Shown: positions 1-64,000 of the stretch, one piece after another
How the letters are laid out: each line of letters opens with the position of its first letter
How positions within the stretch are numbered: the first letter of the stretch is position 1
From: Polyangiaceae bacterium
Lineage (GTDB): Bacteria > Myxococcota_A > Polyangia > Polyangiales > Polyangiaceae
DNA: 64,000 nucleotides
Direction: 5' to 3'
Assembly: GCA_016712345.1 (NCBI GenBank)
Contig: JADJRH010000002.1
Coordinates: 200,466 to 264,465 of the forward strand
Position numbers and translations under genes: made by a program
The notes under the pieces: generated by a model
Database searches by the model: none
What the model saw: the letters and a program-made list of their open reading frames with translations, nothing else
Told to the model about the DNA's origin: nothing

Positions 1-2231
1 GTTGCTTTTCGAGCGAATGCCTGTTCAAAAAAACGCACGAGGTCGTCTCTGACGTTGGCATCAAACCGTTCGGCGGCGAGCACCAACTTGGCATCTGGGT
101 CAATGGCGCTTCCACCCGCAAATGTGGGGCGTGAACCGGCGATCATTTCGTGCAGGGTGACAGCGGCGCTCCAGCGATCGGCGGCAAAATCCCACCCATT
201 TCTACCCTCCGATCGAAGGTAAGGATCGCGGTAGACGGCAGTGCCCACCTGCACATTGGAAATGGGTAGACGCGAAAGCGAAAAGTCAAACAGGGTAAGG
301 TGGTCGGCCTGTTTGGTGGTTGAACCTACCCCCAGGTTGGCCGGTTTGATATCGCGATGAAGCACTTGGTGCTCTTCTAAATGTTCGATCGCTTGCAGCA
401 GGTCGTCGCCGTAGCGACTGGCTTCATCGAGCGAAACAGGCCCAAATCGAGCAATTTTTTGTTGGAGTGTCAACTCGCCGGCGAGGCTGAGCAGCAGACA
501 CTTTCTACCCTTCAGGGTAGGCTGACCGTGAAGCGCCACAATGCGCGCGTGCTTGTCGCGGTCGAGGTTTGAAAGGACAATTGCCTCGTCGGCGATGCGC
601 TCGTCATGGGTAGAGTCGAGCGCGATCTTGAGCGCAAACTCGCGCTCGTCTTTTAGCCTGCGCACGCGCAACACGCGCGCAGTCGCGCCGGTTCCAAGCA
701 GTTTGACCACCTGAAAGTCGCCGAGCCGCGCGTCTTTGGTCGCGGTGAGCGGATCGACCTCTTCAGGAGTGGACGCTTCATCAGGAGCGGTCGCCGCGTC
801 GAGCAAGATCTCCAACCACTCATCCACATCATCGGCTCGATTGACCGGTGCCACATCGGTGGCAAAGGTAAACACCTCGGCGATTTTGGGCGAAACGCCG
901 TCGTCTACCGTTCGGGGATCTAAGTAACGGGATCGTTCGAGCCGGCGATCAAGTTCTTCTGCCCGTTCAGCCGGCGCGCGGCCTGTGAACACAAAATAGG
1001 CGAGCGCTCCCAAGCTGAAAAGATCAGACTGAGTGCTGCGCGAAAGCGGGTTTTCACGCAGTTCGGGCGCTTGGTAAACCGCCCAATCTTCAAGTGCGAG
1101 AGCCGACCAGTGTTGGGTAAAGTCAACCCCTCCACCCGCTCCGAGTTGAAAATTGAAAAGGCGCGTGTCGATCTCGTTTGTATCGGGATGCCTGCGAACC
1201 AGCACCGATTGAGGCGAAACGGCGCCGTGAACAATGCTCTTTCGGTGGCAGTGAGAAAGCGCGCGCCCAACTTGCTCCACCATTGTCAACCGCTCCTCAA
1301 AGGGAAGCGTTGGGTTTTGGCGCATAAACGCGTCGAGCGGAACGCCCCCGGCAAAGTTGCCGAAAATGACAGTGGGACCGAGCGGCGCATCGCTCACATA
1401 ATCTGAAAGCTGGAGAACGTGCGGATGCTCGCGAACATCCCACAAAAGAGTGCTTTCACGTTCGGCCGCGCGACGAAGCTGCATCCGCCGATCCACACTC
1501 GCTTGTTGGGGCACGAGGTACACTCGCGCGCGGGTAGAAAAATTTTTATGACGATGGGTAGCTACGCGGTCTTGATATCCCGCTCCATCCACAAGCAGCT
1601 CCCCCAATTCATAACTGCCGGCCACGGCTCGACCCTTACGAGCGCGAATGCCCAGCGCTGAAAGGGCCTGCGCCACATCGTGCATGGTAGGTCGATCGAT
1701 CTTATCATTGCGATAGTTGTCAGGTGCACCCGGAAACTTATGAAACTGGACCGCCGCGGCGAGGTCTTTGCGAGTGACCACACGGATCATCCCATCGGCT
1801 TTCAGCCGAAGGTCGAGATCCGTGGCGCTCAAAAACACCAATGCCTCCACGTACGGGCATTTGGCCGGGTAGTTCATTTTCGACAAAAGGCGCGATTTAA
1901 GCACCTTTGCCTTGTAATTGCACAAGGACAGCGGCCCATCCATGTACACCGACCGGGCTTGACCCGGCGGTGTTCTATACCACTCGTGGTGATCACCTTC
2001 ATACCTGCCGGGGCCGCTTTTGATTTCGATCAAATACAGGGCTGAATAGCCCATGACCAACAGGTCAACTTCAAGCAGTCTACCCGTGGAAGGTTCAAGC
2101 AGCTCGGTGAGCGCCCACACATGAAAAGGATCGCTGTCGGGCAGAGCGGCGTAGGCAAATTCAAGCGCCTCGCGCTCGTGCGCATAAGGCGACTCTCCAA
2201 CAACGACTTTGCGAGCATTGGAAAGCGGCAT
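1..2231 (-). CDS. NERD-domain + tandem Ser/Thr protein-kinase-like protein (PglW-like architecture); 3' end runs off the left edge
   Basis: Own minus-strand translation from ATG at 2231: MPLSNARKVVVGESPYAHEREALEFAYAALPDSDPFHVWALTELLEPSTGRLLEVDLLVMGYSALYLIEIKSGPG, a NERD-type D..E.K core. A degenerate kinase-like domain follows (..HCHRKSIVHGAVSPQSVLV..), then a canonical one (VKLLGTGATARV, FALKI, HRDIKPANLG, LFDFSLS, GTAVYRDPYL). The frame stays open to position 1, so the ORF is missing from the track. Confidence 0.8.
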   Translation of the reverse strand, partial: MPLSNARKVVVGESPYAHEREALEFAYAALPDSDPFHVWALTELLEPSTGRLLEVDLLVMGYSALYLIEIKSGPGRYEGDHHEWYRTPPGQARSVYMDGPLSLCNYKAKVLKSRLLSKMNYPAKCPYVEALVFLSATDLDLRLKADGMIRVVTRKDLAAAVQFHKFPGAPDNYRNDKIDRPTMHDVAQALSALGIRARKGRAVAGSYELGELLVDGAGYQDRVATHRHKNFSTRARVYLVPQQASVDRRMQLRRAAERESTLLWDVREHPHVLQLSDYVSDAPLGPTVIFGNFAGGVPLDAFMRQNPTLPFEERLTMVEQVGRALSHCHRKSIVHGAVSPQSVLVRRHPDTNEIDTRLFNFQLGAGGGVDFTQHWSALALEDWAVYQAPELRENPLSRSTQSDLFSLGALAYFVFTGRAPAERAEELDRRLERSRYLDPRTVDDGVSPKIAEVFTFATDVAPVNRADDVDEWLEILLDAATAPDEASTPEEVDPLTATKDARLGDFQVVKLLGTGATARVLRVRRLKDEREFALKIALDSTHDERIADEAIVLSNLDRDKHARIVALHGQPTLKGRKCLLLSLAGELTLQQKIARFGPVSLDEASRYGDDLLQAIEHLEEHQVLHRDIKPANLGVGSTTKQADHLTLFDFSLSRLPISNVQVGTAVYRDPYLRSEGRNGWDFAADRWSAAVTLHEMIAGSRPTFAGGSAIDPDAKLVLAAERFDANVRDDLVRFFEQAFARKA

Positions 2232-2232
2232 G

Positions 2233-2925
2233 TCAGGTGGTGCCTCCCCTCGCAATCCGCGCATCTTCAGGTGCGGCGTCGTCGCTCACCAGGGCGCGTC
2301 CAATGGGAGTTTGACCTTCTACCGCGGTGCGCACGTCCGGGCTCTTGGTAAGATTTAACGCCAATGCCGACAAATAGGCGAGCTGACGATGGGAAGGTGG
2401 AGTGGCAATGACTGTGACTTGTTCGGCCCACGAAAGGCCCCCGTGAGAAGCAAACGCTTCAACAAGGGAAGCCACAGCCGAAGGGCCTGCAACCACCCAA
2501 CGGTCAATGGAAGACAGCGGACCCATGGCAACCGGGGTTAGCTTCACATCCCACGCGGCTGACCACGCTTGAAAAAGGGCCGAAATGCCGGCCGTAGCAG
2601 TAGATTCTACCGACGTTTGCCACAACTCTTCAGCATCTACAGGCAAAAGGCCCGGCCATTTGGCGCCGAACGCGTCGTCCTCGGCAACGGCTTTTTGAGC
2701 AAAGGTCGACCGCGCGCCAAACGCACCCGGCCATTCTGCATCGGCGTCGCGAAGCAAAAGGTCGAGCCGGTCGGCGGTGGTGAGGTCGCCCCGAAAGCCT
2801 GCCCAACGCGCATCTGCATCGGACCCAAAGCGACGACCGGTAGGTTTGCGCGCTTCGGCCCAATACAAGCCTGCGAGCGCAGTGCGGTAGAACGAGCGAA
2901 TTTCGTGGGTGGAAGGGGCTGCCAT
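2233..2925 (-). CDS. hypothetical protein, immediately upstream of and nearly abutting the NERD-kinase gene
   Basis: ORF 2233..3012. The internal ATG at 2925 (MAAPSTHEIRSFY..) is the likely start. Its TGA stop (2233-2235) lies 1 nt from the kinase ATG (2229-2231). No family recognised. Confidence 0.5.
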   Translation of the reverse strand: MAAPSTHEIRSFYRTALAGLYWAEARKPTGRRFGSDADARWAGFRGDLTTADRLDLLLRDADAEWPGAFGARSTFAQKAVAEDDAFGAKWPGLLPVDAEELWQTSVESTATAGISALFQAWSAAWDVKLTPVAMGPLSSIDRWVVAGPSAVASLVEAFASHGGLSWAEQVTVIATPPSHRQLAYLSALALNLTKSPDVRTAVEGQTPIGRALVSDDAAPEDARIARGGTT

Positions 2926-3082
2926 GGCGCGTTCGGGGCGAAGAATACACGATTCACGGCGTCTCAAGGCGCAGAATCGTCGGGGGGCGTTGCGGGGGGC
3001 GTTGCCCCTCAAGAACGAGTGCCCGTTTGAGGCCCTCTCTCGTGTGAGAGTTCAGCCGGACCAGACCTTCAAAGATCAAGCC

Positions 3083-3517
3083 ACCTAGAGCACCAATCGG
3101 TTTGATTCCGTAACCAAATGGATAGTTCACATGTGTACACAAACAGGCAGAAGCAAGGCAAGAAGGCCAGGCCCGAAGCTGCTACCCGGTGACAGACACC
3201 CAGTTCGGATCGCGTGGAGGGGGGCCCGCGGCCGACTTGCTCGGAGTTGGGGGTTAGGGAGCGAGTGACCTGTGCGCGTTCGAGCGGTGCGGTTTGGGCC
3301 CCATGCGCCACTGTCGGCGGGGAAGGGGCCCCGTCCGCGGGCGCTTGGGAAAAACCGTCACCGCGAGATGTGCACAGGTCAGGAGCGACCCGTGCGGGGG
3401 AGGAGGCGCGAGCCTCCTCCACTGGGAAAAGACTAGAGCACCTGCCGATATTTCTCGGCTTTCTCAAGTCACTAATCTTCTGATTTTACTCACGATTCAA
3501 ACCAATTGGTGTTCTAG
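3083..3517. repeat. GC-rich non-coding segment bounded by about 27-bp imperfect inverted repeats
   Basis: 3083-3109 cctagagcaccaatcggtttgattccg versus the reverse complement of 3492-3517, cctagaacaccaattggtttgaatcg (about 23/27 match). A third partial copy, ctagagcacc, sits at 3432-3441. ORFs inside look like GC shadow frames. Confidence 0.4.
3398..3419 (-). terminator. strong stem-loop (9-bp GC stem, 4-nt loop), possible terminator of the orphan toxin/immunity transcript
   Basis: ggaggaggc-gcga-gcctcctcc, about 95 nt downstream of the immunity gene stop on the minus strand. No U-tract follows. Confidence 0.3.
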
Positions 3518-4071
3518 GGAATGGTCACTTTTTCGAACAAAGCACCTGTGCATCCGGCCTGTTCCAAGCGGTTCTTCAACTCCATAGAAACGATCATCTC
3601 AACGTAAGATCCCCACAATCTGAAACAGTGAACTGGTGGTGGAATCTGACTTGTATCTAAGACTAATTTCGTGATTGACCGGTACTGACCTGCCAGATCA
3701 GCGCGGTGATCACTGGCTGTCCATTTTGTAAATCGAGATTGATTCTCATCCACGCATCGAAGAACCCGAAGGACGTTAACTGCCATCATCTGCGCGGACT
3801 CACCTAGTACAATCGGTAGGATCTGAACGTCGTCCCCGGCGACCTCTCTAAAAATGGTCGCCAACTTAGGTGTTACAATCGGGACTCCGAAACTTGTCAG
3901 CGAAAAATCTAACCTGGCTCCCCGGTGATGTATCGGAGCTGACAATGGGGTTGTCAAATGCAAAGCAATTCCGCCCTTCAGATCAGGTTCGGCACCGTCG
4001 GAAAGAGTAACTTCGCCGATGTGCCATCGGTTCGAACTTCGCATGTCGTCGAAAACTTGAAAGTACATCAT
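3514..4071 (-). CDS. polymorphic-toxin immunity protein (Imm11/DUF1629-like)
   Basis: 185-aa ORF. Its ATG overlaps the toxin stop in an ATGA (4068-4071). The C-terminus ..FRLWGSYVEMIVSMELKNRLEQAGCTGALFEKV resembles the DUF1629/Imm11 tail. Its position directly 3' of an RHS toxin tip supports the call. Confidence 0.6.
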   Translation of the reverse strand: MMYFQVFDDMRSSNRWHIGEVTLSDGAEPDLKGGIALHLTTPLSAPIHHRGARLDFSLTSFGVPIVTPKLATIFREVAGDDVQILPIVLGESAQMMAVNVLRVLRCVDENQSRFTKWTASDHRADLAGQYRSITKLVLDTSQIPPPVHCFRLWGSYVEMIVSMELKNRLEQAGCTGALFEKVTIP

Positions 4072-5552
4072 GGTTGAGTCAGTAATTTGTTAAGATCTGA
4101 ACCAGGCGTACTTAGCTCTTTGCTCATTGCGTCGAGTTCAGATCGAAAGGCTTCCGCGTACCTATCGCCCGAAAGCCCTCGGGTTGCGCGTTCCAAACGC
4201 TGGGACACTTCGCGATGATATGCTTCCGAATGGGGCCCGCGGTGTCCTGGGACTCGCACTTTATTAATTGCGTCATCGAGAGTCATTCCGGCCTTTTCGG
4301 CCATTCTTTCGAACCGCTGCGTCCACGGACCACCGTTGGATGACGAAACACGGTTCTTGTTTGTCATGATATGGTGCACCTGTCCATCCCCACCTTTTGG
4401 CGCCGACATCCATGCGTTAATCCCCGCCAAAATGTTTCCCGCACCACCCACAACGCCGACGGTAGAAACGGCAATTGCCGGCACTCCAACTGCCGCACCT
4501 ACCCCGGTCACGGTCGCCGCCCCGCCGAAGATCTCCCCACCAAGCGACGTGGCCGTGGTGTACAAACCGCCGCCAATCATCCCAAGCGCCTTGCCGCGCT
4601 CAAAGTACACCGAACGGCGCTTTACCAAGCCTTCCGCAAGGGCCGCTTCTTCGGCCACCCCTGCACCGGGTACAATGCCCAATAGTGCCCCACTAAACCC
4701 GCCCGCGATTGTCTGAAGAACGGGATGATTATACCACGGCTCGTCTTCCGCTTCCTCGTCAGGTTCGGCGGTTATGTCTTCCGATCCCGTGCTGTCCACG
4801 TCGGTTTTCGGCTCACCTACCCCGTGTTCCGCTTCTTTCTTAGGTTTGTCTTCCGTCGGCGGCCCGGCCTTTGATCCCGGTACAGAAATCTCCACATACC
4901 CACTCGGGTCCACGGGTAGGGAAGGCTCGCGCTTAGGTTCGCCGTCAAATCCGCTTGGGTCAGTATAGGTCAGCGGATTATTGAAAACGTAACTGTAGGG
5001 GTTCCACGCCTGACTGAATGTCCAATTCTGAATGATGGGATCAGTGCTCAGAAACCTACCCAACTTGGGATCAAACATTCGCCCTTTCATGTTGACTAAA
5101 CCGATCTCCCCATCGTCTTCATGCCCCGTAAATCCAAGCGAAATCGAATCTGGAAAGCTCGCAGGTATAGGGGCGCCCCACTCGGGATTTCTCCGCCGGC
5201 CGAAGGCGTCGTAACTGCGCCGCTCGGTGACCTTCCCATCGGCGTCTGTGAGTACGTCCACCGATCCCAAATGATCCGCGTGCACATACGTTGTGCCTGG
5301 TTGATTACCTCCAAGCGTGACAATCGCGATCACGCGTTCAGGCGAGTGCACATAAAATCGCTCGGTGAGCGCGTTCGCGGCGTCTTTGACACGTTCGTAC
5401 AGGTCGGCGAAATAAAGCGTTTCGTGCGTTGCGGTTAGATCGAGAGTGAACCGCGCTTGCCTGCGCAAAACGGGCTTGCCGTGCTTTGGCTCGCCTTCCT
5501 CGGGATGGTCAGAAACCAACGCGGCACCTAACAAGGTTGCCAAGCCGCCCAA
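4068..5552 (-). CDS. orphan RHS C-terminal cassette: RHS core end + Gly-rich linker + HNH/EndoVII (AHH-type) nuclease toxin
   Basis: Contains ..THETLYFADLYER..HADHLGSVDVLTDADGKVTERRSYDAFGRRR..GFTGHEDDGEIGLVNMKGRMFDPKLGRFLSTDP..NNPLTYTDPSGF, the RHS core terminus. The tip reads ..GQVHHIMTNKN..PGHRGPHSEAYHREV, an HH..N..H..H pattern. The first in-frame start is TTG and there is no ATG. Confidence 0.8.
   Translation of the reverse strand: MGGLATLLGAALVSDHPEEGEPKHGKPVLRRQARFTLDLTATHETLYFADLYERVKDAANALTERFYVHSPERVIAIVTLGGNQPGTTYVHADHLGSVDVLTDADGKVTERRSYDAFGRRRNPEWGAPIPASFPDSISLGFTGHEDDGEIGLVNMKGRMFDPKLGRFLSTDPIIQNWTFSQAWNPYSYVFNNPLTYTDPSGFDGEPKREPSLPVDPSGYVEISVPGSKAGPPTEDKPKKEAEHGVGEPKTDVDSTGSEDITAEPDEEAEDEPWYNHPVLQTIAGGFSGALLGIVPGAGVAEEAALAEGLVKRRSVYFERGKALGMIGGGLYTTATSLGGEIFGGAATVTGVGAAVGVPAIAVSTVGVVGGAGNILAGINAWMSAPKGGDGQVHHIMTNKNRVSSSNGGPWTQRFERMAEKAGMTLDDAINKVRVPGHRGPHSEAYHREVSQRLERATRGLSGDRYAEAFRSELDAMSKELSTPGSDLNKLLTQP
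4926..5436 (-). repeat. RHS-core homology block, inverted copy of 24446-24955
   Basis: Direct comparison: aaccgcaacgcacgaaacgctttatttcgccgacctgta.. is shared, and about 94 percent identity was seen over the first 96 nt aligned by eye. Identity collapses after ..gatttgacggcgaacc.aagcg.gagcc. Confidence 0.85.
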
Positions 5553-5735
5553 AAATGCGCGTGGGTGATTTTGGTGGGTAGACGACCCGCGAAGATTGTG
5601 CCCTTTTCATGATGGGCGCCTCGTTCTGGGGGCGTTCACGCTTTGTGGCGAGCCAGTCAACCGTTTCGCGTTGCGCGAAGGCCACCCAAGGGCAATGATG
5701 GGTAGGTTGCGGGGGATCTACCCATGGTTGAGGGG

Positions 5736-7622
5736 CTACTTCGGCTCCGGCGGATCGTAGATTTTCTTTACGTCGGCACCGCCCACGAACGCGTACGAGC
5801 CGGCGCTTCCATACCCATAAGCGACAATTCCAAAGGGCTTGTCACCTGACAGGTTGTGGGCGCCTTCTTGGAGCGGGCAGCGACGGGTTTCATACTCCAC
5901 ACCGGCGAGGTTGCCGGCCGGTTGGGTAGAACATCCACCCGGGGAGGTGCCGTCAATGGAGACGTTGGTGCCCACTTCGGCAACGATGACGACCCAATTT
6001 TGGTTCCACGAGCCGGGGGTTAGAATAACATATTCTGTGCGGTATTGGTCAACCGGTGGGAAGACGGTGAGGGAAGGATCGCCGATGTACGCACCGTCGC
6101 AGTATTGATTGCTGACAAGGATCTGACCAATCATGACGGGGGTGTCGGAGGTGACAACCACGTCGCCCTGGGTCCAGGTGGTTTTGACTTCACCCGGTTG
6201 GAGGGTGAATTGGTTGAATGGGGCGGGGAGGGTAGTGGTGACGTTGGTGACTTCGGCGGCGCCGACAAACCGGAGGATGTCAGGTTCTTTAAAGCCGCCC
6301 GTGGAACGCACGGGGCTGCGGGGAATGACGTAGTTTTTACCGACCGATTCCACCGGGAAGAGTTGGTCTTCAAGGTGGTCAAGGCAGCAGGTGTTGTCGG
6401 TTGTCCAACCGGGTGGGGTGGGAATGTCCACAACGCCGCCGGGAGCACCTGTGCTTTCTACCCCGGAGAATACGGCCACCGGCGCGTTGGCCGTGACAAG
6501 GGTACCTGACAAGTCGGCAATGGTTTTTGGATCGTCTTGGAATGTGCCGTCGTCCGTTTCAAGGTTGAGCACGTCAAACGGGCCAATGGTAAGACTGATG
6601 TCGCCGCCGGCTGGTGTGGCTGCAACGGGGGGATTTCCCTTGATTCGCCAGCTGGGTTTTACTTTGACAACGGTGTTGGGGGTGGTGCCGACAATGGTGA
6701 CATACGAGCGATCGAGAATGTTGAACCCGCCGAATTTGACGGGGTGGCCGGCGGGCCAGCCGATTACGCGGTAATAGGTTCCAAGTGCGTTGGTGGGTAG
6801 AAGAAGCGACGCATCGTTGGAATACGCGTTTTCAAAAACGTTGAATTGGTAGACAACGATGGGCGCGCTTGACTTAATGCGGAATGCGCGCGAGGAGAGG
6901 CAGGTTCCAGGGGAGGCGTAGTCGTTGGGTTGGACGCCGCAGTCAAGTTCACGCGTGGGTAGAACAAGGGCGTACAAGGCCCCGGGGTTGACCTCGGCGT
7001 CGGCGACTTTTGAAAGCTGGAGGGGTTGCCCGGGAGCGGCTTCGTTGATCTCAATGGAGACAACGGCTTTGGTTTGGCCGGCGTTGGAAAGCGCGACACC
7101 CCACGGTGCACTGGCCGGATCGTTGAAGCCGTCTTGTTGGTCAAGGTCAACCGCCCAAAATTCACACCCAACGTTGGAAGGTTGACCTTCTGCCACAACA
7201 CATGCGCTGATGCAGGCGCCGTTGGAACACGTTAAGCCGAGGGCCGGATCGCAGGTTTCTACCGGGGTGGTGCCGATTGTACCTTGGTCGGTGCACTGGT
7301 AGACATCATTGCCGAGGCAGGTTTTTCCACCGGGGTAACAGTCCACACAACCGAGCTTGGGAGCGCACGCTTTGGGGCATGTTTCAGGTGTGCCCGGCGT
7401 GCCGTCGCTGTTGCATGGGATGTAGGAGCCGGCGTTGCAAATGTCGCAAACATCGGAGTTGCCTCCGATGCCGCCGTTGCCGCCGTTGTTGGATGAGGTG
7501 GACGCCCCCGCGCCGCCGCCGCCTGTGGTGTTATTTGGAGCGGCGGAACAACCGAATTGAGATGGCAAAAGCGCCAAGAATAAAAGGGAAGAAATGGGTA
7601 GTAGGGTACGGCTCGAACGCAT
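5736..7622 (-). CDS. secreted Cys-rich lipoprotein, IgGFc-binding-protein-N-terminal-like domain (tentative)
   Basis: ORF 5736..7772. The likely start is the ATG at 7622, giving MRSSRTLLPISSLLFLALLPSQFGCSAAP (lipobox). A Gly/Cys-rich EGF-like stretch follows, then ..GCEFWAVDLDQQDG.. and ..VVYQFNVFENAYSNDASLLLPTNALGTYYRVIGW... Confidence 0.55.
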   Translation of the reverse strand: MRSSRTLLPISSLLFLALLPSQFGCSAAPNNTTGGGGAGASTSSNNGGNGGIGGNSDVCDICNAGSYIPCNSDGTPGTPETCPKACAPKLGCVDCYPGGKTCLGNDVYQCTDQGTIGTTPVETCDPALGLTCSNGACISACVVAEGQPSNVGCEFWAVDLDQQDGFNDPASAPWGVALSNAGQTKAVVSIEINEAAPGQPLQLSKVADAEVNPGALYALVLPTRELDCGVQPNDYASPGTCLSSRAFRIKSSAPIVVYQFNVFENAYSNDASLLLPTNALGTYYRVIGWPAGHPVKFGGFNILDRSYVTIVGTTPNTVVKVKPSWRIKGNPPVAATPAGGDISLTIGPFDVLNLETDDGTFQDDPKTIADLSGTLVTANAPVAVFSGVESTGAPGGVVDIPTPPGWTTDNTCCLDHLEDQLFPVESVGKNYVIPRSPVRSTGGFKEPDILRFVGAAEVTNVTTTLPAPFNQFTLQPGEVKTTWTQGDVVVTSDTPVMIGQILVSNQYCDGAYIGDPSLTVFPPVDQYRTEYVILTPGSWNQNWVVIVAEVGTNVSIDGTSPGGCSTQPAGNLAGVEYETRRCPLQEGAHNLSGDKPFGIVAYGYGSAGSYAFVGGADVKKIYDPPEPK

Positions 7623-7740
7623 GAGGGTAGAGTGCCCGAGTGCGCGTGAGAAGTCAGTACGAAACGACCGACGCAGTGCGGTAACTGAGACGTCTCGCAA
7701 CGACCTGAAACGCCTCGCGACGACCTGACATGTTGTACTA

Positions 7741-7892
7741 AACACGGAGGCACGGACTACACGGAGGTTCACGGAGATTTTCTATATTTCGGGCTGCAAT
7801 GGATGTCAGAAACGTTGTTTGGAACCGCGTTCTGCGAGCCGATTGCAGCCCAACAAACAAAGAAACTCCGTGTTCCTCCGTGATTCCGTGTT
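7741..7892. repeat. palindromic intergenic element with CACGGAG iteron arrays (copy A)
   Basis: Left arm aaCACGGAGgCACGGActaCACGGAGgttCACGGAGattttctatatttcGGGCTGCAATgg. The right arm is its imperfect complement: ccgATTGCAGCCCaacaaacaaagaaaCTCCGTGttcCTCCGTGattCCGTGttg. A related copy lies at 55146-55321. Confidence 0.75.
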
Positions 7893-7961
7893 GAAATGGA
7901 CGGTTCAGTTGGAGAAACGCACCAGGTTCTTGCCGGGTGGCGTCAGTTACCCAGAAGGCCC

Positions 7962-8669
7962 TTAATTGGAAGTGGCGGCGGTTTCAGAAGGAGGAGGCGA
8001 GGATGGGGAGGTGGAAGGTGTATTCAAAGCGTCATTGGAGATTTCCCAAACGAGTTGAGTGTTGCCCTGCGCTCCGGCGAAGCGAATACCAAACCACTTG
8101 GCTTTTGTGGAAATGGTGGGGCGACCCTCGGCTGTGACGCGGGGAAAACGAATGCGAAACGCCTGTCGAAACACGTTATTGTAGGGGAAATAAGTGCGTT
8201 CAATGGCGTTTGGTTTTTTAATGAGTTGAATTTCTTCAGGCGCTGTTTCGTTGCCTGTGTCGTCGATGAGCCGAACGATCCATGCGCTGTCGGGGCGGGT
8301 CAGATCGTTGTAGCGGCGCTCGCCGCCGTAGATGGCCACGAAAAACTGGTGGCGGCGTTTGGTTTCATCGAGCGCTTTTTCAAGGAGTTTTTTGCGCTCA
8401 TCAATGGTGAGGCGGTAGTCCTGAACGTAGCGGACTGTGTACGCCCAGCGAAAATCCCACGATTCAAACGTGGCTGTCGCTGTGAGGAAGTTGTCGAGTT
8501 CGCTCAGCGAAAACAGGCGTTCGGTGCGGGTCCAATGGCGAAGCACCGATTCATAATCGGTGGCGACATATTCACGCGGGCCTTCTGCGAGCGATACCAA
8601 CTGCGGTGCGCAACCGCACGCAGCAAATGCTGACACGGCGACGGTAAGCGCGGTGGAGAGGCGAAACAC
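7962..8669 (-). CDS. hypothetical lipoprotein
   Basis: GTG start. The N-terminus FRLSTALTVAVSAFAACGC has a lipobox. The C-terminal tail is Pro/Ser-rich. Confidence 0.55.
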   Translation of the reverse strand: MFRLSTALTVAVSAFAACGCAPQLVSLAEGPREYVATDYESVLRHWTRTERLFSLSELDNFLTATATFESWDFRWAYTVRYVQDYRLTIDERKKLLEKALDETKRRHQFFVAIYGGERRYNDLTRPDSAWIVRLIDDTGNETAPEEIQLIKKPNAIERTYFPYNNVFRQAFRIRFPRVTAEGRPTISTKAKWFGIRFAGAQGNTQLVWEISNDALNTPSTSPSSPPPSETAATSN

Positions 8670-8681
8670 GGCCCGACCTTA

Positions 8682-9431
8682 TCACGTGTCGTGGCCGGCT
8701 CGTTCAGCGAGTCGCACGTCGGTTTCAAGCCCGGTGAGGGCGGCTGTGTAACCGTCGCGTGCCGCTGTGCGCATTTCCATGAGAAGAGCGATTCGATGCA
8801 GGCGCGTTTCGGCGAGATCCGCCCGCGCCATCGCGTCGCGAACCACTTGAACTTGGCCTTGCCTGAGTTTGGTGGCGAGCGATCCAACGGCGATTGCCGC
8901 GATGAGGAGCACAACGAGCCCGATTCCGAGGAGGAGCGCAACGGCAAGTCCGCTGCCTTCACCTGCGAAAAGCGCTCGAAACGCGGCGATTGCGGCGAGC
9001 ACAACTCCGCCGATGAGGAGCAAAAGTGAACTGATGACACCGAGTCTTTCAGTCCACGCGGCGCGCGCGAGTTGGCGCATGGCGACGTTGCGCCAAAAGT
9101 CGGCTTCGCTGTCGAGGCGTTTGGCGAGCGATGCGAGAGCGTCGTCGGTGGACAGCTCCGGCAAGTCGGCTTGGTGAAGCAACTCAGCGGGGATGCGCGC
9201 TTCATCTCCGGCATCGGCGCTGAGCGCATCACCCACTTTTCCAAGGCCCGAACGAACGCGATTGCCAACGGCGGTCGCCACCGGCTTCACACCGGCGGCG
9301 GCCTTTTCTCCAAGTTCGGCGGCCGTGGAGCGCGCGCCTTGGAGCGCTTTTTTGGCATTGTGTACACTTGATTTTTCGTCGTCCGAGTCGGCGATTGGTG
9401 ACTTGCCCCAAGTGCTTTGTTTTTCGCTCAT
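8682..9431 (-). CDS. hypothetical membrane protein (two central TM helices)
   Basis: ATG at 9431, 3 nt after the dehydrogenase stop. Hydrophobic segments are GVISSLLLLIGGVVLAAIAAF and LAVALLLGIGLVVLLIAAIAV. Confidence 0.55.
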   Translation of the reverse strand: MSEKQSTWGKSPIADSDDEKSSVHNAKKALQGARSTAAELGEKAAAGVKPVATAVGNRVRSGLGKVGDALSADAGDEARIPAELLHQADLPELSTDDALASLAKRLDSEADFWRNVAMRQLARAAWTERLGVISSLLLLIGGVVLAAIAAFRALFAGEGSGLAVALLLGIGLVVLLIAAIAVGSLATKLRQGQVQVVRDAMARADLAETRLHRIALLMEMRTAARDGYTAALTGLETDVRLAERAGHDT

Positions 9432-9434
9432 GGA

Positions 9435-10514
9435 TTAACGCGACGAAGAGACGATTTTGGATCCTGGGGCACCTGCGCGGGCAAGCTTTTCTTCAACCAT
9501 GAGATCGGCCACGCGATACGTGGGAGTGAGTGTACTCATGCTTCGCTCGGCGATCTCGTGGATTGTGTCGTAGATCTTGAGGGTGCGGTCGCGCGAGATC
9601 GTGGCGTTGTACCCAACCACTTCTTGAGCAACGTTGATGAGGCCGCCCGCGTTGATGGCGTAATCGGGCGCGTACAAAATGCCTCGTTGATTGAGGTCGT
9701 CGCCGTGGCGAGGCTCGTGGAGCTGATTGTTGGCCGCGCCGGCCACGATTTTGGCTTTGATGCGCGGTACAGTTTCATCGTTGATGGCCGAGCCGAGCGC
9801 GCATGGGGCGAGCACGTCACATTCAATTTCAAAGATGTGGTCGAGCGGCACGATGTCGGCGCCAAACTCGCGCTGCGCGCGTTCGCTCTTGAGCGGATCC
9901 ACATCGGCCACGCTGAGCTTTGCGCCGCACGCCGCCAGCTCTTTGCAGAGGTGGTAACCCACGTGTCCAACGCCCTGAACCGCCACGTGCAGGCCTTCGA
10001 GTGAAGAGCGACCGAGTTTGAGTTGGGCGCACGCTTCAATTCCCCTTCGAACGCCGAGCGCTGTGAACGATGAGGGATCGCCCGAACCTCCATTTTTCAC
10101 ATCGACACCGGTCACGTGTTTTGTTTCGTGACGAATCAGCTCCATGTCTTCAAGGCCGGTGCCCGAGTCTTCGGCCGTGATGTACCGACCCCCAAGCGCA
10201 TCTACAAATCGCCCGAAAGCAAGGAAAAGAGCGGCCCTGTCAAACACCGGAGCGGCGGGTCGCAAGAGTACACTTTTGCCACCGCCGTGAGGTACACCTG
10301 CGAGCGCGGCCTTGTAAGTCATGCCGCGCGCGAGACGCAGCGCGTCAACCAATGCCTCCTCTTCTCGGGCGTATGCGAGGAAGCGACAACCTCCAAGCGA
10401 AGGGCCCAATCGAGTGTCGTGAATGGCAACAATGGCGCGCATTCCGCTCGCTGGATCTCGGCGAAAATGCACTTCGCCGTAATCGTAGGAGGCGAGGTGT
10501 GAAAAGACGTCCAT
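9435..10514 (-). CDS. Glu/Leu/Phe/Val dehydrogenase family (leucine/phenylalanine dehydrogenase-like)
   Basis: From the ATG at 10514: MDVFSHLASYDYGEVHFRRDPASGMRAIVAIHDTRLGPSLGGCRFL..GMTYKAALAGVPHGGGKSVLL and the Rossmann motif VAVQGVGHVGYHL. The track ORF extends upstream to 10667. Confidence 0.85.
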   Translation of the reverse strand: MDVFSHLASYDYGEVHFRRDPASGMRAIVAIHDTRLGPSLGGCRFLAYAREEEALVDALRLARGMTYKAALAGVPHGGGKSVLLRPAAPVFDRAALFLAFGRFVDALGGRYITAEDSGTGLEDMELIRHETKHVTGVDVKNGGSGDPSSFTALGVRRGIEACAQLKLGRSSLEGLHVAVQGVGHVGYHLCKELAACGAKLSVADVDPLKSERAQREFGADIVPLDHIFEIECDVLAPCALGSAINDETVPRIKAKIVAGAANNQLHEPRHGDDLNQRGILYAPDYAINAGGLINVAQEVVGYNATISRDRTLKIYDTIHEIAERSMSTLTPTYRVADLMVEEKLARAGAPGSKIVSSSR

Positions 10515-10728
10515 GGGTTTCCCTGTGCGTTGTGTGAGAGCGACTTGTTTGCGTGCCTCGTTACCACAGTGCGTCGTTTGGTGCGGTGGTTTGAGTGCGC
10601 AAAAAGTCTTTTTTTCAGGGCTCCGCGCGTCGGCGGAAGAGCAGCCGGTGATATAAGTGAACGTCATCGATCAACGCGTGGGCACTCCGCGCGGTGAGCA
10701 AAAAACTTAGAAGAAGGGTTCATCGGCG

Positions 10729-12582
10729 ATGCGGACCAAAATCATTCCGAGCGCACTGTTCCTGACCGCTCTCGCAGCGGTCGGATGCGGTGACGGCGGG
10801 GAGAGTTCCACGGGAGGAACCACCTCCACGACCCCGTCCAAACCACCCACCGTTGTCGATATTGTTGTCGACGCCAATCGCGATGGGAAACTCGATCCGG
10901 CCGATCCCGCCGATCAAGACAAAGAAAACGAATGGAGCGTCGACAGCGGCGCGTCGTTTTTGGCAAACCTCGATGACGACGACGCGGACAAGTTTCGCGA
11001 CGTAGACGACCAGATCATCAACGGGCCGGATGATGAACTCGACCTGGCGAAGATGCAGCTCGTCGCGTGGCCCGACGCTCCCGACGGTGCGCTTGGTGTA
11101 CTCCATATCGATCCGATGAGCGCCCAGAACATTCGCCTCTGGAAAAAGGGGCTCGACGGCGCTTGGTGGCTCGTCGGTGGCAACGTCGGTCCCTGCAACG
11201 AAGTGGATCCGGCGTGCACGGTGACACCCGACGTAACGTTTCCAATCGAAGAAGTGCGCGCGGGGCTCACGCTCGGGATCGAAGCGCGTTTCTTCCGTCG
11301 CTCACTTGCGCCTGAGGCGTGGACGGGCATTGTGCAGCTCGGCTATCAGGTAAACGACAAAGACGGTGCGCCGATCACCGACGACAACATTCCCGATGGG
11401 CTTGATCAGGCCAAAATTCGCGTTGCCCCGTGGATGTTGTTTGGCAACCTTTCTCCTTTTGATCGCGTTTGGTCCAACAACGTAATGCCGGCATTTGTGT
11501 CGGGTCTTTCAACGCTGTCGACGGAAGCGGGCGTTACCTACAAGAAGATCACCAACTGGCAGGATCACTGGACTCAAGACTATTTCCAAACGGGGTACAC
11601 AACGATCCCGGTTGAAAACGGCGCCGTTCAAGGCATGCGCATCGCCAACGCAAGGCCGTGGGGTCGCTGCGACTCGCCTTCGTGTTGGCCGATCAACTGG
11701 CTCAAAAAAGGGTATTTGTCGCCCGGAAACGGTGTGATCGAGATCTACAACAAGCCCAATACGGGTTCGACGTACGACTCGCATGGCAACCACGATCTGC
11801 TGCCTCCGTATGAAAACGGAGAATCAAAATATCCCTTTGGTCGCATCGCAATCGGCTCAGGTGTACTCAAAGAAACCAAAGATTTTTACGCTGCGCAGGA
11901 GGTTCAAGGCCCGCCGATCATCGTGAAAACGTCGTGGCTCTACGTGGGTCACATCGACGAAGTATTCAGTTATGTGCCCGCGAACACGCCGCGCGGGTGG
12001 AAGCTTTTGGTAGGTTCACCCAAGCTCGCAAAGTCCATGCTTGAGGCGGCTCAAGCGGCCGGACACGGCGCGGTGACCATGTTTAAAGGGCAAAAGTGGT
12101 ACACCGAAAATGGCAGTCTCATAGACGCCGAAGTTTCAATTGACGAGGTGCTCGCCAATCAAGATCTGCTTGCTGCGTCGCAAGAAGCGCAAGGCGAGAT
12201 CGACGACATGATTGCCCAACTAAAAGAAGAGGTGGGTCTGGCGGACGACGAGATCGTCGAAATGCCGTATCTGCTCCAAGACCTCTTTGGGCAGAAGGTC
12301 GCCTTTAACCCGGGCACGGCCAACATGCTTGTTGTGGCCGACCACTTGGGCATTCCCAAACCGTGGGGCCCCGTTATCGACGGTGCCGACATTTTCGAAA
12401 CCGATCTTGAAGAGCGCCTTGGAGCACCGGGCCAAAACCTCGGATCCGACGGCAACGGTCTTATCGTTCACTTCATCGACGACTGGGAGTGGTACCACGC
12501 GCTCGACGGTGAGGTGCATTGCGGCTCCAACGTGGATAGCGTGCCGCCCGCGGATCAAACTTGGTGGAAGGTGTTGAAATGA
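10729..12582 (+). CDS. eukaryote-type protein-arginine deiminase (PAD, PF03068-like) with lipoprotein signal
   Basis: MRTKIIPSALFLTALAAVGCGD carries a lipobox. Matches to PAD active-site blocks are WTQDYFQTGY, ..SWLYVGHIDEVFSYVPANTPRGWKLLVGSPK.., and the C-terminal ..DDWEWYHALDGEVHCGSN with the catalytic Cys. Confidence 0.88.
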   Translation: MRTKIIPSALFLTALAAVGCGDGGESSTGGTTSTTPSKPPTVVDIVVDANRDGKLDPADPADQDKENEWSVDSGASFLANLDDDDADKFRDVDDQIINGPDDELDLAKMQLVAWPDAPDGALGVLHIDPMSAQNIRLWKKGLDGAWWLVGGNVGPCNEVDPACTVTPDVTFPIEEVRAGLTLGIEARFFRRSLAPEAWTGIVQLGYQVNDKDGAPITDDNIPDGLDQAKIRVAPWMLFGNLSPFDRVWSNNVMPAFVSGLSTLSTEAGVTYKKITNWQDHWTQDYFQTGYTTIPVENGAVQGMRIANARPWGRCDSPSCWPINWLKKGYLSPGNGVIEIYNKPNTGSTYDSHGNHDLLPPYENGESKYPFGRIAIGSGVLKETKDFYAAQEVQGPPIIVKTSWLYVGHIDEVFSYVPANTPRGWKLLVGSPKLAKSMLEAAQAAGHGAVTMFKGQKWYTENGSLIDAEVSIDEVLANQDLLAASQEAQGEIDDMIAQLKEEVGLADDEIVEMPYLLQDLFGQKVAFNPGTANMLVVADHLGIPKPWGPVIDGADIFETDLEERLGAPGQNLGSDGNGLIVHFIDDWEWYHALDGEVHCGSNVDSVPPADQTWWKVLK

Positions 12583-13511
12583 GCCGCAACAAAACGTCAC
12601 TTTGGGGTCTTGTGTTGGGAGCCGCCGTGGTTGCCCTTTCGGGTAGCGCGCGCGCCGACGGCATTGCACTCAGTGCGGCTGAACTTCCTTCACAAGTAAA
12701 GCAATCGCTCGCCAAAGATGTGGCGGCGTACAAAGCCGCGCACGCGGCCGATTTTAAGCCTGTGCGCGACGTGCAGGGCATTAAGCCCGATGTGTACAAA
12801 GCCTATCGAAACCCGCAGCCCGTTGCGGTGCTCGAGCTGAAACGCCTCGGTGCGGGCGCGCTCTTGCCCATGCTTGACGTGCTTGCTCTCGACGCCCCCG
12901 CGCTGACGTTGAGCGACAAAGAAAAAACAGCGTACATCGTCGGCCTGCTTGAAGCTTCGAGCGCGCTTCGCGATGCCCGCAGTGGGCCTGTGTACACAGC
13001 GATCTTTGAGGCGAAAAACAAGCCGAATGATGTGCTGCGTGCCGCGGCGGAGGCTCTCGGGCGCGTGTGCGGCGATGCCGAACTTGGCACCCTCAAGAAA
13101 CACACCGCCGCAGGTGATGCGTTGCGTACACATGCTATTCGCGGTCTGTCGCAGTGCCGTCGCAAAGAAGGTGTGGAGCACCTCGCAACACTTCTCGGCG
13201 CCGCATCCGATGCCGCTTCGGCTGAGCCCATCGCCGACGCTCTCGGGCTCGCGTCGTCGAGCTGGGCGTGGAAAGCCATGGGAGCCAAAAGCGCGGCGGC
13301 AGCCAAAGACGTTCAGCAAATTGCCGCGAAGGCGCTCATCACTTCGTTCGTGAAGCACAAAGACGCGCGCCCGGCGGCTCGAAAAGCCCTCAAGTTGGTT
13401 GAGTCTCCCGATGCGGTCACGCTCATCGCGGCGGCTCGAACAAGCGCCGACGCAGTCACACAGAGCGCGCTTGACGAACTCGCCAAAGCCGTCACCCCCG
13501 CTACCAAGTAG
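12579..13511 (+). CDS. secreted alpha-helical (HEAT/ARM-like) repeat protein, translationally coupled to PAD
   Basis: The ATG at 12579 overlaps the PAD TGA in an ATGA. Signal peptide MSRNKTSLWGLVLGAAVVALSGSARA. The body is Ala/Leu-rich helical repeats. Confidence 0.55.
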   Translation: MSRNKTSLWGLVLGAAVVALSGSARADGIALSAAELPSQVKQSLAKDVAAYKAAHAADFKPVRDVQGIKPDVYKAYRNPQPVAVLELKRLGAGALLPMLDVLALDAPALTLSDKEKTAYIVGLLEASSALRDARSGPVYTAIFEAKNKPNDVLRAAAEALGRVCGDAELGTLKKHTAAGDALRTHAIRGLSQCRRKEGVEHLATLLGAASDAASAEPIADALGLASSSWAWKAMGAKSAAAAKDVQQIAAKALITSFVKHKDARPAARKALKLVESPDAVTLIAAARTSADAVTQSALDELAKAVTPATK

Positions 13512-13525
13512 ATAACGGCCAATAG

Positions 13526-13552
13526 GCACAGCGCGTATTCTTTGCGCTGTGC
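13526..13552 (+). terminator. hairpin downstream of 12579-13511 (possible terminator)
   Basis: gcacagcgc-gtattcttt-gcgctgtgc, a 9-bp stem 15 nt after the stop. No clear U-tract. Confidence 0.3.
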
Positions 13553-13828
13553 TCAGCCCCAATCCTGATCAGTTAAGACAAGAAAGCCTTCTCTCTGTGA
13601 GGTTTGGCGGCTCCTGCCGCCTGGTAGCTACCTGCCGACGGCCCCGCCGAATTCACGTTTTCGTCGCGGCTGCATTCGCAGGAAACACGTTATGGAGAAG
13701 GCTTTCGCGCCGCGCTTTTCGCTTTCTCGCTCGGCAGCGGGCAAGGGTGTCCGAAACGTCGCGACGACCCTGACTCCGGGCTTCGCTGAAACGTTTCGAC
13801 TGCTTAAGATCCGACCTATGAACCCGGA

Positions 13829-14830
13829 TTAGCGATCTTCGATCGTCATTGCGCTCTTGAGCGCGTCTTTGTTCGGCCGAACATCAAAGTTAAATCCAAT
13901 GTTCATTCTGCCCGCGTAATACGACTCCACGTCGCCGCGCAGCGGTGTTGTCACCGGGAACAAGAAACTCAGCGCCGGCTGAATGCGAGGCAGCATTAAT
14001 CGAATGCTCGGCGACACGGCAAATGCCGCTCGATTGTCGTCGTTGGCGAGTTCCTTTGTCACCTCGTAAACCTCCCACAACTCCACGCCGATACCGAGCC
14101 ACTCACTCAACCGGTAGCCCATGTAAAACGTGAGCCGCGCCGTGAAATTGGTAATTCGAGGATTGCTTCCCGACGGTGTACCCCCCGGGATTTCTTCGGG
14201 ACCGTTAAGGGAGATCGACCAATCAATGCCTTGTCGAAGCTGAAAAATAAGCCCTGAAACAACGTGCCGAATGTCGATCCACGGCCTAAACGTGAGCGTC
14301 AAACTGGAGAAACTCGCCAGATCCCACGGCTTCACCGTGCGCACTGTGCGCAGCACTTCGGTTTCAACAGGAGAAAGTGCGCGCGGCGTGGGGAGCACAA
14401 TGCCAAGCCCGCCGCCCGACGAAAGGCCTCGACTGGAGGACCACAAGCCTCGTCCGCTGATCTCAGGGTTTCCAAGCAAAAAAGCGGTGCCAACGCCGGG
14501 CAGAGCCGCCGCCGCAATATCGTTTGAAAGGCCTATAAACCACTGCCGCGGAACAATCGGATATTCGGCATCGGTGTGCATGAAGTACGCAAACGCATCA
14601 CCGGATCGGTCTTGATCTTTGGGCTGAATCACCGCGGCTGTCAGCTCAAAGTTAAACGTCAGATCGCGGTGAGCGAGCGCTGGCAACGTCGGCGGGGCAG
14701 GCGCATCCAACACACTTTTCAAGTCGTCCCCGGAGCCGTTGAGCGCCGACTGCGCAAGAACAGATTCTGCGCGGAGAACAACCAACAGAAACAAACCGGC
14801 CGAGAAAACCCGGCCCAACGTGGAAGTCAC
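13829..14830 (-). CDS. hypothetical secreted/outer-membrane-like protein
   Basis: The GTG start overlaps the rseP stop in a GTGA. Signal peptide ..FSAGLFLLVVLRAESVLAQS. Alternating beta-like segments. Confidence 0.5.
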   Translation of the reverse strand: MTSTLGRVFSAGLFLLVVLRAESVLAQSALNGSGDDLKSVLDAPAPPTLPALAHRDLTFNFELTAAVIQPKDQDRSGDAFAYFMHTDAEYPIVPRQWFIGLSNDIAAAALPGVGTAFLLGNPEISGRGLWSSSRGLSSGGGLGIVLPTPRALSPVETEVLRTVRTVKPWDLASFSSLTLTFRPWIDIRHVVSGLIFQLRQGIDWSISLNGPEEIPGGTPSGSNPRITNFTARLTFYMGYRLSEWLGIGVELWEVYEVTKELANDDNRAAFAVSPSIRLMLPRIQPALSFLFPVTTPLRGDVESYYAGRMNIGFNFDVRPNKDALKSAMTIEDR

Positions 14831-15951
14831 TTCTTTCCGAGAATGTCGTTGAACACGGTCACATAGCCCATCAACCCGAGCAGCATGATGAGCCCAACAC
14901 CGTGAATGACAGCTTCAATACGGGGGTTGGCGCGACGCCGCGTTGCGGCTTCGTACGTGAGAAAAATGAGCCGACCGCCGTCGAGAGCCGGAAATGGAAT
15001 GAGATTAAACGCTCCCAAATAGGCCGACAAAGCAGCCAAAAACTCGATGAAATCGGCCCAACCACCTTCAGCCGCGGCGGCCGTTTGTTCAACCATCGCT
15101 TTGGGACCGCCAAGCTCTTTTACCGAGCCTTCGTGTACCCATTTTTTCAGATTGATAAACAGCTCGGCAACCACCATTGCCGGTTGCTCAAACGCCTGGA
15201 TCGCAGCCTCTTTCATGGTCATCGGGATGCGCTCTCGAAAGAGCCCAACACCGATTCGACCTTTGCCTTCTTCGTTTGCGGGGGTGACCGTGATGGTGAC
15301 GCGCTCCCCTTTTCGCATCACGTCCACGGAGATTTTTTCTGCGGGGTGTTTCGAGATGTTTTCGGCCATTTTTGACCACGTTGAAACCTCAACACCCGCA
15401 ACGTTCACCACTTGATCGCCGTCTTTGAACCCCGCGAGCATGGCAGGTTTTCCAGGCAGAACACCGATGATCGTTGACTCGCGCTCCACATGGCGCCCGA
15501 CTGCTGCGTACACACCAAAAAACACCAGCGCAGCAAACACGTAGTTGGCAAGCGGCCCCGCAAAGATCGCCGCGATCCGGCCTGTCACGCTCGCGTTTGC
15601 GTAACTGCCTTTGTCCTTTGGATCCACCTCTTCGAGTGGATTCATCCCGGCGATTTGCACGTACGCGAGGAATGGAATGGCCGCGACCTGAAACACTGTC
15701 GGCCCATGTTTTTCGGGCACGTGTTTCCACAGCCGCAGTCTCACTTTGCCCGCCGCCGTTGTGAACCAGTAATGGCCGTCTTCGGGCACAATCTTGAAGA
15801 TCGTTGGGCCGAACCCGATCGAGAACTTGATCACGCGCATGCCGTAGGCGCGGGCGGCGAAGAAGTGGCCGCCTTCGTGCACGATCATGAGCAAGGCGAG
15901 GCCGAGAGCACCGATGAGGTACTTGAACCAAGGGGGCATCGAGCGGAGCAT
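14827..15951 (-). CDS. rseP: RIP (site-2) zinc metalloprotease RseP family
   Basis: MLRSMPPWFKYLIGALGLALLMIVHEGGHFFAARAYGMRV contains HExxH. A PDZ-like middle follows, then ..FNLIPFPALDGGRLIF.. (the LDG motif). Confidence 0.85.
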   Translation of the reverse strand: MLRSMPPWFKYLIGALGLALLMIVHEGGHFFAARAYGMRVIKFSIGFGPTIFKIVPEDGHYWFTTAAGKVRLRLWKHVPEKHGPTVFQVAAIPFLAYVQIAGMNPLEEVDPKDKGSYANASVTGRIAAIFAGPLANYVFAALVFFGVYAAVGRHVERESTIIGVLPGKPAMLAGFKDGDQVVNVAGVEVSTWSKMAENISKHPAEKISVDVMRKGERVTITVTPANEEGKGRIGVGLFRERIPMTMKEAAIQAFEQPAMVVAELFINLKKWVHEGSVKELGGPKAMVEQTAAAAEGGWADFIEFLAALSAYLGAFNLIPFPALDGGRLIFLTYEAATRRRANPRIEAVIHGVGLIMLLGLMGYVTVFNDILGKK

Positions 15952-15983
15952 AGCATCGCCGCCCCGGCGTGGTTGTGTTTGCT

Positions 15984-16637
15984 CTACAGCATGAAACTTA
16001 CGCCGACGGTCACGAACGGAATGCCGAGGCGCATGGTGAGCGTGATCTTGTCGCGGAAGTGGAAGCGCCCACCCACCTCGAACATCGGCTCAACGAAGAT
16101 GGCGTCGTAGCCGCGATCCCCTACGAAAAACCCGTTACTGTGCGGCACAAATCCAACTTCGGCGAACACGCTCCACTTCTTGTGCAAAAAGAAGTTCCAC
16201 TGTGCGCCGATGGGAAACCAAAACGAATATTCGTCGGGATAACAATATCCGCAGTTGGTAATATCGAGCCCAAACGTGATGCCGATGGTGTTGTTGAGCT
16301 TGGGAATCACCGGGTCGACAATTTCAATCGTGGCGCGAAAACCAACGCCCGCGTTGAAGTAGTAGCGATTGAGATCGCGCCCGTATCGAAACGTATTTCC
16401 CCACGGTGACAGTGTCCCGTGCGGTTCCAACTCAACCCGGTAGTCGGGGTGGTCACTTGGATTGCGAATGATCATTTGCGCGGCGGCTTCACTCGCCGAG
16501 AACAACGCAACACCGGCGGCGGCCGACCCAAGCAGTACAGCGACTCGACGTTGGTAGGTTCGCATGAGCAATGTTCCTATCGCGACATCGCGGCGCAAAG
16601 CAACCGCGATGGTTGCCCTGATAGTGCCGGCGCGCAT
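15984..16637 (-). CDS. hypothetical outer-membrane beta-barrel-like protein
   Basis: Signal peptide ..LLGSAAAGVALFSASEAAAQ. Aromatic-rich alternating strands with a C-terminal ..GVSFML. Confidence 0.5.
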   Translation of the reverse strand: MRAGTIRATIAVALRRDVAIGTLLMRTYQRRVAVLLGSAAAGVALFSASEAAAQMIIRNPSDHPDYRVELEPHGTLSPWGNTFRYGRDLNRYYFNAGVGFRATIEIVDPVIPKLNNTIGITFGLDITNCGYCYPDEYSFWFPIGAQWNFFLHKKWSVFAEVGFVPHSNGFFVGDRGYDAIFVEPMFEVGGRFHFRDKITLTMRLGIPFVTVGVSFML

Positions 16638-16793
16638 GATTGAAAGGTCGCGAATTTGGGAGGCTTAGTTATTTGCGCACGAAAAGCGCGCGACATGCAC
16701 AGTGCTTGAACCGGGCGGCGCTACGTCTGCCCACGCAACCGCAATGTGTACACCATCTGCGAGGCGACAACGGCGGGACTTGGCTCTGTGATC

Positions 16794-17993
16794 TTATTCA
16801 ACGCGGGCACACCCATCTTGCTCAAATGCCAAAATCCGCGCCCGACCAACTATCCCGCCCTGAACTTGCCGAAAACGTTGCTCATACACCCGTTCATACA
16901 GCTTGGCTTGGCCGTCGCCTTTGAGCGGGATTGCCTTGGGAATGATCCCCGCGATTCGAAACGGGCATACCCACGTTTTTGGATTTTCTGTATTGGAAAA
17001 AACAATGCGGGCCAAAAACCCTATTTCAGTGGCCAAGTGCTCTCGATGTGTACGCATTAGAAAATTACCAATGCTATAAAAAATGGGCTTGCCTTTGTAC
17101 ACTTCAATCCCCTGCGAAAGATGGGGGTGGTGCCCAATCACCGCATCGGCCCCGGCGTCAATCGCCGCGTGGTGTAGGTCAATCGCGCGCTGAAGAGGCA
17201 CGCTCACATATTCTTCCCCTCCATGGTAACTTACCACCACGGGGGCTCCGTTGCCGGCTGTTTTAGCTGCCTTTACTGCCGAGCTGACTGCCTCTTTACC
17301 GGCCTCCGCCACGTAATCTTTGGCTGCGTGAACCTTGAGTGCGCCTTGGTTCCATATATCTGTAAACGCCAAAATGCCCAGCTTAAACCCGTTTACTTCT
17401 ACCCATGCGGGCGAATAAGCCTGCTCCCGATTTCTACCCGCTCCGGCATATTTCACCCCCGCCCGCTCCAGATTTTCAAGCGTTTCTAAAAAGGCCCGCT
17501 GCCCATAATCCCACATGTGATTGTTCGCGAGCGACACCACACCCACCTTGCCAAGTTGCAGCGCCCTCGCTCCACCGGGCGGACCTGTAAACACCAGCTT
17601 TTGGGTAGGTGATTGAGTTTCCCCTTTTTGGTCAGACAATTGACTTTCTAAATTGACAAATCTCACGTCCGCCGTGGCCAGGAGTTCTGCCACCGACTCA
17701 AACGGGTTAAAGTCGGGATTTTTTAAAATCTCCTGCCCAATCGATCTACCCATGCAAACGTCGCCGCCGAAAATAACAGAAGCCGAGGAGGCGGCCGGCG
17801 GTGCAAGGTTGCTTTCAGCGGTTGAGGAAGCCGTGGGTACAACCGCAGCGCTCGTTTCTCCACGTTGGCCATGGGTAGACAAGGCGCTCGACGACAACGT
17901 CTCAGACGTTTCATCCGTGGCAGATGAGCCCGAAGAACACCCCAGAACAAGGGCCACACCGACGGTCCAAATTCTCCAACCGGTGAAACGCAT
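16794..17993 (-). CDS. CapA family (PGA_cap metallophosphatase-like) lipoprotein
   Basis: Lipobox VALVLGCSSG. CapA-type blocks are VIFGGDVCMGR, VNLESQLS, LANNHMWDYG, VVSYHGGEEY and GADAVIGHHPH. Confidence 0.75.
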   Translation of the reverse strand: MRFTGWRIWTVGVALVLGCSSGSSATDETSETLSSSALSTHGQRGETSAAVVPTASSTAESNLAPPAASSASVIFGGDVCMGRSIGQEILKNPDFNPFESVAELLATADVRFVNLESQLSDQKGETQSPTQKLVFTGPPGGARALQLGKVGVVSLANNHMWDYGQRAFLETLENLERAGVKYAGAGRNREQAYSPAWVEVNGFKLGILAFTDIWNQGALKVHAAKDYVAEAGKEAVSSAVKAAKTAGNGAPVVVSYHGGEEYVSVPLQRAIDLHHAAIDAGADAVIGHHPHLSQGIEVYKGKPIFYSIGNFLMRTHREHLATEIGFLARIVFSNTENPKTWVCPFRIAGIIPKAIPLKGDGQAKLYERVYEQRFRQVQGGIVGRARILAFEQDGCARVE

Positions 17994-18047
17994 ACCCCAA
18001 CTCTACCACGAAATCCGTTCTGCGCCCTACGGCGTTTAACCCCGCCG

Positions 18048-19010
18048 TTACTTTGGCTCTTCGGTGGGGGCGCACGTGGAAACGCCGGCGCCAACGATGT
18101 CAAACCCCACGTTGGTATTGATGGGGGTGGTGATTTGGGAGGTGGGCTCGTATTTGTAAATGCCTGTGCCGCTCATGATGTAAAACGAACCTCCCCAAAA
18201 GGCGAAGGCCCACGACAGGCCGCTTGGAATTTGAGTGAGGTCAGAATAGGTAATGACCTTTGCGTCGGCCTTGTTGATCTCCGCGAGCCGAATGGGGACA
18301 TCTTGAAAGTACCCAAACAGCCGCGCGTCGCCCGTGCCTGTCAGTTCTGCCGCTTTGCCCGCCAAAACGTCGTAGTCGGCAATAGGAGTAAGCGTCAGGG
18401 TGGTTTGATCGATGGTTGCGAGGCCGGACGCTCCGGGTTGGTTATACGCACCCGAAACGTACAACGTTTCCATGTCAGACCCCGCCGCGTCGGAAACAAA
18501 TCCCATTCCAAACGTGCAAAATCCGGACTGGCAGGGTAGAAACCCGGTGGGTGTGCAGTTGAGCGTTTTGGTATCTACGTGGTAGATTACGCCGTTTGCA
18601 AAGAGTACCCACGCTCTTCCTTTTCTATCCACCGACATAGAAAACGTGGTGTTGAATTCTTCTCCCGGGCAGTTGAGTGTGCCCAGCACCGTGAGATCCT
18701 GAGTTTGCGGAGCAAAGCGAGCAAACTGCTTATCCTGACCCAATATGTACACACTGCCTTTGGTGTCGTTGTCGCAGTCGCCCGGGCCCGCCGCGCCGGT
18801 TCCAGAACTTACCGACAGGTCAATTCCACCGTCGCCGCCTTTTCCGGTGCTCATACTTCCCCCCAACCCGCCCGTGGGGAGACTTCCCGCCGAACCGCCG
18901 CTCCCGCCGACAGTTGGATCACCGGTCGCCGCCGTGCGCCCCGCGCTGCACGAAAGCGCACCAAAAACAGCCACAACAGTGCATACCGCCCGCAGATTAA
19001 GGTGAAGCAT
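18048..19010 (-). CDS. hypothetical lipoprotein with Gly-rich N-terminal linker
   Basis: ATG at 19010. The signal AVFGALSCSAG is followed by GGSGGSAGSLPTGGLGGS. Confidence 0.55.
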   Translation of the reverse strand: MLHLNLRAVCTVVAVFGALSCSAGRTAATGDPTVGGSGGSAGSLPTGGLGGSMSTGKGGDGGIDLSVSSGTGAAGPGDCDNDTKGSVYILGQDKQFARFAPQTQDLTVLGTLNCPGEEFNTTFSMSVDRKGRAWVLFANGVIYHVDTKTLNCTPTGFLPCQSGFCTFGMGFVSDAAGSDMETLYVSGAYNQPGASGLATIDQTTLTLTPIADYDVLAGKAAELTGTGDARLFGYFQDVPIRLAEINKADAKVITYSDLTQIPSGLSWAFAFWGGSFYIMSGTGIYKYEPTSQITTPINTNVGFDIVGAGVSTCAPTEEPK

Positions 19011-19173
19011 GGGGGGATGTTAATCCCAAAAACAAGCGATTGGAAATGGAGTATTTCTGCTGACTACACTCCTGGGTAACTGCGTAACAAATAAAGCACA
19101 CACCCCGCATGCGAGGATCTGCACTGAACATCCGACACGGTTAACAACATCTCCAAAACGAAAGGATGCGCCA

Positions 19174-22014
19174 ATGAACGTGCGAACGTCGTTTCCTTTA
19201 GGCAGCAATCAACGCGCGGCGAACAAGCCACCCTTGCGGCTGACTTGGTTCGCGCCGTGGGTGTTTCTGATCATCCTTTCAATCACACAAGGCGCCTGCA
19301 CCTGCATCACAAGCGAGGCGCCGCCCCCGCGCGAAATCGTCGCATGTGTACCCCAACACGAAACGCGCGCTACCAAACTTCCAACCTCCCGCGCAAGTGA
19401 AACCGCCGCCGCCGGTAGCCTGCAAGGGACATTCTCTGTCACCCCTACCGGTGAAGCTTCTTTTGTCGTTCCTATACCCACGCCACCGGGTAGAGCCGGG
19501 ATAGAGCCACGGGTAGCCCTCGCCTATAACAGCGCCGAGGGCGACGGTGTAGCGGGTCAAGGCTTTTCGCTCTCGGGTTCATCGGCGATCACGCGTTGCC
19601 CTAAGAACATGGCCCAAGATGGGGAGATCTGCGCCGTCCGGTATGACGCCGAGGATAAACTCTGTTTGGATGGTCAACCGCTTGTACAAGTCGCCGAAGA
19701 AACCGGACAACTGGAATACCGGACCTTACCCGACACCTTTGTGAAAGTGGTAGGTCATGCGCCGATCGCAGGCGTTCCGCAATGGTTTGAAGTGTTCGCT
19801 CCGAATGGCGTGATCACCGAGTATGGTAGAAGCGCCTCAACAAGACCGCGCGGACCCAACAATTCTACCCGCGCTTGGTTAGCCGCCAAAACCCACGACG
19901 GCCGCGGCAATGCGTTGATCTACGGGTATTGTTTCGCCAATGCCGAAGAGTACACCGCTGAGTACGCATTGGATGAAATTCGGTATACCCAATTTGACGG
20001 GACACCCGCCCTTGAACCGACACGGGCCGTCAAGTTTGTGTACGCGCAACGCAAGCCCGACCAAACGAGGCTTTCTTTTTCGCATGGAATGGTCGTTCAA
20101 CGCTCTTTACAACTCAACGAGATCCAAATGGTCGGCCCCGGTGAAGAATTGGTCACATGGGTGGACCTGGAGTACACAAAGAGTGAAGCCACCGGCCGCA
20201 CCTTACTCACAAAAATGGAAGAATGCGCTGCGGATGGAGTCTGTAAACCCGTTACGCTTTTTTCATACTCCACCCATGAAAAAGGCTTTATCGATCAATC
20301 TACCGAACTCGATTCGCCCACGTCCCGCAAGGCAAGCCCAATGCTTGTGGACATGGACGGCGATGGGCTTGACGATGTGTTAATCCCTGACACGCATCCC
20401 GCCCTTTCTACCCCTGCAAACCCGATCACAGAATGGCGGCTTTTCCACAATGGCACCTTGCCCGGTGAAAGTGTCACCTTTTCAGATCTGACCATTCCTT
20501 ACGTTCAAGATGACGTGTTTGTGGCCGATCCCAGCGGTCCCGCCGACCCTACCCAACTACAGCCCGAACTTGGAACGGTGCTTGATTACAACCAAGACGG
20601 CCGAAAAGATATCCTTCTCCATGACATCTACCAACAGGGGGCAACATGGAAGATTTTGATCGCCAAACCCGCCCCTCAAGCCGGACCCAACACCCCCACG
20701 TTTGAGATGGTAGATACAGGGATCGCTCGCCCCTTTGGCATCGGCGCCCAACCTGTACCACCTGCGTTGTCTACCAAAAACGGCTCCATGCACTTGGCCG
20801 ACGTCGACGGCAATCGCGTGGCCGACTTGATCCAATGCACCGATCACAGTGACTCGCTCACCGGTGACCCTTCTAAACCTGAATGGAAGGTGCACCGATG
20901 GTTGCCCGCGCACGGGGGTATACCTCTTGGATTTGACCCGGAAGGAGAAGTGATCGAAGCGCTCGAATTATACCGATGCGACGTCGACCTGAAAACGGTT
21001 GACATCGACGGAGACGGAAAAACAAATCTTCTTGTCGTGCCGCTTGAAGTGGCAGGTGATGGATCTGAAATTCAGGGCGTAAATTACGAAGCGCTTTCCC
21101 GCAACGAAAACGGCACGTGGGAAATTCGCGAAACAAACCTAACCATTCCCGCCCCAGGTGGACGCGTTGTATTTCTCGATGTGAACGGGGATGGTCTACC
21201 CGATGCAGTAGAGTCAGGTTTTTCGAACGGCGGGCTTTATACACTCCTCAACACCGGCAACGGCTTTGCACCCTCGCAGCTCAGTTTGGATGGTGGCGGT
21301 TACGGCGGGCAGGATGCGCTTTTCCGCTTTGCAACCCCAATCGACGCCAACGGAGACGGCAGGCAAGATCTTTTGGTGCCCATGTTCGCCGATGGACTCG
21401 GCGCCAGTGGTGAACCGCCCGAGTGGGTGTTTCTCATCGCACAACCGGGCATCCAATCGACGGGCACGTTCACCATCGAACCATCGGGCATTCCCTTTAA
21501 GCCGCTTTTGGGTGAAGCGGTCACTCTCGCCGATCCTCACGGGCCGCGCATCGGCGATCTGAACGGCGATGGAGCTTCGGATGTTGCCATTTGGTTGAGT
21601 GGCAAGCTCCACATTTTCGAAAATCAAGCGCGCGATCAAGACCTGTTGATCGGTGTACACCAAGGAACCAACCCGCATGATCCTACCGATCCTGAATATG
21701 TGCCCGACGTGGCCATTTCGTATGGCCATCTGACAGACTCTTCTATCACGACCAACACCGATCCAGATGCTTTGTCCAATGAGAGCGCGCTCTACCTTTC
21801 GCAATGGGACAAGGCCAATGGGTGCACCTACCCGCGACGGTGCAGCGTTGGCGCGCGCCGCGTTGTTTCGGAGTATCAGACGTTCGACGGGGTAGATGCT
21901 GGGCGCCGGTATAGCTTGCGGTACCGCGATGGACGGATATTCGTTGCACAGGGCTTTTTTGGGGTTCGGTGCGCGGTTTCTGACCGACCTCGACACCGGA
22001 GCGATCACCGCTGA
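19174..22014 (+). CDS. RHS/Tc-toxin BC-like protein, N-terminal ORF (SpvB domain + FG-GAP/VCBS propeller); probably one gene with 21896-25774
   Basis: Signal peptide ..WVFLIILSITQGAC. The SpvB/TcB N-terminal block is GTFSVTPTGEASFVVPIPTPPGRAGIEPRVALAYNS..GQGFSLSG. Repeated D.DGDG..D motifs are DMDGDGLDDVL, DVDGNRVADLI, DIDGDGKTNLL, DVNGDGLPDAV and DANGDGRQDLL. Confidence 0.85.
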   Translation: MNVRTSFPLGSNQRAANKPPLRLTWFAPWVFLIILSITQGACTCITSEAPPPREIVACVPQHETRATKLPTSRASETAAAGSLQGTFSVTPTGEASFVVPIPTPPGRAGIEPRVALAYNSAEGDGVAGQGFSLSGSSAITRCPKNMAQDGEICAVRYDAEDKLCLDGQPLVQVAEETGQLEYRTLPDTFVKVVGHAPIAGVPQWFEVFAPNGVITEYGRSASTRPRGPNNSTRAWLAAKTHDGRGNALIYGYCFANAEEYTAEYALDEIRYTQFDGTPALEPTRAVKFVYAQRKPDQTRLSFSHGMVVQRSLQLNEIQMVGPGEELVTWVDLEYTKSEATGRTLLTKMEECAADGVCKPVTLFSYSTHEKGFIDQSTELDSPTSRKASPMLVDMDGDGLDDVLIPDTHPALSTPANPITEWRLFHNGTLPGESVTFSDLTIPYVQDDVFVADPSGPADPTQLQPELGTVLDYNQDGRKDILLHDIYQQGATWKILIAKPAPQAGPNTPTFEMVDTGIARPFGIGAQPVPPALSTKNGSMHLADVDGNRVADLIQCTDHSDSLTGDPSKPEWKVHRWLPAHGGIPLGFDPEGEVIEALELYRCDVDLKTVDIDGDGKTNLLVVPLEVAGDGSEIQGVNYEALSRNENGTWEIRETNLTIPAPGGRVVFLDVNGDGLPDAVESGFSNGGLYTLLNTGNGFAPSQLSLDGGGYGGQDALFRFATPIDANGDGRQDLLVPMFADGLGASGEPPEWVFLIAQPGIQSTGTFTIEPSGIPFKPLLGEAVTLADPHGPRIGDLNGDGASDVAIWLSGKLHIFENQARDQDLLIGVHQGTNPHDPTDPEYVPDVAISYGHLTDSSITTNTDPDALSNESALYLSQWDKANGCTYPRRCSVGARRVVSEYQTFDGVDAGRRYSLRYRDGRIFVAQGFFGVRCAVSDRPRHRSDHR

Positions 22015-25000
22015 CTTTTTTGATAACCAGTCGTTTGACGCCACGTTTCAGACCTACCCATTTGCAAAGGTCCGATCGGCCCAATGGCGATCTACACCCG
22101 GTTGGGAAGGGTTGCCCGATCCTCAAAAGGTAGAACTGTCGTTTCTAAACACGACACGCCTTGTCGTGCCCACGAACAACAGCAAAACCTATTTCACGCT
22201 CACCACAGAAAACCGTTTGCGCCGAGCGCAAGGCGAATTTGACGCTACGGCGCAAGGGTCGAGTTTGCTGGAGTACACCCGAAGCGTTGAAAATGGTGCG
22301 GCAAACGTCCCCATCTTGCGCGACACAACCGCCAAGGTCACCAACTTCGACGACGTTGGAAATGTGCTTTCTGAAACGTCCGCGACGGTAGATGTCAACC
22401 TGACAACCACCATCGAGCGTACGGTAAAAAACGACGTTGATACCTGGAATCTTGGCCAAGTCACGCAGCAAAAAGAGTGCAGCGCGGCGAATGGGTTGAC
22501 GCAGTGTCGATCCATCCAACGATCGTTTACCCCTTACGGGGAGGTTGCGGGCGAAACGGTACAGGATGAAGCCGATCCCACAACGCGGATTGAGGTCAGT
22601 TACGGGCGCGACCATCATGGAAATGTGACCTCCCTCAGCGCGAAAGATCCCAAAGGCGCCGAACGCACCTCCACGATTACGTACGATTCAACTGGGCTCT
22701 ACCCTCGCGAACATACCAACCCGGCCGGCCATGTCACACGCACCGAGTTTGATCCACGGCTTGGCGTCGTGACCCGAATCACTGACGCAAATGGGCTTGT
22801 GACTGAGCATCAGGTAGATGGTTTCGGGCGCCTGACATTGAAAAAGCGCCCCGATGGTACAAGTACAAGTTTCACCATTACTCGCACGAGAGACGGGGCA
22901 CACAACCAGAACGCCTGGCGCATTCGCGAACGGACGATCGAAACAGGAGGGCAGGACGAAGAGATCGAACGCGACGCTTTCGGTCGAGTGGTTCAACATT
23001 GGTGGTATGGTCCGACACCGGAAGGTCAAACCAACGCGCCGCGGATCACGCAACGATTCGAATATGATCGGTTGACGGGTAGAGTCGCCCGAAGGTCAAT
23101 CCCCATGCGCGAGGATGCCGCGCCCAACAAAGTCGAATGGGATGAGTTTGTCACCGACGGGTTAGGCCGCGAGGTCAAACGCACCACGGCTTTCGGCGCC
23201 ACCACGGAAACGGAGTTTGATGGACTGACCATCAAGACGACCGATCCGCTTGGAAACGTGAGCATCGCAGAAAACGACGCCTTGGGTAGAAAGATCGCCG
23301 TCACCGACGCCGCCAACGGCGTTACGGTGTACACCTACGGGCCCTTTGGAAAGTTAACCAAAGTCACCGGACCCGACGGTGCAACCACGCTCACCACATT
23401 CGATGCGATGGGTAGACCGGTTGAAACGGTAGACCCCGACAAGGGAGGCACTCAACAAACCTACAACGCCTTTGGTGAGCTGGTTTCATTGGTAGACGCC
23501 CTCGGAAATGAAACCACCTTTGAACGTGATCCGCTCGGTCGAGTGACGAAGCGCCTCGACGATTTGGGCGCTACCACCGAAATCACAACGTGGACATTTG
23601 ACACGGCCCCGAACGGAAAAGGGAAGATCCACCATGTAAAGAGTATCGATGCAGAAAAAACGTACACCTATGATAAATTGGGAAGGGTAGAAAGTGTCAG
23701 CCTGGAGGTGACGGGGAACGGGCCCGCGATAACAGGAAAGATCGGTTATGATCTCTTCGGCCGCGTCGAAACCCTGACCTACCCAACGGCAAAGAGCAGC
23801 GTACCTTTTGCAGTCGTCCAAGACTACGACGCGCACGGGTTTACCCGTAAGGTGCGCGACCGAAACATCGATCTCACCTATTGGCAGTTGACCGGGGTGG
23901 ACGACGCCGGCAGGTTTGCGCAGGAACAAATGGGCAATGGAGTTTCTACTACCCATCGAACCTATTTCGCCGCGCAGCAAAGGCTAAGAAACATCACCAC
24001 AGAAAACGCGGCCGGTTTGGTGCAAAGTTTGGAGTTTGAATGGGATGCTCGCCTAAACCTGAAAAGCCGCACCGATGATTTGCAGCCACAACACACCACC
24101 GAACGATTCAGGTACGACGCCCTTGAGCGGCTAACGTGCTCGTATTTCTCGACGCAAGAAGATGTTTCGGCGCCTTGCGATTGGAGTTACCAATACGCGC
24201 CGAACGGCAACTTGACATACAAGTCCGACGTGGGCACGCTGGAGTATAACGATCCTACCCATCCTCACGGTGCCACCGCGGCCGGAGGGGCAGCATACCA
24301 ATACGACGCCACCGGCAACCAAACGGCTCGCCCCGTGGGGGTGAAGGTTGCGTACACCGCGTTTGATCTACCCAGAACGATCACCCAACCGAGCGGAGTG
24401 ATCTCGTTTGGATATGACGGCGACCAAAAACGTGTACGCAAGACAACCGCAACGCACGAAACGCTTTATTTCGCCGACCTGTATGAACGGATGAAAGACG
24501 CCGCGAACGCGCTCACCGAGCGATTTTATGTGCGCTCGCCTGAACGCGTGATCGCGATTGTCACCCGCGGAGGCAATCAACCGGGCACAATGTATGTGCA
24601 CGCCGACCACTTGGGATCGGTGGATGTACTCACCGATGCCGATGGGAAGGTCACCGAGCGGCGCAGTTACGACGCCTTTGGCCAAAGGCGAAATCCCGAG
24701 TGGGGCGCCCCAATACCCGCGAGCTTTCCTGACTCGACATCGCTTGGTTATACCGGCCACGAAGATGATGGAGAGATCGGTTTAGTCAACATGAAAGGAC
24801 GGATGTTTGATCCCAAGTTGGGTAGGTTTTTGAGCACCGACCCGATTGTGCAGGATTGGACATTTAGCCAAGCGTGGAACCCTTACAGCTACGTTTTCAA
24901 TAATCCGTTGACCTATACCGATCCAAGCGGATTTGACGGCGAACCCAAGCGTGAGCCGGGCGTGGTGTACATGCCGGAGGCAAATATCAAGGTGCCAGTC

Positions 25001-25774
25001 CCGACGAACGGGACCGCGCCACCCAAGGAGGACAAGCCCAAAGAAGAGAAGAAACACGGCGTGGGTGAAGGCGAAAACGATGTCAACACCACCGGGTTGA
25101 TCACCCCATTGGTTGACGCGGACGAAGAAGGGGAAGACGATCAACCGTGGTATCACCATCCCATCGCGCATGGGATCATCGGATTTGGCGCGGGGCTTGG
25201 ACTTGGCTATGTCCCCTTTGCTGGAATAACGGAGGAAATTCTAGAAAAAGCGCACGTACTGAATCCAGTCTCCCCGACGTATCACTATGCCAAGTCGGCG
25301 GGCATGAGCATTGGAGGGCTGATCGCCATGCTCCAGGGCTTTAATGAAATTGCGGGAGCTGTGATGCTCGCTCCCGAAATCGGTCCAGGCGGAACCGTGG
25401 CCATTTCTAACATGGCATTGGCCCAAGTGTCAGGTGGTGCACTGAATGTATACGCCGGCACGCAAGCGATGATGTCCGGGCCGAACGGACGGCAGAGCGC
25501 TGGGCCGTCCGCCACTCGCGGTGAAACTCCGGCCGCGCGTGCGGGCCGCGAAGCTCACAAGAATTGGAATCCAGGAAACGGTTTTGAAAAGGAGTTTCGA
25601 TTGCCGAGCGGTAAACGACCGGATGCGGTAAACTTCGAAACGAAAGAGGTGTTGGAATTGAAACCAAACAACCCGGAGGCAATTCGAAAAGGCGAAGCTC
25701 AACTCCGGGAATATGTTGATGAGTTGAATAAGCATTTTGGCGGTGGATTCACCGGTCGCGTAGTTACGTATTAA
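21896..25774 (+). CDS. RHS/YD-repeat protein, C-terminal ORF: RHS shell + core + PD-(D/E)xK (Tox-REase-like) nuclease tip
   Basis: Many YD repeats are present (..YDSTGLYPREHTNPAGHVTRTEFDPRLG.., ..TYGPFGKLTKVTGPDGATT..). The RHS core ends at ..PLTYTDPSGF. The tip ..FRLPSGKRPDAVNFETKEVLELKPNN.. carries PD...ExK. This ORF sits in the +1 frame relative to 19174-22014. Confidence 0.85.
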   Translation: MLGAGIACGTAMDGYSLHRAFLGFGARFLTDLDTGAITADFFDNQSFDATFQTYPFAKVRSAQWRSTPGWEGLPDPQKVELSFLNTTRLVVPTNNSKTYFTLTTENRLRRAQGEFDATAQGSSLLEYTRSVENGAANVPILRDTTAKVTNFDDVGNVLSETSATVDVNLTTTIERTVKNDVDTWNLGQVTQQKECSAANGLTQCRSIQRSFTPYGEVAGETVQDEADPTTRIEVSYGRDHHGNVTSLSAKDPKGAERTSTITYDSTGLYPREHTNPAGHVTRTEFDPRLGVVTRITDANGLVTEHQVDGFGRLTLKKRPDGTSTSFTITRTRDGAHNQNAWRIRERTIETGGQDEEIERDAFGRVVQHWWYGPTPEGQTNAPRITQRFEYDRLTGRVARRSIPMREDAAPNKVEWDEFVTDGLGREVKRTTAFGATTETEFDGLTIKTTDPLGNVSIAENDALGRKIAVTDAANGVTVYTYGPFGKLTKVTGPDGATTLTTFDAMGRPVETVDPDKGGTQQTYNAFGELVSLVDALGNETTFERDPLGRVTKRLDDLGATTEITTWTFDTAPNGKGKIHHVKSIDAEKTYTYDKLGRVESVSLEVTGNGPAITGKIGYDLFGRVETLTYPTAKSSVPFAVVQDYDAHGFTRKVRDRNIDLTYWQLTGVDDAGRFAQEQMGNGVSTTHRTYFAAQQRLRNITTENAAGLVQSLEFEWDARLNLKSRTDDLQPQHTTERFRYDALERLTCSYFSTQEDVSAPCDWSYQYAPNGNLTYKSDVGTLEYNDPTHPHGATAAGGAAYQYDATGNQTARPVGVKVAYTAFDLPRTITQPSGVISFGYDGDQKRVRKTTATHETLYFADLYERMKDAANALTERFYVRSPERVIAIVTRGGNQPGTMYVHADHLGSVDVLTDADGKVTERRSYDAFGQRRNPEWGAPIPASFPDSTSLGYTGHEDDGEIGLVNMKGRMFDPKLGRFLSTDPIVQDWTFSQAWNPYSYVFNNPLTYTDPSGFDGEPKREPGVVYMPEANIKVPVPTNGTAPPKEDKPKEEKKHGVGEGENDVNTTGLITPLVDADEEGEDDQPWYHHPIAHGIIGFGAGLGLGYVPFAGITEEILEKAHVLNPVSPTYHYAKSAGMSIGGLIAMLQGFNEIAGAVMLAPEIGPGGTVAISNMALAQVSGGALNVYAGTQAMMSGPNGRQSAGPSATRGETPAARAGREAHKNWNPGNGFEKEFRLPSGKRPDAVNFETKEVLELKPNNPEAIRKGEAQLREYVDELNKHFGGGFTGRVVTY
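24446..24955 (+). repeat. RHS-core homology block, inverted copy of 4926-5436
   Basis: See 4926-5436. Protein level: THETLYFADLYERMKDAANALTERFYV..FDGEPKREP versus THETLYFADLYERVKDAANALTERFYV..FDGEPKREP. Confidence 0.85.
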
Positions 25775-25784
25775 AGGAGGCCCC

Positions 25785-26243
25785 GTGAAATCGGATGCTG
25801 TCAGCATGGCCCTTTCAGATCTTGTGGTCGCCGCTGGGTTCGTGAGGAAGCGAGACACATGGTATCGCGCGACCGAGGATCTCATTCAAGTGCTGAATGT
25901 TCAGAAGTCCCGGTATGGTCAACAATACTATTTGAATCTTGGGATATGGCTAAAGCCCTTGGGAGAGGTGCAGTTTCCGAAAGAGAATGTATGCCATGTG
26001 CGCATTAGGGCCCGGCAACTCGACGAGGCGACCCGCGCCGAGTTTGAAAAATGTCTGGACTTGGACAGTGGTATCACCCCAGAAGAACGCGAAAACCAGA
26101 TCCGCCGATTGGTTGACGACGTTGTCCTGCCGTTTTTCGCAAGATGCGAGTCCATTGCGCAAATCCGACAAGTGTACAACTCGGGTGTGCTGAAACGAGC
26201 CGCCGTTTTGAGTACCGCACAAGAGTTTTTGACGGGTCAATGA
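25785..26243 (+). CDS. cognate immunity protein candidate (DUF4304-like)
   Basis: GTG start 10 nt after the RHS stop, preceded by AAGGAGG (25775-25781). The pattern ..GFVRKRDTWYRATEDLIQVLNVQKSRYGQQYYLNLGIW.. resembles DUF4304. Confidence 0.6.
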   Translation: MKSDAVSMALSDLVVAAGFVRKRDTWYRATEDLIQVLNVQKSRYGQQYYLNLGIWLKPLGEVQFPKENVCHVRIRARQLDEATRAEFEKCLDLDSGITPEERENQIRRLVDDVVLPFFARCESIAQIRQVYNSGVLKRAAVLSTAQEFLTGQ

Positions 26244-26508
26244 GGCCCTGAGTTGAAGGTTCGCAAGTTCCAACAACCGGTGAACCAATGGGTAGAACGC
26301 ATTCGCCCGCGAGGTGAGGCACACTCTACTGGATGACTTTTCTTGGTTCATGCAACCACTCAAACTATACTAACCTGTTTGAGACAGTAGACTGTCTCGG
26401 CTCGACTTCCAAGTCAGCATCGTCGGGTTGGTTGGCCCATTTTCGAGGCGCGGTAGGAAAATGAGTAAGAGCGAGAATCATTGGTAAGTCGCTGGAATAG
26501 GCGCAGAA

Positions 26509-26982
26509 GTGAGGCGCAGAACGAGGCCGTCCAAATGGGTACTTTTCATCGCGATATTGGGGACCGTATTGCTTGTTGGGGCGGTCGAATTGTACAAGGA
26601 ATGGGGTGGCCCACCTTTGGGGGTGGGTAAGATCGGGCCAGTGTCGATCTTGATCGGCTCGGTCGTTCTACCGGGCTTGATCCTTGTGCCGGTTTTCGGG
26701 TTTGTTAAATGGCGCGCAGCGAAAGCGCACCCAGCAACTCGGTTCAGCTTACCCGACGCAACGGGCAAAGACCATTCGCTCTCGCGGCAGAGTCATATTG
26801 GTATGGGTGCTGTGTATTGGGGTCTTTATTGCGATCTATCAGATTTTTCAGCCCCAGAAAAAACGCGCACCCGCGGGCTCACCTACCCATTCGGGTGCAA
26901 CTCGCAGCAGGTAACTTTTTCCGGTAAGACCGTAAACGCACATGAGCGTCGTTCATTCGTTGCACAATCGGCGCAAACCTAA
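26509..26982 (+). CDS. possible small membrane protein (only the N-terminal ~70 aa look convincing)
   Basis: Two hydrophobic helices, WVLFIAILGTVLLVGAV and ILIGSVVLPGLILVPVFGFV. The distal part is poor, and another frame (26684..) carries a TM-like stretch, so it may be decayed. Confidence 0.3.
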   Translation: MRRRTRPSKWVLFIAILGTVLLVGAVELYKEWGGPPLGVGKIGPVSILIGSVVLPGLILVPVFGFVKWRAAKAHPATRFSLPDATGKDHSLSRQSHIGMGAVYWGLYCDLSDFSAPEKTRTRGLTYPFGCNSQQVTFSGKTVNAHERRSFVAQSAQT

Positions 26983-27057
26983 TTGCGCAATTGGTGATCA
27001 CTTGCTGCGCGGGCCTCAATTCCAACGGGTCTACAGCTTCGGCACGCCGCGTGCCAT

Positions 27058-34862: not shown

Positions 34863-36773
34863 TCATCGGCGCTGATGACGTTCAATCACCAGATCGGGCT
34901 CAATTTGTATTCCATGAGTGGCAACCAACTCCGCGTATTGCTCACCGATATAGGTGAGGGCGTGTCCTTCGGCTTCAGTGAAGGGTTTTCCATCTGCGGG
35001 ATTGACCAACTCGATAATACCCAAGTAGCGACCCGATTGTTCCACGGGGGCCACGATCATACTCTTGGGTTCAAGCCCGAGTTGTTGATACCGATCGTCC
35101 ACCGCGCGCGGGTCTTTTTTGGCGTCGGGGATCACAATAGCGGCTCGTTTTCGCATGGCCGCGGTGACAACACCCGAGCGCTCCGACAATCGCTTTAATA
35201 CAATTGACTTGGGCCCACCGGCCTGACGAACGATCACGAGTTCACGGCGGTTGATATCAAATAGGGACACCAAACACAGTTCACTCGGCATTTTTTCGAG
35301 CGCGAGAGTGGCCACAAAGTCGGCCCCTTCAAGACTGTCACGCAGGAATTGAAGGTCACCGCAGGCCTCGAACAGATCGCTGATGAGGTCATCACCACCT
35401 TTGCGTTTGCCCGCGTCTTTGCCGAGTTTTGCCGGCGCAATGTACGCTTCAAGGGGGGCCGCGACAGCCGCCGGTTTGGTTTTTGGAATGGAGCTGACGG
35501 GTAGAGACGGCCTTTCACCCGTTGTTGCTTTCTCGGTTTTTGCGGCCGGTGTACTCTTTTCGAGCGGCGCCCAATCCCCCGGCTTTTCAGAAATAGCGGG
35601 TGCCGGGGCGCGCTCGGTTTTGGCGAGGCCCGTGGGAACGGGTTCTGTGGGCGGCACCGCTGCGGATGCCGATGGTGCCGTTGTGGAAGCCGCGGAGACG
35701 GGGCCCGACGCCACGGGATGTGTGATCGATGCGACGGGCAGCGTTGCAGGCGCAGGTGAACTGGCAGTGGAGGGCGCCGATGCCGAAGCGGTTTGCTCCG
35801 TGGTTTTTGGAGCAGCACTTTCAGGTTGTGTACTCTTTGGCGGCGACGCGGCCGGCGGCTCAATAGACGGTCTGGGAACTTGGTCTGAAAGGCTTGTTGG
35901 AGCGGCAAAAGAAGGCGGCGACAAACTGGCGCGTTCCGCGGAGGGAAAACGCACTTCAGGTGTACCGCGCCAATCTTTCCACATGAGTGTGGCGCGCGGC
36001 CGGCTTGTGGGCTTGCCCGAAAACGCCTGGTCAAATACGGCGAGGTTTACATATCGCCCTGTTTTGGCGTTGCTCAGACTCTGACGAATGGCTTCAAACC
36101 GAACTCGAATGAGGCGCTCAATGTCTTGATCGGTTGTTTTGGGATCGACGATGTACACATGCTCGCGGTACGTGATTGGTGAAGCCGCGGACGGATCTTC
36201 TTCGCGCGAATGAAGCGTTGTGAAACTGGGGAGCGACGCTGCGGCCTCGGTGTCGGGCGCTTCTTCGTCGACGGCGACGTCGACGTCGTGGCTCTCGTCA
36301 GCCCCGCCGAGCGCTTTTGCACTTTCAATTGTGGGCTCGGCGGTGGCCGGCGCCGCGACCTGTGCGGGTGTTTTTTGCGGGTCTGAAACGGCCGATTTTG
36401 ACGGGGCAGCGGCCGGTTTTGCAGATTCGACAGGAGCCTGTATGGAAGCCGAAACGGGGGTCGCCGGCTCTTTTGCAGGTGCCGCTTTGGACACTTCCGT
36501 TTTTGCTTCCGCGGTGACGGGCCCACTCTTTGTGTGCGTGATCGGAGCGTCGGCCGGGGCCTCGCGGATCACATACCGAAGCTTGGATACCGGATCGACG
36601 GCGCGGGCACCGTCGTCGAGAAGCTCAATTGAAAATCCGCTGAGCGGCCCTTCTTCGCCGCGAATTGCGCGCACATCTTTGAGCGCGGGCTGCCAACCGG
36701 CGGCCTCTATGCAGAGTTTTTGTTTGGGCACATCGCTCGGCGCGAGGTGTGAAATCTCAATCAACCAGCGCAT
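34863..36773 (-). CDS. GAF-domain protein with long Pro/Ala/Ser-rich low-complexity centre
   Basis: The C-terminal block ..LCLVSLFDINRRELVIVRQAGG..MIVAPVEQSGRYLGIIELVNP.. is GAF-like. The central PA-rich region produces many shadow ORFs in the track. Confidence 0.7.
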   Translation of the reverse strand: MRWLIEISHLAPSDVPKQKLCIEAAGWQPALKDVRAIRGEEGPLSGFSIELLDDGARAVDPVSKLRYVIREAPADAPITHTKSGPVTAEAKTEVSKAAPAKEPATPVSASIQAPVESAKPAAAPSKSAVSDPQKTPAQVAAPATAEPTIESAKALGGADESHDVDVAVDEEAPDTEAAASLPSFTTLHSREEDPSAASPITYREHVYIVDPKTTDQDIERLIRVRFEAIRQSLSNAKTGRYVNLAVFDQAFSGKPTSRPRATLMWKDWRGTPEVRFPSAERASLSPPSFAAPTSLSDQVPRPSIEPPAASPPKSTQPESAAPKTTEQTASASAPSTASSPAPATLPVASITHPVASGPVSAASTTAPSASAAVPPTEPVPTGLAKTERAPAPAISEKPGDWAPLEKSTPAAKTEKATTGERPSLPVSSIPKTKPAAVAAPLEAYIAPAKLGKDAGKRKGGDDLISDLFEACGDLQFLRDSLEGADFVATLALEKMPSELCLVSLFDINRRELVIVRQAGGPKSIVLKRLSERSGVVTAAMRKRAAIVIPDAKKDPRAVDDRYQQLGLEPKSMIVAPVEQSGRYLGIIELVNPADGKPFTEAEGHALTYIGEQYAELVATHGIQIEPDLVIERHQRR

Positions 36774-36860
36774 CGACGCTCCGGTTACAGGGGTTGTTTG
36801 CGGGGCCCGACATTTCTATCTGGGTAGACCCGAGCGGGTCAACGAGCGTTGTGTGCCAAT

Positions 36861-39800
36861 TCAGTTTTGTGGGGGCGGAACACTTTGCGCGTCACGGGGC
36901 AAAAGGGACTGCGGTTCAAATCCAGGCACCAACGTACGGGCAAATCGCGGCGGATTGATCACTCCACGGCGGATGAATTCACTATCGGCCTCGGCCGTTG
37001 CCGCCCGACCCGCTTCATCTCCGCGGACGACTCCAATGGCCCTGAAAATGGCTGTCGCGTATCCCATGAGTCCGGCCGACTTGGCCATGCGATGGGCATC
37101 TTCGAGGAGCCCAAGCACAGCGCTTTGACTTTGGCCTTCCCGCCATTTTGCACCGGCACGCAGTGTAAGCGCGAGTGGCAATGCCCACGAAACTCGCTCT
37201 CCTTCAATGCGTTTTGAGGCTCGAACGGCGGCTTGAAAATAAGGAGTTGGGGCGGCGGCTGTCATTGAAGTGGAGAGTGCGGTCGCCCCACGGAGGTATT
37301 CGCAGAATATGCGCACAAGCTGTATCCTAAAACTCATCGAATCGTCGAGCGCCTTCCAACCTGTTTCTATCGCCGCAAATGCCGAGGCTCCGTCACCCGC
37401 GTAAAGCGCTGAATGGCAGCGTGCGACGAGATCGTGAAAGTGCTGGAGATGCGTGCCGGCGCGCGACCAGGGACCGTAACTTCTTTCGGCCATGGCAATG
37501 GCCGTTTGAGGTTCGTCGGCGATAAGCCAAATGATGTTGGTGAAGCCGGAGCAGAGATTGGTGGCGAGATAGCGATCGCCGCGCTCTTCGGCTTCTCGAA
37601 TGGCACCCGGCGCGTCTGCCGCGAGGGCTCGAAAGTCGCCCGTAAAAAACTGACACCAAAGCGCGAATGTGAGAATCGACGCGGCCTCCCAGTGTACACC
37701 TACGCACTTGGTCCGCAGTGCGTTTTCACTCGTCTGGAGGAGCGCGATCGCCTCCGAAAAGCGGCCTTCGAGAAACAAAGCAACTCCCGAGACACCGGGC
37801 ACGAGCGCGAGCGCGTGCGGATGGGCCGAGCGTGTTGCCGCACGTTCGGCCGCATCGAGAAGCTCATTTACGCGCGGGCGCGCCGAAGGGCCCGCGGTGG
37901 CGACAAATGCCGTTTCCATCGAAAGGGCGCGCGACACGCGGTACGCATCTCCCGCGCTGAGTGCAAACAGAAGGCACCGAACCTGAAAGTACGCACCGCG
38001 AAGCGCATCGACCATTCCAAGGCCAAGCGACGCCGACCAACAAACATCCACGCGGCGAAGGTCGGCTGGTGAAATGCGCGTCAACGTTTTTTCTTCGAAT
38101 GAAAGGCCCCGCAATCGCAGTTCTGCACGCCTGAAGAGCAGTGCCGCGAGAGTGGTTGCAGGCGTTAGCGGAAAGTCGATGTCCACTGCGGCGAGCACGG
38201 TGCGAAGATGCTCCATTCCTTCGTCGATGTACCCCGAGCGGAGAAGATTTTCGGCGGCTCGTCGGTAGAGTTCTACAGCGGTGTTCTCGGGGTACAGCGC
38301 TGCCGCCGACTCATACGCGAGAGCCGCCTCTCGACCGCGACCACCGTTGGAGTGCGCGTCACCGAGCCTTACGAACAAACTCGCACGCTCGGTGGCCGGC
38401 GCGGGCAGGAGCGAAACGGCGAGCGCGTAGAGGCGTGCGGCGCTGTCAAAGGCAAATGCCTGAGCGGCTTGATCACCGGCTTTTGCCGCGTATTGCGCCG
38501 CGCGGGCCATGTCTCCGGCACCGAGCCAGTGTACACTTAGATCTTCAAGCTCGGCATCGCCGACAGTTTCAAGCGCGATTGCAAGATGGCCGTGGAGCGC
38601 GCGTTTCTCCTCCGCTTGAAGGTGTGACAGCACCGTTTCACGAAGCCGCTCATGGTAGGGCTCCAGCGTTTCGTTTTCGGGGCTGCCCCACGCGCGCGAA
38701 AACTGGCCCGCGCGCAGTTCTGCGAGAAGGCGCTCCATCTCCTCGCCGTCGGCGCTCAGCGCATGCTCCAGCACGCGGCGTGAAAGAGGTTTTCCCGCAA
38801 CGGATAGGGCAATGAGCGCTCGGCGGGCACGCGAAGAGAGATTTTCAACGCGGGCCCAGAGCGCGTCGTCAAGGCGCAGCGGTGAGGTATCGGCCGTGTT
38901 TTGAAGTCGATATCGAACGAGAGCGTCGAGGAACAATGGATGACCGCCGCCTTCCGCGAGCAGCGCGTTCACATCAATTCGGTCGAGCGGGGTGTCGCCC
39001 GCGAGCGCGCGGAGCAGCCGATCCACAAGCGCGCGCGCCTCGTCAGTGGGGAGCTGCGACAACTTCATGCGGCGCACAAGCGAAGCCGGAAGCGCGAGAT
39101 CGATCGGCGTTGAATGGGCTTCGTCGCTTTGTACAGACGCCAACAAAAACAACGGAGCGGGCTTGCCGTCGGCCTCAATTTCGTCGGCGTCGTCCGGCCT
39201 CAAGATCTCGCTCAACATGGCGAGTGAGTCGGCGTCGGCCCACTGCAAATCATCAATGGCGATCACGAGAGGTTTTTGTTCGGCGAGGTTGTGGAGCAAC
39301 CTTCGCATTGCAGTGAACACGCGCGCCCGCAGTTCGGCAGGTTCGATCTCGGGGGGAATTGCAATGGGTGACGTGCTTAAAAATCCGGGACTGACCCGCG
39401 GCCGCGTGTCCTCATCCAATAGATCCAGCACCAGATCTTCATCCCCCAAATGGGAGCCTGCGCCGGAAGCGGGCAGAGGGGTTCTACGTTTGGCGACGGG
39501 ATCCGAAACCGCCAGCACAGGAAACACAGCCGCAAGCAGCTCAATATCTTTTGGCAGGATTGCTGAAGACGATGCCGGTGGCAGCTTCGCCAGATGTGTA
39601 CCCAGCCGATCGACCAAGCCGTCACACGCTTTGTAAGGTACACTTTCACGTTCGTAACAACGCGCTGAAAACACGAGCGCTTCATCTGCGATTTTGTCGA
39701 GAAAACGCCTTCCGAGCGTGGTTTTACCCATGCCCGATTCACCTTCGATAAAAAGAGCGCGGGCCCGCCCGTCGAGTGATGCCCAATAGGCGCTTTCGAT

Positions 39801-40799
39801 TTCTCGAAGCTCATTGTTTCGACCGACAAATGCGGCGCCGAAATTGGTGGAGGATGCGAGTGAGCCCCGCTGCTCTCCCAATATCCTCAAGATGTCATTT
39901 CCGTCGGCGCGTTCTGCCGGATCGATGGACAAAAGCGCGACCGTCAGTGCATCGAGATCCGCGGGAACATTGGGGACCACAGCACTCGGCGCAAGTGGCA
40001 CGGCGCGCTGTTTGTGAGTGGCCACGGCGTCGGCCGACACTTCAAACGGAAGTACACCCGTGAGTGACAGGTGCAACATGACTCCCACGGAGTACCAATC
40101 CGCGGACGTGCTGAGCGCCTTTCCGGCGGCCTGTTCAGGAGCCATGAAGTGCGCAGTTCCAACGACGTGTTGTTCTTCTTCGCCCAACGTGTCGTGCGCC
40201 TCGGTGACAAGTCCAAAGTCCAAAATGACAACGCGGCCTTCAGGCGTCACAAGGACGTTGGAAGGTTTGATATCGCGATGGATTCGACCCGTTGCGTGCA
40301 GCGCCAAGAGCCCGCGAGCCAAACCTGCCAATGCGGGTCGAAGCTTGTTTTCATCCAATTGCCCGGTCATCGCGGCGGGCAAACACTCTTGAGTCGACGG
40401 CGGGCGAGGGCGGATTTCTGTGTCGCGATCCGCTTGATCCAAAGGTACATCCGAAGTGCGCGCCGAGATGCCACGCACGTAGTCTACGAACGGTTGCCCC
40501 TCCACGAGTTCCATCGTGAAAAAGAGTTGACCGCTTTCTTCAAGCAGTTCACCCAGCCGCACCAGATTGGGGTGGGCCAAATCAACGAGTGATCGAAACT
40601 CGTTTTTGAAGCGAATGAGGCCGGCGGCATCCAGGCTTCGCAACGTTTTGATCGCGACTTTTGTGCGATGGGCGCGGTCGTACGCCTCGTAAACAACGCC
40701 CATTCCACCCCAACCGAGGAGCTTTCGCGCCTCAAAGCGGGTGCCGGGGAGGGCGGTAACAAGCTGTGACGGCGCGCTCATCTCAGCCGCTTGCACCAT
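36861..40799 (-). CDS. Ser/Thr protein kinase fused to AAA/STAND ATPase and TPR-like region
   Basis: Kinase motifs are LGWGGMGVVYEA, VAIKTL, HRDIKPSNVLV, DFGL and GTAHFMAPE. A P-loop FIEGESGMGKTTL follows, then a long helical repeat tail. Start taken at the ATG at 40799; the track starts at a TTG at 40826. Confidence 0.85.
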   Translation of the reverse strand: MVQAAEMSAPSQLVTALPGTRFEARKLLGWGGMGVVYEAYDRAHRTKVAIKTLRSLDAAGLIRFKNEFRSLVDLAHPNLVRLGELLEESGQLFFTMELVEGQPFVDYVRGISARTSDVPLDQADRDTEIRPRPPSTQECLPAAMTGQLDENKLRPALAGLARGLLALHATGRIHRDIKPSNVLVTPEGRVVILDFGLVTEAHDTLGEEEQHVVGTAHFMAPEQAAGKALSTSADWYSVGVMLHLSLTGVLPFEVSADAVATHKQRAVPLAPSAVVPNVPADLDALTVALLSIDPAERADGNDILRILGEQRGSLASSTNFGAAFVGRNNELREIESAYWASLDGRARALFIEGESGMGKTTLGRRFLDKIADEALVFSARCYERESVPYKACDGLVDRLGTHLAKLPPASSSAILPKDIELLAAVFPVLAVSDPVAKRRTPLPASGAGSHLGDEDLVLDLLDEDTRPRVSPGFLSTSPIAIPPEIEPAELRARVFTAMRRLLHNLAEQKPLVIAIDDLQWADADSLAMLSEILRPDDADEIEADGKPAPLFLLASVQSDEAHSTPIDLALPASLVRRMKLSQLPTDEARALVDRLLRALAGDTPLDRIDVNALLAEGGGHPLFLDALVRYRLQNTADTSPLRLDDALWARVENLSSRARRALIALSVAGKPLSRRVLEHALSADGEEMERLLAELRAGQFSRAWGSPENETLEPYHERLRETVLSHLQAEEKRALHGHLAIALETVGDAELEDLSVHWLGAGDMARAAQYAAKAGDQAAQAFAFDSAARLYALAVSLLPAPATERASLFVRLGDAHSNGGRGREAALAYESAAALYPENTAVELYRRAAENLLRSGYIDEGMEHLRTVLAAVDIDFPLTPATTLAALLFRRAELRLRGLSFEEKTLTRISPADLRRVDVCWSASLGLGMVDALRGAYFQVRCLLFALSAGDAYRVSRALSMETAFVATAGPSARPRVNELLDAAERAATRSAHPHALALVPGVSGVALFLEGRFSEAIALLQTSENALRTKCVGVHWEAASILTFALWCQFFTGDFRALAADAPGAIREAEERGDRYLATNLCSGFTNIIWLIADEPQTAIAMAERSYGPWSRAGTHLQHFHDLVARCHSALYAGDGASAFAAIETGWKALDDSMSFRIQLVRIFCEYLRGATALSTSMTAAAPTPYFQAAVRASKRIEGERVSWALPLALTLRAGAKWREGQSQSAVLGLLEDAHRMAKSAGLMGYATAIFRAIGVVRGDEAGRAATAEADSEFIRRGVINPPRFARTLVPGFEPQSLLPRDAQSVPPPQN

Positions 40800-40856
40800 T
40801 GCACGGGGCCCCGTCGAAGTCGACAAGACATCGCAGCCGCGCTATCGAATTGAGCC

Positions 40857-41867
40857 ATGAAATCAAGTTTTCTTAAAAGCCTGTATTGCGGGCTTGCCCT
40901 TGTTTTTGTCGGCTTAACCGCCGGCTGTGACGGTGGTTCTCCATCGGGACCGGCCAAATTCGGAAAGGGTGTATTCGAAGCTGACAATCCTTGGACAAAA
41001 GACGTGAGTGGAATGGAGCCAAGCAGCGATTCAACAGCCATTATCAATTGGCTCGATCAAAACGGCGGTTGGGGAACGGGAGAGTTGCGCATTGACTTTT
41101 CGATCACTGTACTTGCCGCCGACAACTCTACTGAAGTTCGCGACTTTACCCCAACGGGGGATTTTTACGAGCCGGACTGTGACTTAACCCCATTCCCCAT
41201 ACCAAGCGGCGGTGCCATTGAAGGGGAGGAAGGATATGAGTGTACACAAGATGGTGATTGTCATCTTCTTGTGGTTCAAGAAGACGAAAAGAAACTTTAC
41301 GAAATGTGGCGTGCCAACATTTCAGGCAGCGACTTTCAGGGGGGATGTGCCGCGGTTTGGGATCTGACGAAAGCCTACCCCGACACGCTTCGCGGCGACG
41401 GTTGCACCTCGGCGGATGCGGGCGGTTTCCCCATTTCGGCAATGTTGTTTTCAGTGGAAGAAATTCAGGCCGGGGCGATTGATCATGCAATTCGATTTAT
41501 TCTACCCAACGAGCGCATTCGTGAAAATGTGTACGTTCGGCCGGCTACCCATTCCACTTCAGCCACTTCGGGTGGGCCCGACGCACCGCCGTACGGGGTT
41601 CGCCTTCGCCTTCGAAAAGACTTCCCACTCGACTCGCTGCCAAGCGACGGGGCACGGGTCATCGCCAAGGCGCTACAGACCTATGGGATGATGCTCGCCG
41701 ACGGCGGAAGCATCGCGCTCACGGCCACGAGTGACCGGTTTTCAGACACAACTTGGGATGCTGTGGGAGTTGACTCGTTTGCGCTCACCTCAATTCAGGT
41801 CACCGATATGGAAGTGGTAGATATGGGTGACCCGATCGAGTGGAGCGGCGACTGCATTCGAAATTGA
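40857..41867 (+). CDS. hypothetical lipoprotein
   Basis: MKSSFLKSLYCGLALVFVGLTAGCDGG carries a lipobox. No family recognised. Confidence 0.6.
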   Translation: MKSSFLKSLYCGLALVFVGLTAGCDGGSPSGPAKFGKGVFEADNPWTKDVSGMEPSSDSTAIINWLDQNGGWGTGELRIDFSITVLAADNSTEVRDFTPTGDFYEPDCDLTPFPIPSGGAIEGEEGYECTQDGDCHLLVVQEDEKKLYEMWRANISGSDFQGGCAAVWDLTKAYPDTLRGDGCTSADAGGFPISAMLFSVEEIQAGAIDHAIRFILPNERIRENVYVRPATHSTSATSGGPDAPPYGVRLRLRKDFPLDSLPSDGARVIAKALQTYGMMLADGGSIALTATSDRFSDTTWDAVGVDSFALTSIQVTDMEVVDMGDPIEWSGDCIRN

Positions 41868-41882
41868 TAAACCGACCCGACC

Positions 41883-44081
41883 CTACTTGGGAAGGTTGAC
41901 GGTTACCGGGGCGTAGGCATACGCCGGCGCGGGTTGCCCAACTTCATCGTGCGTATTGCGACCCCAGCAATACACTTCACCCGTCTTTTTGGCGGCGCAT
42001 ACCTGTTGGCTCCCAACTGCCAGCGATGTCACATCGGTCAACCCGGCAATCACAGCGGGATCCCATCGATACTCAAAGTCTCCCGTTCCAAGTTGACCGT
42101 AGCTGTTTTGACCCCAACACGATACGGTCGCGTCTTTGTGCAACACGCAGCGCGCTCCGCCGCCCACATGAATGGAGGCCGCGTTGGCAACGCCTTTGAC
42201 TGTGCGCACTTCAATGGGTTGTTTTTCTTTTTTATCCGCGGCGGCTTTGCGCGGGTCAACCGGTTGGGGAACCCGGTAGGTGGAGAAACACGAAACCTCG
42301 CCCGACTTGCGGACAACACACAACTCACCGCCGGAACCGCTGATGGACACCGCGTCGGTAATCCCGGGAACGTCAACGGCGGCAGCAGGTTTGACGGGCT
42401 CTTTCTTGTCAAAAGTTCGGAACCCATACCCCACGCAACCCACCTTACCCGAGCGGCGAACAGCGCAAACGGTGCCGCTCTCGCCTGAAATTCCAACGGC
42501 GTCGTTTAGACCGGTAAGGTTTTGTTTGAGAACGTTGTCAGGTTTTTCCCAATCACGTTGCCACAACATTACCTGACCGGACGGCTGAACAGCGCTCCCC
42601 GAAGATCCGCTTGTCCAGATTTGTTTGACCGCTCCAACATTCAGCTCTTTGGGTTCTTTGACGAAGGAGTATGACCCTTCACAATAGACCTTTTTGGCCT
42701 TGTTGACCACGCAGATGCCGCTGTCTTTCATAAACAAGGCATCGGGCTCACCCACGTTGGTAATTGCGCGCGGGGTGTCAGCTCGCTTGCCGGCCGTGTC
42801 TTCAGGAAAACCGGGTAGACCCCAGCAGGCAAGTTTGCCGGCGTTATCCATTGCGCATGAAAGGCTGTCGGTGGCACCTACCATTTTTGCGGTGGCACCT
42901 TTCACCAACGTGGGAGTTGTATAGTCCGATGTGGTGCCATTGCCGAGGCGACCCCGTGATGCCGAGCCCCAACATTGAATGCCGTTTCCAGCGGCGGCAC
43001 ACGATATTTCTTCACCGGCGCCCAGCGCGGTGATGCCTGACAATCCGGCCACCTCAACAAGGCCGCGCGAGCCCGGTTTGCCCGATCCCGTTTGACCTGA
43101 CCTTCCCTCGCCGAAGCAAAGGGCTTTTCCGCTTGTCCGGCGGATGCATGTGTGGTGATACCCAACGGCCACTTCGGCCGCATCTTCCACCAATTGTACA
43201 GCTACCGGACTATACCGTCGGTCGCTTGAGCCGTCGCCGAGTTCACCCGACCAGTTGGATCCCCAACAGGCAACCTGCTTGTTTCGACGGACCGCGCAGG
43301 TGTGAGTGTCCGCAACGGCGAGTTGAACGGCGTCTGTCAGGCCCTTTACCTTGGTGGGGTTTTTGGATAACTTTTCTTTTTCTTCCCATTCCATCTCGGC
43401 GGTATCCACGCCGCTTCCCGTCATTTCAACGTCACCCCAACAGGTAACCTCCCCATTTTTGTGGAGGGCGCAGGCGTGGTTGTACCCAGTACCCACCGAC
43501 ACAACGTCTTTGAGTTCAGGCACCTCGGAGGGGCGCGTTTCAGATGCGTCATACCCCAAGTCGAGCGCAATCAAAGCGCCCGATTTACGGACCACAAACA
43601 GCTTGGTTTCTCGAATGGCAATGGCCGACGCGTCTGTTACAAGCGGAATTTCACGCGCTTTACCTTCATGGAAACACACGATTTTGCCCGAGGTGCCAAC
43701 CGCACACCCGAAGACGCGGCTCACATCCACCGAAGTGGCTTGTTCAACACCGGCCATCCAAACAGGGTTCAACACGGCGCCTTTGGGGCCCGCGGCAATT
43801 GCTCCTTTGGAGTTGTCACCCCAGCATGCCACGCGGCCCGAAACCACAGCACACACCGTACCGCCTGAAACAGCGATTGTTTTGCCATGGGAAGATGCCG
43901 GTGCGGCGACCGGCTCCGTTGTGGGGGCGGCCGTAGGCGCCGCGGTGCCACTTGCGGAAGGTGGAGGTGTTCCACCCCCGGCGGGCGGATTGGCTTCAGG
44001 CGGGGGGCCACAACTGACGGCGAAAATCGAAAGCGGGAGACTCAGAAACCAGGAACGATGGAGCGACATGCGTCGCCTCAT
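41883..44081 (-). CDS. RCC1/BLIP-II-repeat beta-propeller lipoprotein
   Basis: Recurrent RCC1 signatures are CWGDNSKGAIA, CWGSNWSGELGDGS, CWGSASRGRLGNGT, CWGQNSYGQLGTGD and CWGRNTHDEVG. Signal ..LSLPLSIFAVSCG. The likely ATG is 44081; the track starts at a TTG at 44105. Confidence 0.75.
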   Translation of the reverse strand: MRRRMSLHRSWFLSLPLSIFAVSCGPPPEANPPAGGGTPPPSASGTAAPTAAPTTEPVAAPASSHGKTIAVSGGTVCAVVSGRVACWGDNSKGAIAAGPKGAVLNPVWMAGVEQATSVDVSRVFGCAVGTSGKIVCFHEGKAREIPLVTDASAIAIRETKLFVVRKSGALIALDLGYDASETRPSEVPELKDVVSVGTGYNHACALHKNGEVTCWGDVEMTGSGVDTAEMEWEEKEKLSKNPTKVKGLTDAVQLAVADTHTCAVRRNKQVACWGSNWSGELGDGSSDRRYSPVAVQLVEDAAEVAVGYHHTCIRRTSGKALCFGEGRSGQTGSGKPGSRGLVEVAGLSGITALGAGEEISCAAAGNGIQCWGSASRGRLGNGTTSDYTTPTLVKGATAKMVGATDSLSCAMDNAGKLACWGLPGFPEDTAGKRADTPRAITNVGEPDALFMKDSGICVVNKAKKVYCEGSYSFVKEPKELNVGAVKQIWTSGSSGSAVQPSGQVMLWQRDWEKPDNVLKQNLTGLNDAVGISGESGTVCAVRRSGKVGCVGYGFRTFDKKEPVKPAAAVDVPGITDAVSISGSGGELCVVRKSGEVSCFSTYRVPQPVDPRKAAADKKEKQPIEVRTVKGVANAASIHVGGGARCVLHKDATVSCWGQNSYGQLGTGDFEYRWDPAVIAGLTDVTSLAVGSQQVCAAKKTGEVYCWGRNTHDEVGQPAPAYAYAPVTVNLPK

Positions 44082-44115
44082 GCCGAAGCAGGGCGCGCGC
44101 TGCAAGGCCTATTGT

Positions 44116-44964
44116 TCAATTTTTGCCACCGTTCTGATCTTCAATCATGCCCAGTTTGTTCACCACGAACACCCACTCATTTTTGCCGGTGACAAACTTT
44201 GCTTCGATCGAGTCTTCATCCACCCGTGTGAATGAGAGTGTCGCAGTCTTCCCATTGGGGGCCACAACTTCGTAGGAGCCGGCCTGCGGAATGGGATCTT
44301 GCCACCGCACCTCCACGTTGTTGATTGCCAGTTCCCAGTCACCTTCCTCACCTTCCCAACCCCTCTCACCGTCCACTGAAAATCCTTCGATCAGGCCTCC
44401 GGAAAGCGGTTTTTGAAGCTCGTCGCCTGTCCCCTTACCCGTTCGCCCGTCGGACAGTCGTGTCCAGTTGAGTTCATGCACCACGTGGCGCGATGGGTCT
44501 TTCAGGTTCCATGTGACAGTGGCCGTTCCCGTCACTCCCACGGTTTGGTTTTTCCTGTTTTTCCAAACGTGGTCAACAACCACCTCACCCTCGTTGTTTT
44601 TGGTGACAGTGATTGAATGAATGCCTGAATACGTTTGGCCTTTGTAGGTGCAATTGCCGGGCTTTGCCCCGTATTCAACCGTGAGTGTGTTGGCCTGCAA
44701 AACGATTTCGGCACACGGCAGTTGGGATTCCACAAACGTCTTTAACTCCTCGGCGGCGGCCTCCACAGCGTCACCGATGGTGAAGTTGGTGGAGATTTCG
44801 ATGGTGCCATTTGTCAGGGCCGACGCCTGCGCTTCAATTGCAATCTCTTCAAGCGCTTTTCCCGCCTCGGCCGCCGTCATCCCATCGGCCGGGCAGCCGG
44901 CCAAAAACATAGGCGCCATTGTGACTGTAGCTGCTGTTAGAAACACCACCGGGCGCAGTTTCAC
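44116..44964 (-). CDS. hypothetical lipoprotein
   Basis: GTG at 44964 is preceded by GGAGG 6 nt upstream and gives VKLRPVVFLTAATVTMAPMFLAGC (lipobox). The track ORF extends to 45051. Confidence 0.55.
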   Translation of the reverse strand: MKLRPVVFLTAATVTMAPMFLAGCPADGMTAAEAGKALEEIAIEAQASALTNGTIEISTNFTIGDAVEAAAEELKTFVESQLPCAEIVLQANTLTVEYGAKPGNCTYKGQTYSGIHSITVTKNNEGEVVVDHVWKNRKNQTVGVTGTATVTWNLKDPSRHVVHELNWTRLSDGRTGKGTGDELQKPLSGGLIEGFSVDGERGWEGEEGDWELAINNVEVRWQDPIPQAGSYEVVAPNGKTATLSFTRVDEDSIEAKFVTGKNEWVFVVNKLGMIEDQNGGKN

Positions 44965-45171
44965 GACATACCTCCAAAGGCTTTTGTGGTTGGCAATGTG
45001 TACGCATGCAATCGCCCCGACGGAGTGACCTTGCACGCGACCTAAACGCACTGTTCAATGGCTCTTATTGCAGGGGGCGTACCACGGCAGTCCGAGCGCT
45101 GAACGCCTACAAAAAAAGCATTTTCAGGAGGGATTGTCACGGCGACGTGAAGTTGCGTTCACGCCTGCGGG

Positions 45172-47178
45172 TTATCGAGCGCGCTTGTCGCCGGGCGGGG
45201 TCAGTAGAGCGCGGACAGGCCCAGTCACAACGGCATTTTTCTTGGGCGTCAGATCGGCCACTTTGGTGAGAAAGGCTTCGGCGGTGGCGGCTTCACCCAA
45301 GACAAGTAACACCGCTGCTTGGTCGGCCAGAGTTCCCGCAACAATGGCCTTTGTCGATGGGTCGGCCTCCCCACCTTCCGCGGTCGCGGCGAGCACGCGC
45401 GCAAGTGGCTCCGTTTGAGCAGCAAGCGCCATTTTGCGGTCGGAAGGGCCTTGGGGTTCAGGTGCGTATTCAAGCCACAATCCGCGAACAGACAAGTGTC
45501 GATGAAGGCGCTCCGGCCAGGTGGCATAGAGTTCAACAAATAGCGGGCGTGAATCGGCGAGCGTTGATAAAGCATGTTCGCTCGGGGCGCCCGTGAGTGC
45601 CATGTCACGCAGCAACAGGCTTGTTGCTTTCTCGTTGGACAAGAGCGCTTCTGTCACATTGCCTCGCCCGAGGAGCGCCGCCGGAATCACAAGAACGTCC
45701 GGCCTTTGTCCCTTGGCAATTCGCGCGGCCCAAAGGCGCCAGGCGATCGCCGGAGATTTTGCGAGCACCGCTGAATGCGCCGGCAAATTGCCATACGCCT
45801 CATCCGTCCACACTTCCGCCGCCAATTGACTGCCACGATCGGCCGCCACGGCGGCCTCTTCAGAAGTGAGAGCAATCAATGTGACGTGGAACATGACAAC
45901 CAACACGCGCGCCGGGCCGGCGAGAGGCACATTGGCTTTTTTGAGAATCAATGTGATCTCATGGACGCCCGCAGCGGAAGCCACCGCAAGCGCGGAGATT
46001 GCCAAACATCGAAGAGGGGCAAACGGATCCGCTGTCAGAAACGAGGCGAGTCGCGCCGGCATAAAAGCGTCTAAAATGACCAATGAGGCCAGTGCTGCCA
46101 CCGCGGCGCGCGTTCGCGAGCGAATCACATAAAGCACTGCTCCAAACACGGCAATGAGGAGTGACAAGAGGCCAATCTCTCGACTCCAAGCAGACAATGC
46201 CGATGTTTCAGGGGCCGGCGTGTCGAGAGCTGAAACGCTTGCCGTCGATAAGAACCTTCCCAAGTCAATCCACGCGCGGGGTGCCAACGGACGCAGCGCC
46301 ACGGGCGCCATCAGCAACAGGGCAGTTATCACCGCCGCACCGACCACAAAAATCAACGCTCTACCCTCGGGGAGCGCCGAGCGCTGAATGGGTTTTGCGG
46401 GTAGAAATGGGCGTTTCAAGAGCAACGCCACAGCGCGGTCTGCCCTTTCCAACACCGATGTTTGAATGCGGGGCAACGCGAGCGCAATTGCAACGGCAAC
46501 CGCTCCACACAACCCCGCCGCCGGGCTCTCGGCAAATGCGGCTCCCGTGAGCGCGCCCAGGAACAGCCACGATCGAACTCCCGCAGACTCCGCCGAAGCG
46601 CAATGCAAAGCCGCCGTCACCGCGCCGAGACCCGCGCACGTGGCCCACATTCCGCCGCCGCCGACGGTACCTTCGAGTTGCCAGGCGGGTGACAGACTCG
46701 CAGTCAACGCGGCAACGGCGGCGAGCAACGCGGTCAGCTTGGAACCGTTGTGTACACTTGTTTCAGCGGTGCCATTTTTCGTGGGTGTTGCCGTGCGTCG
46801 AATTGATTGTGTACTCACCTGCGGCAACGCCGAGGCGAGCACTTTCACGGCCAGTTTGTACGTGAGCCATGCGCCGAGTCCGAGCGCAAATGCCGACGCC
46901 GCAGAGGCTCGAAATGTGCGCGATCCGAGCGGCAGAAGTGACGCGAATTGCGTTGCGACGGTGGAGAGCCCTCCCCCGATTCCCACGCTGACAAACCCGA
47001 GGTCGCGCACCGCCGGAAGATCGTCGCGCCACTGCCCCGAAGTGGCCGCTCGCGACAGGGCTACACCGAACGAAACGCCGGCAACAATCCACCCAAGCGC
47101 CGCTTCAACGAACCTGTCGGTGCTCGGTGCACCCTCCTGTGGAGTTTGGCGTGGGGTGGGGGATTGGCCCTTTTCCAT
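45172..47178 (-). CDS. large polytopic membrane protein (DUF2723/PMT-like glycosyltransferase fold, tentative) with soluble C-terminal helical domain
   Basis: More than 10 hydrophobic segments fill the first ~450 aa. The TPR-like tail is ..AATAEAFLTKVADL... Start taken at the ATG at 47178. Confidence 0.55.
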   Translation of the reverse strand: MEKGQSPTPRQTPQEGAPSTDRFVEAALGWIVAGVSFGVALSRAATSGQWRDDLPAVRDLGFVSVGIGGGLSTVATQFASLLPLGSRTFRASAASAFALGLGAWLTYKLAVKVLASALPQVSTQSIRRTATPTKNGTAETSVHNGSKLTALLAAVAALTASLSPAWQLEGTVGGGGMWATCAGLGAVTAALHCASAESAGVRSWLFLGALTGAAFAESPAAGLCGAVAVAIALALPRIQTSVLERADRAVALLLKRPFLPAKPIQRSALPEGRALIFVVGAAVITALLLMAPVALRPLAPRAWIDLGRFLSTASVSALDTPAPETSALSAWSREIGLLSLLIAVFGAVLYVIRSRTRAAVAALASLVILDAFMPARLASFLTADPFAPLRCLAISALAVASAAGVHEITLILKKANVPLAGPARVLVVMFHVTLIALTSEEAAVAADRGSQLAAEVWTDEAYGNLPAHSAVLAKSPAIAWRLWAARIAKGQRPDVLVIPAALLGRGNVTEALLSNEKATSLLLRDMALTGAPSEHALSTLADSRPLFVELYATWPERLHRHLSVRGLWLEYAPEPQGPSDRKMALAAQTEPLARVLAATAEGGEADPSTKAIVAGTLADQAAVLLVLGEAATAEAFLTKVADLTPKKNAVVTGPVRALLTPPGDKRAR

Positions 47179-47250
47179 CGACAACGCCGATGCCAGAAGG
47201 GTAGGCGTGGGGCCAAGTTTCCAGCGGCCCCGGAGAGCTTGTTGTTTTGA

Positions 47251-48480
47251 TTACACGTTGTCTACGGCATCACCCAACTCTTGCTTTAGGTAGATGCGTA
47301 GTTTGTGGGCGAGTCGAGCTTCAAGTTGGCGAACGCGTTCGCGTGAAACACCGAATTCATCGCCGAGTTCCTGCAATGTGAGCGGCTCGTCGGCGACCAT
47401 TCGCTTTTCAAAAATGATGATGTCTTTGCCCTTGAGTGTTTTTTTGAACTCGTCGAGGCGCTCTTTTACGAGCTTACCCATCTCTTCGTGTTCAAACGCC
47501 GCGTCGGGGCCGCTCAAATGCGATGCCATCATGTCGAGTCGCGACACCGACCGGCCGTCCGAATCGCCCACGGGAGCGTCGAGCGACGCCTCTCCCGACG
47601 AAAGGCGCCGATCCATGTCGATGACTTCTTTTTCTTCAACGCCGAGGCGCTTGGCGATTTCCGCCGCCTCGGGCTCAATTCCCAGGGCGCTGAGTTTTGC
47701 TTTCTCTTTGTTGAGATTGAAAAAGAGCTTTCGCTGCGCCTGCGTTGTGCCGAGTTTCACAAGGCGCCAGTTGTTTAAAATAAACCGCAAAATGTAGGCT
47801 CTAATCCACCACGCGGCATACGAAGACAACTTCACACCGCGGTAGGGATCATAACGTTTTACGGCCTGCATCAAGCCGATGTTCCCCTCCTGGATCAGGT
47901 CCATAATGTTCTTGTACGCACGCCGATATTCGTAGGCGAGCTTGACCACGAGACGCAGGTTGGCGGTTACCAAACGAGCCGCCGTCCGCGCATCCTGTGT
48001 GGTAGCGAACTTTGTTGTGAGTTCTTTCTCTTCGTCGGGCGTGAGCAGTTTGTGGCGCTGCACTTCACGCAGGTACGCCTGAAGTGGATCGGTGCGAGAC
48101 AGTGCCGCCGACTCTTCTCGTTCGGGGCGGTCGCTTCGCAGGCTTCGCTCAACAACTTTGGGGGAGTCACCATCGACACTTTCTTCGTCGATGATCTCCG
48201 CGGCCACATCAATAACTTCACCATCGACGGCTTCGGGATCGTCGAGATCGTCGCGACCCTCGTCTTCGTCTTCGTCCTCGTCTTCTTTTTTCGTCGCTTC
48301 GCTTTGAGCCTCCGCGGGTTTGGCCTGCCGCGCAGCGGTCGCGTTTTTTCCGCGTTTTGGAGTGCTTTTCAGCTCGCTCTCGCCGCGGCTGTCGATCGCG
48401 TCTTTGTCGATCGCAAGTTCATCGTCGTCCGTGTCTGGGGTGGATCGTTTCAACCGTCCCCCGCCTTTGTCGTTTGCCAA
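47251..48480 (-). CDS. rpoH: sigma-70 family factor of the RpoH (sigma-32) type with long acidic N-terminal extension
   Basis: The RpoH-box-like motif is TTQAQRKLFFNLNK. Region 2 is DLIQEGNIGLMQAVKRYDPYRGVKLSSYAAWWIRAYI and region 4 is ELGDEFGVSRERVRQLEARA. The start is uncertain: TTG at 48480, with no ATG in the first ~190 codons. Confidence 0.8.
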   Translation of the reverse strand: MANDKGGGRLKRSTPDTDDDELAIDKDAIDSRGESELKSTPKRGKNATAARQAKPAEAQSEATKKEDEDEDEDEGRDDLDDPEAVDGEVIDVAAEIIDEESVDGDSPKVVERSLRSDRPEREESAALSRTDPLQAYLREVQRHKLLTPDEEKELTTKFATTQDARTAARLVTANLRLVVKLAYEYRRAYKNIMDLIQEGNIGLMQAVKRYDPYRGVKLSSYAAWWIRAYILRFILNNWRLVKLGTTQAQRKLFFNLNKEKAKLSALGIEPEAAEIAKRLGVEEKEVIDMDRRLSSGEASLDAPVGDSDGRSVSRLDMMASHLSGPDAAFEHEEMGKLVKERLDEFKKTLKGKDIIIFEKRMVADEPLTLQELGDEFGVSRERVRQLEARLAHKLRIYLKQELGDAVDNV

Positions 48481-48598
48481 GGTGACCTCGTCGGAACCGC
48501 TTTTCTATACCAACTTCGTGCGCGCGGCACGGAGGACTTGGTTCTCTTCAAGGTGGCTTCTACGCGACGAGCGCGGAACGTGCTAAGCCCCGTCCAAC

Positions 48599-49255
48599 GT
48601 GGACTCAGAACGGCCCGCACCCCCCACCCAAGAACGGCGTGTACACCGCCCGTTTTATCTCGTCGCGGCGATGGTCCTCGTATGGATCGCCGGCGTTGAA
48701 ATATTTCTCGACGCGGCCAAAATCGCGACGGTGCTTCGGAGCGGGGCGCTCCCGGATGTGGAGACCGTTGTTCGAGCGGGCGGTGTCGACAGTTATTCGC
48801 TCGTGGGCCAGGTGCTCATGGCTGCGCGGCTCACCGTCATGGGATCGGTGCCACACCTGGCTTTTCCGCTCGCCGTGGCCCGCGCCATTCTCGCGTGTAC
48901 ACTTATTTTCGCGAGCACAACGGTGCTTTTGGGCAGGCCCACAGCGCGCGTGTTTGCCCTTCAGTCTCTCGGCGCAAACGCTATTTTTGCAATTATTGAA
49001 TACGCGTTGTTAAAGCAGGTCCGAGGAACGTACATTGACATGGCGGCGCGCGGTGCGGCGTTGATCAACGATCCAACATCATCTTTGAGTCTGCCCGAAT
49101 TTGCGCATCTCATCGGCTATTGGCTTGAACGTGTGATTTTCGCCGCCCGCCTGGGTGTACCCTTTGCGGCGGCACTCGCGCTCACCACGCAGCGTACAAA
49201 GGTCTTTTTTGCGGAGGCGGCCGCCGCCGCGGAAAGCGCCGAAGAAGAACCGTAA
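48599..49255 (+). CDS. hypothetical membrane protein
   Basis: GTG start and 4-5 hydrophobic helices. It is divergent from the sigma factor gene. Confidence 0.45.
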   Translation: MDSERPAPPTQERRVHRPFYLVAAMVLVWIAGVEIFLDAAKIATVLRSGALPDVETVVRAGGVDSYSLVGQVLMAARLTVMGSVPHLAFPLAVARAILACTLIFASTTVLLGRPTARVFALQSLGANAIFAIIEYALLKQVRGTYIDMAARGAALINDPTSSLSLPEFAHLIGYWLERVIFAARLGVPFAAALALTTQRTKVFFAEAAAAAESAEEEP

Positions 49256-49262
49256 GGTACAC

Positions 49263-51173
49263 ATGGCCACGTCCGGTCCGATGAAGGCGCAACCCACGCG
49301 CCGAAAGATCCATGTTTTGCCGGACGATCTCGCAAATCAGATCGCCGCGGGTGAAGTGGTTGAACGGCCGTCGAGCATCATCAAAGAGCTGGTTGAAAAT
49401 TCGCTCGACGCGGGCGCTCGCAAAGTGCGCGTTGACATAGAGGGCGGTGGGATCTCGCTCGCGCGTGTTGCGGACGACGGCTCGGGCATGGATCGTCGGG
49501 ACGCGGAGCTTTGTTTGTTGCGACACGCCACGAGCAAAATCGAAACGCTCGCCGATCTCGCGGGTGTACAGAGTTTTGGTTTCAGGGGCGAGGCGTTGCC
49601 GAGCATTGCATCGGTTTCGCGCCTCGTGCTGCAAACCAGACGTGAGAGTGATCCCGAAGGCACCGAAGTTCGAGTTGAAGGCGGCGGTGAGCGCGTGACA
49701 TTGCCGTGCGGTGTTTCGGTGGGCACCGTTGTGGAGGTGCGCGATCTGTTTTTCAACGTTCCCGCGCGTCGAAAATTTTTGCGAGCCGCCGCCACTGAAA
49801 GCGCTCACGTCACCGATGTTGTGCAGGCGATGGCGCTTGGCGCACCGGCCACATCGATCGTGCTTTCGCGCGACGGTCGCGTGGCTCGTGAATGGCTTCG
49901 CACCACATCGCGTGAAGAGCGCGCACGCCAAATATTGAGCGGTGAAGAACTCGCGGCGTGTCGCGGCGCCCGCGGTCCGCTCAGTGTTGAAGCCTTCTTG
50001 TCGAGGCCCGAACGAGCACGTTCCGGCGCTGTGGGTCTCACGCTTCTCGTGAACGGTCGCGTTGTGAAAGATCGAAGCCTCGCGCGATCGGTGGCGCTCG
50101 CGTACGGCAGCGTTTTGGAACCGGGGCGCTACCCGATTGGGGTTGTGTACATCGATCTCCCGCCCGAGTTGGTTGACGTGAATGTACACCCGCAAAAAGC
50201 CGAGGTGCGTTTTGCCGATGGGCGCGCCGCGTCCGACGCTGTGTATCGCATCTTGGCCGATGCGCTCACGCATGCTTTTGGACTGCCGATCTCGCGGTTG
50301 CCGGGCGCTCACCACCACAAGCCCAAAACCGCCGAACTGGCACCCTCAGAGTCGTGGTCATGGGAGTCGGGCGCAGCTGTCGGGCCCACTGTCACCCCTC
50401 CGTCGGTTGAAAACAGGCAATATTCAGGTCCGCCGATTGACGCTCCCGAAGTGGCAGACTTGCACTTGGAAAAGAGCGGTTCTTTTGACGGTGGGCCGGA
50501 AGCGCCGATGCGGGTTCAACCGGTGCCGTATCTACCCATTCAGGTGCCTGAGCCGCACCCCATTGAGGTTGTAAACACCGTCGATCAGCGCACTCCATTT
50601 GATGCGCTCAACTACCTGGGTCAACTGCGGGCAACGTTTCTGCTTTGCGAGGGGCCCGACGGCCTCTACATCCTTGACCAACACGCGGCGGCGGAAAGGG
50701 TAACCTACCATCGACTTCGAACGGCCTACAACCAAAAGGCGGTGGCCACTCAGAAGCTGCTTTTCCCGGTGATCGTTGGCGTTTCGGCGCGTGAAGTGGC
50801 CCTTGTTGAAGAAGGCGAAGAAGCTGTCCGAGCCGCCGGATTTGACCTGCGTCCGGCCGGACCTACCCATGTGGCCGTTCATTCAATTCCCCAACTGCTT
50901 GTGCGTGCGTCGCCTGAAAAATTGGTTCGCGACCTTCTCGCCGAAGTGAGCCACGAAGGCCAACGTGCCTTTTCAGGTGCCATTGATTTGGCGCTCGCAA
51001 CAATGGCTTGTCACGGCTCTATTCGGGCGGGAGAGCGGGTGTCTCCCGACGAAGCGAAAGCCCTGTTGAGAGCGCTTGATGAGGTGGATTTTGCGGGTCA
51101 CTGTCCTCACGGAAGGCCCGTTGTTCACCGGGTCAGCTACGGTGAGTTGGAATTGCGTGTTGGGCGCAGGTAG
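49263..51173 (+). CDS. mutL: DNA mismatch repair protein MutL
   Basis: From the ATG at 49263: ..KIHVLPDDLANQIAAGEVVERPSSIIKELVENSLDAGA..DDGSGM..FGFRGEALPSI... C-terminus ..QHAAAERVTY..CPHGRPV... Confidence 0.9.
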   Translation: MATSGPMKAQPTRRKIHVLPDDLANQIAAGEVVERPSSIIKELVENSLDAGARKVRVDIEGGGISLARVADDGSGMDRRDAELCLLRHATSKIETLADLAGVQSFGFRGEALPSIASVSRLVLQTRRESDPEGTEVRVEGGGERVTLPCGVSVGTVVEVRDLFFNVPARRKFLRAAATESAHVTDVVQAMALGAPATSIVLSRDGRVAREWLRTTSREERARQILSGEELAACRGARGPLSVEAFLSRPERARSGAVGLTLLVNGRVVKDRSLARSVALAYGSVLEPGRYPIGVVYIDLPPELVDVNVHPQKAEVRFADGRAASDAVYRILADALTHAFGLPISRLPGAHHHKPKTAELAPSESWSWESGAAVGPTVTPPSVENRQYSGPPIDAPEVADLHLEKSGSFDGGPEAPMRVQPVPYLPIQVPEPHPIEVVNTVDQRTPFDALNYLGQLRATFLLCEGPDGLYILDQHAAAERVTYHRLRTAYNQKAVATQKLLFPVIVGVSAREVALVEEGEEAVRAAGFDLRPAGPTHVAVHSIPQLLVRASPEKLVRDLLAEVSHEGQRAFSGAIDLALATMACHGSIRAGERVSPDEAKALLRALDEVDFAGHCPHGRPVVHRVSYGELELRVGRR

Positions 51174-51240
51174 AGCTGTCGAGCACATTTGCCAACGTGG
51201 GGAACGAAACGCGCGCCGTTCAGGTTTGTTACGTGCCGTT

Positions 51241-52086
51241 TCAGATTTTTACGTAGTGGATGGGTAGATCGCGAATCCACGTGCGCTGTCGGCGAACAAA
51301 TACCCGCGTTGCGCGCACAATGGTAGGTGCCAATTCGCTCTCGGGGATTTGACCGCGTATGTAACTCAGCACTTCACGGTAGCCCACGGACTGCATGGCT
51401 CTCGTGTTTTCATAACCCAGATCAACAAGGTGTTTCACCTCATCGATCCAGCCTGTTTGAAGCCAATGGGTGGTTCGTTTGGCAATGCGCTCGTCGAGTT
51501 CTGCGTCGGCCCTGTCGGCGGCGATAAAGCGCGCTTTGTACTTTTGCTCCCGAAACCCGTGCTCGCTTTGCAACTCCGTCATTGTTTTGCCCGACACGGC
51601 AAACACTTCTAGAGCGCGACTGACGCGCACAAAATCGTTGGGCGACAAGCGTGCTGCGGCCACGGGGTCGATCAACTGGAGTTGGGCGTGCAACGCTGCG
51701 CGCCCCTGAGACTCGGCAATGAGAGTGTGCTCGGCCCGCACGGCGGGGTTTGCTCCGGGCATGGGGGCGAGCCCCCACACAAGGGCTTTGACCCACAAGA
51801 AAGAACCGCCGCATACAATAGGTATTCTGTTGCGACCGCGAATATCGGAGACCGCCTGTTCTGCCATTTCAGCGTAGCGGCTCGCTTCAAGCTGAACGCT
51901 CGGGTCAACGACACTCAGCAGATGATGAGGCGCGCGGGCGAGTTCTTCGCCGGTTGGTTTTCCTGAGCCGATGTCAAAGTGCGTGTACACCTGCACGCTG
52001 TCGGCATTAACGATTTCTCCACCGAACTTTTGCGCCAACAAGATGGCCAGTTCTGTTTTGCCGCTCGCTGTTGGCCCCACAACCAC
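51241..52086 (-). CDS. miaA: tRNA dimethylallyltransferase MiaA
   Basis: Blocks are GPTASGKTELAI, IVNADSVQVYTHFDIGSGKPT, PHHLL and IVCGGSFLWVKAL. GTG start with a very short N-terminus. Confidence 0.9.
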   Translation of the reverse strand: MVVGPTASGKTELAILLAQKFGGEIVNADSVQVYTHFDIGSGKPTGEELARAPHHLLSVVDPSVQLEASRYAEMAEQAVSDIRGRNRIPIVCGGSFLWVKALVWGLAPMPGANPAVRAEHTLIAESQGRAALHAQLQLIDPVAAARLSPNDFVRVSRALEVFAVSGKTMTELQSEHGFREQKYKARFIAADRADAELDERIAKRTTHWLQTGWIDEVKHLVDLGYENTRAMQSVGYREVLSYIRGQIPESELAPTIVRATRVFVRRQRTWIRDLPIHYVKI

Positions 52087-52198
52087 AAGGAGTTCATCGG
52101 GCTCGGGAGGGTCAGCTCATTCCAGAGGATGATTGGCCCGACCTGATTTCGAGGTCGAATCTGACTGCGGGGCGGGGGCATTCAAACCAATCGCTGCT

Positions 52199-54214
52199 TT
52201 AGGGCAAGAGGCCGAGGCTGCGGAAGAATGAATACCCGCTCACAACAAGCGCCCTTGAGTCTTCAAACGTGCCTTGTTGCACCTCAACGGTGAGGCCAAC
52301 TTTGCTGCCGGTGCTGGTTTCAGCCCCGGTGCCGGTGACAAAAATGGGCGTTTTACCCTTGTTTGGAAGAGCTGTGAGAGCACTTGTCAGTTGTTTGAGT
52401 TCTGATGGAGTGCCCGATTCATCCATTTGCTCAAGTGCTTGAATGCTTGTGGCGATGCCGTTTGTAATCATGCCGGCGGAAAAAAATCCACCAAACATCT
52501 GCTTGCCGGTGCGAAGACTTTCAAGGTCGCTCCGACTGGCAAGTTGGTCTTTGTCGGATGCGCCGACCTTTGTTGTTTGAAGGCGTTTCACAAGTTCATC
52601 TTTGGCCGCACCAATGGCAAGCCACGTGTTGTCCCCGTCCAGCATTAAGAATACATATAGTTTTAGCGACATTGTCGCAGGCTTTTTGGTGGCCGCATCA
52701 CCGGGATTGGGAGCTTCCACGTTGGGGATCGTGATCTCCAGCCCTTCACTCCCCGCACCCAGTGCCGCGGGGGCCGGGATTGATTTGACGGTGGGTAGAT
52801 GTTTGGAGTCGCTCCCCAACATTTTCTTGAAACCGGTTTGGATACCGGGCGCTTTGTATGCCTCAATGAAGTCTTTCAGCTGCTTTTTCAGCGCGGCCGG
52901 GCCCTCATCCATTCCAAACAGGTTCCACCCAGCCAAACTTGTAAAGCCGGCTTCAACAAGCTTTTTGCCCTCATCTTTGGAGCCTTTTTGGGGGAAAGAT
53001 GCCGGCAACGTTCCATGCGCCCATACCATGTTTGTGTTTTTGCCGTACGGCGCACTAATCAGATCTGTCAGGCGCTTTCGGTCGGCCGCGTTCACACCCT
53101 CGGCCGCCAATACTCCGTCGAAAAGGCCTCGAAACTGTGCGATCATGTTCGTATACAACGCAGGATCGGCGCCGCGTCCGTACATGGCGCTGTCGGCATC
53201 TTTGGGCGCGCGCCAATAAATGCTCGGCGGCGCGGCGGCGCGATCGAGCCTATCGGTCATGGCCTGCGCAAACCAAGACGTTTTGGTTGCAAACTCAAAC
53301 TCTGTGTTGCTGCGAAGACAAGTTCCACTCCGATTTGTGGTTACCTCAGACACAATGTTTTGAGTGTCGGCAAGAATCTTGGGAATGTCTTCTTGGACGG
53401 ATGTTGCCATGTTGAACAAGGCTTGATCCACACGCGCGTCACCACTGCCCACTTCTGCAACAACAGTGTCGGGCAACACCCGCAACATGTTTTTGAATGT
53501 TTGACCGTACCGTTTTTGGGCGACGTTCATACGCGCTTCCACGTGAATGTCGGGACCGCCCCAGTCTTTCAGCGGTGCGCTGCGCGTTAAATAAGGGCCC
53601 AGCGCGTTGAGCGATTTTGCATTGTGCGAACACACGAGTCGGGCCGGTGACGGACCCACGGCTGTCGAAATCCAACACACAGCCCCACGCGCGTTTTTGA
53701 GTTGCCACGTTCCGGGCGACACTTCTGTCATTTTGCCTTCCGGATCCACGGCGGCGCGCGCTCCGTCGAGGGATGAAAGGCCCGCCGCCACGGCAAACAG
53801 AGGTGGACGCGGTCTCTCTTCAGGGTCGAGCGTTACAATCATGTCAACCGGCGCGTCCACCGCAATGACGCCCGCGAGTTTGCGTGTGTCCACACCGCCC
53901 CCTCGAATGAACTCGCGCAGAACCTCGCTCACCATGAGGCGCGCATTGACCTCGACAAGAACGGGTGCAACACCACCGCACGACGCCAGGTTCGAAACGC
54001 TTTGGAGCGGGTTGCGCCAACGAGCGATGCCGACAACATCGGTGGGATCGGCGATCGGCGCGGCCTCAACGGCTTCGGTTGCGGAGGCCGAAGCTGTCGT
54101 CGGCGGCGCAACTTCTACCGGCGCTGTTTGGACAGTCGGCGTCACAACGGCCGGCCCACATGCTGAAAGACCCGCGAAAAGAACAGAAACCGCGCCGAAT
54201 TGGGCTCTACGCAT
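52199..54214 (-). CDS. large hypothetical lipoprotein
   Basis: The ATG at 54214 gives MRRAQFGAVSVLFAGLSACG (lipobox). No family recognised. Confidence 0.6.
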   Translation of the reverse strand: MRRAQFGAVSVLFAGLSACGPAVVTPTVQTAPVEVAPPTTASASATEAVEAAPIADPTDVVGIARWRNPLQSVSNLASCGGVAPVLVEVNARLMVSEVLREFIRGGGVDTRKLAGVIAVDAPVDMIVTLDPEERPRPPLFAVAAGLSSLDGARAAVDPEGKMTEVSPGTWQLKNARGAVCWISTAVGPSPARLVCSHNAKSLNALGPYLTRSAPLKDWGGPDIHVEARMNVAQKRYGQTFKNMLRVLPDTVVAEVGSGDARVDQALFNMATSVQEDIPKILADTQNIVSEVTTNRSGTCLRSNTEFEFATKTSWFAQAMTDRLDRAAAPPSIYWRAPKDADSAMYGRGADPALYTNMIAQFRGLFDGVLAAEGVNAADRKRLTDLISAPYGKNTNMVWAHGTLPASFPQKGSKDEGKKLVEAGFTSLAGWNLFGMDEGPAALKKQLKDFIEAYKAPGIQTGFKKMLGSDSKHLPTVKSIPAPAALGAGSEGLEITIPNVEAPNPGDAATKKPATMSLKLYVFLMLDGDNTWLAIGAAKDELVKRLQTTKVGASDKDQLASRSDLESLRTGKQMFGGFFSAGMITNGIATSIQALEQMDESGTPSELKQLTSALTALPNKGKTPIFVTGTGAETSTGSKVGLTVEVQQGTFEDSRALVVSGYSFFRSLGLLP

Positions 54215-54330
54215 GATGGGCTTATATTGTGCGATCCAGCTCATGTCATGCTCAAAGCACGAGACATTAGAGCTACGCTTGGGTCGTCACGCGTCTTTCA
54301 TTTTGTTCCGTTCTGAGGCACGAAAGCACC

Positions 54331-55050
54331 ATGCACACAACCACACGATGGCTTTCGTTCTGCGCTCTGTTTTCCCTTGCGCCGCTGGCCGCGGTGGCGT
54401 GCGGAGACGGTACGCCGGACGCAAACACTCCACCCCAACCAACGGCTGAACCCACGGCGAGTGCGTCGGCCGGTCCCACAGCGGCGCCCACCGCTGTTCC
54501 CACGGCGGAGCCCACGGCCACGCCAACCGCCGAGCCAACAGCGTCCGCAAGTGCGTCGGCACCTGTCGACAAGCCCAAGTCGGGTCGCCCGCCGGTGCTC
54601 CTGGCAGATGCCAAGTCCATCACCGACACATTCGGTTTTTCGCCGGGTGCCAAGCTTGAACTTGGTGACAAAGAAATTGCCACTCTTCGCATTCCCGAAG
54701 GGGCTCTTTCGCAAGCCACTGTTGTCACATTCGCTATCGACACCAAGTGCAAAACCACAGGTGTCGTTACCGGCAAACTCTACAAGATCACACCTACCAT
54801 CCCACCCGCAGCAACTCCCGCGTCGGTTCCTTCAAACAACGGCGCCCCGTACACGCTGATCCTCCCCGGAGTTAAAAAGCGTGATTTGAACCTGGCAATT
54901 GGCACGTACGCCAAAGATGCAAAAGGAAACGAGGCAATTGTTTGGAAGATTCTCGGGCCCGCCAAAGTAGACGAGTCGGGGATTTTTGAATTTCACCTCG
55001 ATACTCTCCCGGACGGTTGTGTACACCTGACAAACAAGCCGCCCACCTGA
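54331..55050 (+). CDS. hypothetical lipoprotein with PTAEPTA-type tandem low-complexity repeats
   Basis: Lipobox ..LAPLAAVACGDG, followed by PTAEPTASASAGPTAAPTAVPTAEPTATPTAEPTASASASAP. Confidence 0.6.
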   Translation: MHTTTRWLSFCALFSLAPLAAVACGDGTPDANTPPQPTAEPTASASAGPTAAPTAVPTAEPTATPTAEPTASASASAPVDKPKSGRPPVLLADAKSITDTFGFSPGAKLELGDKEIATLRIPEGALSQATVVTFAIDTKCKTTGVVTGKLYKITPTIPPAATPASVPSNNGAPYTLILPGVKKRDLNLAIGTYAKDAKGNEAIVWKILGPAKVDESGIFEFHLDTLPDGCVHLTNKPPT

Positions 55051-55145
55051 CCTCCTGGGTCTCGTGGGTAGCTGGCAGCCCCAGAGCGACGGCTGAAGCG
55101 TCACGCCAAGACCTGAAGCGCCTGGATGCCTGTGACGTCTCTTTC

Positions 55146-55321
55146 ACCACGGAATCACGGAGAACACAGAACACACGGAGTTTTTTTGTTTCTTGGGCTG
55201 CAATGGGTACACATCATCCGTGATCCCAACCTGACAGGGGATCGGTCAGGTGGTGCGAGACGATTGCAGCCTAAAATACAAAAAACTCCGTGGATCTCCG
55301 TGATCTCCGTGCCTCTGTGTT
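55146..55321. repeat. palindromic intergenic element with CACGGAG iteron arrays (copy B)
   Basis: cacCACGGAatCACGGAGaaCACAGAacaCACGGAGtttttttgtttcttGGGCTGCAATggg ...variable loop... cgATTGCAGCCtaaaatacaaaaaaCTCCGTGgatCTCCGTGatCTCCGTGcCTCTGTGttg. It shares arms with 7741-7892, but the central loop differs. Confidence 0.75.
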
Positions 55322-55419
55322 GATTACGAAGTATCAGGAATCGAGACGTCACAGGTCATTGTGGGCGAGCTTAGCGCTGCGGAGCGCGTTTCCCGGCCGC
55401 TTTGTGAGATGCTTGGCGC

Positions 55420-64000: not shown

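Follow-up and report, generated by a model that had tools for sequence, protein, structure and literature searches.

The left edge of the window, a 64-kb stretch of DNA from a Polyangiaceae MAG, very likely carries the N-terminal half of a BREX type 2 PglW, in an operon that opens with a linked partner gene coding for a protein of 230 amino acids. The truncated gene lies on the minus strand (1..2231), begins with an ATG at 2231-2229 and is still open at position 1; its stop-free translation of 743 codons, plus 2 bases, represents the 5' 53% of pglW. The 230-aa gene (IPK82_21115; 2233..2925, minus strand, with the ATG at 2925 and the TGA at 2235-2233) codes for a product 100% identical to the NCBI protein MBK8255149.1, and the two genes meet, as read in the sequence, in TGA-C-ATG (2229..2235, minus strand), with base 2232 as a spacer of 1 nt. 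These coordinates agree with the layout given in an earlier description made without database searches (hereafter, the sequence-only reading), which had placed the stop of a 230-aa frame 1 nt before the ATG of a large kinase gene open at position 1. BREX type 2 (Pgl) is itself an already known anti-phage system; among the common BREX types it is the one least understood, and what PglW does in it is a matter of conjecture. In this respect the main finding is ordinary, the locus being one more PglW, from a Polyangiaceae MAG; the new element is the family of the 230-aa gene, which finds no match in Pfam, NCBIfam or PADLOC, so that programs searching for defence systems would overlook one gene of these operons. 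In experiments on myxobacterial-type BREX-2, cloning limited to the six named genes might leave out something that the system needs.

That the large frame encodes a PglW-like kinase, as the sequence-only reading had suggested while recommending searches with DefenseFinder- or PADLOC-type models, is borne out by such searches. The PADLOC PglW model (PDLC02512) came top with 721.5 bits, aligning aa 6-742 with profile positions 4-754 of 1403, and NCBIfam BREX_PglW (NF033442) gave 671.7 bits over profile positions 6-751 of 1391; the match to the known family is thus continuous over the first 751-754 positions, with only 743 of about 1440 residues lying in the window. The equivalog cut-off of NF033442, 990 bits, applies to the whole protein and the fragment covers only the first half of the profile; a full-length PglW relative of 1445 aa, 77.6% identical to the fragment, scores 1013.4 bits, above that cut-off. 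The E-values of the PglW profile matches (6e-217 and 2.5e-201) rule out a chance match. Moreover, RefSeq-annotated pglW genes on plasmids of Thiodictyon, Sphaerotilus, Polaromonas and Streptomyces code for proteins with 31-35% identity over 95-100% of the fragment, so that PglW from Streptomyces and from proteobacterial plasmids is related at that level only, and relatives found in a scan of species-representative genomes are at most 74% identical. Relatives carry PF03118, and their alignment to the PglW profiles continues up to the last positions.

The next-best family is MAD6 (158 bits with the PADLOC model, 264.1 bits with NCBIfam MADS6, NF047741, over aa 9-573), with which the fragment has N-terminal NERD and kinase modules in common; weaker matches to MkoA were also obtained with PADLOC, as for mad6, and the same three-domain arrangement occurs in some DndF proteins (PMC12839542). 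The fragment could accordingly belong to another defence system with this N-terminal architecture, be it MAD6, a kinase-bearing DndF or a Mokosh MkoA-like protein, a reading that we consider very improbable. The NF047741 cut-off of 460 bits is reached neither by the fragment nor by the full-length relative (281.5 bits), and the PglW scores are 2.5 to 4.5 times higher than those for MAD6; the PglW alignment is unbroken over the whole fragment; and in all close relatives a PglW C-terminal half and a BREX-2 operon follow, whereas MAD6, at about 610 aa, is without the C-terminal half present in these relatives.

Hanks kinases are encoded in very large numbers by myxobacteria, and an unrelated second kinase reading frame in the window, at 36861..40826, matches PglW queries weakly. 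A signalling kinase of the common myxobacterial sort, bearing a NERD domain by chance and unrelated to defence, might therefore be envisaged, but this explanation, to which we assign next to no probability, is already refuted by the evidence against it: generic kinase families score below 135 bits on the fragment, as opposed to 672-721 bits for PglW; the scores in the list of homologues fall from 154 to 69 bits or less past the last PglW-like protein; and the relatives of this PglW are located in BREX-2 operons and defence islands. The outcomes that the sequence-only reading had named as speaking against it did not occur: the protein groups with PglW and not with housekeeping myxobacterial kinases.

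Within the fragment, Pfam recognizes a NERD domain and two Pkinase stretches, and the NERD core, the degenerate HGAVSPQSVLV loop and the canonical HRDIKPANLG/DFS kinase noticed in the sequence-only reading are all present. The NERD (PD-(D/E)xK) nuclease domain spans aa 26-134 (1830..2156, minus strand; PF08378, 32.4 bits against a cut-off of 22.1). Its core, EVDLLVMGYSALYLIEIKSGPG, corresponds to aa 54-75, and the PD-(D/E)xK residues D56, E69 and K71 are kept in a motif alignment across 15 relatives; the nuclease core is apparently active. A kinase-like domain at about aa 205-488 (768..1619, minus strand), which forms the second Pfam Pkinase stretch and is matched by PADLOC kinase-family models at aa 200-488, shows HGAVSPQSVLV at aa 335-345 in place of HRDxKxxN, with the HRD aspartate absent, N360-F-Q in the DFG position and no beta-3 lysine. 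Judged by these motifs, this first kinase domain is catalytically dead. The Hanks-type Ser/Thr kinase that follows extends from aa 506 to the window edge (3..716, minus strand; Pfam Pkinase over aa 506-704, E 7.8e-39) and has a glycine loop at 513-518, K535 within FALK, HRDIKPANLG at 625-634, with N632, and D649-F-S. All 15 relatives compared share these motifs, bar one HKD variant, and the kinase is intact and read from them as active. The order NERD, inactive pseudokinase, active Ser/Thr kinase is the published N-terminal architecture of PglW (PMC12839542), as in the S. coelicolor protein (SCO6628) and the families NF033442 and PDLC02512. The PglW kinase autophosphorylates, and a K677A substitution of the conserved kinase lysine in S. 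coelicolor PglW leads to loss of phage resistance (PMC4365076); this is the only PglW for which kinase-dependent resistance is known.

The genes that accompany pglW in BREX type 2, pglX, pglY (brxC), pglZ, brxD and brxHI, were not found by tblastn inside the 64-kb window. Towards the left, an exact search of metagenome contigs with a 45-mer from the window edge gave no match, and exact look-ups of the 230-aa protein and of the Imm11 protein led to no record with DNA. In the closest long relative (77.6% identity), however, the small gene, pglW, pglX, pglY, pglZ, brxD and brxHI form a single operon, with a Septu pair, PtuA/PtuB, nested between pglX and pglY; its PglX and PglZ are of the BREX-2 type (1215.7 and 472 bits) and its BrxD scores 598 bits. 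The order small gene, pglW, pglX recurs in Enhygromyxa salina, where pglY comes next, and in one MAG contig of 2.5 Mb; in E. salina DSM 15201 the operon lies on contig NZ_JMCC02000021.1, at about 142.8-155.3 kb and onward. In all, PglX follows PglW in 22 of the 24 relatives with enough sequence, the other two showing no PglX in the sequence available, and in some relatives pglW is split or followed by insertions. Like known PglW proteins, the relatives possess an RNA polymerase alpha-CTD-like domain and lie in operons with pglX, pglY, pglZ, brxD and brxHI. This synteny supports the expectation, voiced in the sequence-only reading, of methyltransferase, phosphatase and ATPase partners off-window. 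From it we infer that the rest of pglW and then pglX (adenine methyltransferase), pglY (ATPase), pglZ (phosphatase/nuclease), brxD and brxHI would lie off-window to the left, where the locus tags decrease and pglW should be IPK82_21110, and that the missing half of PglW would combine an RNA polymerase alpha-CTD-like domain with three winged-helix modules and an inactive STAND ATPase.

A different expectation for the off-window part is that pglW is decayed or orphaned, either frameshifted or truncated beyond the edge or deprived of its partners, so that the system does not work in this genome. The PglW of this MAG is absent from a collection of 5.8 billion proteins in which four neighbouring proteins of the same MAG, MBK8255149, MBK8255154, MBK8255159 and MBK8255160, are present; for this reason, pglW may carry a pseudogene annotation, or the gene may be interrupted off-window. 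In addition, pglW is called as two pieces in three relatives (L008, L090 and L091), and the two relatives lacking PglX in their available sequence point the same way. We nevertheless consider decay unlikely: the 743 codons are uninterrupted and the catalytic motifs all conserved, the upstream partner gene and the 1-nt junction are intact, PglX is retained in most relatives (see above), and the split gene calls may be errors of MAG assembly.

The sequence-only reading had also proposed that the 230-aa protein be compared with proteins encoded next to PglW homologues, and this comparison was the most informative step: members of the same family lie directly upstream of pglW. Among 62 independently sampled metagenome loci, picked solely by similarity to the 230-aa protein, PglW is encoded immediately downstream and on the same strand in 59; conversely, the small gene is present in all seven testable loci that were picked for their similarity to PglW. 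The junction class is also maintained, with a median gap of 1 nt across 70 loci and gaps between -10 and +20 nt in 68 of them. At the locus studied here, a GGAGG-like stretch is found 11 nt upstream of the pglW ATG, and a scan of the region of about 2100-4300 for sigma-70 promoters and terminators gave nothing better than shuffled sequence. The 230-aa gene is thus a translationally coupled, strictly linked upstream neighbour of this clade of pglW genes. The family counts 333 representatives (sequence clusters), of which those listed have about 230-250 aa. Outside the clade the situation differs: tblastn with the 230-aa protein gave no match in 72,556 plasmids, the Polaromonas and Streptomyces BREX-2 loci included, and PglW loci of other clades have no detectable homologue, the extra gene joined upstream of pglW setting this clade apart from known PglW loci. 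The protein is probably a clade-specific partner of PglW. Of the catalogued type 2 taxa, 1039 of 1309 are actinomycetes (PMC12839542); the clade described here is myxobacterial. We found no description in the literature of a small gene upstream of pglW, and none is mentioned in the main text of a 2026 BREX survey.

Sequence comparisons gave few clues to the nature of the 230-aa protein. Searches of Pfam at E up to 5 with all 27 family members returned scattered noise only, with no methyltransferase family (N6_Mtase, HsdM_N, Eco57I and others) and no HTH or other DNA-binding family in any member; a profile search of the PDB sequences yielded no match up to E 10; and hhalign of the family against 15 cognate PglX sequences returned a probability of 0.05%. 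An AlphaFold2 model was obtained with a pLDDT of 90.7 and a pTM of 0.89, and in Foldseek searches of this model, against the PDB and against viral models alike, the methyltransferase class (PglX/HsdM type) came first. The predicted fold seems closest to the N-terminal part of the PglX/HsdM adenine methyltransferases, with their helical bundle and a portion of the Rossmann domain. Sequence identity to PglX/BrxX (PDB 8c45) and HsdM (PDB 2okc, 3khk and 3lkd) is 8-13%; the matched proteins have 430-1220 aa, as against 230; the model has four strands only, as against seven in the methyltransferases, and the target-recognition domain is absent. None of the 27 aligned members has catalytic motif IV, (D/N/S)PP(Y/F/W); the conserved string that comes closest is TPPxHRQ, after the second strand. 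We infer that the protein may have descended from, or may mimic, the helical-bundle and half-Rossmann region at the N-terminus of PglX/HsdM, as a relic without catalytic activity. Produced together with PglW, it would probably bind PglW or PglX and have a regulatory or bridging function, not an enzymatic one. Two origins for the small gene were considered and rejected. It is not a split-off N-terminus of PglX, as the cognate PglX proteins are complete when compared with the PglX profile, nor does it replace a missing domain of this PglW clade, as these PglW proteins reach both ends of the profile.

An appealing but tentative possibility, to which we give well under even weight, is that the family represents an undescribed seventh component of a myxobacterial-type BREX-2 subclade. 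It would be a shortened, catalytically dead copy or mimic of the N-terminal region of PglX/HsdM, produced in a fixed ratio with PglW. By docking onto PglW, or by competing with PglX for one interface, it would link the kinase-nuclease sensor to the methyltransferase. DNA marking is carried out by PglX, and PglW has been proposed in the literature to sense infection via its C-terminal DNA-binding and STAND modules and then to signal through phosphorylation, with the NERD nuclease held in reserve as a second effector, possibly a suicidal one. If there is such a seventh component, it would open a way to study the communication between PglW and the modification arm.

The position of the gene also suggests other roles. 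In proteobacterial BREX-2 loci the same operon-first slot, overlapping or abutting the start of pglW, is taken by an HTH regulator: on Polaromonas pPNAP01 the gene for a 73-aa helix-turn-helix protein (WP_011797941.1) overlaps the pglW start by 4 nt, and in Sphaerotilus an HTH regulator is annotated under the start of the pglW match. Operon-first position and tight coupling are, in addition, reminiscent of antitoxin-toxin pairs. The 230-aa protein might then be a regulator of the operon, or an antitoxin-like inhibitor of the PglW nuclease or kinase, instead of a structural partner, which we hold to be rather unlikely. In contrast to WP_011797941.1, no DNA-binding domain can be detected in the 230-aa protein, and its predicted fold is another one, whose neighbours are methyltransferases and not regulators; an inhibitor, for its part, would be compatible with a role as a PglW partner and is hardly a rival to it.

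The left edge of the window holds two minus-strand genes: a 230-codon ORF (the small gene), running from an ATG at 2925 to a TGA at 2235-2233, and a 743-codon ORF that begins with an ATG at 2231 and, having no stop codon, is still open past window position 1. A GGAGG-like stretch lies 11 nt 5' of the second ATG. The motifs pointed out in the sequence-only reading, a NERD core, a degenerate catalytic loop and a canonical kinase within an ORF open at the window edge, were all found in the translation. The NERD core spans residues 54-75 (with D56, E69 and K71); the kinase-like domain that follows has H-G-A-V-S-P-Q-S as its catalytic loop and NFQ in place of DFG; and the canonical kinase has a glycine loop (513-518), K535, HRDIKPANLG (625-634) and D649-F-S. 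Pfam returned NERD and two Pkinase stretches. In the published PglW, NERD, a pseudokinase and an active kinase form the N-terminal half in this same order, and an RNA polymerase alpha-CTD-like domain, three winged-helix modules and an inactive STAND ATPase form the C-terminal half (PMC12839542). The PglW kinase of S. coelicolor autophosphorylates, and a mutant in the conserved lysine loses phage resistance (PMC4365076).

Searches with defence-model HMMs gave PglW as the top model in both PADLOC and NCBIfam. With PADLOC PDLC02512, residues 6-742 aligned with profile positions 4-754 of 1403 (721.5 bits, E 6e-217); with the NCBIfam equivalog BREX_PglW, positions 6-751 of 1391 were covered, with a score of 671.7 bits against a cut-off of 990 bits, which a half-length protein cannot reach. 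The closest full-length relative, 77.6% identical over the 740 common residues, scores 1013.4 bits with BREX_PglW, and RefSeq-annotated plasmid pglW genes (Thiodictyon, Sphaerotilus, Polaromonas, Streptomyces) are 31-35% identical over 95-100% of the fragment. The runner-up families in PADLOC and NCBIfam were MAD6, PD-T4-6 kinases, MkoA and generic Ser/Thr kinases, all far below PglW; MAD6 matched at 158 and 264 bits, under its own cut-off of 460 bits. We regard another NERD-kinase defence family as very improbable, and a housekeeping kinase as more improbable still. The fragment is the N-terminal half of PglW: it retains catalytic residues of nuclease type and of the kinase, and its middle kinase is dead. 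The earlier interpretation as a PglW-like defence locus is supported. A 1321-aa ORF elsewhere in the window (36861-40826, minus strand) has an ordinary Hanks kinase domain and bears no relation to PglW; it matched PglW queries only weakly, at 26-33% identity across 87-300 residues.

No PglX or PglY homologues are encoded elsewhere within the 64-kb window. In the closest long relative (L092; 2.79-Mb contig, GCA_964269505.1), the genes follow one another co-directionally as small gene (208 aa as called), PglW (1445 aa), PglX (1211 aa; BREX-2 type, 1215.7 bits), PtuA/PtuB, PglY (1159 aa; PADLOC, 1116.5 bits), PglZ (934 aa; BREX-2 type, 472 bits), BrxD (598 bits) and the BrxHI helicase, which was called as two pieces. 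Small gene, PglW, PglX and PglY are found in Enhygromyxa salina DSM 15201; small gene, PglW and PglX on a 2.5-Mb MAG contig; and PglW, PglX in fragments, an ATPase pair and PglY in a Byssovorax MAG. In 22 of the 24 relatives' loci whose sequence extends 1.5 kb or more past PglW, PglX comes next, mostly after a gap of less than 250 nt; three loci have inserts of 1.0-6.6 kb. From this synteny, a complete BREX-2 operon very probably continues outside the window.

In the two closest relatives (L092, 10001-11940; L008, 7996-9949) the pglX-pglY junction carries a nested Septu pair; PADLOC scoring covered the L092 pair (PtuA 544.5 bits, PtuB 197 bits). Inserts between pglW and pglX were seen in L090 (6.6 kb), L023 (2.4 kb), Polaromonas (an ATPase) and Streptomyces (three genes). 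Both junctions look like insertion hot spots. The BREX-2 loci of E. salina (L005, 1963-9264) and of the 2.5-Mb MAG contig (L006, 2713-9126) adjoin opposite-strand defence genes; their flanks hold Mokosh (MkoA)-like, DrmC/PLD-like and RtcR-like genes and a ZacA/ZacB/ZacC set, and the Mokosh-like and ZacABC flanks therefore place both in defence islands.

The 230-aa protein had no match in Pfam, PADLOC, NCBIfam or PDB sequences, and 27 family members gave nothing meaningful against Pfam at E up to 5. When 1.84 billion representatives were searched exhaustively with HMMER, 333 clusters were returned; among the matches listed, most non-fragment clusters measure about 220-260 aa, and large multidomain fusions are absent. 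Members with names come from Polyangiaceae, Sorangium, Myxococcales and 'Deltaproteobacteria'. Eighty metagenome loci were picked by similarity to the small protein alone, and in 59 of the 62 with at least 300 bp downstream a PglW homologue follows directly on the same strand, which answers the suggestion that the protein be compared with neighbours of PglW; the three exceptions are truncated matches. Conversely, the small gene is present in 7/7 testable loci picked by PglW similarity. The near-fusion of the two genes also held: one base, read from the sequence, separates the small-gene stop from the pglW start here, the median is 1 nt in 70 loci, and 68 of these fall between -10 and +20 nt. 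The pglW fragment and its conserved partner gene are co-transcribed and probably also translationally coupled. No homologue was found in the plasmid collection; in Polaromonas pPNAP01 a 73-aa helix-turn-helix regulator adjoins pglW instead of a 230-aa gene, and on the Streptomyces plasmid the 700 bp before pglW has no annotated gene. The family is therefore a clade-specific gene that opens this type of BREX-2 operon and is probably coupled in translation to pglW.

An AlphaFold2 model of the small protein (27 sequences; pLDDT 90.7, pTM 0.89) folds residues 6-125 into six helices, with an alpha/beta part of four strands after them. Its ten best structure matches are all adenine-specific DNA methyltransferases, below which come partial matches to Rossmann folds, spanning only 70-100 residues. 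HsdM was the top Foldseek match in the PDB (2okc, E 9e-3, probability 0.99); against viral models adenine methyltransferases were again on top, none significantly. The N-terminal helical bundle of PglX is described as homologous to the HsdM N-terminal domain and is a proposed interface for other BREX components (PMC12839542). As a methyltransferase, however, the small protein fails every sequence test: the (D/N/S)PP(Y/F/W) motif is absent in all 27 members, profile comparison showed no similarity to the cognate PglX, and, unlike methyltransferases, it has only four strands. Conservation is highest in residues 21-100, and GPSA and TPPxHRQ motifs are nearly invariant. According to the literature, PglX methylates DNA, the PglW C-terminal modules are proposed to sense infection, phosphorylation would carry the signal, and the NERD nuclease may act as a back-up effector. 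From fold and linkage, we tentatively suggest that the small protein may be an inactive methyltransferase-like module, a regulatory or bridging subunit binding PglW or PglX; a regulator or antitoxin seems unlikely.

The 230-aa protein is identical (100%) to MBK8255149.1 (IPK82_21115) of the Polyangiaceae MAG, to which three further window proteins belong, with locus tags increasing along the window coordinate. The MAG's own PglW is absent from a collection of 5.8 billion proteins (best match 76% identical), in which four neighbouring proteins of the MAG do occur; it is therefore possible that its pglW has been classed as a pseudogene or is broken beyond the window. We consider a decayed pglW improbable.

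Both the type 2 BREX system and the architecture of PglW are already known, and myxobacterial examples are already within the alignments of a 2026 survey; this pglW is therefore a further example of a known system. The small partner family, absent from the three profile databases and not described in the literature searched, is the part of the locus that merits follow-up. The relatives compared share no common upstream neighbour of the small gene, and the operon therefore begins there. On this upstream side lie, in order outward, an unassigned 132-aa ORF (3069-3467), an Imm11 immunity gene (185 aa) paired with an orphan Rhs C-terminal tip (494 aa, RHS-associated core and AHH nuclease toxin; together 3514-5552, minus strand), and a 678-aa IgGFc_binding-domain protein (5736-7772, minus strand; Pfam E 6e-61). 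Beyond about 9.4 kb the assignable genes are ordinary, apart from a second polymorphic-toxin locus on the plus strand (19174-25774) that encodes a 946-aa SpvB/TcdB/FG-GAP protein and a 1292-aa RHS-repeat protein with a C-terminal Tox-REase-9 nuclease domain. The 617-aa MBK8255154.1 (10729-12582, plus strand) gives a strong match to the protein-arginine deiminase (PAD) family (E 5e-77), which is uncommon in bacteria.

Follow-up and report, generated by a model that had tools for sequence, protein, structure and literature searches.

Orphan toxin cassettes are thought to be a reservoir for the diversification of polymorphic toxins. To our knowledge, nearly all that has been learned about them by experiment comes from enterobacterial loci linked to T6SS or CDI, in which the orphans stand in tandem behind the main gene. 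A close known case is the rhs-main/rhs-orphan pair of Salmonella Typhimurium LT2, where the orphan consists of the end of an Rhs core and a CT toxin, is followed by the cognate immunity gene and lacks initiation and export signals of its own (Koskiniemi et al. 2014, PMC3967940; Poole et al. 2011, PMC3150448). Such fragments retain a segment homologous to the full-length rhs gene and can be re-armed through it by recombination (PMC3967940). As for the warhead, Tox-AHH nucleases have been catalogued with RHS repeats and with TcdB/TcaC-type delivery, and their pairing with Imm11 is listed in delta-proteobacteria (Zhang et al. 2012, PMC3482391).

The window analysed here, a stretch of 64,000 nucleotides from a Polyangiaceae bacterium, contains a cassette that is an ordinary orphan polymorphic-toxin element of this well-known kind, with two unusual details of layout (Table 1). 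In our view, held with moderate confidence, it represents the orphan, archived C-terminal toxin–immunity cassette of a TcB/TcC-type RHS polymorphic toxin. The toxin ORF, open over all of its 494 codons, joins a Tat-signal remnant, an RHS stub, a linker, a pre-toxin hairpin and an AHH tip. As in the Salmonella orphan, the N-terminal delivery and shell region is absent, the core segment is homologous to a main rhs gene nearby and the cognate immunity gene lies directly downstream. Contrary to Salmonella, a TcB/TcC (SpvB/FG-GAP) fusion takes the place of a PAAR/T6SS Rhs gene as main gene, the homologous arms are 89% identical and the 5′ end of the orphan is fused to the remnant of a Tat-signal ORF. 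Nor is the arrangement the classical one, in which the orphan comes right behind the main gene on one strand: it is on the opposite strand, 19,008 bp away, with at least 10 housekeeping-type genes between.

Table 1. Positions of the orphan cassette and of the main RHS locus in the window
Feature	Position	Strand	Basis or remark
GC-rich hairpin with perfect 9-bp stem, GGAGGAGGC-ucgc-GCCUCCUCC	3399–3420	−	some 95 nt downstream of immunity stop
Imm11-family immunity gene, 185 aa	3514–4071	−	ATG start, overlaps toxin stop (ATGA)
Orphan toxin ORF, 494 aa	4068–5552	−	first start TTG at 5552
AHH-family HNH/EndoVII nuclease tip, aa 384–494	4071–4403	−	stop codon 4068–4070
Pre-toxin domain, aa 275–383	4404–4730	−	Gly/Ala/Val-rich, GxxxG repeats
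Acidic Pro-rich linker, aa 203–274	4731–4946	−	E 18%, P 15%, D 11%
RHS core stub, aa 40–210	4924–5436	−	left arm of 513-bp inverted repeat
Non-RHS 5′ part of toxin ORF, aa 1–39	5437–5552	−	drop in identity to main gene, match to P0121
Tat (twin-arginine) signal-peptide ORF remnant	5509–5610	−	original frame, match to P0121
Frameshift site in twin-arginine motif (cgcgc tract)	5556–5561	−	both frames read against P0121
Main gene, fused TcB/TcC (BC)-type RHS toxin	19174–25774	+	Pfam domains
Right arm of inverted repeat, in main RHS gene	24445–24957	+	aa 851–1021 of 1292-aa ORF
Main-toxin immunity gene (DUF4304)	25785–26243	+	PF14137, E = 5.8e-22; AGGAGG SD

The tip and the gene behind it had been taken, from the letters of the DNA alone, for an HNH/AHH-type nuclease and an Imm11-like immunity gene, and profile searches bear out both assignments. 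PF14412 matches aa 385–479 over profile positions 12–110 of 111 (E = 3.3e-17; 62.9 bits, cutoff 22.3), and PF07791/DUF1629 matches the immunity protein over profile positions 63–192 of 194 (E = 1.6e-10, 41.1 bits against 22.1), the N-terminal third of the latter profile being unmatched. The two stretches singled out earlier in the tip, VHHIMTNKN and PGHRGPHSEAYH, are present. With both models above their gathering thresholds, the residue order HH...N...H...H...Y and an immunity gene immediately downstream, the pair resembles the catalogued Tox-AHH/Imm11 pairs (PMC3482391); Imm11 genes are encoded beside AHH, HNH or SHH toxins, as is the case here. Within the Tox-AHH motif ([AG]HH, N, H, H, Y), the first residue is V in the window and E, M, I, C or D in relatives, but HH, N, GH, PH and AY are invariant in eight aligned homologous tips, and the catalytic motif residues are intact. 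As for the ββα-metal finger fold of the HNH/EndoVII superfamily, the HH catalytic segment was poorly modelled by AF2, and fold searches returned no HNH match. GC3 in the tip and the immunity gene is about 0.50, as compared with 0.63–0.65 in host genes, a foreign composition.

A full-length counterpart is found in Sorangium cellulosum So0157-2 (locus L001), where a 2241-aa toxin (4730–11455) shares stub, pre-toxin hairpin and AHH tip with the window protein (53% identity overall, 68% over the tip) and is followed by an Imm11 homologue (11452–12033; 47% identity, E = 1e-59) with the same 4-nt overlap, there GTGA. The So0157-2 gene possesses a signal peptide and an SpvB/FG-GAP/RHS body, whereas some 1750 N-terminal residues are missing from the window copy. 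Since the AHH/Imm11 pair thus stands at the end of a full-length toxin, the window copy is an N-terminally truncated orphan. The same follows from full-length relatives of 2100–2500 aa, with which homology always begins at aa 40 of the toxin ORF: they have 1660–2000 residues ahead of that point, and the ORF retains the last 455 or so residues of a protein of about 2240 aa. Open frames of 2100–2500 aa extend upstream of the stub counterpart in Sorangium and Polyangium loci. Imm11 homologues also lie directly downstream of AHH tips in L011 (38% identity), L012 (38%) and L015 (26%), and across these loci the identities of tip and immunity protein fall in step.

Closer relatives carry other warheads. 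P0132, a protein of a related MAG, matches the orphan at 91% identity over aa 40–383 and then continues into an LHH/HNH tip; in P0001, a main-type linker, an orphan-type hairpin and an LHH tip are combined as a mosaic. In both, the different tip follows the same ...NAWMS sequence, which places a module boundary at that point. Comparison of close relatives shows module exchange at three distinct points: one behind the cleavage motif, one ahead of the hairpin and one ahead of the tip.

The estimate that some 170 aa of RHS core are kept was accurate, RHS homology covering aa 40–210. TIGR03696 (Rhs_assc_core) matches aa 114–201 (E = 1.5e-19), and the stub ends on a DPxGF cleavage motif contained in NPLTYTDPSGF (aa 192–202; PLTYTDPSGF at 4947–4976), an end-of-core motif of the PxxxxDPxGL type followed by a variable toxin domain. 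A fold search gave a weak match to Rhs and teneurin shells. The stub and its partner in the main gene form a codon-colinear inverted repeat of 513 bp (89.3% identity by blastn; longest identical runs 41, 40 and 38 bp), the only repeat of at least 40 nt detected in positions 1–27000. The breakpoint at 5436 is sharp, DNA identity to the main gene being 24% directly upstream. Codon differences between the arms comprise 42 synonymous and 9 nonsynonymous ones (dN 0.026, dS 0.55, dN/dS 0.046); judged by this ratio and by the intact 494-codon ORF, the stub is not decayed.

Alternatively, the cassette may be the decaying remnant of a past tip replacement or rearrangement, a toxin pseudogene that is never re-armed, in which only Imm11, if anything, is kept against the AHH toxins of neighbours. 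This would fit the frameshift by which the toxin frame is cut off from its only ATG and SD-like motif, the frameshift in the main gene, and arms that have diverged by 11% in a genome with mutL. It would also fit the closest syntenic contigs (L021–L023), in which no cassette follows the IgGFc-binding gene, so that the region is variable and dispensable; moreover, orphan immunity genes are common (PMC10539506). Such decay is harder to reconcile with a frame that is entirely open, with the dN/dS of the stub, with orphan-specific and main-specific amino-acid changes that are balanced (about 4 to 5) and with the intact catalytic residues; we regard it as possible, but not likely. An open frame, a low dN/dS and an intact motif fit a recent death as well as an archive.

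The main gene, the window's only full-length RHS gene, encodes a lipoprotein-like signal, SpvB, FG-GAP, TcdB_mid_N, RHS repeats, a diverged pre-toxin region and a Tox-REase-9 tip, the make-up of a TcdB/TcaC (BC)-type RHS toxin, although a frameshift interrupts it. The +1 shift, in a T6 run (21955–21960), splits the gene into ORFs 19174–22014 and 21896–25774, which are colinear in two frames with the 2241-aa So0157-2 protein; T5 instead of T6 would restore ...QGFLGFGA..., as in So0157-2 and P0132. Because the main gene is frameshifted, perhaps neither tip can be delivered at present. The SpvB, FG-GAP, TcdB_mid_N and RHS domains, together with the DPxGF motif ahead of the cargo, recall the TcB–TcC cocoon of Photorhabdus and Yersinia Tc toxins and bacterial Rhs cages. 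Where the Photorhabdus and Yersinia toxins have a eukaryote-directed ADP-ribosyltransferase, the cargo here is a nuclease of anti-bacterial type, accompanied by an immunity gene. No TcA-like gene was seen in the window.

Translation of the orphan deserves closer consideration. As described before, the toxin frame opens behind an in-frame TGA (5609–5607), its first start is the TTG with no SD-like motif before it, and its stop (4070–4068) overlaps the immunity ATG (4071–4069). The minus strand at this junction reads ...caaccATGAtg..., and stop/start overlaps of the ATGA type are usual in the RHS toxin/immunity family. The missing SD had been taken as a sign that the toxin is silent, an argument that is invalid since SD-like motifs are rare in the window: an SD-like core precedes only about 6 of 30 other gene starts, and there is no SD-like motif ahead of the immunity ATG either. 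A scan of positions 3000–6000 for sigma-70-like promoters, a search ill-suited to Myxococcota, found none.

These features bear on a further interpretation, in which the nuclease is translated in the producer, from an internal start or from the TTG, and is restrained by Imm11 as a toxin–antitoxin-like module. This has been reported for main and orphan rhs loci of Salmonella, internal promoters and toxic internal products having been described in rhs ORFs (Starsta et al. 2020, PMC7043789). Consistent with it are the ATGA coupling, an in-frame ATG at aa 382 (4409), which lies three residues before the Pfam AHH match and has a G-rich stretch upstream, and the mostly SD-less genes of the window, which make an SD-less start possible. 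Against it, besides the negative promoter scan, Met 382 is inherited with the pre-toxin module, the same WMS occurring in P0001 and P0132 with other tips, so that its position is perhaps incidental. We consider an internal module of this sort unlikely.

The sequence-only reading had also stated that the toxin is without its own ATG. This is right for the toxin frame, which starts with TTG, but the upstream Tat-signal ORF does have an ATG (5610–5608), with GAGG 8 nt upstream. From there the frame reads MKRAQSSRVVYPPKSPTR and then continues out of frame to a TGA at 5511–5509. The protein P0121 (MBK8255729.1; 51 aa, annotated as ‘twin-arginine translocation signal domain-containing protein’ in a Polyangiaceae MAG) matches the first 18 aa in the ATG frame and RAFLGGLATLLGAALVSDHPEEGEP in the toxin frame (E = 1.6e-11, 77% identity), the two frames being divided at the cgcgc tract. 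Where P0121 has an unbroken PTRRAFLGG, one frame of the window gives PTR and the second gives (P)RAFLGG, a difference that would correspond to a deletion of 2 or 5 nt relative to P0121. An S/T-R-R-x-F-L motif and h-region in frame with a start codon, intact in P0121 (TRRAFLGG), is thus split over two frames in the window. The non-RHS part of the toxin ORF contains the h-region of the Tat remnant, DHPEEGEP...ARF and four junction codons (TLDL). Comparison with P0121 thus shows the 5′ end of the cassette to be fused to the frameshifted remnant of a Tat-signal ORF.

If both frameshifts were assembly errors, the locus would instead encode an intact chimera of Tat signal peptide, RHS stub, hairpin and AHH tip, starting at the ATG at 5610, expressed and by itself exported via Tat as a short secreted toxin. 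Both do lie in simple tracts (cgcgc/T5 at 5551–5561, T6 at 21955–21960) of the sort in which long-read errors typically occur. The closest relative is a MAG from wastewater, an ATG with its GAGG stands at the head of the upstream ORF, and a corrected TRRAFLGG would be in frame with the stub. Yet repair of the 5′ frame needs 2 or 5 nt and not a simple 1-nt homopolymer correction, and some 30 further window genes proved intact when checked, no frameshifts being seen but these two, each in a toxin gene. In the related MAG, too, the Tat-signal ORF looks like a remnant, as it is only 51 aa long and stops right after ...ARF. Furthermore, autoproteolysis and encapsulation are carried out by the RHS cage, as known from Tc and Rhs structures, and a 170-aa shell fragment cannot form one. 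A secreted chimera is, in our opinion, very improbable.

Between stub and tip lie two further modules. The acidic linker is predicted to be disordered (pLDDT below 50) and is 43% identical to the main gene, as compared with 85–90% to P0132. The region after it had been described as a Gly-rich hydrophobic linker; Gly-rich and hydrophobic it is, but it forms a conserved domain rather than a mere linker. The predicted structure (pLDDT 87–96) is a helical hairpin with a pair of helices some 32 residues long and two further short ones. The domain is 96% identical to that of P0132 and is conserved across 16–44 Polyangiaceae RHS proteins bearing different toxin tips. A search of 1.84 billion representatives gave 128 clusters at E ≤ 1e-3, in which it is always near a C-terminus; no Pfam family was found for it. 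The Agrobacterium DNase effector Tde1 similarly has consecutive GxxxG motifs in an attached hydrophobic segment, a glycine-zipper region proposed to permeabilise the target cytoplasmic membrane for entry (Ali et al. 2023, PMC10240207). The pre-toxin hairpin probably helps the nuclease across the cytoplasmic membrane of the target cell. The two are not homologous in sequence, however: the Tde1 motif is short and N-terminal (PMC10240207), whereas the orphan hairpin, a module of four helices and 110 aa with an inferred function, separates the RHS cleavage site from the toxin.

The heptamer GGGTAGA is strongly enriched in the window (47 copies against 2.1 expected), and it is indeed absent from the cassette genes, with none between 2086 and 5575. 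At 47 copies per 64 kb this 3.5-kb gap is not significant (P about 0.08), and larger gaps occur elsewhere, e.g. 9.8 kb at 7625–17398. The variant GGGTAGG is at 4914 as stated; CCTACCC, said to occur once, has three copies inside the toxin ORF (4498, 4816 and 5055). At the other end of the cassette, GC content climbs from about 0.48 to about 0.6 where the hairpin behind the immunity gene lies. This hairpin, which has no U-tract, is a possible terminator or cassette boundary.

Taken as an archived cassette, the locus would work as follows. Without SpvB, β-propeller and RHS cage, the AHH toxin would be neither packaged nor delivered, and its translation, from the TTG or internal starts, would at present be low-level at most. 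Expression of the Imm11 gene probably continues and would give protection from kin deploying the AHH tip. To re-arm the tip from a partner gene that lies 19 kb off in the opposite orientation would take an inversion, reversible in principle, and not a deletion or duplication as in Salmonella. RecA-dependent recombination between the arms would invert 5437–24444. The AHH tip and Imm11 would thereby be joined in frame to the delivery body, and the REase-9 tip with DUF4304 would be parked as a new orphan. With arms only 89% identical and an intact mutL in the window, such homeologous recombination should be rare, and no inverted isoform was observed. The arms are 513 bp of coding homology, not the short recombination sites of a shufflon- or invertase-type switch, and no recombinase domain was found among about 40 window ORFs scanned with Pfam. 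One may go further and propose a reversible RecA-mediated 19-kb inversion that toggles REase-9/DUF4304 and AHH/Imm11 on the delivery body, neither being lost, with the Gly-zipper hairpin as an undescribed membrane-translocation domain of myxobacterial RHS toxins; this combined proposal seems unlikely to us.

The locus leaves the general picture of polymorphic toxins unchanged. It extends the logic of orphan cassettes to a TcB/TcC-type system of myxobacteria (Polyangiaceae), and the modelled hairpin, which lacks a Pfam family and is common to many different warheads, is a candidate entry device. With the archive copy inverted and 19 kb away, a swap of tips would be a non-destructive inversion.

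The sequence-only reading correctly identified an orphan toxin–immunity module here, and the ORF listing bears out its outline: a 494-aa toxin frame with a TTG as its first possible start, a 185-aa immunity frame starting with ATG, and a 4-nt overlap between the toxin stop and the immunity ATG (caaccATGAtg on the minus strand). Upstream, the toxin frame ends at a TGA (5609–5607), and the peptide motifs that had been quoted are found in its translation. The proposed AHH-type nuclease and Imm11-like identities hold as well: profile searches assign residues 385–479 of the toxin to PF14412 (E=3.3e-17; 62.9 bits, cutoff 22.3) and the 185-aa protein to PF07791 (E=1.6e-10), and residues 114–201 of the stub match the RHS repeat-associated core domain (NCBIfam TIGR03696, E=1.5e-19). 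The residues HH, N, GH, PH and AY are invariant in an alignment of eight homologous tips, and apart from V in the first position the motif is the one that Zhang et al. 2012 give for Tox-AHH. That study (PMC3482391) lists Imm11 among the immunity families for Tox-AHH, associates this toxin family with RHS repeats and TcdB/TcaC delivery, and names delta-proteobacteria for the Imm11 pairing. Neither the tip nor the immunity protein had a match in a PDB sequence search. The cassette is a genuine orphan toxin–immunity cassette of a known kind.

Features of the window discussed in the text
Feature	Coordinates	Strand	Remarks
NERD nuclease-related gene	3-2264	-	two Ser/Thr kinase domain matches; runs past the left window edge
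GC-rich hairpin	3399-3420	-	perfect, 9 bp, no U-tract
Immunity ORF	3514-4071	-	Imm11
Toxin ORF	4068-5552	-	RHS stub, pre-toxin hairpin, AHH tip
Repeat arm in orphan	4924-5436
IgGFc-binding-domain lipoprotein	5736-7772	-
Protein-arginine deiminase	10729-12582	+	eukaryote-type; PAD PF03068, E=5e-77; lipoprotein-like signal
Main gene ORF 1	19174-22014	+	SpvB, FG-GAP, TcdB_mid_N, RHS repeats and Tox-REase-9 over both ORFs (Pfam)
Main gene ORF 2	21896-25774	+	second frame of the same gene
Repeat arm in main gene	24445-24957
Main-toxin immunity gene	25785-26243		DUF4304; follows main gene, AGGAGG SD
351-aa ORF	28240-29295	+	overlaps the next gene by 4 nt
DUF2201/VWA-like putative metallopeptidase	29292-30719	+	overlaps the gene of the 847-aa protein by 19 nt
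847-aa protein	30701-33244	+	Major Vault Protein shoulder PF11978, E=5.5e-30; Vault_3 domains
Ser/Thr kinase and AAA_16 STAND-like ATPase fusion	36861-40826	-	1321 aa
259-aa ORF			flank; no family match
Glu/Leu dehydrogenase, M50 protease, PGA_cap protein, sigma-70 factor, MutL, ClpB-like protein			other flank genes

In protein and genome searches, all relatives of the toxin align from residue 40 on only, and where complete Sorangium or Polyangium genomes have this stub, an open frame of 2100–2500 aa precedes it. To judge from these alignments, the orphan is a shortened version of a far larger gene. Sorangium cellulosum So0157-2 encodes a 2241-aa protein that shares the pre-toxin region and the AHH tip (68% identity in the tip) and is followed by a GTGA-overlapping Imm11 homolog with 47% identity to the window protein (E=1e-59). 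An AHH tip with an adjoining Imm11-like gene is also present in one Hyphomicrobiaceae, one Myxococcota and one Planctomycetota locus, across which tip and immunity identities drop together; a 4-nt stop/start overlap of toxin and immunity gene is the rule among the relatives. The composition of the tip and the immunity gene is foreign, with a GC3 of about 0.50 as compared with 0.63–0.65 in host genes. The heptamer GGGTAGA is missing from both orphan genes, as had been stated; CCTACCC, said to occur once, has three copies within the toxin ORF (4498, 4816 and 5055). Absence of the heptamer was rejected as a sign of foreign DNA because it is not significant: the heptamer-free stretch 2086–5575 is unremarkable, since longer gaps exist elsewhere in the window (e.g. 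7632–17397). With 47 copies against 2.1 expected (largest shuffle, 6), found on both strands (28+/19-) in genes and spacers (201, 264, 5576, 5717, 17398, 23077 ... 52793) with a weak preference for a preceding Y and a following A, GGGTAGA looks like an over-represented word of the uptake or Chi kind.

The claim that the toxin lacks its own ATG is right in that its frame has a TTG as first possible start, but its 5′ end is more than a missing start. The first 39 residues, together with a short ATG ORF in the neighbouring frame, match the 51-aa protein P0121 (MBK8255729.1; E=1.6e-11), annotated in a related Polyangiaceae MAG as a twin-arginine translocation signal domain-containing protein. P0121 reads MTKAQSTRGTYPPSRPTRRAFLGGLATLVGAALVSDHPEEGEPPPKAEARF, the ATG frame of the window (ATG 5610, with GAGG 8 nt upstream) reads MKRAQSSRVVYPPKSPTR, and the toxin frame reads RAFLGGLATLLGAALVSDHPEEGEP...ARF-TLDL-TATHE(RHS). 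The two frames are parted by a 2- or 5-nt deletion in a cgcgc tract inside the RR motif, and the TGA that precedes the toxin frame is that of the ATGA at ATG 5610. The match in two frames indicates a fusion of the stub to the 5′ end of a Tat-signal ORF, in which the frame is no longer kept. In principle, the ATG frame and the toxin frame could be joined by programmed frameshifting or by slippage of transcription in the T5 run; this is unlikely, since +1 or -2 would be needed and the run is short. The Tat-signal ORF itself appears to be only a remnant in the related MAG, where, by accession-number spacing, P0121 does not lie next to the orphan-like proteins P0001 or P0132. A metagenome scan with the Tat-signal N-terminus yielded no confirmed locus.

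The argument that the toxin is silent because it lacks a Shine–Dalgarno sequence fails, given that SD-like cores are uncommon in the window: about 6 among 30 further gene starts have one. Between 3000 and 6000, a promoter scan (not designed for Myxococcota) found no sigma-70-like site, and the two terminator-like sites are below the 3.6 expected from shuffles. The GC-rich hairpin lies about 95 nt past the immunity stop, where GC returns to host level. Deployment is doubtful on structural grounds: the orphan protein has no signal peptide and no SpvB/propeller region, and over 80% of the RHS cage is missing. For Salmonella rhs loci, internal expression has been described (PMC7043789); an in-frame ATG lies three codons upstream of the AHH match, and the orphan toxin may, by analogy, be expressed internally.

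The orphan has a distant partner in the window. Its bases 4924–5436 are 89% identical over 513 bp, in inverted orientation, to 24445–24957 in the main RHS toxin gene, 19,008 bp away; blastn and a repeat search agree, and this is the one repeat reported. The two main-gene ORFs together follow the 2241-aa Sorangium protein colinearly, though in two reading frames, and one T less in the T6 run at 21955–21960 restores ...QGFLGFGA..., as in So0157-2 and in P0132. This argues for a single fused TcB/TcC-type toxin gene, interrupted by a frameshift at least in this assembly; the +1 frameshift may truly inactivate the gene, may be a phase-variable slip or may come from an error in the assembly. The upstream edge of the repeat is sharp (24% identity beyond 5436), and its downstream edge is gradual, fading after DPSGFDGEPKREP. 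The arms are codon-colinear, with 42 synonymous and nine nonsynonymous codon differences (dN 0.026, dS 0.55). A dN/dS of 0.046 implies that nearly all of their divergence arose under purifying selection, likely in functional genes of different lineages. Amino-acid changes specific to the orphan or to the main gene are balanced, about 4 to 5 when alignments are judged by eye, and the stub appears free of visible decay.

As the arms are inverted, a crossover between them would invert 5437–24444. Such an inversion would join the delivery body in frame with the AHH tip and Imm11, and would leave the REase-9 tip with the DUF4304 gene as a new orphan. It is an event that we infer: no isoform in the inverted orientation came to light, the longest identical runs are 38–41 bp and an intact mutL is present.

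The Gly-rich linker of the sequence-only reading is indeed Gly-rich, but it is not a mere linker. Residues 275–383 (22% Gly, 17% Ala, 12% Val; eight GxxxG motifs) form a domain that is conserved in 16–44 Polyangiaceae RHS proteins with differing tips (AHH, LHH, WHH, HNH, Ntox8, colicin-DNase and others), a GSGS-type spacer lying between. AlphaFold2 predicts a hairpin of two helices of about 32 residues and two shorter helices (pLDDT 87–96). Pfam at E<=5 gave no family for the Gly-rich region in 16 family members, and PT-TG was absent. A word-indexed search with the hairpin alone returned only nine short fragments, so that exhaustive HMMER was required; it gave 128 clusters at E<=1e-3, with the domain in long proteins always 100–250 residues from the C-terminus. 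The Agrobacterium DNase Tde1 requires a glycine-zipper segment for entry (PMC10240207), and by analogy we infer that the hairpin may help to cross the target membrane.

P0132 (MBK8255404.1; 1099 aa; IPK82_22435), from the same MAG as P0121, shares 91% identity with the orphan in residues 40–383 and carries an LHH/HNH-type tip after ...NAWMS. P0001 (466 aa, LHH tip) combines an acidic linker of main-gene type (85%) with a hairpin of orphan type (70%). These mosaics point to three breakpoints, one behind the cleavage motif, one ahead of the hairpin and one ahead of the tip. In comparison with 21896–25774, ...GFLGFGA of P0132 runs straight into QRFEYDRL, a loss of about 370 internal residues, which makes the RHS genes of this lineage seem frequently rearranged or truncated. 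The 627-aa P0122 is a further truncated RHS copy.

The cassette is flanked by ordinary chromosomal genes. The region 1–2285 was considered as a degraded gene and rejected: it holds an intact NERD and Ser/Thr-kinase gene leaving the window, missing from the ORF listing because it is open-ended. Ser/Thr kinase/AAA_16 STAND-like fusions are typical of myxobacteria, and the one in the window is unrelated to the cassette. The window has no tRNA and no Rfam match, hence no tRNA-linked island signature, and no recombinase among the roughly 40 ORFs scanned with Pfam. A synteny search via the IgGFc-binding neighbour gave 43 loci. In two metagenome contigs, L022 and L023, synteny holds on the far side of the IgGFc gene and stops exactly at its stop codon; neither has the cassette, and downstream each has genes of its own, different from those in the window. 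The region downstream of the IgGFc gene is therefore variable, and these differences neither support nor refute a past inversion. The deiminase gene and the next, HEAT-repeat ORF are absent from the otherwise syntenic L023. Elsewhere in the window, 28240–33244 (+) looks like a bacterial vault-protein-like operon.

What the analysis adds is a distant partner in inverted orientation, a fusion to a frameshifted Tat signal, a frameshift in the main gene and a pre-toxin hairpin domain that carries no annotation. With these additions the orphan cassette introduces no new principle and is a useful example of its kind.

Follow-up and report, generated by a model that had tools for sequence, protein, structure and literature searches.

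The 64-kb window, which is the whole stretch of Polyangiaceae DNA analysed here, contains a full-length polymorphic toxin gene (the main rhs gene) and, on its 5′ side, an inverted orphan rhs-CT module. Both genes carry the 3′ end of the RHS core, in two copies (arms) that lie 19,008 nt apart, and each continues into a C-terminal tip with a predicted immunity gene beside it. A sequence-only reading of this DNA had recognised such a main/orphan pair. It is borne out by matches to TIGR03696 in both arms and by toxin and immunity domains at both loci. Features are listed in Table 1.

Table 1. Coordinates of the main rhs gene, the orphan module and the repeat arms that connect them.
Feature	Position	Strand	Details
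Imm11 immunity gene (PF07791)	3514–4071	−	ATG overlaps orphan stop codon (ATGA)
Orphan rhs-CT ORF	4068–5552	−	494 codons from TTG; 39-codon unrelated stub, core arm, type-O linker/Gly-zipper (4401–4922), AHH (4116–4400)
Orphan arm	4924–5436	−	Same 171 core codons as main-gene arm; TIGR03696 at 4950–5213
Segment inverted by arm crossover	5437–24444		Ordinary chromosomal genes plus promoter and shell part of main gene; no recombinase
Full-length polymorphic toxin gene (main rhs)	19174–25774	+	SpvB, FG-GAP, RHS repeats, core, linker, Gly-zipper region, Tox-REase-9 tip
T6 run with +1 frameshift breaking main gene	21955–21960	+	Orthologues P0153 and P0154 read ...RDGRVFVAQGFLGFGA... uninterrupted here
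Main-gene arm	24445–24957	+	Last 171 RHS-core codons; TIGR03696 at 24668–24931; arm end ...NNPLTYTDPSGFDGEPKRE
Post-core linker and glycine-zipper pre-toxin region, main gene	24958–25528	+	Linker type M; Gly-zipper type window-specific
Tox-REase-9 domain, main gene	25529–25771	+	PF15650, E=6e-26; homologous tip in Sorangium L006
DUF4304 gene, presumed immunity gene of REase-9 tip	25785–26243	+	Same toxin/DUF4304 pairing kept in Sorangium L006

The main gene has a signal- or lipoprotein-like N-terminus, and Pfam searches detected SpvB, FG-GAP and TcdB_toxin_midN in it. As assembled, it lacks an uninterrupted reading frame and is divided into two overlapping ORFs, 19174–22014 and 21896–25774, the second of which contains the RHS/YD repeats (PF05593, E=6e-35; TIGR01643, E=8e-19) and, at ORF residues 925–1012, a TIGR03696 match of 71.6 bits (cut-off 32.5). 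The shell repeats, the DPxG-type core end and the variable C-terminal tip of Rhs/YD-repeat polymorphic toxins are thus all present. Removal of one T from the T6 run restores a single ORF of 2,199 aa, and the frameshift could be a sequencing error. It was placed in the T6 run because the 89–90% identical orthologues P0153 and P0154 show that frame 1 is correct until that point; a position at about 21937, suggested by Sorangium alignments, was dropped on the same grounds. The main gene resembles only the fused BC unit of the Tc (ABC) toxin complex, and no TcA-sized or TcA-like gene, which would be the missing partner, was found in the 64-kb window.

The REase tip expected on the main gene was identified as Tox-REase-9, with the DUF4304 gene alongside, starting 10 nt past the main-gene stop codon. 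The linker/Gly-zipper region that precedes the toxin domain matched no Pfam model, even at E≤10.

Upstream of its arm, the orphan is unrelated in sequence to the main gene, and the shell and N-terminal domains are absent. It has the traits of an rhs-CT/rhsI module, being a shell-less 3′ core fragment with a distinct tip and its own immunity gene. The tip is an AHH nuclease (PF14412, E=3e-17) paired with Imm11, which agrees with the HNH/AHH tip and cognate immunity gene anticipated for the orphan; the Imm11 gene may have a second role as a stand-alone immunity gene. The orphan orientation had likewise been read correctly as opposite to that of the main gene. Orphans usually lie directly downstream of the main gene and co-oriented with it, a placement that is typical rather than strictly defining and that is not matched here; no orphan array lies downstream of the main gene in the window. 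The orphan ORF contains no in-frame ATG or GTG, a promoter scan revealed no promoter-like site upstream of it, and promoter and terminator scans in general returned background levels only. Judged from its sequence, the orphan lacks a shell as well as any evident start codon or promoter, and it most probably represents a silent reserve of the AHH toxin.

Alternatively, the orphan might be an independent gene for a short protein in which a signal peptide precedes an RHS-core fragment, a Gly-zipper region and AHH. As reported for the Salmonella orphan, this product would be expressed independently, and it would act as a secreted toxin or as part of a toxin-antitoxin-like pair with Imm11. An ATG at 5610, out of frame as assembled, opens 'MKRAQSSRVVYPPKSPTRI', a signal-peptide-like hydrophobic start, and deleting one base in the 5-nt run 5551–5555 fuses 'MKRAQSSRVVYPPKSPTRI' to LGGLATLLGAALVS... 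in a 513-aa ORF. The T run of the main gene shows a +1 error too, which makes miscalled homopolymers in the assembly conceivable. Many core-plus-toxin proteins of 400–800 aa are annotated in Polyangiaceae, and an internal promoter is reported to drive expression of the Salmonella orphan (PMC7043789). However, the short annotated homologues begin within RHS sequence, as orphan fragments do, and the signal-peptide reading is post hoc, with an N-terminus common to no homologue. The in-frame start is a TTG that lacks an upstream promoter-like site, and the ORFs of the window are otherwise long and intact, with 93% ORF coverage, so that frequent indel errors are unlikely. An independent gene is accordingly considered unlikely.

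Repeat searches and exact pairwise alignment recovered the inverted pair where an RHS-core repeat of ~510 bp had been proposed, as two arms of 513 nt each with zero gaps. Both arms comprise the 3′ end of the RHS core, and no further core copies occur in the window. As the sole repeat of at least 60 nt, direct or inverted, in the 64-kb window, the pair is far beyond chance, and an assembly artefact was ruled out as its source because 55 positions distinguish the arms and their flanks are unique. The arms had been described as near-identical, which overstates their similarity: DNA identity is 89.3% overall (55 mismatches in 513 nt), and the figure of ~94% is limited to the first ~100 nt. Third codon positions account for 42 of the 55 mismatches, and the encoded peptides, said to differ at only a handful of residues, differ at 9 of 170 (95% protein identity).

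The boundaries of the repeat are abrupt at the DNA level, as had been claimed. The 5′ boundary is sharp, with a flank identity of 18%, and the 3′ boundary falls directly after FDGEPKREP, beyond which the following 60 nt are 37% identical. At the protein level, however, similarity of 37–40% persists for ~175 residues past the arms, through the linker and glycine-zipper region. The two C-termini are unrelated only over their final ~100 residues, corresponding to the toxin domains, where AHH and Tox-REase-9 are ~20% identical; the description of wholly unrelated tips was too strong.

Comparison of the arms gave a dS of 0.54, a dN of 0.026 and a dN/dS of 0.05. The arms are old, and purifying selection acts on the orphan core. 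Recent duplication, which the sequence-only reading had offered as the alternative explanation for their identity, is at odds with these values; arm similarity is kept by protein-level constraint on the core, including the DPxG cleavage region. The longest identical run between the arms is 41 nt, which fits random placement of mismatches (P=0.33), and the mismatches are evenly distributed, without visible conversion tracts. Given the dS of 0.54 and this even spread, there is no sign of recent exchange between the arms.

The same data bear on whether the locus is a decaying relic, with main gene (frameshifted) and orphan both heading for loss and the repeat without a present role beyond retention of the immunity genes. 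The main-gene frameshift and the missing orphan start codon fit such decay, as does the orphan substitution R41L, the only one found in 0 of 113 homologues. Against this, all 2,199 main-gene codons (one extra T aside) and all 494 orphan codons are open, the toxin domains cover their Pfam models nearly end to end, and each immunity gene is intact and closely linked to its toxin; the low dN/dS also speaks against decay. A relic is the least probable of the explanations weighed. The intact cassettes and the almost undecayed orphan core would also fit regular use.

As the two copies are inverted, a crossover between them yields a 19-kb inversion rather than a deletion. The sequence-only reading had proposed that a single crossover would flip ~19 kb, mount the AHH tip together with Imm11 on the shell, and leave the REase tip on the orphan stub. 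This geometry holds: in-silico inversion at five crossover points gave products that were in frame in every case (shell+AHH and stub+REase-9 ORFs), and the event is reversible. The further suggestion was a shufflon-like arrangement. As a working switch, the locus would undergo frequent 19-kb flips, so that a population would hold both isoforms and REase-9 and AHH would alternate without loss of a cassette. The in-frame, reversible geometry, the intact tips and immunity genes, and the purifying selection on the orphan core are all in favour of such a switch.

The R64 shufflon (Rci), the phage Mu G segment (Gin) and hsdS systems are site-specific invertible C-terminal switches, each relying on its own recombinase, on short crossover sites and on a small segment devoted to inversion. 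Similarly to these systems, inversion here would reversibly trade the expressed 3′ end for a silent, opposite-facing alternative, but no counterpart of their machinery was found at the rhs locus. Pfam searches of 40 larger window ORFs, including all 11 large ORFs of the orphan–main interval, revealed no recombinase, invertase or transposase, and no inverted 12-mers common to 3000–6200 and 23500–27200 occur outside the 513-nt arms. The interval instead encodes ordinary chromosomal proteins, among them an IgGFc-binding-domain protein, a Glu/Leu dehydrogenase, a PAD-type deiminase, an M50 protease and PGA_cap; five interval ORFs have no Pfam match. An origin of the locus as a genomic island or by tRNA integration was also considered and is unsupported, with no tRNAs, Rfam matches or mobile-element genes.

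Recombination between the arms would in principle be feasible, as 89% identity with identical runs of 39–41 nt is still sufficient for RecA-type crossover by minimal homology lengths. Mismatch repair is expected to suppress exchange between sequences that have diverged to this extent, and a mutL gene is present in the window, so such suppression is to be expected here. Together with the 11% divergence of the arms, the ordinary gene content of the interval and the frameshift in the shell gene that would be expressed, the expected suppression and the missing switch machinery argue against the shufflon comparison and against a working switch.

The closest described counterpart is found in Salmonella Typhimurium LT2, in which Koskiniemi et al. 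(2014; PMC3967940) showed that main and orphan rhs genes with 522 bp in common, at 95% identity, recombine. Recombination within this common block places the orphan tip on the shell, and the main tip is either deleted or, after duplication, retained (PMC3967940). The Polyangiaceae pair is similar in having an orphan tip with its immunity gene and ~0.5 kb of common 3′ core (513 bp at 89%, against 522 bp at 95% in LT2), and a repeat of this kind being enough in Salmonella is a further point in favour of a switch. However, the LT2 orphan lies directly downstream of the main gene in the same orientation, whereas the orphan here is 19 kb away and inverted, so that the product would be an inversion. 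Furthermore, the LT2 Rhs protein is PAAR/T6SS-linked, whereas the present shell is of the SpvB/FG-GAP type with a signal sequence, and recombination was demonstrated in LT2 but is predicted here from sequence geometry.

In Citrobacter rodentium, Petty et al. (2011; PMC3072379) observed rhs–rhs exchange within cultures, with alternative configurations side by side. That case likewise exemplifies intrachromosomal homologous recombination between separated rhs copies as a route for moving sequence, but it involved a double crossover (translocation) between almost identical full rhs elements, not a main/orphan pair, an inversion or copies that are 11% diverged. Orphan arrays formed by C-terminal displacement were described by Jackson et al. 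(2009), as cited in PMC3072379 and PMC8125069. Literature searches returned no description of an inverted orphan, an inversion-driven Rhs switch or a main-rhs/orphan inversion, and this too weighs against a working switch.

Relatives of the main gene place the orphan in a wider context. The main shell is 47–52% identical to Sorangium and Polyangium Rhs proteins, which are encoded by single ORFs of 2,140–2,325 aa followed by direct orphan arrays; the best JGI protein matches to the shell are 50–54% identical. At loci L001, L004, L005 and L008, the arrays are tandem, co-oriented and 1–5 kb from the main gene, with homology blocks of 457–2,477 nt at 91–95% identity. These loci belong to the same protein family as the present one, with the same core/linker/Gly-zipper tips and with immunity genes behind their orphan fragments. 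Homology in the arrays, however, often extends through the linker and Gly-zipper, whereas the single orphan described here is homologous at the DNA level through the core only. In the closest relative, the MAG IPK82, which carries shell genes P0153 and P0154, the orphans (P0001, P0152, P0121 and P0122) are dispersed, being separated by hundreds of genes or located on different contigs. Proteins of this Polyangiaceae MAG include MBK8256450, MBK8257906, MBK8254929 and MBK8254536, with the locus tags IPK82_22435, IPK82_25440, IPK82_27755 and IPK82_35225. That relatives have direct arrays or dispersed orphans is a further argument against a dedicated inversion switch.

Across these relatives, the core, linker, Gly-zipper and toxin are found in varying combinations. 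In P0154, a shell is followed by a linker and Gly-zipper of the orphan type, with the join at the same EP(K/Q)RE junction, and tip modules have clearly been shuffled at this core/linker junction over evolutionary time. The tips swapped at this junction in relatives also count in favour of a working switch, but when set against the evidence above, frequent flipping of the 19-kb segment appears improbable. A scan of genome contigs with the core peptide recovered Sorangium, Polyangium and more distant loci, at no more than 69% identity among the matches listed, and a scan of metagenomes with the AHH tip found no relative. Matches in the protein searches reached at most 1,461 aa, yet homologues of 2,100–2,300 aa exist; the lack of full-length proteins with this AHH tip is therefore uninformative.

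The favoured interpretation, held with a probability of roughly 0.7, is that the conserved 3′ end of the core is present in two places, a full-length Sec/lipoprotein-type gene and the front of a dispersed orphan module, with rare exchange and no built switch. The repeat is the only substrate on which RecA-type homologous recombination could join the orphan tip to the shell, and it is proposed that exchange between the arms is rare, on an evolutionary time scale. The orphan would then probably act as a reservoir, and its inverted orientation would have arisen incidentally as orphans dispersed in this lineage. The cassette is ordinary in kind and unusual in orientation. Inversion is the only orientation in which a distant orphan can be used without deleting the genes between, so selection for the inverted orientation is conceivable. 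In its strongest form, a recombinase-free, RecA-driven 19-kb switch would alternate REase-9 and AHH on a single shell, and inverted dispersed orphans would have been selected in this Polyangiaceae lineage; this is regarded as a doubtful proposition.

The locus adds a clean Myxococcota (Polyangiaceae) example of a main/orphan pair, a map of the three junctions at which modules can be swapped (core/linker, linker/Gly-zipper and Gly-zipper/toxin) and an inversion prediction that is checkable by PCR. Orphan toxin cassettes are generally viewed as reservoirs for changing weapons and kin identity. The known cases are tandem, and their use costs deletion of the current tip, whereas an inverted, distant orphan would permit loss-free, reversible tip exchange. 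If true, this would widen the view of how polymorphic toxins diversify, with toxin choice tied to chromosome inversions.

The main rhs toxin gene and the orphan, an rhs-CT ORF without a shell, share one inverted pair of RHS-core arms. Apart from these arms, the 64 kb window yielded no direct or inverted repeat of 60 nt or longer and no further RHS core copy. Pairwise alignment of the arms is gap-free, with 55 differing positions in 513 nt (89.3% identity). A sequence-only reading had located the repeat correctly, but its figure of ~94% identity holds only for the first ~100 nt. The encoded peptides do differ at only a handful of residues (9 of 170), and the similarity does start abruptly, with 18% identity in the 60-nt flank at the 5′ edge. 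The 3′ DNA edge lies directly after FDGEPKREP, and the following 60 nt are 37% identical.

Third codon positions hold 42 of the 55 mismatches, and the arms have a dS of 0.54, a dN of 0.026 and a dN/dS of 0.05. The arms are old, and their similarity is due to constraint on the core protein rather than to recent duplication. The mismatches are spread evenly, and the longest stretch of identity measures 41 nt, where random placement would give 37.8 ± 9.0 (P = 0.33). Thus, the mismatch distribution reveals no conversion tract or sign of recent exchange between the arms.

Table. Coordinates of the rhs features (window positions).
Feature	Position	Strand	Description
Repeat arms (repeat search)	4924-5436; 24445-24957	-; +	Inverted; 513 nt each; 19,008 nt between
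Main gene, first ORF	19174-22014	+	Signal/lipoprotein-like N-terminus, SpvB, FG-GAP repeats
Main gene, second ORF	21896-25774	+	RHS repeats, RHS-associated core (TIGR03696, 71.6 bits), Tox-REase-9 tip
T6 run with one extra T	21955-21960	+	Splits main rhs gene 19174-25774
DUF4304 gene	10 nt downstream of main gene		Putative immunity gene
Orphan ORF	4068-5552	-	494 codons
Imm11 gene	3514-4071		
Pre-toxin region	4401-4922; 24958-25528	-; +	Between RHS core and toxin domain; also in P0001, P0152-P0154 (MAG IPK82) and L001 (Sorangium sp. So ce1014)

The orphan ORF consists, in order, of a 39-codon unrelated stub, 171 core codons (TIGR03696, 70.3 bits), a linker, a glycine-rich hydrophobic region and an AHH nuclease domain (PF14412, E=3e-17). 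The Imm11 gene lies directly 3′, its ATG overlapping the orphan stop codon. Neither an ATG nor a GTG lies in frame in the orphan ORF, and the region upstream of it showed no promoter-like site. The frame of an ATG at 5610 (-) ('MKRAQSSRVVYPPKSPTRI') differs by one base from that of the ORF; if one base is removed from the 5-nt run at 5551-5555, the result is a 513-aa ORF whose N-terminus resembles a signal peptide. This is the second 'one extra T' beside an rhs element in the window. The minus-strand copy is thus built like an orphan rhs-CT/immunity module. The proposed pairing of a main rhs gene with an orphan cassette is upheld by the TIGR03696 core in both copies, with REase-9/DUF4304 versus AHH/Imm11 tips.

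The Tox-REase-9/DUF4304 pair recurs in the Sorangium locus L006, which supports its assignment as a putative toxin–immunity pair. The two ORFs of the main gene overlap in different frames. Its closest orthologues, P0153 and P0154 of the Polyangiaceae MAG IPK82 (89-90% identical), read ...RDGRVFVAQGFLGFGA... uninterrupted across the overlap, and removing one T from the T6 run restores a single 2,199-aa ORF that matches them. In Sorangium and Polyangium, too, the homologues form single ORFs of 2,140-2,325 aa. The main gene is therefore interrupted in the present assembly. The extra T may be genuine, as an inactivating or slippage mutation, or it may be a homopolymer miscall; the remainder of the window carries long intact ORFs, with an ORF coverage of 93%. 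In L001 (13565-16415), the second orphan of a direct array retains ~500 shell residues and is frameshifted inside the Gly-zipper region, so rhs fragments with frameshifts are recurrent in this family.

Five inversions modelled in silico, with the crossover placed at arm offset 0, 100, 256, 400 or 513, all gave two open chimeras: the shell with the AHH tip followed by Imm11, and the stub with the REase-9 tip followed by DUF4304. The pair with its in-frame inversion geometry is thus supported: inversion would graft the AHH tip and its immunity gene onto the shell and, as geometry, would be reversible without gene loss. It was further proposed that the pair forms a shufflon-like switch. Both toxin cassettes are intact, the orphan core carries a single substitution (R41L) absent from all 113 homologues compared, and the identical runs of 39-41 nt are longer than the minimum homology generally quoted for RecA-type exchange. 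However, Pfam identified no recombinase, invertase or transposase in 40 of the larger window ORFs, including all 11 large ones between orphan and main gene, and no inverted 12-mers occur outside the arms. The intervening segment holds ordinary chromosomal genes (Glu/Leu dehydrogenase, PAD-type deiminase, M50 protease, PGA_cap and others), the arms are old and evenly diverged, and the shell gene is frameshifted in the present assembly. Together with the different arrangement in relatives, described below, these observations make a built or frequent switch improbable. In the literature searched, neither an inverted orphan nor Rhs switching by inversion was found.

The window also contains mutL, miaA, clpB, aspS and a sigma-70 gene; no tRNAs or Rfam families were found in it. 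Positions 10729-12582 (+) encode a 617-aa protein with a full-model match to the PAD protein-arginine deiminase family (PF03068, E=5e-77), which to our knowledge is unusual in bacteria. Three adjacent genes at 28240-33244 (+) encode a MoxR-type AAA ATPase, a DUF2201 metallopeptidase/VWA protein and an 847-aa protein with a major-vault-protein shoulder domain (PF11978, E=5.5e-30). Positions 1-2200 hold no listed ORF above ~120 codons, ORFs running off the window start being left out, and no tRNA or Rfam family was found there.

In the Sorangium and Polyangium loci, the orphans form co-oriented arrays that lie 1-5 kb downstream of the main gene; the homology blocks span 457-2,477 nt at 91-95%, and none of these orphans is inverted within ±10 kb. 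The window orphan is unusual in its orientation. MAG IPK82, the closest relative available, was compared at the protein level. It encodes two shell genes (P0153, P0154) and four orphan-like genes (P0001, P0152, P0121, P0122); going by locus tags and accession numbers, these are separated by hundreds of genes or sit on different contigs. Orphan dispersal thus seems characteristic of this lineage, and if it is, chance would leave about half of the orphans inverted. The tip type of P0153 is also present as an orphan copy, P0152 (Gly-zipper 91%, toxin 73% identical), ~2,000 genes away. A genome scan with the core peptide gave relatives at most 69% identical among the matches listed, and a metagenome scan with the AHH tip gave no match. 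Protein search matches were all ≤1,461 aa, although public genomes contain Sorangium homologues of 2,100-2,300 aa; full-length proteins are invisible there, the protein collection or its candidate step apparently passing over very long sequences.

The two tips had been described as unrelated beyond the core terminus. This holds for the toxin domains, the last ~100 residues, but the preceding ~175 residues of linker and Gly-zipper are 37-40% identical. This pre-toxin region matches no model in Pfam or NCBIfam; it is made up of a Pro/charged linker bearing a D-V-x-T-T-G-S motif and, after it, a glycine-zipper hydrophobic domain. It is conserved across many Polyangiaceae Rhs tips and occurs in swappable types. 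Segment-wise protein identities distinguished one core type (90-97% within type), two linker types (84-93% within, ~40% between), three Gly-zipper types (91-96% within, 35-37% or 70-77% between) and at least five toxin families, found in differing combinations. P0154 (locus tag IPK82_22435) combines a shell with the linker (85% identical) and Gly-zipper (94% identical) types of the window orphan, and the join falls at the same EP(K/Q)RE junction that closes the window repeat. Its tip is HNH-like, and its shell has an internal deletion of ~370 residues between LGFGA and QRFEYDR. The mosaic and the P0154 join show that tips are exchanged on evolutionary time at three junctions: core/linker, linker/Gly-zipper and Gly-zipper/toxin. 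Such junction exchange is a known mode of Rhs diversification and does not show inversion of the window pair.

In Salmonella LT2, main and orphan genes have 522 bp in common at 95% identity, and recombinants were selected during passage (PMC3967940); two rhs elements of Citrobacter rodentium recombined within cultures (PMC3072379). Orphans are viewed as reservoirs or immunity stores (PMC8125069), and the Salmonella orphan can work as a toxin–antitoxin module (PMC7043789). In myxobacteria, Rhs proteins that carry signal sequences mediate T6SS-independent kin discrimination (PMC10433427). For the window pair, it is most likely that the AHH/Imm11 cassette is a dispersed, silent orphan, whose conserved core may serve as an occasional substrate for homologous recombination.

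Follow-up and report, generated by a model that had tools for sequence, protein, structure and literature searches.

The window analyzed here, a 64-kb stretch of DNA with 57.5% GC from a MAG of the Polyangiaceae (Myxococcota), contains two palindromic intergenic elements, which we refer to as copy A and copy B. The two copies lie 47 kb apart (Table 1). Each sits between two co-directional genes, 50 to 90 nt past the stop codon of the upstream gene and about 100 to 120 nt before the next start. The gene upstream of copy A, to which no function was assigned, is 77% identical to positions 1140-1880 of locus L007 and 76% identical to positions 7527-8276 of locus L006. The gene downstream encodes a protein with an IgGFc-binding domain, and its start codon (7620-7622) was set by aligning the N terminus by eye with the L007 orthologue. 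Copy B follows a gene for a lipoprotein-like protein with a 61% identical homologue in locus L377, and it precedes a gene for a glycoside-hydrolase-like protein that is identical to P0170, a Polyangiaceae protein of an NCBI MAG. The leucine dehydrogenase encoded in the window is 100% identical to an NCBI MAG protein.

Table 1. Coordinates of the two elements, their parts, and the neighboring genes. R1 is the arm profile described in the text.
Feature	Position	Strand	Evidence or remark
IgGFc-binding domain protein, gene downstream of copy A	5736..7622	-	Pfam PF17517, E = 6e-61
Copy A, whole homologous unit	7661..7915	-	67% identity of its reverse complement to copy B in local alignment
Copy A, two tandem 20-mers, AGACGTCTCGCAACGACCTG / AAACGCCTCGCGACGACCTG	7688..7727	.	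Between the arrays and the next gene
Copy A, 4-unit array	7743..7776	+	Sequence reading; R1 match E = 2.3e-4 (7743-7767)
Copy A, A/T-rich spacer ATTTTCTATATTTC	7777..7790	.	Pairs with 7852-7865 (RNA fold)
Copy A, inner hairpin: GGGCTGCAAT 7791-7800, 41-nt loop, ATTGCAGCCC 7842-7851	7791..7851	.	
Copy A, second A/T-rich spacer AACAAACAAAGAAA	7852..7865	.	
Copy A, opposite array and TTGAAA flank	7866..7896	-	R1 match 7896-7866, E = 7e-3, TTCAC-type flank included
Gene upstream of copy A, 235 aa, no function assigned	7962..8669	-	Stop codon 7962-7964
Lipoprotein-like protein, 239 aa, gene upstream of copy B	54331..55050	+	Signal peptide, lipobox-like AAVAC
Copy B, whole homologous unit	55119..55392	+	Alignment with the reverse complement of copy A; gene-sense strand is plus
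Copy B, outer stem, left half, CCTGTGACGTCTC	55129..55141	.	
Copy B, TTTCAC flank and 4-unit array	55142..55180	+	R1 match 55142-55170, E = 1.4e-4
Copy B, inner hairpin: GGGCTGCAAT 55195-55204, 58-nt loop, ATTGCAGCCT 55263-55272	55195..55272	.	
Copy B, opposite array	55286..55319	-	R1 match 55319-55294, E = 4e-7
Copy B, outer stem, right half, GAGACGTCACAGG	55343..55355	.	
Glycoside-hydrolase-like protein, 478 aa, gene downstream of copy B	55420..56856	+	Weak Pfam GH42 match

In both copies, two arms of heptamer repeats face each other across a center that begins and ends with an A/T-rich run of 13 to 14 nt. The plus-strand units in the left arm of copy A are CACGGAG (7743), CACGGAC (7751), CACGGAG (7760), and CACGGAG (7770), spaced by 8, 9, and 10 nt. 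Its right arm consists of CTCCGTG (7866), CTCCGTG (7876), and TTCCGTG (7884), which on the minus strand reads TTTCAA-CACGGAA-T-CACGGAG-GAA-CACGGAG. The left arm of copy B contains CACGGAA (55148), CACGGAG (55156), CACAGAA (55165), and CACGGAG (55174), and its right arm contains CTCCGTG at 55286, 55296, and 55305, followed by CTCTGTG at 55313. Measured between the innermost exact units, the center spans 89 nt in copy A and 105 nt in copy B. Between the arms of both copies, bordered by the A/T-rich spacers, lies the inner stem GGGCTGCAAT/ATTGCAGCC; the stem of copy B is the same as that of copy A, with G.T as its final pair. Copy B is also enclosed by a perfect 13-bp inverted repeat, of which copy A has a weaker equivalent (7683-7694 paired with 7898-7910). 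Both copies have the tetranucleotide CGTC 9 nt to the outside of the first unit, but no short stem adjoins it. The initial annotation had recognized the three to four CACGGAG units per arm at a spacing of 8 to 10 nt, the A/T-rich spacers, the inner stem, and the loop of about 40 nt, all of which can be read directly in the sequence, and it had placed a second copy with the same arms and a different loop at 55146-55321, where we also find it. It had further put copy A exactly at the border of a GGGTAGA-rich block; this was incorrect, as the nearest GGGTAGA (7625-7631) is 110 nt to the left of the arrays.

The homology between the copies extends beyond the arms. The reverse complement of copy A (7902 to 7661) was identical to copy B (55136-55392) at 181 of 270 positions in a local alignment (67%; score of 125), compared with a score of 92 for the same-strand alignment and scores of no more than 30 for shuffled sequences. 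From this alignment, we conclude that the homologous unit is about 250 nt long, some 100 nt longer than the hairpin unit of about 150 nt first proposed, and that the copies have opposite orientations in the window, a point that had been missed. As a result of this inversion, the two copies are oriented alike with respect to the co-directional genes that flank them, and the gene-sense strand of copy A is the minus strand. The extra homology toward the next gene includes CAGGTCGTYGCGAGRCGTYT-like repeats, namely, the two tandem 20-mers of copy A, which are partly common to copy B. The genes around copy A are unrelated to those around copy B, so the copies did not arise by a duplication that included genes. 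The loops had no significant similarity in either orientation, and an inversion of the center between copies was rejected. Given an identity of only 67% and the unrelated loops, either the spread was not recent or the constraint falls on the arms alone.

The two elements are strongly nonrandom. They contain 10 of the window's 16 exact CACGGAG sites, and arrays of at least three units (with no more than one mismatch) numbered three, compared with 0.04 per shuffled window. A third copy was not found within the 64-kb window, either by pattern scans or with the R1 profile. The predicted RNA fold had an energy of -72.9 kcal/mol for copy A (z = -7.8) and -89.5 kcal/mol for copy B (z = -9.2), and none of 200 shuffled sequences folded as well (0/200). 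Folding was slightly better on the sense strand than on the antisense strand in both copies (-103.0 vs -98.8 and -135.0 vs -122.4 kcal/mol).

Family members elsewhere and absence from relatives

The family arm, TTCAC followed by three CACGGAG units, recurs outside this genome as palindromes with variable A/T-rich centers. The carriers, with taxonomy established for a few loci, include termite-gut Treponema, GTA-like clusters, and many phage-like contigs. In metagenomes, 39 loci matched a 19-base arm pattern. All of these were intergenic, and about half had an opposite array, though the pattern did not demand one. A pattern of three CTCCGTG units matched at least 120 viral-contig loci, many of which are from related phages and not independent. 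Among the matches listed, GT(T/G)AA followed the CTCCGTG array in 72 of 143 cases, and 23 of the 143 arrays had an exact inverted partner. Reversed and shuffled control heptamers matched 41 and 44 loci, respectively, but we found no inverted partner or common flank among them; these matches were period-9 tandem repeats of the coding type. The variant CTCTGTG behaved like CTCCGTG with respect to both the flank and the inverted partners. From all loci we obtained 66 nonredundant palindromes, with centers of 10 to 123 nt and an A+T content of 57% in the centers compared with 41% in the loci. The typical form is (A-rich)-TT(C/A)AC-[CACGGAG-N1-3]x3, a center of 10 to 123 nt, and [CTCCGTG-N1-3]x3-GT(G/T)AA-(T-rich).

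The R1 model is a sequence-only profile constructed from 48 arms of viral-contig palindromes, with the window arms left out. Across 179 kb, its matches (E = 4e-7 to 7e-3) were the four window arms and no other site. Since R1 was built without the window and nevertheless matches its four arms, the window copies are bona fide family members. The profile also separates true family members from coding tandem repeats. A chance local pair of palindromes, the outcome that would have deflated the initial description, can therefore be set aside in favor of a dispersed family with members in other organisms. What is peculiar to the window copies is an extra GC-rich stem-loop in the center. When one genome per species was searched with the inner-stem pattern GGGCTGCAATGG..GATTGCAGCC, there were five matches in unrelated taxa, none with CACGGAG arrays, and we treated these as chance. 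Neither the typical element nor copy A had a match among plasmids by blastn. Against Rfam 15, neither the window nor any of 20 family loci gave a match at the gathering score, and neither copy gave one at E ≤ 10. Searches of the literature by sequence and by keyword returned only primers and unrelated papers, a result that holds for the literature searched and is compatible with an earlier description.

The gene contexts of family members in the metagenome loci are based on simple ORF calls. None of about 14 elements for which both neighbors were called sits between divergent genes. In Treponema-type loci, the elements begin 10 to 25 nt past stop codons, and the low-GC members of the family have A-rich 5' flanks and T-rich 3' flanks. 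The STAS protein encoded by one metagenome locus (L027) belongs to a 90% cluster that includes Treponema sp. MAG proteins. Two further loci (L110 and L089) contain GTA-like clusters of tail and baseplate genes; their nearest named homologues are in MAGs of Stellaceae (Alphaproteobacteria), and they carry three to five elements in 12 to 14 kb between co-directional structural genes. The distribution is patchy even here: an element in L110 has no counterpart in the homologous spacer of L089, and a Stellaceae MAG locus with a 75% identical tail protein (L379) contains no elements. Uncultured phage contigs of 55 to 60% GC carry single, unpaired arrays on the coding strand. These single arrays are read in different frames in different genes, which indicates conservation at the nucleotide level. 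We considered whether they are ribosome-loading sites just ahead of genes and rejected the idea, as a start codon with an ORF followed within 3 to 18 nt in 19 of 92 cases, compared with 11 of 92 on the other strand.

The element is absent from the loci compared in relatives of this MAG. In three of their loci (L007, L008, and L010), the genes orthologous to those around copy A are separated by 47 bp, compared with a spacer of 339 bp in the window. Where the window has copy B, the lipoprotein and glycoside-hydrolase genes of relative L377 are separated by a minus-strand gene of 242 aa, which the window lacks. No arrays of three or more units and no R1 matches were found in about 174 kb of the relatives' loci, which partly overlap. 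The relatives have 69 to 71% GC, 12 points from the window, and their neighborhoods are rearranged, so that no exact insertion boundary can be drawn for an empty-site argument; the window spacer could not be aligned with their orthologous spacers.

Origin and possible effect of the repeat

We put at about 0.5 the probability that copies A and B represent a dispersed, non-autonomous palindromic repeat, of the REPIN or MITE type, that was gained in this lineage. The same arm occurs in unrelated lineages while close relatives of the carriers are without it, which argues that the repeat was gained lineage by lineage and not inherited as a universal host signal. The arm is a module of about 35 nt in which a TT(C/A)AC flank is followed by three or four CACGGAG heptamers with a period of 8 to 10 nt, and two such arms are inverted around a variable A/T-rich center. 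Like REPINs and MITEs, the repeat would be acquired and multiplied separately in each lineage. Gain and multiplication are suggested by the absence from relatives, by the patchy occurrence of the arm across phyla, and by the presence of several copies with unrelated centers on one contig. Copies lie in spacers downstream of genes. Where transcribed, they would be expected to fold into a very stable, interrupted hairpin, and the likeliest effect of such a hairpin would be to end or to protect the 3' end of the upstream transcript.

Some of what is known from mobile repeats was looked for at these loci. Neither window copy has a target-site duplication; the flanks are mirror images (TTCAC...GTGAA, A-rich...T-rich) and not direct repeats. 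No transposase was recognized between opposite arms when we inspected the longest ORFs enclosed by 10 pairs of arms 0.6 to 4 kb apart in the fetched loci. Of the initial suggestion of a MITE-like element, then, the downstream position and the strong hairpin fit a MITE- or REPIN-like repeat, but the target-site duplication is missing. A role as terminator may be proposed from position and predicted structure. Both copies are downstream of stop codons and strongly paired; their loops measure 41 and 58 nt, and the stem is followed by the tails UGUUUAGU and UGUUGAUU, which have 5 U in 8 and which we read as only moderately U-rich. With such long loops and modest U tails, neither copy is called by a scan for consensus terminators.

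Pairing or recognition of the heptamers

The substitutions within palindromes bear on what maintains the arms. The heptamers are nearly invariant, and at positions 1 to 3, 5, and 6 Watson-Crick pairing between the arms reaches at least 96%. Between units, the spacers of 1 to 3 nt are complementary at 57 of 179 positions (32%), compared with 25% by chance. When both partners were off consensus, the change was compensatory in 23 of 33 cases, whereas 5.4 were expected and the maximum in 1,000 shuffles was 13. At position 4, G.T and A.C mismatches were about equally frequent (19 vs 24). On contig L090, CACGGAT pairs with ATCCGTG in one element, and an element of the CACGGAG type is present on the same contig. 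This co-variation favors pairing or arm-to-arm homogenization over a single protein specificity, and it is compatible with sequence-specific recognition.

One rival to the dispersed repeat, which we consider rather unlikely, is that the host selects the copies as cis-acting RNA elements. They would be intercistronic hairpins that serve as terminator, attenuator, or processing or stabilizing site, and a putative conserved RNA-binding or double-strand-specific factor would read the CACGGA(G)/(C)UCCGUG helices; the copies would be useful rather than spreading. The compensatory changes between opposite units speak for this reading, and so does the placement of elements. The window copies share one polarity with respect to co-directional genes and lie 50 to 90 nt past a stop codon and 100 to 120 nt before the next start, the Treponema-type members begin shortly past stop codons, divergent spacers are avoided, and elements occur between the structural genes of GTA-like operons. 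However, two copies would share the same polarity by chance in 50% of cases. The slightly better fold of the sense strand in the window did not generalize, since we found no preference for the gene-sense over the antisense strand across 15 elements, and the near equality of the two mismatch types at position 4 also speaks against selection on RNA. Nor is there an Rfam family. A conserved factor is also hard to square with a patchy distribution in which close relatives are without the element.

We regard it as unlikely that the element works as double-stranded DNA. In that case a multimeric protein would bind successive helical turns of both arms and bend the A/T-rich center, making the element a regulatory or nucleoid-organizing site. 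A binding site would account for nearly invariant heptamers separated by noncomplementary spacers, for the period of 8 to 10 bp, for the conserved TTCAC/GTGAA flank, and for the single, unpaired arrays in phage contigs, and co-variation of the arms would also be expected from two copies of one binding site. Yet the CACGGAT-type and CACGGAG-type palindromes on L090 fit pairing or homogenization better than one specificity, and with a period of 8 to 9 bp, successive sites do not lie on one face of the helix. Moreover, neither copy is linked to a candidate DNA-binding gene, and the divergent spacers, where promoters lie, are avoided.

Two further possibilities fare worse. The initial annotation had raised a structured sRNA or terminator family, and the repeat could act as a 3' hairpin. 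An independent small-RNA gene with its own promoter would fit the strong, significant fold and the intergenic position, but it is very improbable, given that we detected no sigma-70-like promoter in or near either copy and no Rfam match, the loops are unrelated between copies, and the two strands differ little in folding energy. An origin of replication or transfer, or a recombination site (attP-like or attC-like), is superficially suggested by repeat arrays that flank an A/T-rich region with a central inverted repeat, as in an origin or a pac site, and can be dismissed almost entirely in view of the 7-nt units in inverted arrays, the lack of an adjacent rep, integrase, or relaxase gene among neighbors that encode secreted proteins, the family members between phage structural genes, the possibility of several copies within 10 to 14 kb of one contig, and ends that, by reading of the sequence, do not match attC R''/R' boxes. 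Readings of the flank as attC, metbox or CRE-like AGACGTCT, IHF, sigma-54, or sigma-70 sites gave no convincing match by eye or scan. A CsrA sponge based on the GGA motifs was rejected by reasoning, because the motifs are paired in the hairpin; to our knowledge, alphaproteobacteria are mostly without CsrA, which we also counted against the idea.

Comparison with known repeats

The repeat works like REP/BIME/REPIN elements and like MITEs, but it fails defining features of both. It shares with the former an extragenic and dispersed occurrence, two inverted modules that pair imperfectly into a long hairpin with a variable linker between them, a position downstream of genes, and a patchy distribution between lineages. 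A REP module is a hairpin of 20 to 40 nt with an unpaired GTAG or CGTC tag (PMC3733652), whereas the module here consists of three or four heptamers with a TTCAC flank and is not palindromic. Within an arm, the heptamers are direct repeats that form no palindrome, and the GTAG/CGTC-tagged short hairpin of that definition is lacking, in agreement with the first impression that the element is not a classical short REP. In contrast to REPINs, which are associated with RAYT genes, we saw no RAYT gene within the 64-kb window. The REP survey papers do not mention the motif. Among the roles proposed for REP/BIME/REPIN elements are termination and protection of mRNA 3' ends (PMC3733652).

The likeness to bacterial MITEs (such as Correia/NEMIS, ERIC, and RUP) lies in a length of 90 to 270 bp, a noncoding and intergenic nature, a variable interior, and a hairpin when transcribed. 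In addition, the terminal inverted repeats (about 35 nt) show conservation both between copies and from one organism to another, and the element is present in some lineages and absent from their relatives. It differs from MITEs in that neither a target-site duplication nor a parent insertion sequence with the same ends was found in the fetched loci. Furthermore, even copies on one contig have unrelated interiors, and the ends contain internal repeats.

Other systems share single features with the repeat. BOX elements of Streptococcus pneumoniae have tandem boxB units of 45 nt in the middle, and their pairing modules are unique sequences. Like BOX, the repeat is modular and intergenic, with tandem subunits in a structure whose outer modules pair into a long stem; unlike BOX, its tandem units are 7 nt long and are themselves the pairing arms. 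The hairpin shortly past stop codons, with A-rich 5' and T-rich 3' flanks in low-GC members, is reminiscent of intrinsic (bidirectional) terminators. However, the stem is three to five times the usual length and is interrupted by regular internal loops, the loop measures 10 to 120 nt, the sequence is specific and conserved, and the U-tract of the window copies is weak. The P1 pac site has 4 + 3 hexamers, and pac, plasmid centromeres, and iteron origins are single-copy sites beside their cognate genes, with repeats that are not arranged to pair. The repeat resembles these sites in having short-repeat arrays at roughly helical spacing that flank an A/T-rich region, and it differs from them in having many copies and no linked gene. 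Iteron origins have direct repeats of about 17 to 22 bp in one orientation, beside an A/T-rich region for unwinding and a rep gene. Here the units are 7 nt, the arrays are inverted, the nearby genes do not include rep, and the copies are far apart, so the initial suggestion of an iteron array does not hold in the sense of a replication origin.

Dispersed palindromic repeats shape bacterial intergenic regions, and REPs are linked to mRNA ends and rearrangements. For most families of such repeats, we know of no spreading agent. The signature of this family, three heptamers with a fixed spacing and a 5-nt flank, is unusually specific and searchable, and it crosses phyla and also occurs in phage contigs; what reads and copies such repeats thereby becomes testable. 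A tentative suggestion, which we consider rather unlikely, is that TTCAC-(CACGGAG)x3 is the recognition site of a putative trans-acting machine that moves between phyla. Such a machine could be a new kind of transposase or another nucleic-acid enzyme, possibly phage-borne. If so, the machine would natively work at the single phage arrays, and the palindromes at the ends of bacterial genes would be its footprints or hitchhikers. The suggestion would explain why a hexamer core, spacing, and flank are shared among Spirochaetota, Myxococcota, alphaproteobacteria-like GTA clusters, and uncultured phages, as well as why close relatives of the carriers are without the arrays. For the annotation of the Polyangiaceae genome, the repeat accounts for two long and otherwise puzzling intergenic spacers.

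Tandem-repeat modules beside the CACGGAG palindromes

In the GTA-like cluster at locus L110, a second palindrome adjoins the CACGGAG palindrome and is built from tandem units of the CGCAAAGGACG / CGTCCTCCGCG type. This neighbor suggests a wider class of palindromes in which tandem arrays serve as arms. The L110 spacer that was compared (5980-6420) is longer by ~290 nt than its counterpart in a second GTA-like cluster, L089 (5110-5315), and the additional sequence consists of several mutually unrelated hairpin modules in series. Other short-period tandem arrays were frequent in intergenic regions adjoining CACGGAG family members (loci L028/L030/L036, L035, L022/L031, L015, and L029), with units that included GGCGTTA heptamers, GAGGTT hexamers, CGTGAT units, and 15-nt GGAATAGTTACTAAT units. 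Copy A itself is accompanied by two tandem 20-mers (see the table), which contain AGACGTCT, a sequence shared with copy B's outer stems (GTGACGTCTC / GAGACGTCAC).

Single arrays of the form TTTAAC-CACGGAG-GA-CACGGAG-AG-CACGGAG were found on the coding strand of uncultured phage contigs (L083, L092, and L105). These lie within long ORFs or at ORF ends, and their reading frame varies (TTENTESTEG versus NHGGHGEHGG). Only about 20% have a start codon directly downstream.

Features at copy A and in phage contig L083
Feature	Location	Strand	Remark
Protein with AHH nuclease domain	window 4068-5552	-	494 aa; domain C-terminal
Secreted protein with IgGFc-binding domain	window 5736-7622	-	
Two tandem 20-mers	window 7688-7727		17/20 identical; between copy A arrays and downstream gene
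Single CACGGAG array	L083 3393-3417	coding	
Single CACGGAG array	L083 5744-5768	coding	
Single CACGGAG array	L083 8690-8714	coding	

Genes and rearrangements at the two copies

Both element sites are rearranged (window 7962-12582 and 55050-55420) compared with relatives L007 and L377. On the right-hand side of copy A, the window has the PAD-LeuDH gene pair in inverted orientation and lacks a block that includes a cation ATPase. Where copy B lies, it lacks a 242-aa gene that L377 carries. Near copy A, the AHH-domain protein gene adjoins that of the secreted IgGFc-binding-domain protein, a pair that may be a polymorphic-toxin locus.

GGGTAGA and base composition

Across the whole window, the heptamer GGGTAGA occurs 47 times, counting both strands, versus 2.1 expected, and most copies are in genes. 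GGGTAGA-bearing stretches include 201-7631 and 17398-52799; there are no copies in 7632-17397 or 52800-64000, and the window's sites have no consensus extending past the heptamer. It looks like a Chi- or uptake-sequence-type word that is over-represented across the genome apart from regional gaps.

A strong shift in base composition seems to have occurred in the source lineage. GC content is 57.5% in the window versus 69-71% in the nearest relatives (L006, L007, L172, L376, and L377), whose proteins are 77-89% identical. Locus L173, whose GH gene is 71% identical, has a GC content of 57%.

What the first reader, a model, noticed from the sequence alone, without database searches (positions are those of the whole stretch)
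10729..13511. Eukaryote-type protein-arginine deiminase exported as a lipoprotein and coupled to a secreted helical-repeat partner
Seen: the 617-aa protein matches vertebrate PAD active-site blocks nearly residue for residue. The blocks are SWLYVGHIDEVFSYVP (compare WLSVGHVDEFLSFVP), WTQDYFQTGY, and the terminal GEVHCGSN with the catalytic Cys. It begins with a lipobox signal (LAAVGCGD) and a Asp-rich N-domain (DANRDGKLDPADPADQD). The next gene overlaps it in an ATGA (12579-12582) and also has a signal peptide. Established: this PAD family is chiefly animal. Bacterial members are rare, and from memory a bacterial origin of animal PADs has been proposed. It is unrelated to the Porphyromonas PPAD family. 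Inference: this would be an extracytoplasmic citrullinating enzyme with a dedicated partner or substrate, which would be unusual biology for a bacterium.
Basis: partly seen in the sequence, partly recalled or inferred. Interest (0 to 1): 0.6.

Follow-up and report, generated by a model that had tools for sequence, protein, structure and literature searches.

The report
Lipid-anchored bacterial PAD with obligate partner
A myxobacterial genome encodes an exported, lipid-anchored relative of the human citrullinating enzymes (PADs), always paired with a small secreted helical-repeat protein; the enzyme family is already known in bacteria, but I found no report of this fixed pairing.

Summary
ORF 10729-12582 is a full-length PAD-family deiminase (Pfam PF03068, E 5e-77). 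Its catalytic residues D284/H408/D410/C598 are intact, and it has a lipobox signal (Cys20). Its stop overlaps the start of a second exported ORF in an ATGA. The interpretation needs correcting. This is not a "eukaryote-type" rarity. It is the bacterial two-domain PAD type (PAD_M-like plus PAD_C, no PAD_N). That type is already in the literature and is common in Myxococcota: 561 hits in species-representative genomes.

What I found no report of:
- The lipobox is conserved in essentially all Myxococcota homologues.
- The 310-aa partner is an obligate neighbour. It lies next to the PAD in 76 of 80 genome loci. A PAD lies upstream of the partner in all 47 testable metagenome loci. No other neighbour is conserved.
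- The partner is a Sec-exported HEAT-like solenoid. Its only invariant residue across 51 diverse members is Arg77, in a loop.

Best reading: an outer-membrane-anchored, Ca-dependent citrullination module. The partner probably binds the enzyme and may present Arg77 to the active site as regulator, pseudosubstrate or substrate. Activity, localisation and binding are all untested.

The parts
10729..12582 (+). PAD-family lipoprotein gene (617 aa; NCBI MBK8255154.1, IPK82_21145, annotated 'hypothetical protein')
   Evidence: ORF. Pfam PF03068 E 5.4e-77. PDB PAD3/4/1/2 E 1e-52 to 1e-39. AF2 model pLDDT 87, TM 0.75 to hPAD4/3/1/2 over about 600 columns. Identity of the record.
10729..10788 (+). Signal peptide with lipobox: MRTKIIPSALFLTALAAVG-C20. 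R2 and K4 form the n-region; LFLTAL|AA|V|G|C fits the PROSITE PS51257 pattern.
   Evidence: Sequence. The same pattern occurs in 68 of 78 homologous loci and is visible by eye in most of the rest. The +2 residue is G/S/A and never K.
10789..10854 (+). Gly/Ser/Thr/Pro-rich tether (aa 21-42, GDGGESSTGGTTSTTPSKPPTV)
   Evidence: AF2 pLDDT is below 50 for residues 1-35. The equivalent region varies in length and composition in homologues.
10855..11403 (+). PAD_M-like calcium-binding Ig domain (aa about 43-225), carrying the acidic cluster D48, R51, G53, N80, D82, D83, D84, D91, D94, D102, D105, E185
   Evidence: All these residues are invariant in 69 of 69 aligned PADs. PF08527 (PAD_M) is detectable in 12 of 24 close homologues, though not in the window protein itself. 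The structural match to PAD4 covers this domain. A phmmer stretch to PAD6 starts at query residue 44 and chain residue 117.
11404..12579 (+). PAD_C catalytic (pentein) domain, aa 226-617. Catalytic codons: D284 (11578-11580), H408 (11950-11952), D410 (11956-11958), C598 (12520-12522).
   Evidence: Pfam. Residue-by-residue alignment to human PAD3. Invariant in 69 of 69.
12579..12582 (+). ATGA overlap of the PAD stop and the partner start (translational coupling)
   Evidence: An ATGA or GTGA sits at the PAD stop in at least 55 of 76 related loci, and it is the chosen partner start in 44 of them.
12579..13511 (+). Partner gene: 310-aa exported HEAT-like repeat protein (NCBI MBK8255155.1, IPK82_21150, 'hypothetical protein')
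12579..12656 (+). Partner Sec-type signal peptide (aa 1-26, predicted cleavage ARA|DG)
   Evidence: Sequence. Conserved n/h/c-region pattern in the partner alignments. Hydrophobic N-terminus in 137 of 140 family representatives.
12807..12809 (+). Codon of partner Arg77, in the loop 74-83 between helices
   Evidence: It is the only invariant column in 51 diverse partners, whose mean column identity is 36%. It is R in 134 of 140 50%-cluster representatives. Loop assignment comes from the AF2/DSSP summary.

Best explanation
This is a two-gene extracytoplasmic citrullination module of Myxococcota.

Gene 1 encodes a two-domain PAD (PAD_M-like calcium-binding domain plus PAD_C catalytic domain, no PAD_N). 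It is exported by Sec, lipidated at Cys20, and held on a flexible tether. By the M. xanthus sorting rule it is sent to the outer membrane. There, in a calcium-rich compartment, it converts peptidyl-arginine to citrulline.

Gene 2 is translationally coupled to gene 1. It encodes a periplasmic or secreted HEAT-like solenoid that is a dedicated subunit of the enzyme. It most likely binds the PAD and presents its invariant Arg77 loop to the active site. In that role it could be a pseudosubstrate cap or regulator, or the enzyme's first or dedicated substrate.

Shown here: family membership, intact catalytic and calcium-site residues, export signals, strict two-way co-occurrence, co-diversification, and the partner's fold.

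Inferred: lipidation, outer-membrane location, calcium dependence, enzymatic activity, physical binding, and any role of Arg77.
For: - Enzyme: PF03068 E 5e-77. The catalytic tetrad aligns to human PAD3 and is invariant in 69 of 69 family members. So is the PAD_M acidic cluster. Its spacing D91/D94/D102/D105 reproduces PAD4 D165/D168/D176/D179 (PAD4 ligand list from memory). The fold matches PAD4/3/1/2 at TM 0.75.
- Export: a PS51257-type lipobox in 68 of 78 loci, with +2 never Lys. In M. xanthus, +2 Lys means inner-membrane retention, +7 Ala means extracellular matrix, and anything else means outer membrane (PMC3222651). The window protein has +2 Gly and +7 Ser.
- Partner dependence: a partner homologue is adjacent in 76 of 80 genome loci spanning PAD identities of 30-79% in Polyangia and Myxococcia. 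It is downstream in 73 and upstream in 3. In the reverse test, a PAD lies upstream in all 47 metagenome loci with enough DNA, and no orphan partner was seen.
- No other neighbour is conserved in more than 15 loci.
- An ATGA or GTGA overlap occurs in at least 55 of 76 loci.
- PAD and partner distance matrices correlate at r = 0.82, and the four-cluster partitions agree at ARI 0.83. In the MAG that carries both L002 and L050, each PAD and its partner fall in the same major cluster as each other.
- The partner is a discrete family: 318 representatives at E<=1e-30, nearly all 290-340 aa, with a sharp gap to generic HEAT proteins.
- Arg77 is the only invariant residue. It sits in a Gly/Asn/Pro-rich loop with variable, hydrophilic flanks, and there is no equally invariant acidic residue to pair with it.
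Against: - No biochemical or localisation data exist for any member. I found no paper on myxobacterial PADs.
Binding and the docking of Arg77 are therefore untested.
- The loop carrying Arg77 is modelled with high confidence (block pLDDT 92), so the arginine could instead be structural.
- Mirror-tree correlation is expected for any two vertically inherited neighbours.
- Three loci (L029, L033, L071) have lipobox PADs without an adjacent partner.
- The window protein has Gly at the position aligned to the PAD Ca4/switch Asp388, where 61 of 69 relatives have Asp. Its calcium regulation may therefore differ.
Confidence: 0.45

Rival explanations
1. Effector-immunity pair. The PAD is a lipoprotein toxin delivered to prey or competitors, for example by outer-membrane vesicles or outer-membrane exchange. 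The exported partner is the cognate immunity protein that blocks its active site in the producer's own periplasm.
For: The genes are tightly adjacent and translationally coupled, with enzyme first and a small binder second. Both products are exported to the same compartment. Several genomes carry two or three cognate pairs that have diversified together: L002/L050, L051/L062 and L057/L065. An invariant Arg in a loop would suit an active-site plug. Myxobacteria are predators that move lipoproteins between cells (my background knowledge).
Against: No orphan partner genes were found in 47 testable loci. No conserved delivery, secretion-system or mobile-element genes lie nearby. The family has ordinary local base composition in the window, and its catalytic and calcium-site residues are conserved across the Myxococcota loci examined. 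That looks more like a housekeeping module than a polymorphic toxin. A true arginine plug would itself be deiminated.
Confidence: 0.2
2. The partner is a chaperone, adaptor or scaffold that stabilises or positions the PAD without touching the active site. It might functionally replace the missing PAD_N, or tether the enzyme to a target structure. Arg77 would be structural.
For: HEAT-like solenoids are generic protein-binding scaffolds; the closest folds are alphaRep, YibA and CpcE/F. The Arg77 loop is confidently ordered in the model. Other well conserved positions are typical HEAT-repeat core residues: G128, D132, P137, L172, L202.
Against: Arg77 lies outside the repeat motif, in the N-terminal extension. 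Its flanks are variable and hydrophilic, and no invariant acidic residue is available to pair with it. That is unusual for a purely structural arginine.
Confidence: 0.2
3. The enzyme does not modify folded proteins. It deiminates free arginine, arginine-containing peptides or exported arginine-rich natural products such as RiPPs or antimicrobial peptides. This would serve nitrogen scavenging, detoxification or maturation. The partner would be only loosely related.
For: The one bacterial PF03068 PAD with a demonstrated substrate, from Streptomyces albulus, acts on a lasso peptide encoded elsewhere in the genome (Harris et al. 2020). An exported enzyme would meet peptides and secreted products.
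Against: The strict two-way co-occurrence and co-diversification with the partner are not explained. No RiPP or other biosynthetic genes are conserved nearby.
Confidence: 0.1
4. The two genes merely share an operon and have unrelated functions.
For: Nothing specific. The HEAT_2 hit of the window partner is below Pfam's cut-off, and no function is annotated.
Against: Adjacency in 76 of 80 and 47 of 47 loci across a phylum, with both gene orders observed. Every other neighbour varies. One record carries an in-frame fusion ORF (P0281).
Confidence: 0.03

Closest known systems
Two-domain bacterial/fungal PADIs (Cummings et al. 2021, PMC8826395), including the Streptomyces albulus PAD that makes citrulassin (Harris et al. 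2020, bioRxiv 10.1101/2020.07.16.207027)
   Same: Same Pfam family. Same architecture: N-terminal export signal, then a (D/A)xNRDG...NxDDD calcium-binding PAD_M-like domain, then PAD_C, with no PAD_N. The Ca2-site ligand is lost (E351 aligns with Y285; F/Y/W/I/H in the family), as those authors report for this type. The Myxococcus and Chondromyces PADs are already in their tree.
   Different: Here the export signal is a lipobox, conserved across the Myxococcota loci examined. The linker strand reads RVAPWMLFGN, without the triple-His motif described for the actinobacterial/fungal type. A dedicated partner gene is fixed next to the PAD, whereas Harris et al. describe bacterial PAD contexts as 'highly diverse'. 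The window's Polyangiaceae clade is only 33-39% identical to the Myxococcus-type PADs.
Human PAD1-4 / PADI (PDB 7d4y, 1wd8, 5hp5, 4n20)
   Same: Same fold over PAD_M plus PAD_C (TM about 0.75, 25-28% identity). Catalytic Asp/His/Asp/Cys and Trp347 are identical. The PAD_M acidic calcium cluster is conserved.
   Different: No PAD_N cupredoxin domain. Exported and lipid-anchored rather than cytosolic or nuclear. The Ca2 ligand is absent. The window protein has Gly at the Asp388 position. It is encoded with an obligate partner.
Porphyromonas gingivalis PPAD (Pfam PF04371)
   Same: A functional analogue: a bacterial, exported, outer-membrane-associated peptidyl-arginine deiminase of the pentein superfamily.
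   Different: A different family, with no PF04371 hit here. PPAD is calcium-independent (Harris et al. 2020); that it is T9SS-secreted and acts on C-terminal Arg is from my own memory. No partner is known.
PBS-lyase-type HEAT-like repeat proteins (alphaRep designs, E. coli YibA, CpcE/CpcF)
   Different: The partner carries a Sec signal peptide. It has an N-terminal, non-repeat extension of about 80 residues with the invariant Arg77 loop and a conserved SSWAW motif. It forms a discrete family, found next to a PAD wherever the flanking DNA allowed a test.
Periplasm-acting effector-immunity pairs and myxobacterial lipoprotein toxins (SitA/SitI); comparison from memory
   Same: Gene order and coupling (enzyme, then small cognate binder). 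The enzyme is a lipoprotein. Several diversified cognate pairs can occur in one genome.
   Different: No polymorphic C-terminal toxin architecture. No orphan immunity genes were seen. No association with delivery or mobile genes. The catalytic core is conserved across the phylum.

Membership tests
Protein-arginine deiminase family (Pfam PF03068, PAD_C) | Full-length match to the family HMM above the curated cut-off | tested here: met
   259.8 bits against a cut-off of 25, covering profile positions 5-395 of 395.
Protein-arginine deiminase family (Pfam PF03068, PAD_C) | Catalytic Cys, His and two Asp (PAD4 C645/H471/D350/D473; PAD3 C646/H470/D350/D472) at aligned positions | tested here: met
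   C598/H408/D284/D410 in the phmmer alignment to PAD3. Invariant in 69 of 69 relatives.
Protein-arginine deiminase family (Pfam PF03068, PAD_C) | Calcium-dependent conversion of peptidyl-arginine to citrulline | not testable with these tools
   Needs an enzyme assay. The acidic ligand cluster of PAD_M and the Ca1 positions (Q283; Q287, E in 47 of 69; D356, E in 45 of 69) are conserved. That conservation is only suggestive.
Three-domain animal/cyanobacterial PADI ('eukaryote-type') | N-terminal PAD_N (PF08526) cupredoxin domain | tested here: not met
   No PF08526 hit in the window protein or in 24 relatives, even at E<=1. Only about 22 disordered residues lie between the lipobox Cys and the start of the PAD_M-like domain.
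Three-domain animal/cyanobacterial PADI ('eukaryote-type') | Ca2 site ligands (PAD4 E351, D369, S370, N373) | tested here: not met
   E351 aligns with Y285; the family has F/Y/W/I/H there. The 369-374 loop is replaced by ANARPWGR with an insertion. The ligand list is from memory of Arita et al. 2004.
Two-domain bacterial/fungal PADI (Cummings et al. 2021) | A divergent PAD_M domain followed by PAD_C, without PAD_N | tested here: met
   The structural match to PAD4 spans both domains. PF08527 hits occur in 12 of 24 relatives. A phmmer stretch to PAD6 begins at query residue 44 and chain residue 117.
Two-domain bacterial/fungal PADI (Cummings et al. 2021) | Triple-histidine motif in the strand linking PAD_M and PAD_C (actinobacterial/fungal signature) | tested here: not met
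   The window has RVAPWMLFGN. Streptomyces and fungal sequences have APLLTHHH or APVLLHHH, and Myxococcus has APVVLFHH. The window clade is therefore a separate branch of the two-domain type.
Bacterial lipoprotein (PROSITE PS51257 lipobox) | Positively charged n-region, uncharged h-region, then [LIVMFWSTAG](2)-[LIVMFYSTAGCQ]-[AGS]-C with the Cys at about position 15-35 | tested here: met
   MRTKIIPSA-LFLTAL-AA-V-G-C20. The same pattern is found in 68 of 78 homologous loci.
Bacterial lipoprotein (PROSITE PS51257 lipobox) | Actual diacylglyceryl modification, signal peptidase II cleavage, and membrane location | not testable with these tools
   Needs globomycin sensitivity, palmitate labelling or fractionation. 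Outer-membrane sorting is inferred from the absence of +2 Lys.
HEAT-like repeat proteins (Pfam HEAT_2 / HEAT_PBS), for the partner | Match to the repeat HMM above the cut-off | tested here: inconclusive
   The window partner scores 21.6 bits against a cut-off of 27.7. 44 of 51 family members match HEAT_2 at E<=0.01, the best at 4e-13.
HEAT-like repeat proteins (Pfam HEAT_2 / HEAT_PBS), for the partner | Alpha-solenoid of paired antiparallel helices | tested here: met
Toxin-immunity (effector-immunity) gene pair | Adjacent cognate genes, with the immunity protein located in the compartment where the toxin acts | tested here: met
   Adjacent and coupled, and both products carry export signals.
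Toxin-immunity (effector-immunity) gene pair | Orphan immunity genes, and linkage to delivery systems or mobile elements | tested here: not met
   0 orphans in 47 testable partner-seeded loci. No further conserved neighbour.
Toxin-immunity (effector-immunity) gene pair | Toxicity of the enzyme, neutralised by the partner | not testable with these tools
   Needs expression and competition experiments.

The most novel reading that the evidence does not exclude
The HEAT-like partner is a natural protein regulator or dedicated substrate of a PAD, docking its invariant Arg77 into the active site. That would make this the first defined enzyme-partner citrullination switch in a bacterial envelope. 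More broadly, export may be the ancestral state of PADs. In the few sequences I read, the two-domain bacterial and fungal members carry signal peptides or lipoboxes and the three-domain cyanobacterial ones do not. If so, the puzzlingly high calcium requirement of cytosolic animal PADs would be a legacy of an extracytoplasmic origin.
Probability: 0.3. Interest if true: 0.75.

Novelty: new variant of a known kind. Interest (0 to 1): 0.55.

Why it matters
Bacterial relatives of human PADs have been catalogued and used to argue that animals acquired citrullination from bacteria. What these enzymes do in bacteria is essentially unknown; only one substrate, a lasso peptide, has been shown.

A conserved, obligate, co-translated partner with a single invariant arginine gives a concrete and cheap experimental handle. 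The two proteins can be co-expressed and tested for binding, inhibition or citrullination at Arg77. The pair can be deleted in Myxococcus xanthus, which is genetically tractable.

If the partner modulates activity, it would be a natural protein regulator of a PAD. That would interest a field that seeks PAD inhibitors and activators.

The export signals also place bacterial citrullination outside the cytoplasm. This bears on how PAD calcium dependence evolved.

On the practical side, both genes are annotated 'hypothetical protein'. The M. xanthus and C. apiculatus PAD sequences used in the published alignment begin after the point where related loci carry an export signal.

Tried and rejected
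- NCBIfam gave no hit for either protein.
- A sequence search of the PDB with the partner gave nothing meaningful: best E 0.72, to a glutamate racemase.
- The afdb50 fold library was unavailable, so I could not see which organisms hold partner-like folds.
- The diverse partner alignment A3 was too divergent for the locus scan, so A2 was used instead.
- The word-indexed search with A3 added few members and no taxon names.
- The promoter and terminator scan of 10300-14000 found nothing above the shuffled expectation.
- Literature searches for myxobacteria plus PAD or citrullination found nothing relevant. The one apparent hit was a reference-list entry about free-arginine deiminase.
- The 801-aa ORF P0281 fuses partner to PAD in frame but keeps an internal signal peptide and lipobox. 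It may be a gene-call or assembly artefact, so I treat it as weak support only.
- I considered a pseudoenzyme and rejected it: all catalytic residues are invariant.
- I considered recent horizontal acquisition and found no compositional sign of it: GC is 0.55-0.60 throughout the window.
- The window holds no second PAD-partner pair.
- I did not build a phylogeny with animal and cyanobacterial PADs.
Full report
**1. The observation**

Pfam's PAD model (PF03068) matches residues 226-614 over almost its whole length, at E 5.4e-77 and 259.8 bits against a cut-off of 25. The closest solved structures are human PAD3, PAD4, PAD1 and PAD2, at E 8e-52 to 3e-39.

The residue-by-residue alignment to human PAD3 aligns the catalytic residues as follows:

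| Human PAD3 | Window protein |
|---|---|
| D350 | D284 |
| H470 | H408 |
| D472 | D410 |
| C646 | C598 |
| W347 | W281 |

The protein begins MRTKIIPSALFLTALAAVG-C20. This fits the PROSITE lipoprotein pattern. The PAD stop and the next start share ATGA at 12579-12582. The next ORF (12579-13511, 310 aa) opens with a Sec-type signal peptide ending ARA|DG.

The window is part of a 738-kb contig of a Polyangiaceae MAG. Both genes (IPK82_21145 and IPK82_21150) are annotated 'hypothetical protein'. No NCBIfam model hits them.

**2. What kind of PAD it is**

The protein has no PAD_N domain. After Cys20 comes a Gly/Ser/Thr/Pro tether of about 22 residues, disordered in the AF2 model (pLDDT below 50 for residues 1-35). 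The chain then starts directly with VDANRDG...FLANLDDDD.

The AF2 model (pLDDT 87) superposes on human PAD4, PAD3, PAD1 and PAD2 at TM about 0.75 over about 600 columns. [quoted passage not shown] Pfam PAD_M (PF08527) is detectable in 12 of 24 close homologues, though not in the window protein itself.

In an alignment of 69 PADs from related loci, the following are invariant:
- the catalytic tetrad;
- the acidic cluster D48, R51, G53, N80, D82, D83, D84, D91, D94, D102, D105 and E185.

The spacing N80/D82/D84 and D91/D94/D102/D105 reproduces PAD4 N153/D155/D157 and D165/D168/D176/D179. These are the Ca3-5 ligands as I recall them from Arita et al. 2004.

The Ca2 ligand E351 aligns with Y285, and relatives have F/Y/W/I/H there. 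This agrees with the reported loss of Ca2 in two-domain PADIs. The position of the calcium-switch Asp388 is Gly in the window but Asp in 61 of 69 relatives.

This is therefore the bacterial two-domain PADI type described by Cummings et al. 2021 (PMC8826395), not a 'eukaryote-type' enzyme. It lacks the triple-His linker motif of the actinobacterial and fungal branch.

**3. How rare it is**

It is not rare.
The best 80 are almost all Myxococcota: Polyangiaceae, Labilithrix, Polyangium, Myxococcaceae, Archangium and Pyxidicoccus.
- The 5.8-billion-protein search returned 256 hits among the candidates it scored. One is a Minicystis rosea protein named 'PAD type III'.
- Harris et al. 2020 catalogued 837 bacterial PF03068 proteins.
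- Cummings' trees include the M. xanthus DK1622 and Chondromyces apiculatus PADs. These branch with Streptomyces mobaraensis, next to the clade that holds the animal and cyanobacterial PADs.

**4. Export is the rule**

A formal lipobox pattern is present in 68 of 78 homologous loci with a complete N-terminus. Most of the remaining ten show a lipobox by eye or are cut by a contig end.

The +2 residue is G (37), S (15), A (6) or another residue, and never Lys. In M. xanthus, +2 Lys marks inner-membrane lipoproteins, +7 Ala marks matrix lipoproteins, and the rest go to the outer membrane (PMC3222651). The window protein has +2 Gly and +7 Ser, so an outer-membrane location is the inference.

Reading Cummings' 50-sequence alignment gave these N-termini:

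| Sequence | N-terminus |
|---|---|
| Nocardia brasiliensis PAD | MAYRRFCLLAGVAAVALSGCSAP (a lipobox) |
| Several Streptomyces PADs | signal-peptide-like |
| Two fungal PADs | signal-peptide-like |
| Three-domain cyanobacterial PADs (Stanieria, Cyanothece 7424) | no signal peptide |

The M. xanthus and C. apiculatus entries there start at MVDLRADVNRNG. That point lies downstream of the lipobox seen in related loci (L037: MSSKRFVALVVVVVAFGCEKP). Those sequences therefore probably miss the export signal. Neither paper mentions signal peptides or lipoproteins.

**5. The partner is obligate**

*Forward test.* I built a profile from 24 partner homologues (A2) and searched all ORFs of the 80 genome loci. 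A partner is adjacent in 76 loci: immediately downstream in 73 and immediately upstream in 3. Of the four loci without a partner, one contig ends 230 nt after the PAD. This holds for PAD identities from 79% down to 30%.

*Reverse test.* I seeded 60 metagenome loci with the partner. A PAD gene lies upstream in all 47 loci that have enough upstream DNA. The other 13 contigs end at the partner's start. No orphan partner was seen.

*Other evidence.*
- Clustering all flanking ORFs shows no other gene shared by more than 15 loci. The unit is exactly two genes, set in variable contexts.
- The PAD stop overlaps an ATG or GTG (ATGA or GTGA) in at least 55 of 76 loci.
- PAD and partner distance matrices correlate at r = 0.82. 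Four-way clusterings of the two proteins agree at ARI 0.83.
- One MAG carries two pairs, L002 and L050. In each, the PAD and its partner fall in the same major cluster as each other, and the two pairs fall in different clusters.
- One locus has two tandem PADs followed by one partner (L060).
- One database ORF fuses partner and PAD in frame but keeps an internal lipobox (P0281). I treat this as weak support only.

**6. What the partner is**

The family is discrete:
- An exhaustive profile search of 1.84 billion representatives gave 318 proteins at E<=1e-30, nearly all 290-340 aa.
- The word-indexed search shows a gap from E 1e-48 straight to generic HEAT proteins at 1e-17.
- Nearly all members have a Sec-type signal peptide: a hydrophobic N-terminus in 137 of 140 representatives, and few have a lipobox.

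The most striking feature is Arg77.
- In an alignment of 51 diverse partners (mean column identity 36%), the only invariant column is Arg77.
- It is Arg in 134 of 140 representatives.
- It lies in the loop 74-83 between helices, within the motif [KR]-R-[GN]-[PR]. This is RNP in the window's clade and KRGR in the Myxococcus-type clade.
- Its flanks are variable and hydrophilic, and no equally conserved acidic residue is available to pair with it.

**7. Mechanism**

Shown:
- an intact PAD active site and calcium-ligand cluster under strong conservation;
- export signals on both proteins;
- a strict, coupled, co-diversifying gene pair;
- a protein-binding fold for the partner.

Inferred:
- The PAD is lipidated and sorted to the outer membrane on a flexible tether. 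There, ambient calcium can satisfy a PAD's high calcium demand, and the enzyme citrullinates extracytoplasmic proteins or peptides.
- The partner is made in step with the enzyme and binds it.
- Because the family's single invariant residue is an arginine in a turn-forming loop, I think it most likely enters the PAD active site. It could be a pseudosubstrate cap or regulator, or a dedicated substrate.

I put about 0.85 on 'active exported deiminase' and about 0.85 on 'partner functionally dedicated to the PAD'. The full composite statement, including engagement of the active site by Arg77, I put at about 0.45. The role of Arg77 is a lead, not a result. The loop is modelled as ordered (block pLDDT 92), so the arginine could be structural.

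Rivals:
- an effector-immunity pair used in predation or competition, which fits the gene logic but not the absence of orphan partners or of delivery and mobile genes;
- a chaperone or adaptor that does not touch the active site;
- an enzyme acting on small peptides, in the manner of the citrulassin PAD;
- mere operon sharing, which the two-way co-occurrence effectively excludes.

**8. Comparison and novelty**

The enzyme is a member of a known family and of its known two-domain bacterial branch. Myxobacterial members already appear in published trees.

Not reported in anything I could find:
- the conserved lipoprotein nature;
- the obligate HEAT-like partner;
- the partner's invariant arginine.

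Harris et al. explicitly describe the genomic contexts of bacterial PADs as highly diverse.

I therefore rate this as a new variant of a known kind, of moderate interest. It does not overturn anything. It does turn the open question 'what do bacterial PADs do?' into a two-protein experiment. It also suggests that export may be ancestral for this enzyme family.

Noticed in passing
Cummings et al. 2021 supplementary file 9, compared with loci L031, L035 and L037: The M. xanthus DK1622 and Chondromyces apiculatus PAD sequences used in the published alignment start at MVDLRADVNRNG. Related loci have an upstream in-frame start with a signal peptide and lipobox (for example L037: MSSKRFVALVVVVVAFGCEKP). 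Those published sequences probably miss the export signal.
   Followed up: partly
Cummings et al. 2021 supplementary file 9: In the sequences I read, the two-domain actinobacterial PADs (Nocardia lipobox ALSGC; Streptomyces signal peptides) and the fungal ones (Madurella, Stachybotrys) begin with export signals. The three-domain cyanobacterial PADs (Stanieria, Cyanothece 7424) do not. Export may correlate with the absence of PAD_N. Only a handful of sequences were read.
   Followed up: partly
L060:2982-8041: Two tandem PAD genes (2982-4841 and 4878-7106) are followed by a single partner gene (7103-8041).
   Followed up: no
L029, L033 and L071: Three lipobox-bearing PADs (a second PAD of a Labilithrix MAG, Myxococcaceae GXIMD 01537, and Pyxidicoccus caerfyrddinensis) have no partner homologue within about 6 kb. 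The partner may be encoded elsewhere or dispensable for these paralogues.
   Followed up: partly
protein P0281 (801 aa, metagenomic): A single called ORF joins a partner (residues 1 to about 310) in frame to a PAD that keeps its own signal peptide and lipobox (…AAAVACGGG…). It could be a read-through fusion, a lost stop codon, or an assembly or gene-call artefact.
   Followed up: partly
L052 and L061 (PAD N-terminal regions): Some PADs carry very long Gly/Thr-rich tandem-repeat tethers (TGGGTTGTGGG…, AGGTGGTAGGNV…) between the lipobox and the PAD_M-like domain. This suggests a variable reach from the membrane.
   Followed up: no
window 5736-7772 (-): A 678-aa exported, Cys-rich protein with an IgGFc_binding domain (PF17517, E 6e-61) and a lipobox-like N-terminus (…PSQFGCSAAP).
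   Followed up: no
window 9435-10667 (-): A Glu/Leu/Phe/Val dehydrogenase-family gene (PF02812 and PF00208) is transcribed divergently from the PAD gene, with only 61 nt between the two start codons. This neighbour is not conserved in related loci.
   Followed up: partly
window 14827-15951 (-) and 16794-17993 (-): An M50 site-2 protease with a PDZ domain (RseP-like), and a PGA_cap (CapA-like) protein with a lipobox-like N-terminus (LVLGCSSGSS). They are part of a run of envelope and exported proteins around the PAD pair.
   Followed up: no
L134, L137 and L138 (metagenome loci): These are the most divergent pairs recovered: partner about 25% identical, PAD at E about 1e-95 to the profile. They keep the PAD-then-partner order. 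Their taxonomic origin is unknown, and they might extend the module beyond the sampled Myxococcota.
   Followed up: no

Follow-up and report, generated by a model that had tools for sequence, protein, structure and literature searches.

CACGGAG heptad arrays form a nested intergenic palindrome in a Polyangiaceae chromosome, probably a dispensable and mobile or recombinationally unstable repeat

We analyzed a stretch of 64,000 nucleotides (the window) of chromosomal DNA from the MAG of a soil myxobacterium (Polyangiaceae). At one site in the window, two genes on the + strand are separated by a gap of 369 bp, and most of this gap is filled by a palindromic element that we call copy B. A related element, copy A, lies 47 kb away between two genes on the − strand. 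The genes on either side of the two copies are:

54331–55050, + strand: lipoprotein gene upstream of copy B, with a lipobox signal
55420–56856, + strand: glycoside-hydrolase-like MYXO-CTERM gene downstream of copy B, with a MYXO-CTERM-like tail and homologues so named; its protein matches an NCBI record from a 738-kb contig with 100% identity
7962–8669, − strand: conserved lipoprotein gene with ~1,900 homologues, whose stop faces copy A
5736–7622, − strand: gene for an IgGFc-binding-domain protein, whose start (7622) faces copy A

An earlier note, made from the sequence, had placed copy B between a lipoprotein gene and a glycoside hydrolase gene that are co-directional, and this is where it lies. 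Both copies begin 11–35 nt past the upstream stop codon and finish about 55 nt short of the next start. They have the same internal orientation on the + strand but sit in oppositely transcribed gene pairs, so they are opposite to each other relative to transcription. (An open reading frame on the + strand, 7896–8633, begins 4 nt past the right array of copy A. We consider it spurious, as it is the opposite-strand gene, 7962–8669, that has the ~1,900 homologues.) A Pfam scan of ~40 open reading frames in the window identified mutL, miaA, aspS, a Clp ATPase, a sigma-70 factor, Rhs toxins, and others, but no transposase, integrase, partition, or rep gene.

Copy B consists of modules nested around a central loop:

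~55085–55370: whole palindrome of copy B
55146–55321: the interval described in the earlier note, whose element we read off base for base
55093–55132: outer left module of two 20-nt tandem units beginning CTGAAGCG, a direct repeat that aligns with the 20-nt repeats left of copy A
55129–55141: left arm of the outer inverted repeat, CCTGTGACGTCTC, 13 nt, 100% complementary to 55343–55355
55148–55180, + strand: left heptad array with a period of 8–10 nt and TTTCAC before the first unit; CACGGAA at 55148, CACGGAG at 55156, CACAGAA at 55165, CACGGAG at 55174
55181–55194: T-rich spacer, TTTTTTTGTTTCTT
55195–55206: left arm of the inner palindrome, GGGCTGCAATGG, with the same letters in copy A
55207–55253: variable loop, which cannot be aligned with the loop of copy A
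55230–55250: small palindrome in the loop, CCTGAC (55230) and GTCAGG (55250)
55254–55271, + strand: conserved right core, TGCGAGACGATTGCAGCC, whose counterpart in copy A is TGCGAGCCGATTGCAGCC
55263–55271: right inner arm, ATTGCAGCC
55272–55285: A-rich spacer, TAAAATACAAAAAA
55286–55319, − strand: right heptad array, followed by TTGAT; CTCCGTG at 55286, 55296, and 55305, CTCTGTG at 55313
55343–55355: right arm of the outer inverted repeat, GAGACGTCACAGG, partner of 55129–55141

Each architectural feature that the earlier note had listed for copy B, including the small palindrome in the loop, is present at the coordinates it gave. Its interval is right for the core of the element, but the palindrome and the homology to copy A extend to ~55085–55370. 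Together, the T-rich spacer and the left inner arm form an inverted repeat with 55263–55285 (87% complementary). Predicted free energies for 55146–55321 are −86.9 kcal/mol (z = −9.4) when folded as RNA and −46.6 kcal/mol (z = −8.6) when folded as DNA; none of 200 shuffled sequences folded as well. For copy B in full (55080–55370), the predicted free energy is −135 kcal/mol (z = −8.3), and the outer repeat CCTGTGACGTCTC is paired in the minimum-free-energy fold.

Copy A has the same layout:

7680–7951: copy A in full
7741–7892: the interval named in the earlier note, laid out as in copy B
7680–7688 and 7943–7951: outer inverted repeat, GGTAACTGA and TCAGTTACC, which encloses the arrays
7685–7728: 20-nt repeats
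7743–7776: left array
7791–7802: inner arm, GGGCTGCAATGG
7833–7850: right core, TGCGAGCCGATTGCAGCC
7866–7890: right array

In both copies, four CACGGAG units are followed by a T-rich spacer, GGGCTGCAATGG, a variable loop, TGCGAGnCGATTGCAGCC, an A-rich spacer, and three or four CTCCGTG units. To the left of this core, both have two or three 20-nt tandem units that start with CTGAARCG (7685–7728 and 55093–55132). The inner palindrome arms are separated by 38–55 bp, and the palindromic element as a whole is 180–280 bp. The match between the copies, which the earlier note had asserted, is borne out by blastn of two 1.2-kb regions: A aligns to B with E = 1e-17 on the plus strand and E = 1e-23 on the minus strand. 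Overall, the two are ~66% identical. The alignment that the earlier note had suggested as a check shows that the heptads, GGGCTGCAATGG, and TGCGAGnCGATTGCAGCC are conserved and that the loops and most spacers differ. The description of conserved arms around a variable center thus holds for the loops, but not for TGCGAGnCGATTGCAGCC, which lies just right of the loop and is kept in both copies. Because the TGCGAG part of the right core has no mirror on the left and is kept in A and B, the element is oriented. Of the 16 exact CACGGAG sites in the 64 kb, 10 are inside the two elements. The pattern of A and B is beyond chance, and a profile built from both copies found no further copy in the window.

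We compared the locus to known types of signals. Rfam 15 gave no match at gathering thresholds over the window, and none at E ≤ 5 over 54950–55500. Neither element contains a sigma-70 promoter consensus or an intrinsic-terminator consensus, and there is no terminator-like site on either strand of 54900–55600. The T tracts of copy B sit within the stem, not behind the hairpin, so a hairpin with a directly adjoining U tract is not present, and we rejected the intrinsic terminator. (Near copy A, the sole terminator-like site is at 7514–7530; it lies outside the element and matches what is expected from shuffled sequence.) We also rejected a sigma-54 promoter at TGGTGCGAGACGATTGCA, where the spacing from GG to GC is 12 instead of 10 and copy A lacks the GG. 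A resemblance to parS or to a metbox (TTTCAC...GTGAAA, AGACGTCT) we take to be coincidence. The earlier note had called the repeats iterons; in the sense of a replication origin this does not stand, since neither a rep gene nor origin features are present. More broadly, the window has two sites 47 kb apart and no cognate gene for an iteron origin, a partition site, or an att site.

CACGGAG arrays also occur far from Polyangiaceae. We scanned IMG/VR for three CTCCGTG units with 1–4 nt between units and found at least 120 loci with an array. Among the matches listed, the number of units is exactly three in 180 of 190 distinct arrays, the spacers are 1–2 nt and purine-rich on the CACGGAG strand, a TT(A/C)AC head precedes the arrays, and CACAGAG is a common variant unit. 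Arrays are solo or paired, and the pairs within 200 nt, again among the matches listed, have the order CACGGAG...CTCCGTG in 37 cases and the reverse order in 0. As a control, we found no array of at least three units in 513 kb of unrelated genomic loci. There was also none in ~100 kb from other Polyangiaceae loci (L072, L074–L076, L198, and L199). These are not heptamer repeats of the slippage type: the units are split by variable spacers of 1–3 nt, and the number of units is three in those 180 of 190 arrays (among the matches listed).

Nesting is common among the pairs, with inverted arrays built from different short units:

CACGAAGG: nested unit in L104 and L132
CGCAGAT: nested unit in L087 and L102
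ACGGATT: nested unit in L167
AATTTGNAATTT: nested unit in L124

In L124, paired elements occupy the gaps among phage tail genes (DUF2460, baseplate hub, NlpC/P60, and Phage-tail_3) in a co-directional operon; in some phage contigs, as many as three paired elements occur per 8–12 kb. Forward arrays of viral contigs often end in a unit that is 4–12 nt ahead of an ATG. The same design is found in a cultured member of the Gemmatimonadota, Gemmatirosa kalamazoonensis, at 10 and 8 places on its megaplasmids (with a consensus query). Its plasmid 1 has three nested copies within 40 kb, with outer CCGCAGAGG arrays and inner arrays of three CACGGAGGA units. The Gemmatirosa copies have a conserved 22-nt loop, occur in both orientations and in convergent and divergent gene contexts, and show no flanking direct repeat. 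Finally, a metagenome scan for ATTGCAGCC-N10-20-CTCCGTGNNNCTCCGTG yielded a single locus (contig L073, 41% GC), in which GCTGCAAT...ATTGCAGCC adjoins a CTCCGTG array that is followed by a CACGGAG array. This arrangement differs from that of the window copies.

Other searches yielded no relatives. The blastn search with the window element gave no match in the plasmid and phage collections, nor did the class consensus in the phage collection. Across 12 array-rich loci, the sole Rfam match was Acido-Lenti-1 (L102, 3218–3263), away from the arrays. A scan of genome contigs for CACGGAG-N8-24-GGGCTGCAATGG gave 71 hits, which equals the estimated chance number, and none of them had the architecture; a coding segment that is duplicated on one Terrimicrobiaceae contig accounts for two of them. 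A viral composite scan (two heptads plus GCTGCAAT) gave one hit, which reads as coding and is probably due to chance.

We define the class by at least three CACGGAG-type units with a period of 8–10 nt, pairing as CACGGAG/center/CTCCGTG, an intergenic location, and nesting with other short-unit modules. Judged by their sequences, the window elements belong to it. In heptad, period, polarity, nesting, and location between genes they agree with the common viral form. They depart from it by a fourth unit, by spacers that can reach 3 nt, by T-rich tracts that follow the array, and by a head of TTCAC or TTCAA instead of TTMAC. Given these differences, shared descent with the viral class is suggested by the likeness in heptad, period, polarity, and nesting.

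What is being conserved in these elements? We compared the two arms of paired elements. Mirrored spacers are complementary in only 13 of 44 cases, that is, ~70% are non-complementary, and degenerate heptads lack a compensating change in the opposite arm. Since the heptads are conserved across phyla while the spacers and the degenerate units behave in this way, the heptads, rather than base pairing, appear to be the constrained units.

This bears on the idea that the element acts as an intercistronic hairpin at the RNA level, as a terminator or insulator, as a stabilizer of mRNA 3' ends, or as a processing site, and was selected between these genes. Both copies fit closely between a stop codon and the next start, the predicted fold is very stable, and a palindrome folds on either strand. 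Nevertheless, we consider such a role quite unlikely. There is neither a U-tract terminator consensus on either strand nor an Rfam family, and the heptads are conserved while the pairs are not. A hairpin would tolerate both polarities, yet 0 of 37 pairs (among the matches listed) are reversed. The element is not conserved at orthologous sites (see below), and other members of the class lie within the co-directional phage tail operon, where termination would be harmful; this disfavors a terminator in particular. The earlier note had proposed a terminator or insulator between the two genes. The missing terminator and promoter consensus and the location of A and B in oppositely transcribed gene pairs speak against that proposal.

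A small regulatory RNA seems very improbable. In such a model, CACGGAG (A-N-GGA) would titrate a protein of the CsrA/RsmA type, or GGAG/CCUCC would mimic Shine-Dalgarno or anti-Shine-Dalgarno sequences. CACGGAG does contain ANGGA, CACGGAGG contains GGAGG, and the last unit of the viral forward arrays, 4–12 nt before ATG, could be a ribosome-binding site. But the long stem of the window elements encloses the GGA motifs, which are not exposed in loops, promoter and terminator consensus sequences are absent, arrays occur in both orientations relative to genes, and the element is dispensable in relatives. Similarly, we rejected the idea that the arrays are promoter or leader signals tied to the direction of genes. 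Among the matches listed, and by crude open-reading-frame contexts, the downstream gene had the same direction in 58 cases and was opposed in 46. One and the same operon can contain both orientations, and Gemmatirosa has copies in convergent as well as divergent contexts.

We then asked if the modules are stably kept at their sites. We found filled and empty sites in related viral contigs by matching the flanking sequences. A 42-nt segment with a solo array is in L090 and L182 but not in L080, L089, L108, or L135. It has TCTTTT on both sides, which is the only flanking direct repeat among the viral cases, and lies directly behind a terminator-like hairpin. L097 and L131 have a 49-nt solo module that four relatives lack. 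A 125-nt paired element sits exactly between TAA and ATG in L108, L128, L093, and L174, where L089 has TAATATG. At another site, L089 has a pair and L128, L174, and L183 have a solo array. Lastly, a 245-nt nested module that adjoins a solo array is in L126 and L084 but not in L184.

The sites in the window differ among relatives as well. At site A, 249 nt of the window (7714–7962) correspond to 39 nt in a contig from the same genus (L210), and the flanking genes, which are intact in L210, are 89–91% identical at the DNA level. L210 retains the flank with the 20-nt repeats and a remnant, GTAGTCCGTCTTGAA, without the arrays or the core. Because L210 keeps the 20-nt module even though the core is missing there, this module may stand apart from the core, as a separate unit or a target. 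A caveat is that the difference at site A could be a deletion in L210 instead of an insertion in the window.

At site B, L201, also from that genus (85–86% identical), has a different, shorter array, CAACAGAGGACACGGAGGATTTGGGTTTGTTG, directly after the stop codon of the lipoprotein gene, and the contig then ends. (Contigs of related assemblies stop at or close to the element.) In distant relatives, a convergent gene follows the lipoprotein gene after 19–72 nt, with no element in between, and the element is also missing upstream of the glycoside hydrolase gene in a GH-MazG relative. Presence or absence at site B is polymorphic in comparison to L074 as well. From these comparisons, site B is a synteny breakpoint. 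At neither A nor B did we recognize a target-site duplication or a sharp boundary; the boundaries are diffuse. Overall, modules of this class come and go at orthologous positions between genes, also within the genus to which the window belongs, and the element is non-coding, dispensable, and not conserved together with its flanking genes.

Could the element be a protein-binding DNA site with a regulatory or architectural role? Heptad arrays around a central palindrome would then bind a protein cooperatively, with the A/T tracts as bends. We view this as unlikely, and the same goes for its specific models, which are the operator or centromere arrays of ribbon-helix-helix proteins and the arm-type and core sites of tyrosine-recombinase att sites. 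Several properties would fit: the heptads are kept while the spacers vary, the period is 8–10 bp, the polarity is fixed, three units are the rule, and the T-rich and A-rich spacers and the oriented core TGCGAGnCGATTGCAGCC are compatible with binding. Sites of the attP type are similar in overall size to the ~180–270 bp of the element. On the other hand, no cognate gene for a DNA-binding, partition, recombinase, or rep protein is nearby, and A and B adjoin unrelated genes in opposite transcriptional orientations. At site A, the same-genus contig L210 lacks the core while its flanking genes are intact. Members of the class can number three per 8–12 kb among phage tail genes, and the inner arms are 38–55 bp apart, compared to 6–8 bp in recombinase cores.

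Alternatively, the element could have arisen in place, which we regard as unlikely: template switching or snap-back synthesis would have made an inverted copy of a lone, pre-existing array together with its flank, yielding a long palindrome, and relatives would retain the state before this duplication or a state after partial deletion. Some of the evidence does point this way. The right-hand outer arm at site A (20-nt repeats, ...CTCAGTTACC) is ordinary sequence upstream of the gene for the IgGFc-binding protein and is kept in L210 without the core. The window-specific segment opens with the complement, GGTAACTGA, and resembles the reverse complement of that arm. The two arms within an element are more alike than arms of different elements (13 spacer matches versus 7.1 ± 2.2, and 52 versus 40.5 for units), and there is the pair in L089 versus the solo array in L128, L174, and L183. 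However, A and B share the core GGGCTGCAATGG/TGCGAGnCGATTGCAGCC as well as the heptad at a distance of 47 kb, the presence of the same heptad in several phyla would not be accounted for, and solo arrays have been inserted at sites that are array-free in relatives. Because the site A segment opens with the complement of the flank, and because of the likeness of arms within elements, we retain local inverted duplication and the deletion of one arm as live alternatives to transposition.

We think that the element is probably a dispensable, selfish or neutral intergenic palindromic repeat that is mobile or recombinationally unstable. The constraint on the heptads, the fixed number of units, and the strict polarity favor recognition in trans over selection for a hairpin. 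The heptads would probably be recognized by a trans-acting factor that is encoded elsewhere, perhaps a transposase-like protein or another nucleic-acid-binding protein, and the element would survive in the space between one gene's stop codon and the following start as DNA that is selfish or neutral. It may spread by transposition, or by local inverted duplication that is followed by deletion of the palindrome. Read-through from the upstream gene would produce a long imperfect hairpin, which could stabilize the end of the upstream mRNA or be cut by a double-strand RNase. Any such effect on transcripts would be a side effect and not a conserved regulation of the two genes. The earlier note's suggestion of a mobile or protein-recognized element fits what we found: the heptads are kept, arrays are present in unrelated phyla, and orthologous sites, including site A, are filled or empty.

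A further-reaching idea, which we put forward tentatively and with more doubt than belief, is that the triple heptad TT(A/C)AC-(CACGGAG-R1-2)x3 is the recognition unit of a horizontally spread machinery, with the palindrome in the window as a compound product. Such a machinery might carry out a new kind of micro-transposition or templated insertion of modules of 35–50 nt, or it might be a nucleic-acid-binding protein common to many lineages. It would seed short arrays, and stack them, in the intergenic gaps of Myxococcota, Gemmatimonadota, the 41% GC lineage, and many phages from soil or freshwater. If this is true, then the 280-bp nested palindrome in the window came from the same process as the arrays in several phyla.

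For the annotation of the copy B locus, labels such as terminator, origin, or sRNA are unwarranted: what lies there is a dispensable repeat at a synteny breakpoint. Taken alone, this locus is ordinary spacer DNA, but the class of CACGGAG arrays, polymorphic and spread across phyla, may merit a dedicated study. Arrays of 7-nt units with fixed size and fixed polarity, polymorphic in several phyla and in phage-like contigs, point to an unrecognized mobile or recognition system that acts on very small DNA modules. Gemmatirosa kalamazoonensis KBS708 is a named and fully sequenced carrier of the arrays, which would make experiments feasible if it can be grown.

We found no curated family for the CACGGAG element, and our literature search (with the heptad and related terms) gave no published description of it. 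We compared it to known systems. Bacterial MITEs (Correia/NEMIS, ERIC, pneumococcal BOX, and a minisatellite MITE of P. gingivalis, PMC4596501) are also small, non-autonomous, and intergenic, with terminal inverted symmetry. They also show insertion polymorphism between strains, and may be co-transcribed and fold into hairpins. The CACGGAG element has terminal inverted repeats (the heptad arrays and the outer repeats) and presence/absence polymorphism. We did not recognize a consistent target-site duplication. Unlike MITEs, it has no parent insertion sequence that we could find, single arrays of 35–50 nt also behave as insertions, and A and B are only ~66% identical. We looked for a parent with the same termini and a transposase among the window's open reading frames, in the plasmid and phage collections, and between viral array pairs, and found none. 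(By listing of open reading frames, array pairs that are 0.5–1.3 kb apart enclose only small phage open reading frames.) In architecture, the closest analogue of the nested arrays may be the Foldback transposons of eukaryotes, which have long inverted arms of tandem short units, with the type of unit changing from the outside to the inside. Foldback elements are kilobase-scale and transposase-associated, and the analogy extends no further than architecture.

REP and REPIN sequences are imperfect palindromes of 20–40 nt with a GTAG or CGTC head and are mobilized by RAYT transposases (PMC3733652). Like REP, BIME, and REPIN sequences, the CACGGAG elements are extragenic palindromes in either orientation, built as mosaics of modules, and side effects on mRNA stability or termination have been proposed. 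REP sequences have no target-site duplication, and none was recognizable at A or B. In contrast, the window element is 180–280 nt, has arms made of heptad arrays, and has an inner palindrome (GGGCTGCAAT...ATTGCAGCC) without a GTAG or CGTC head. A RAYT-associated family would come with a RAYT (Y1 transposase) gene in its genome and with tens to hundreds of copies; in the 64 kb of the window there are two copies, and none of the ~40 open reading frames scanned is a transposase.

Intergenic arrays of heptamers have been described several times. In Xanthomonas, the heptamer GGGAATC forms arrays, and many of these lie on opposite strands as convergent pairs, from which stem-loops or cruciforms could arise (PMC4692102). 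In Beggiatoaceae, cyanobacteria, and Bacteroidetes, the heptamer TAACTGA adjoins start codons (PMC4679880). Both papers cite the STRR heptamers of heterocystous cyanobacteria. The function of the GGGAATC, TAACTGA, and STRR arrays is given as unresolved (PMC4692102, PMC4679880). Like CACGGAG arrays, these use one 7-nt word, are strictly intergenic, often lie by start codons, and are patchy across phyla. They differ in that their units are contiguous and vary in copy number, while CACGGAG units are split by spacers of 1–3 nt and have a fixed number (three in 180 of 190 arrays among the matches listed, and four in the window). CACGGAG arrays also have the TT(A/C)AC head, strict polarity, nesting, and, in the window, a unique inner palindrome. 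Of the phenomena that have been described, intergenic heptamer arrays are the closest, and REP/REPIN sequences and bacterial MITEs are the closest in lifestyle.

Tandem units with a period of 20 nt, carrying CTGAAACG or CGTTTCAG, are shared by four intergenic regions of the window:

7685-7728, 20-nt-period tandem units
13746-13800, 20-nt-period tandem units
51196-51254, 20-nt-period tandem units
55093-55132, 20-nt-period tandem units

CTGAARCG sites are enriched in the window, with 16 sites against about 7 expected (none of 100 shuffles reached 16). At 51215-51254, there are two units in the window versus one in L201, a contig from a relative in the same genus.

The mutL-miaA gap (51173-51241) is only 68 bp in the window and has no TIR_2-domain gene. 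In two relatives, such a gene adjoins miaA (L201, 283-1059; L202, 5862-6614), so its presence there is polymorphic between the window and these relatives. It is possibly a defence gene.

We also saw other repeats. In the window, the glycoside-hydrolase-like gene and a MazG-like gene converge on a gap that contains 2.8 copies of a 23-nt tandem repeat (CACGCGGTAAAACAAGTCGGAGCG, 56880-56946). In the viral loci L078, L079, L083, L097, and L116, four or five copies of another unit of about 10 nt (GCCCGTTAGN) form arrays that directly adjoin the CACGGAG arrays, and the distance between the two arrays varies among related contigs (gaps of 30-230 nt).

Two other viral contigs carry additional features. 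In the phage-like contig L101, an array of the variant heptad CACAGAG begins 5 nt past the end of an ORF (8280-9251). The translation of this ORF has a YADD motif, read by eye, which suggests a putative reverse transcriptase. The viral contig L102 has an Acido-Lenti-1 RNA (3218-3263; 54 bits versus a gathering score of 37) besides two nested heptad elements. Because of this RNA, there is a hint that the host of L102 belongs to the Acidobacteria or Lentisphaerae.

The window has two polymorphic-toxin loci (19174-25774 and 4068-5552, in the order listed below), and other genes besides:

one toxin locus, an SpvB/FG-GAP protein and then an RHS-repeat protein with a terminal Tox-REase-9 domain
the other toxin locus, a second RHS protein with an AHH nuclease domain at its end
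10729-12582, a member of the protein-arginine deiminase (PAD) family (E = 5e-77)
28240-33244, a three-gene cluster encoding an ATPase of the AAA_5 (MoxR-like) type, a protein with a DUF2201 VWA-like metallopeptidase domain, and a protein of 847 aa

The 847-aa protein has a major-vault-protein shoulder domain. (The PAD family is rarely met among bacteria.) Finally, in L199, a locus from another member of the Polyangiaceae, genes for a Cas4-Cas1 fusion and for Cas2 (16106-18218) lie 5 kb away from the homologue of the glycoside-hydrolase-like gene.
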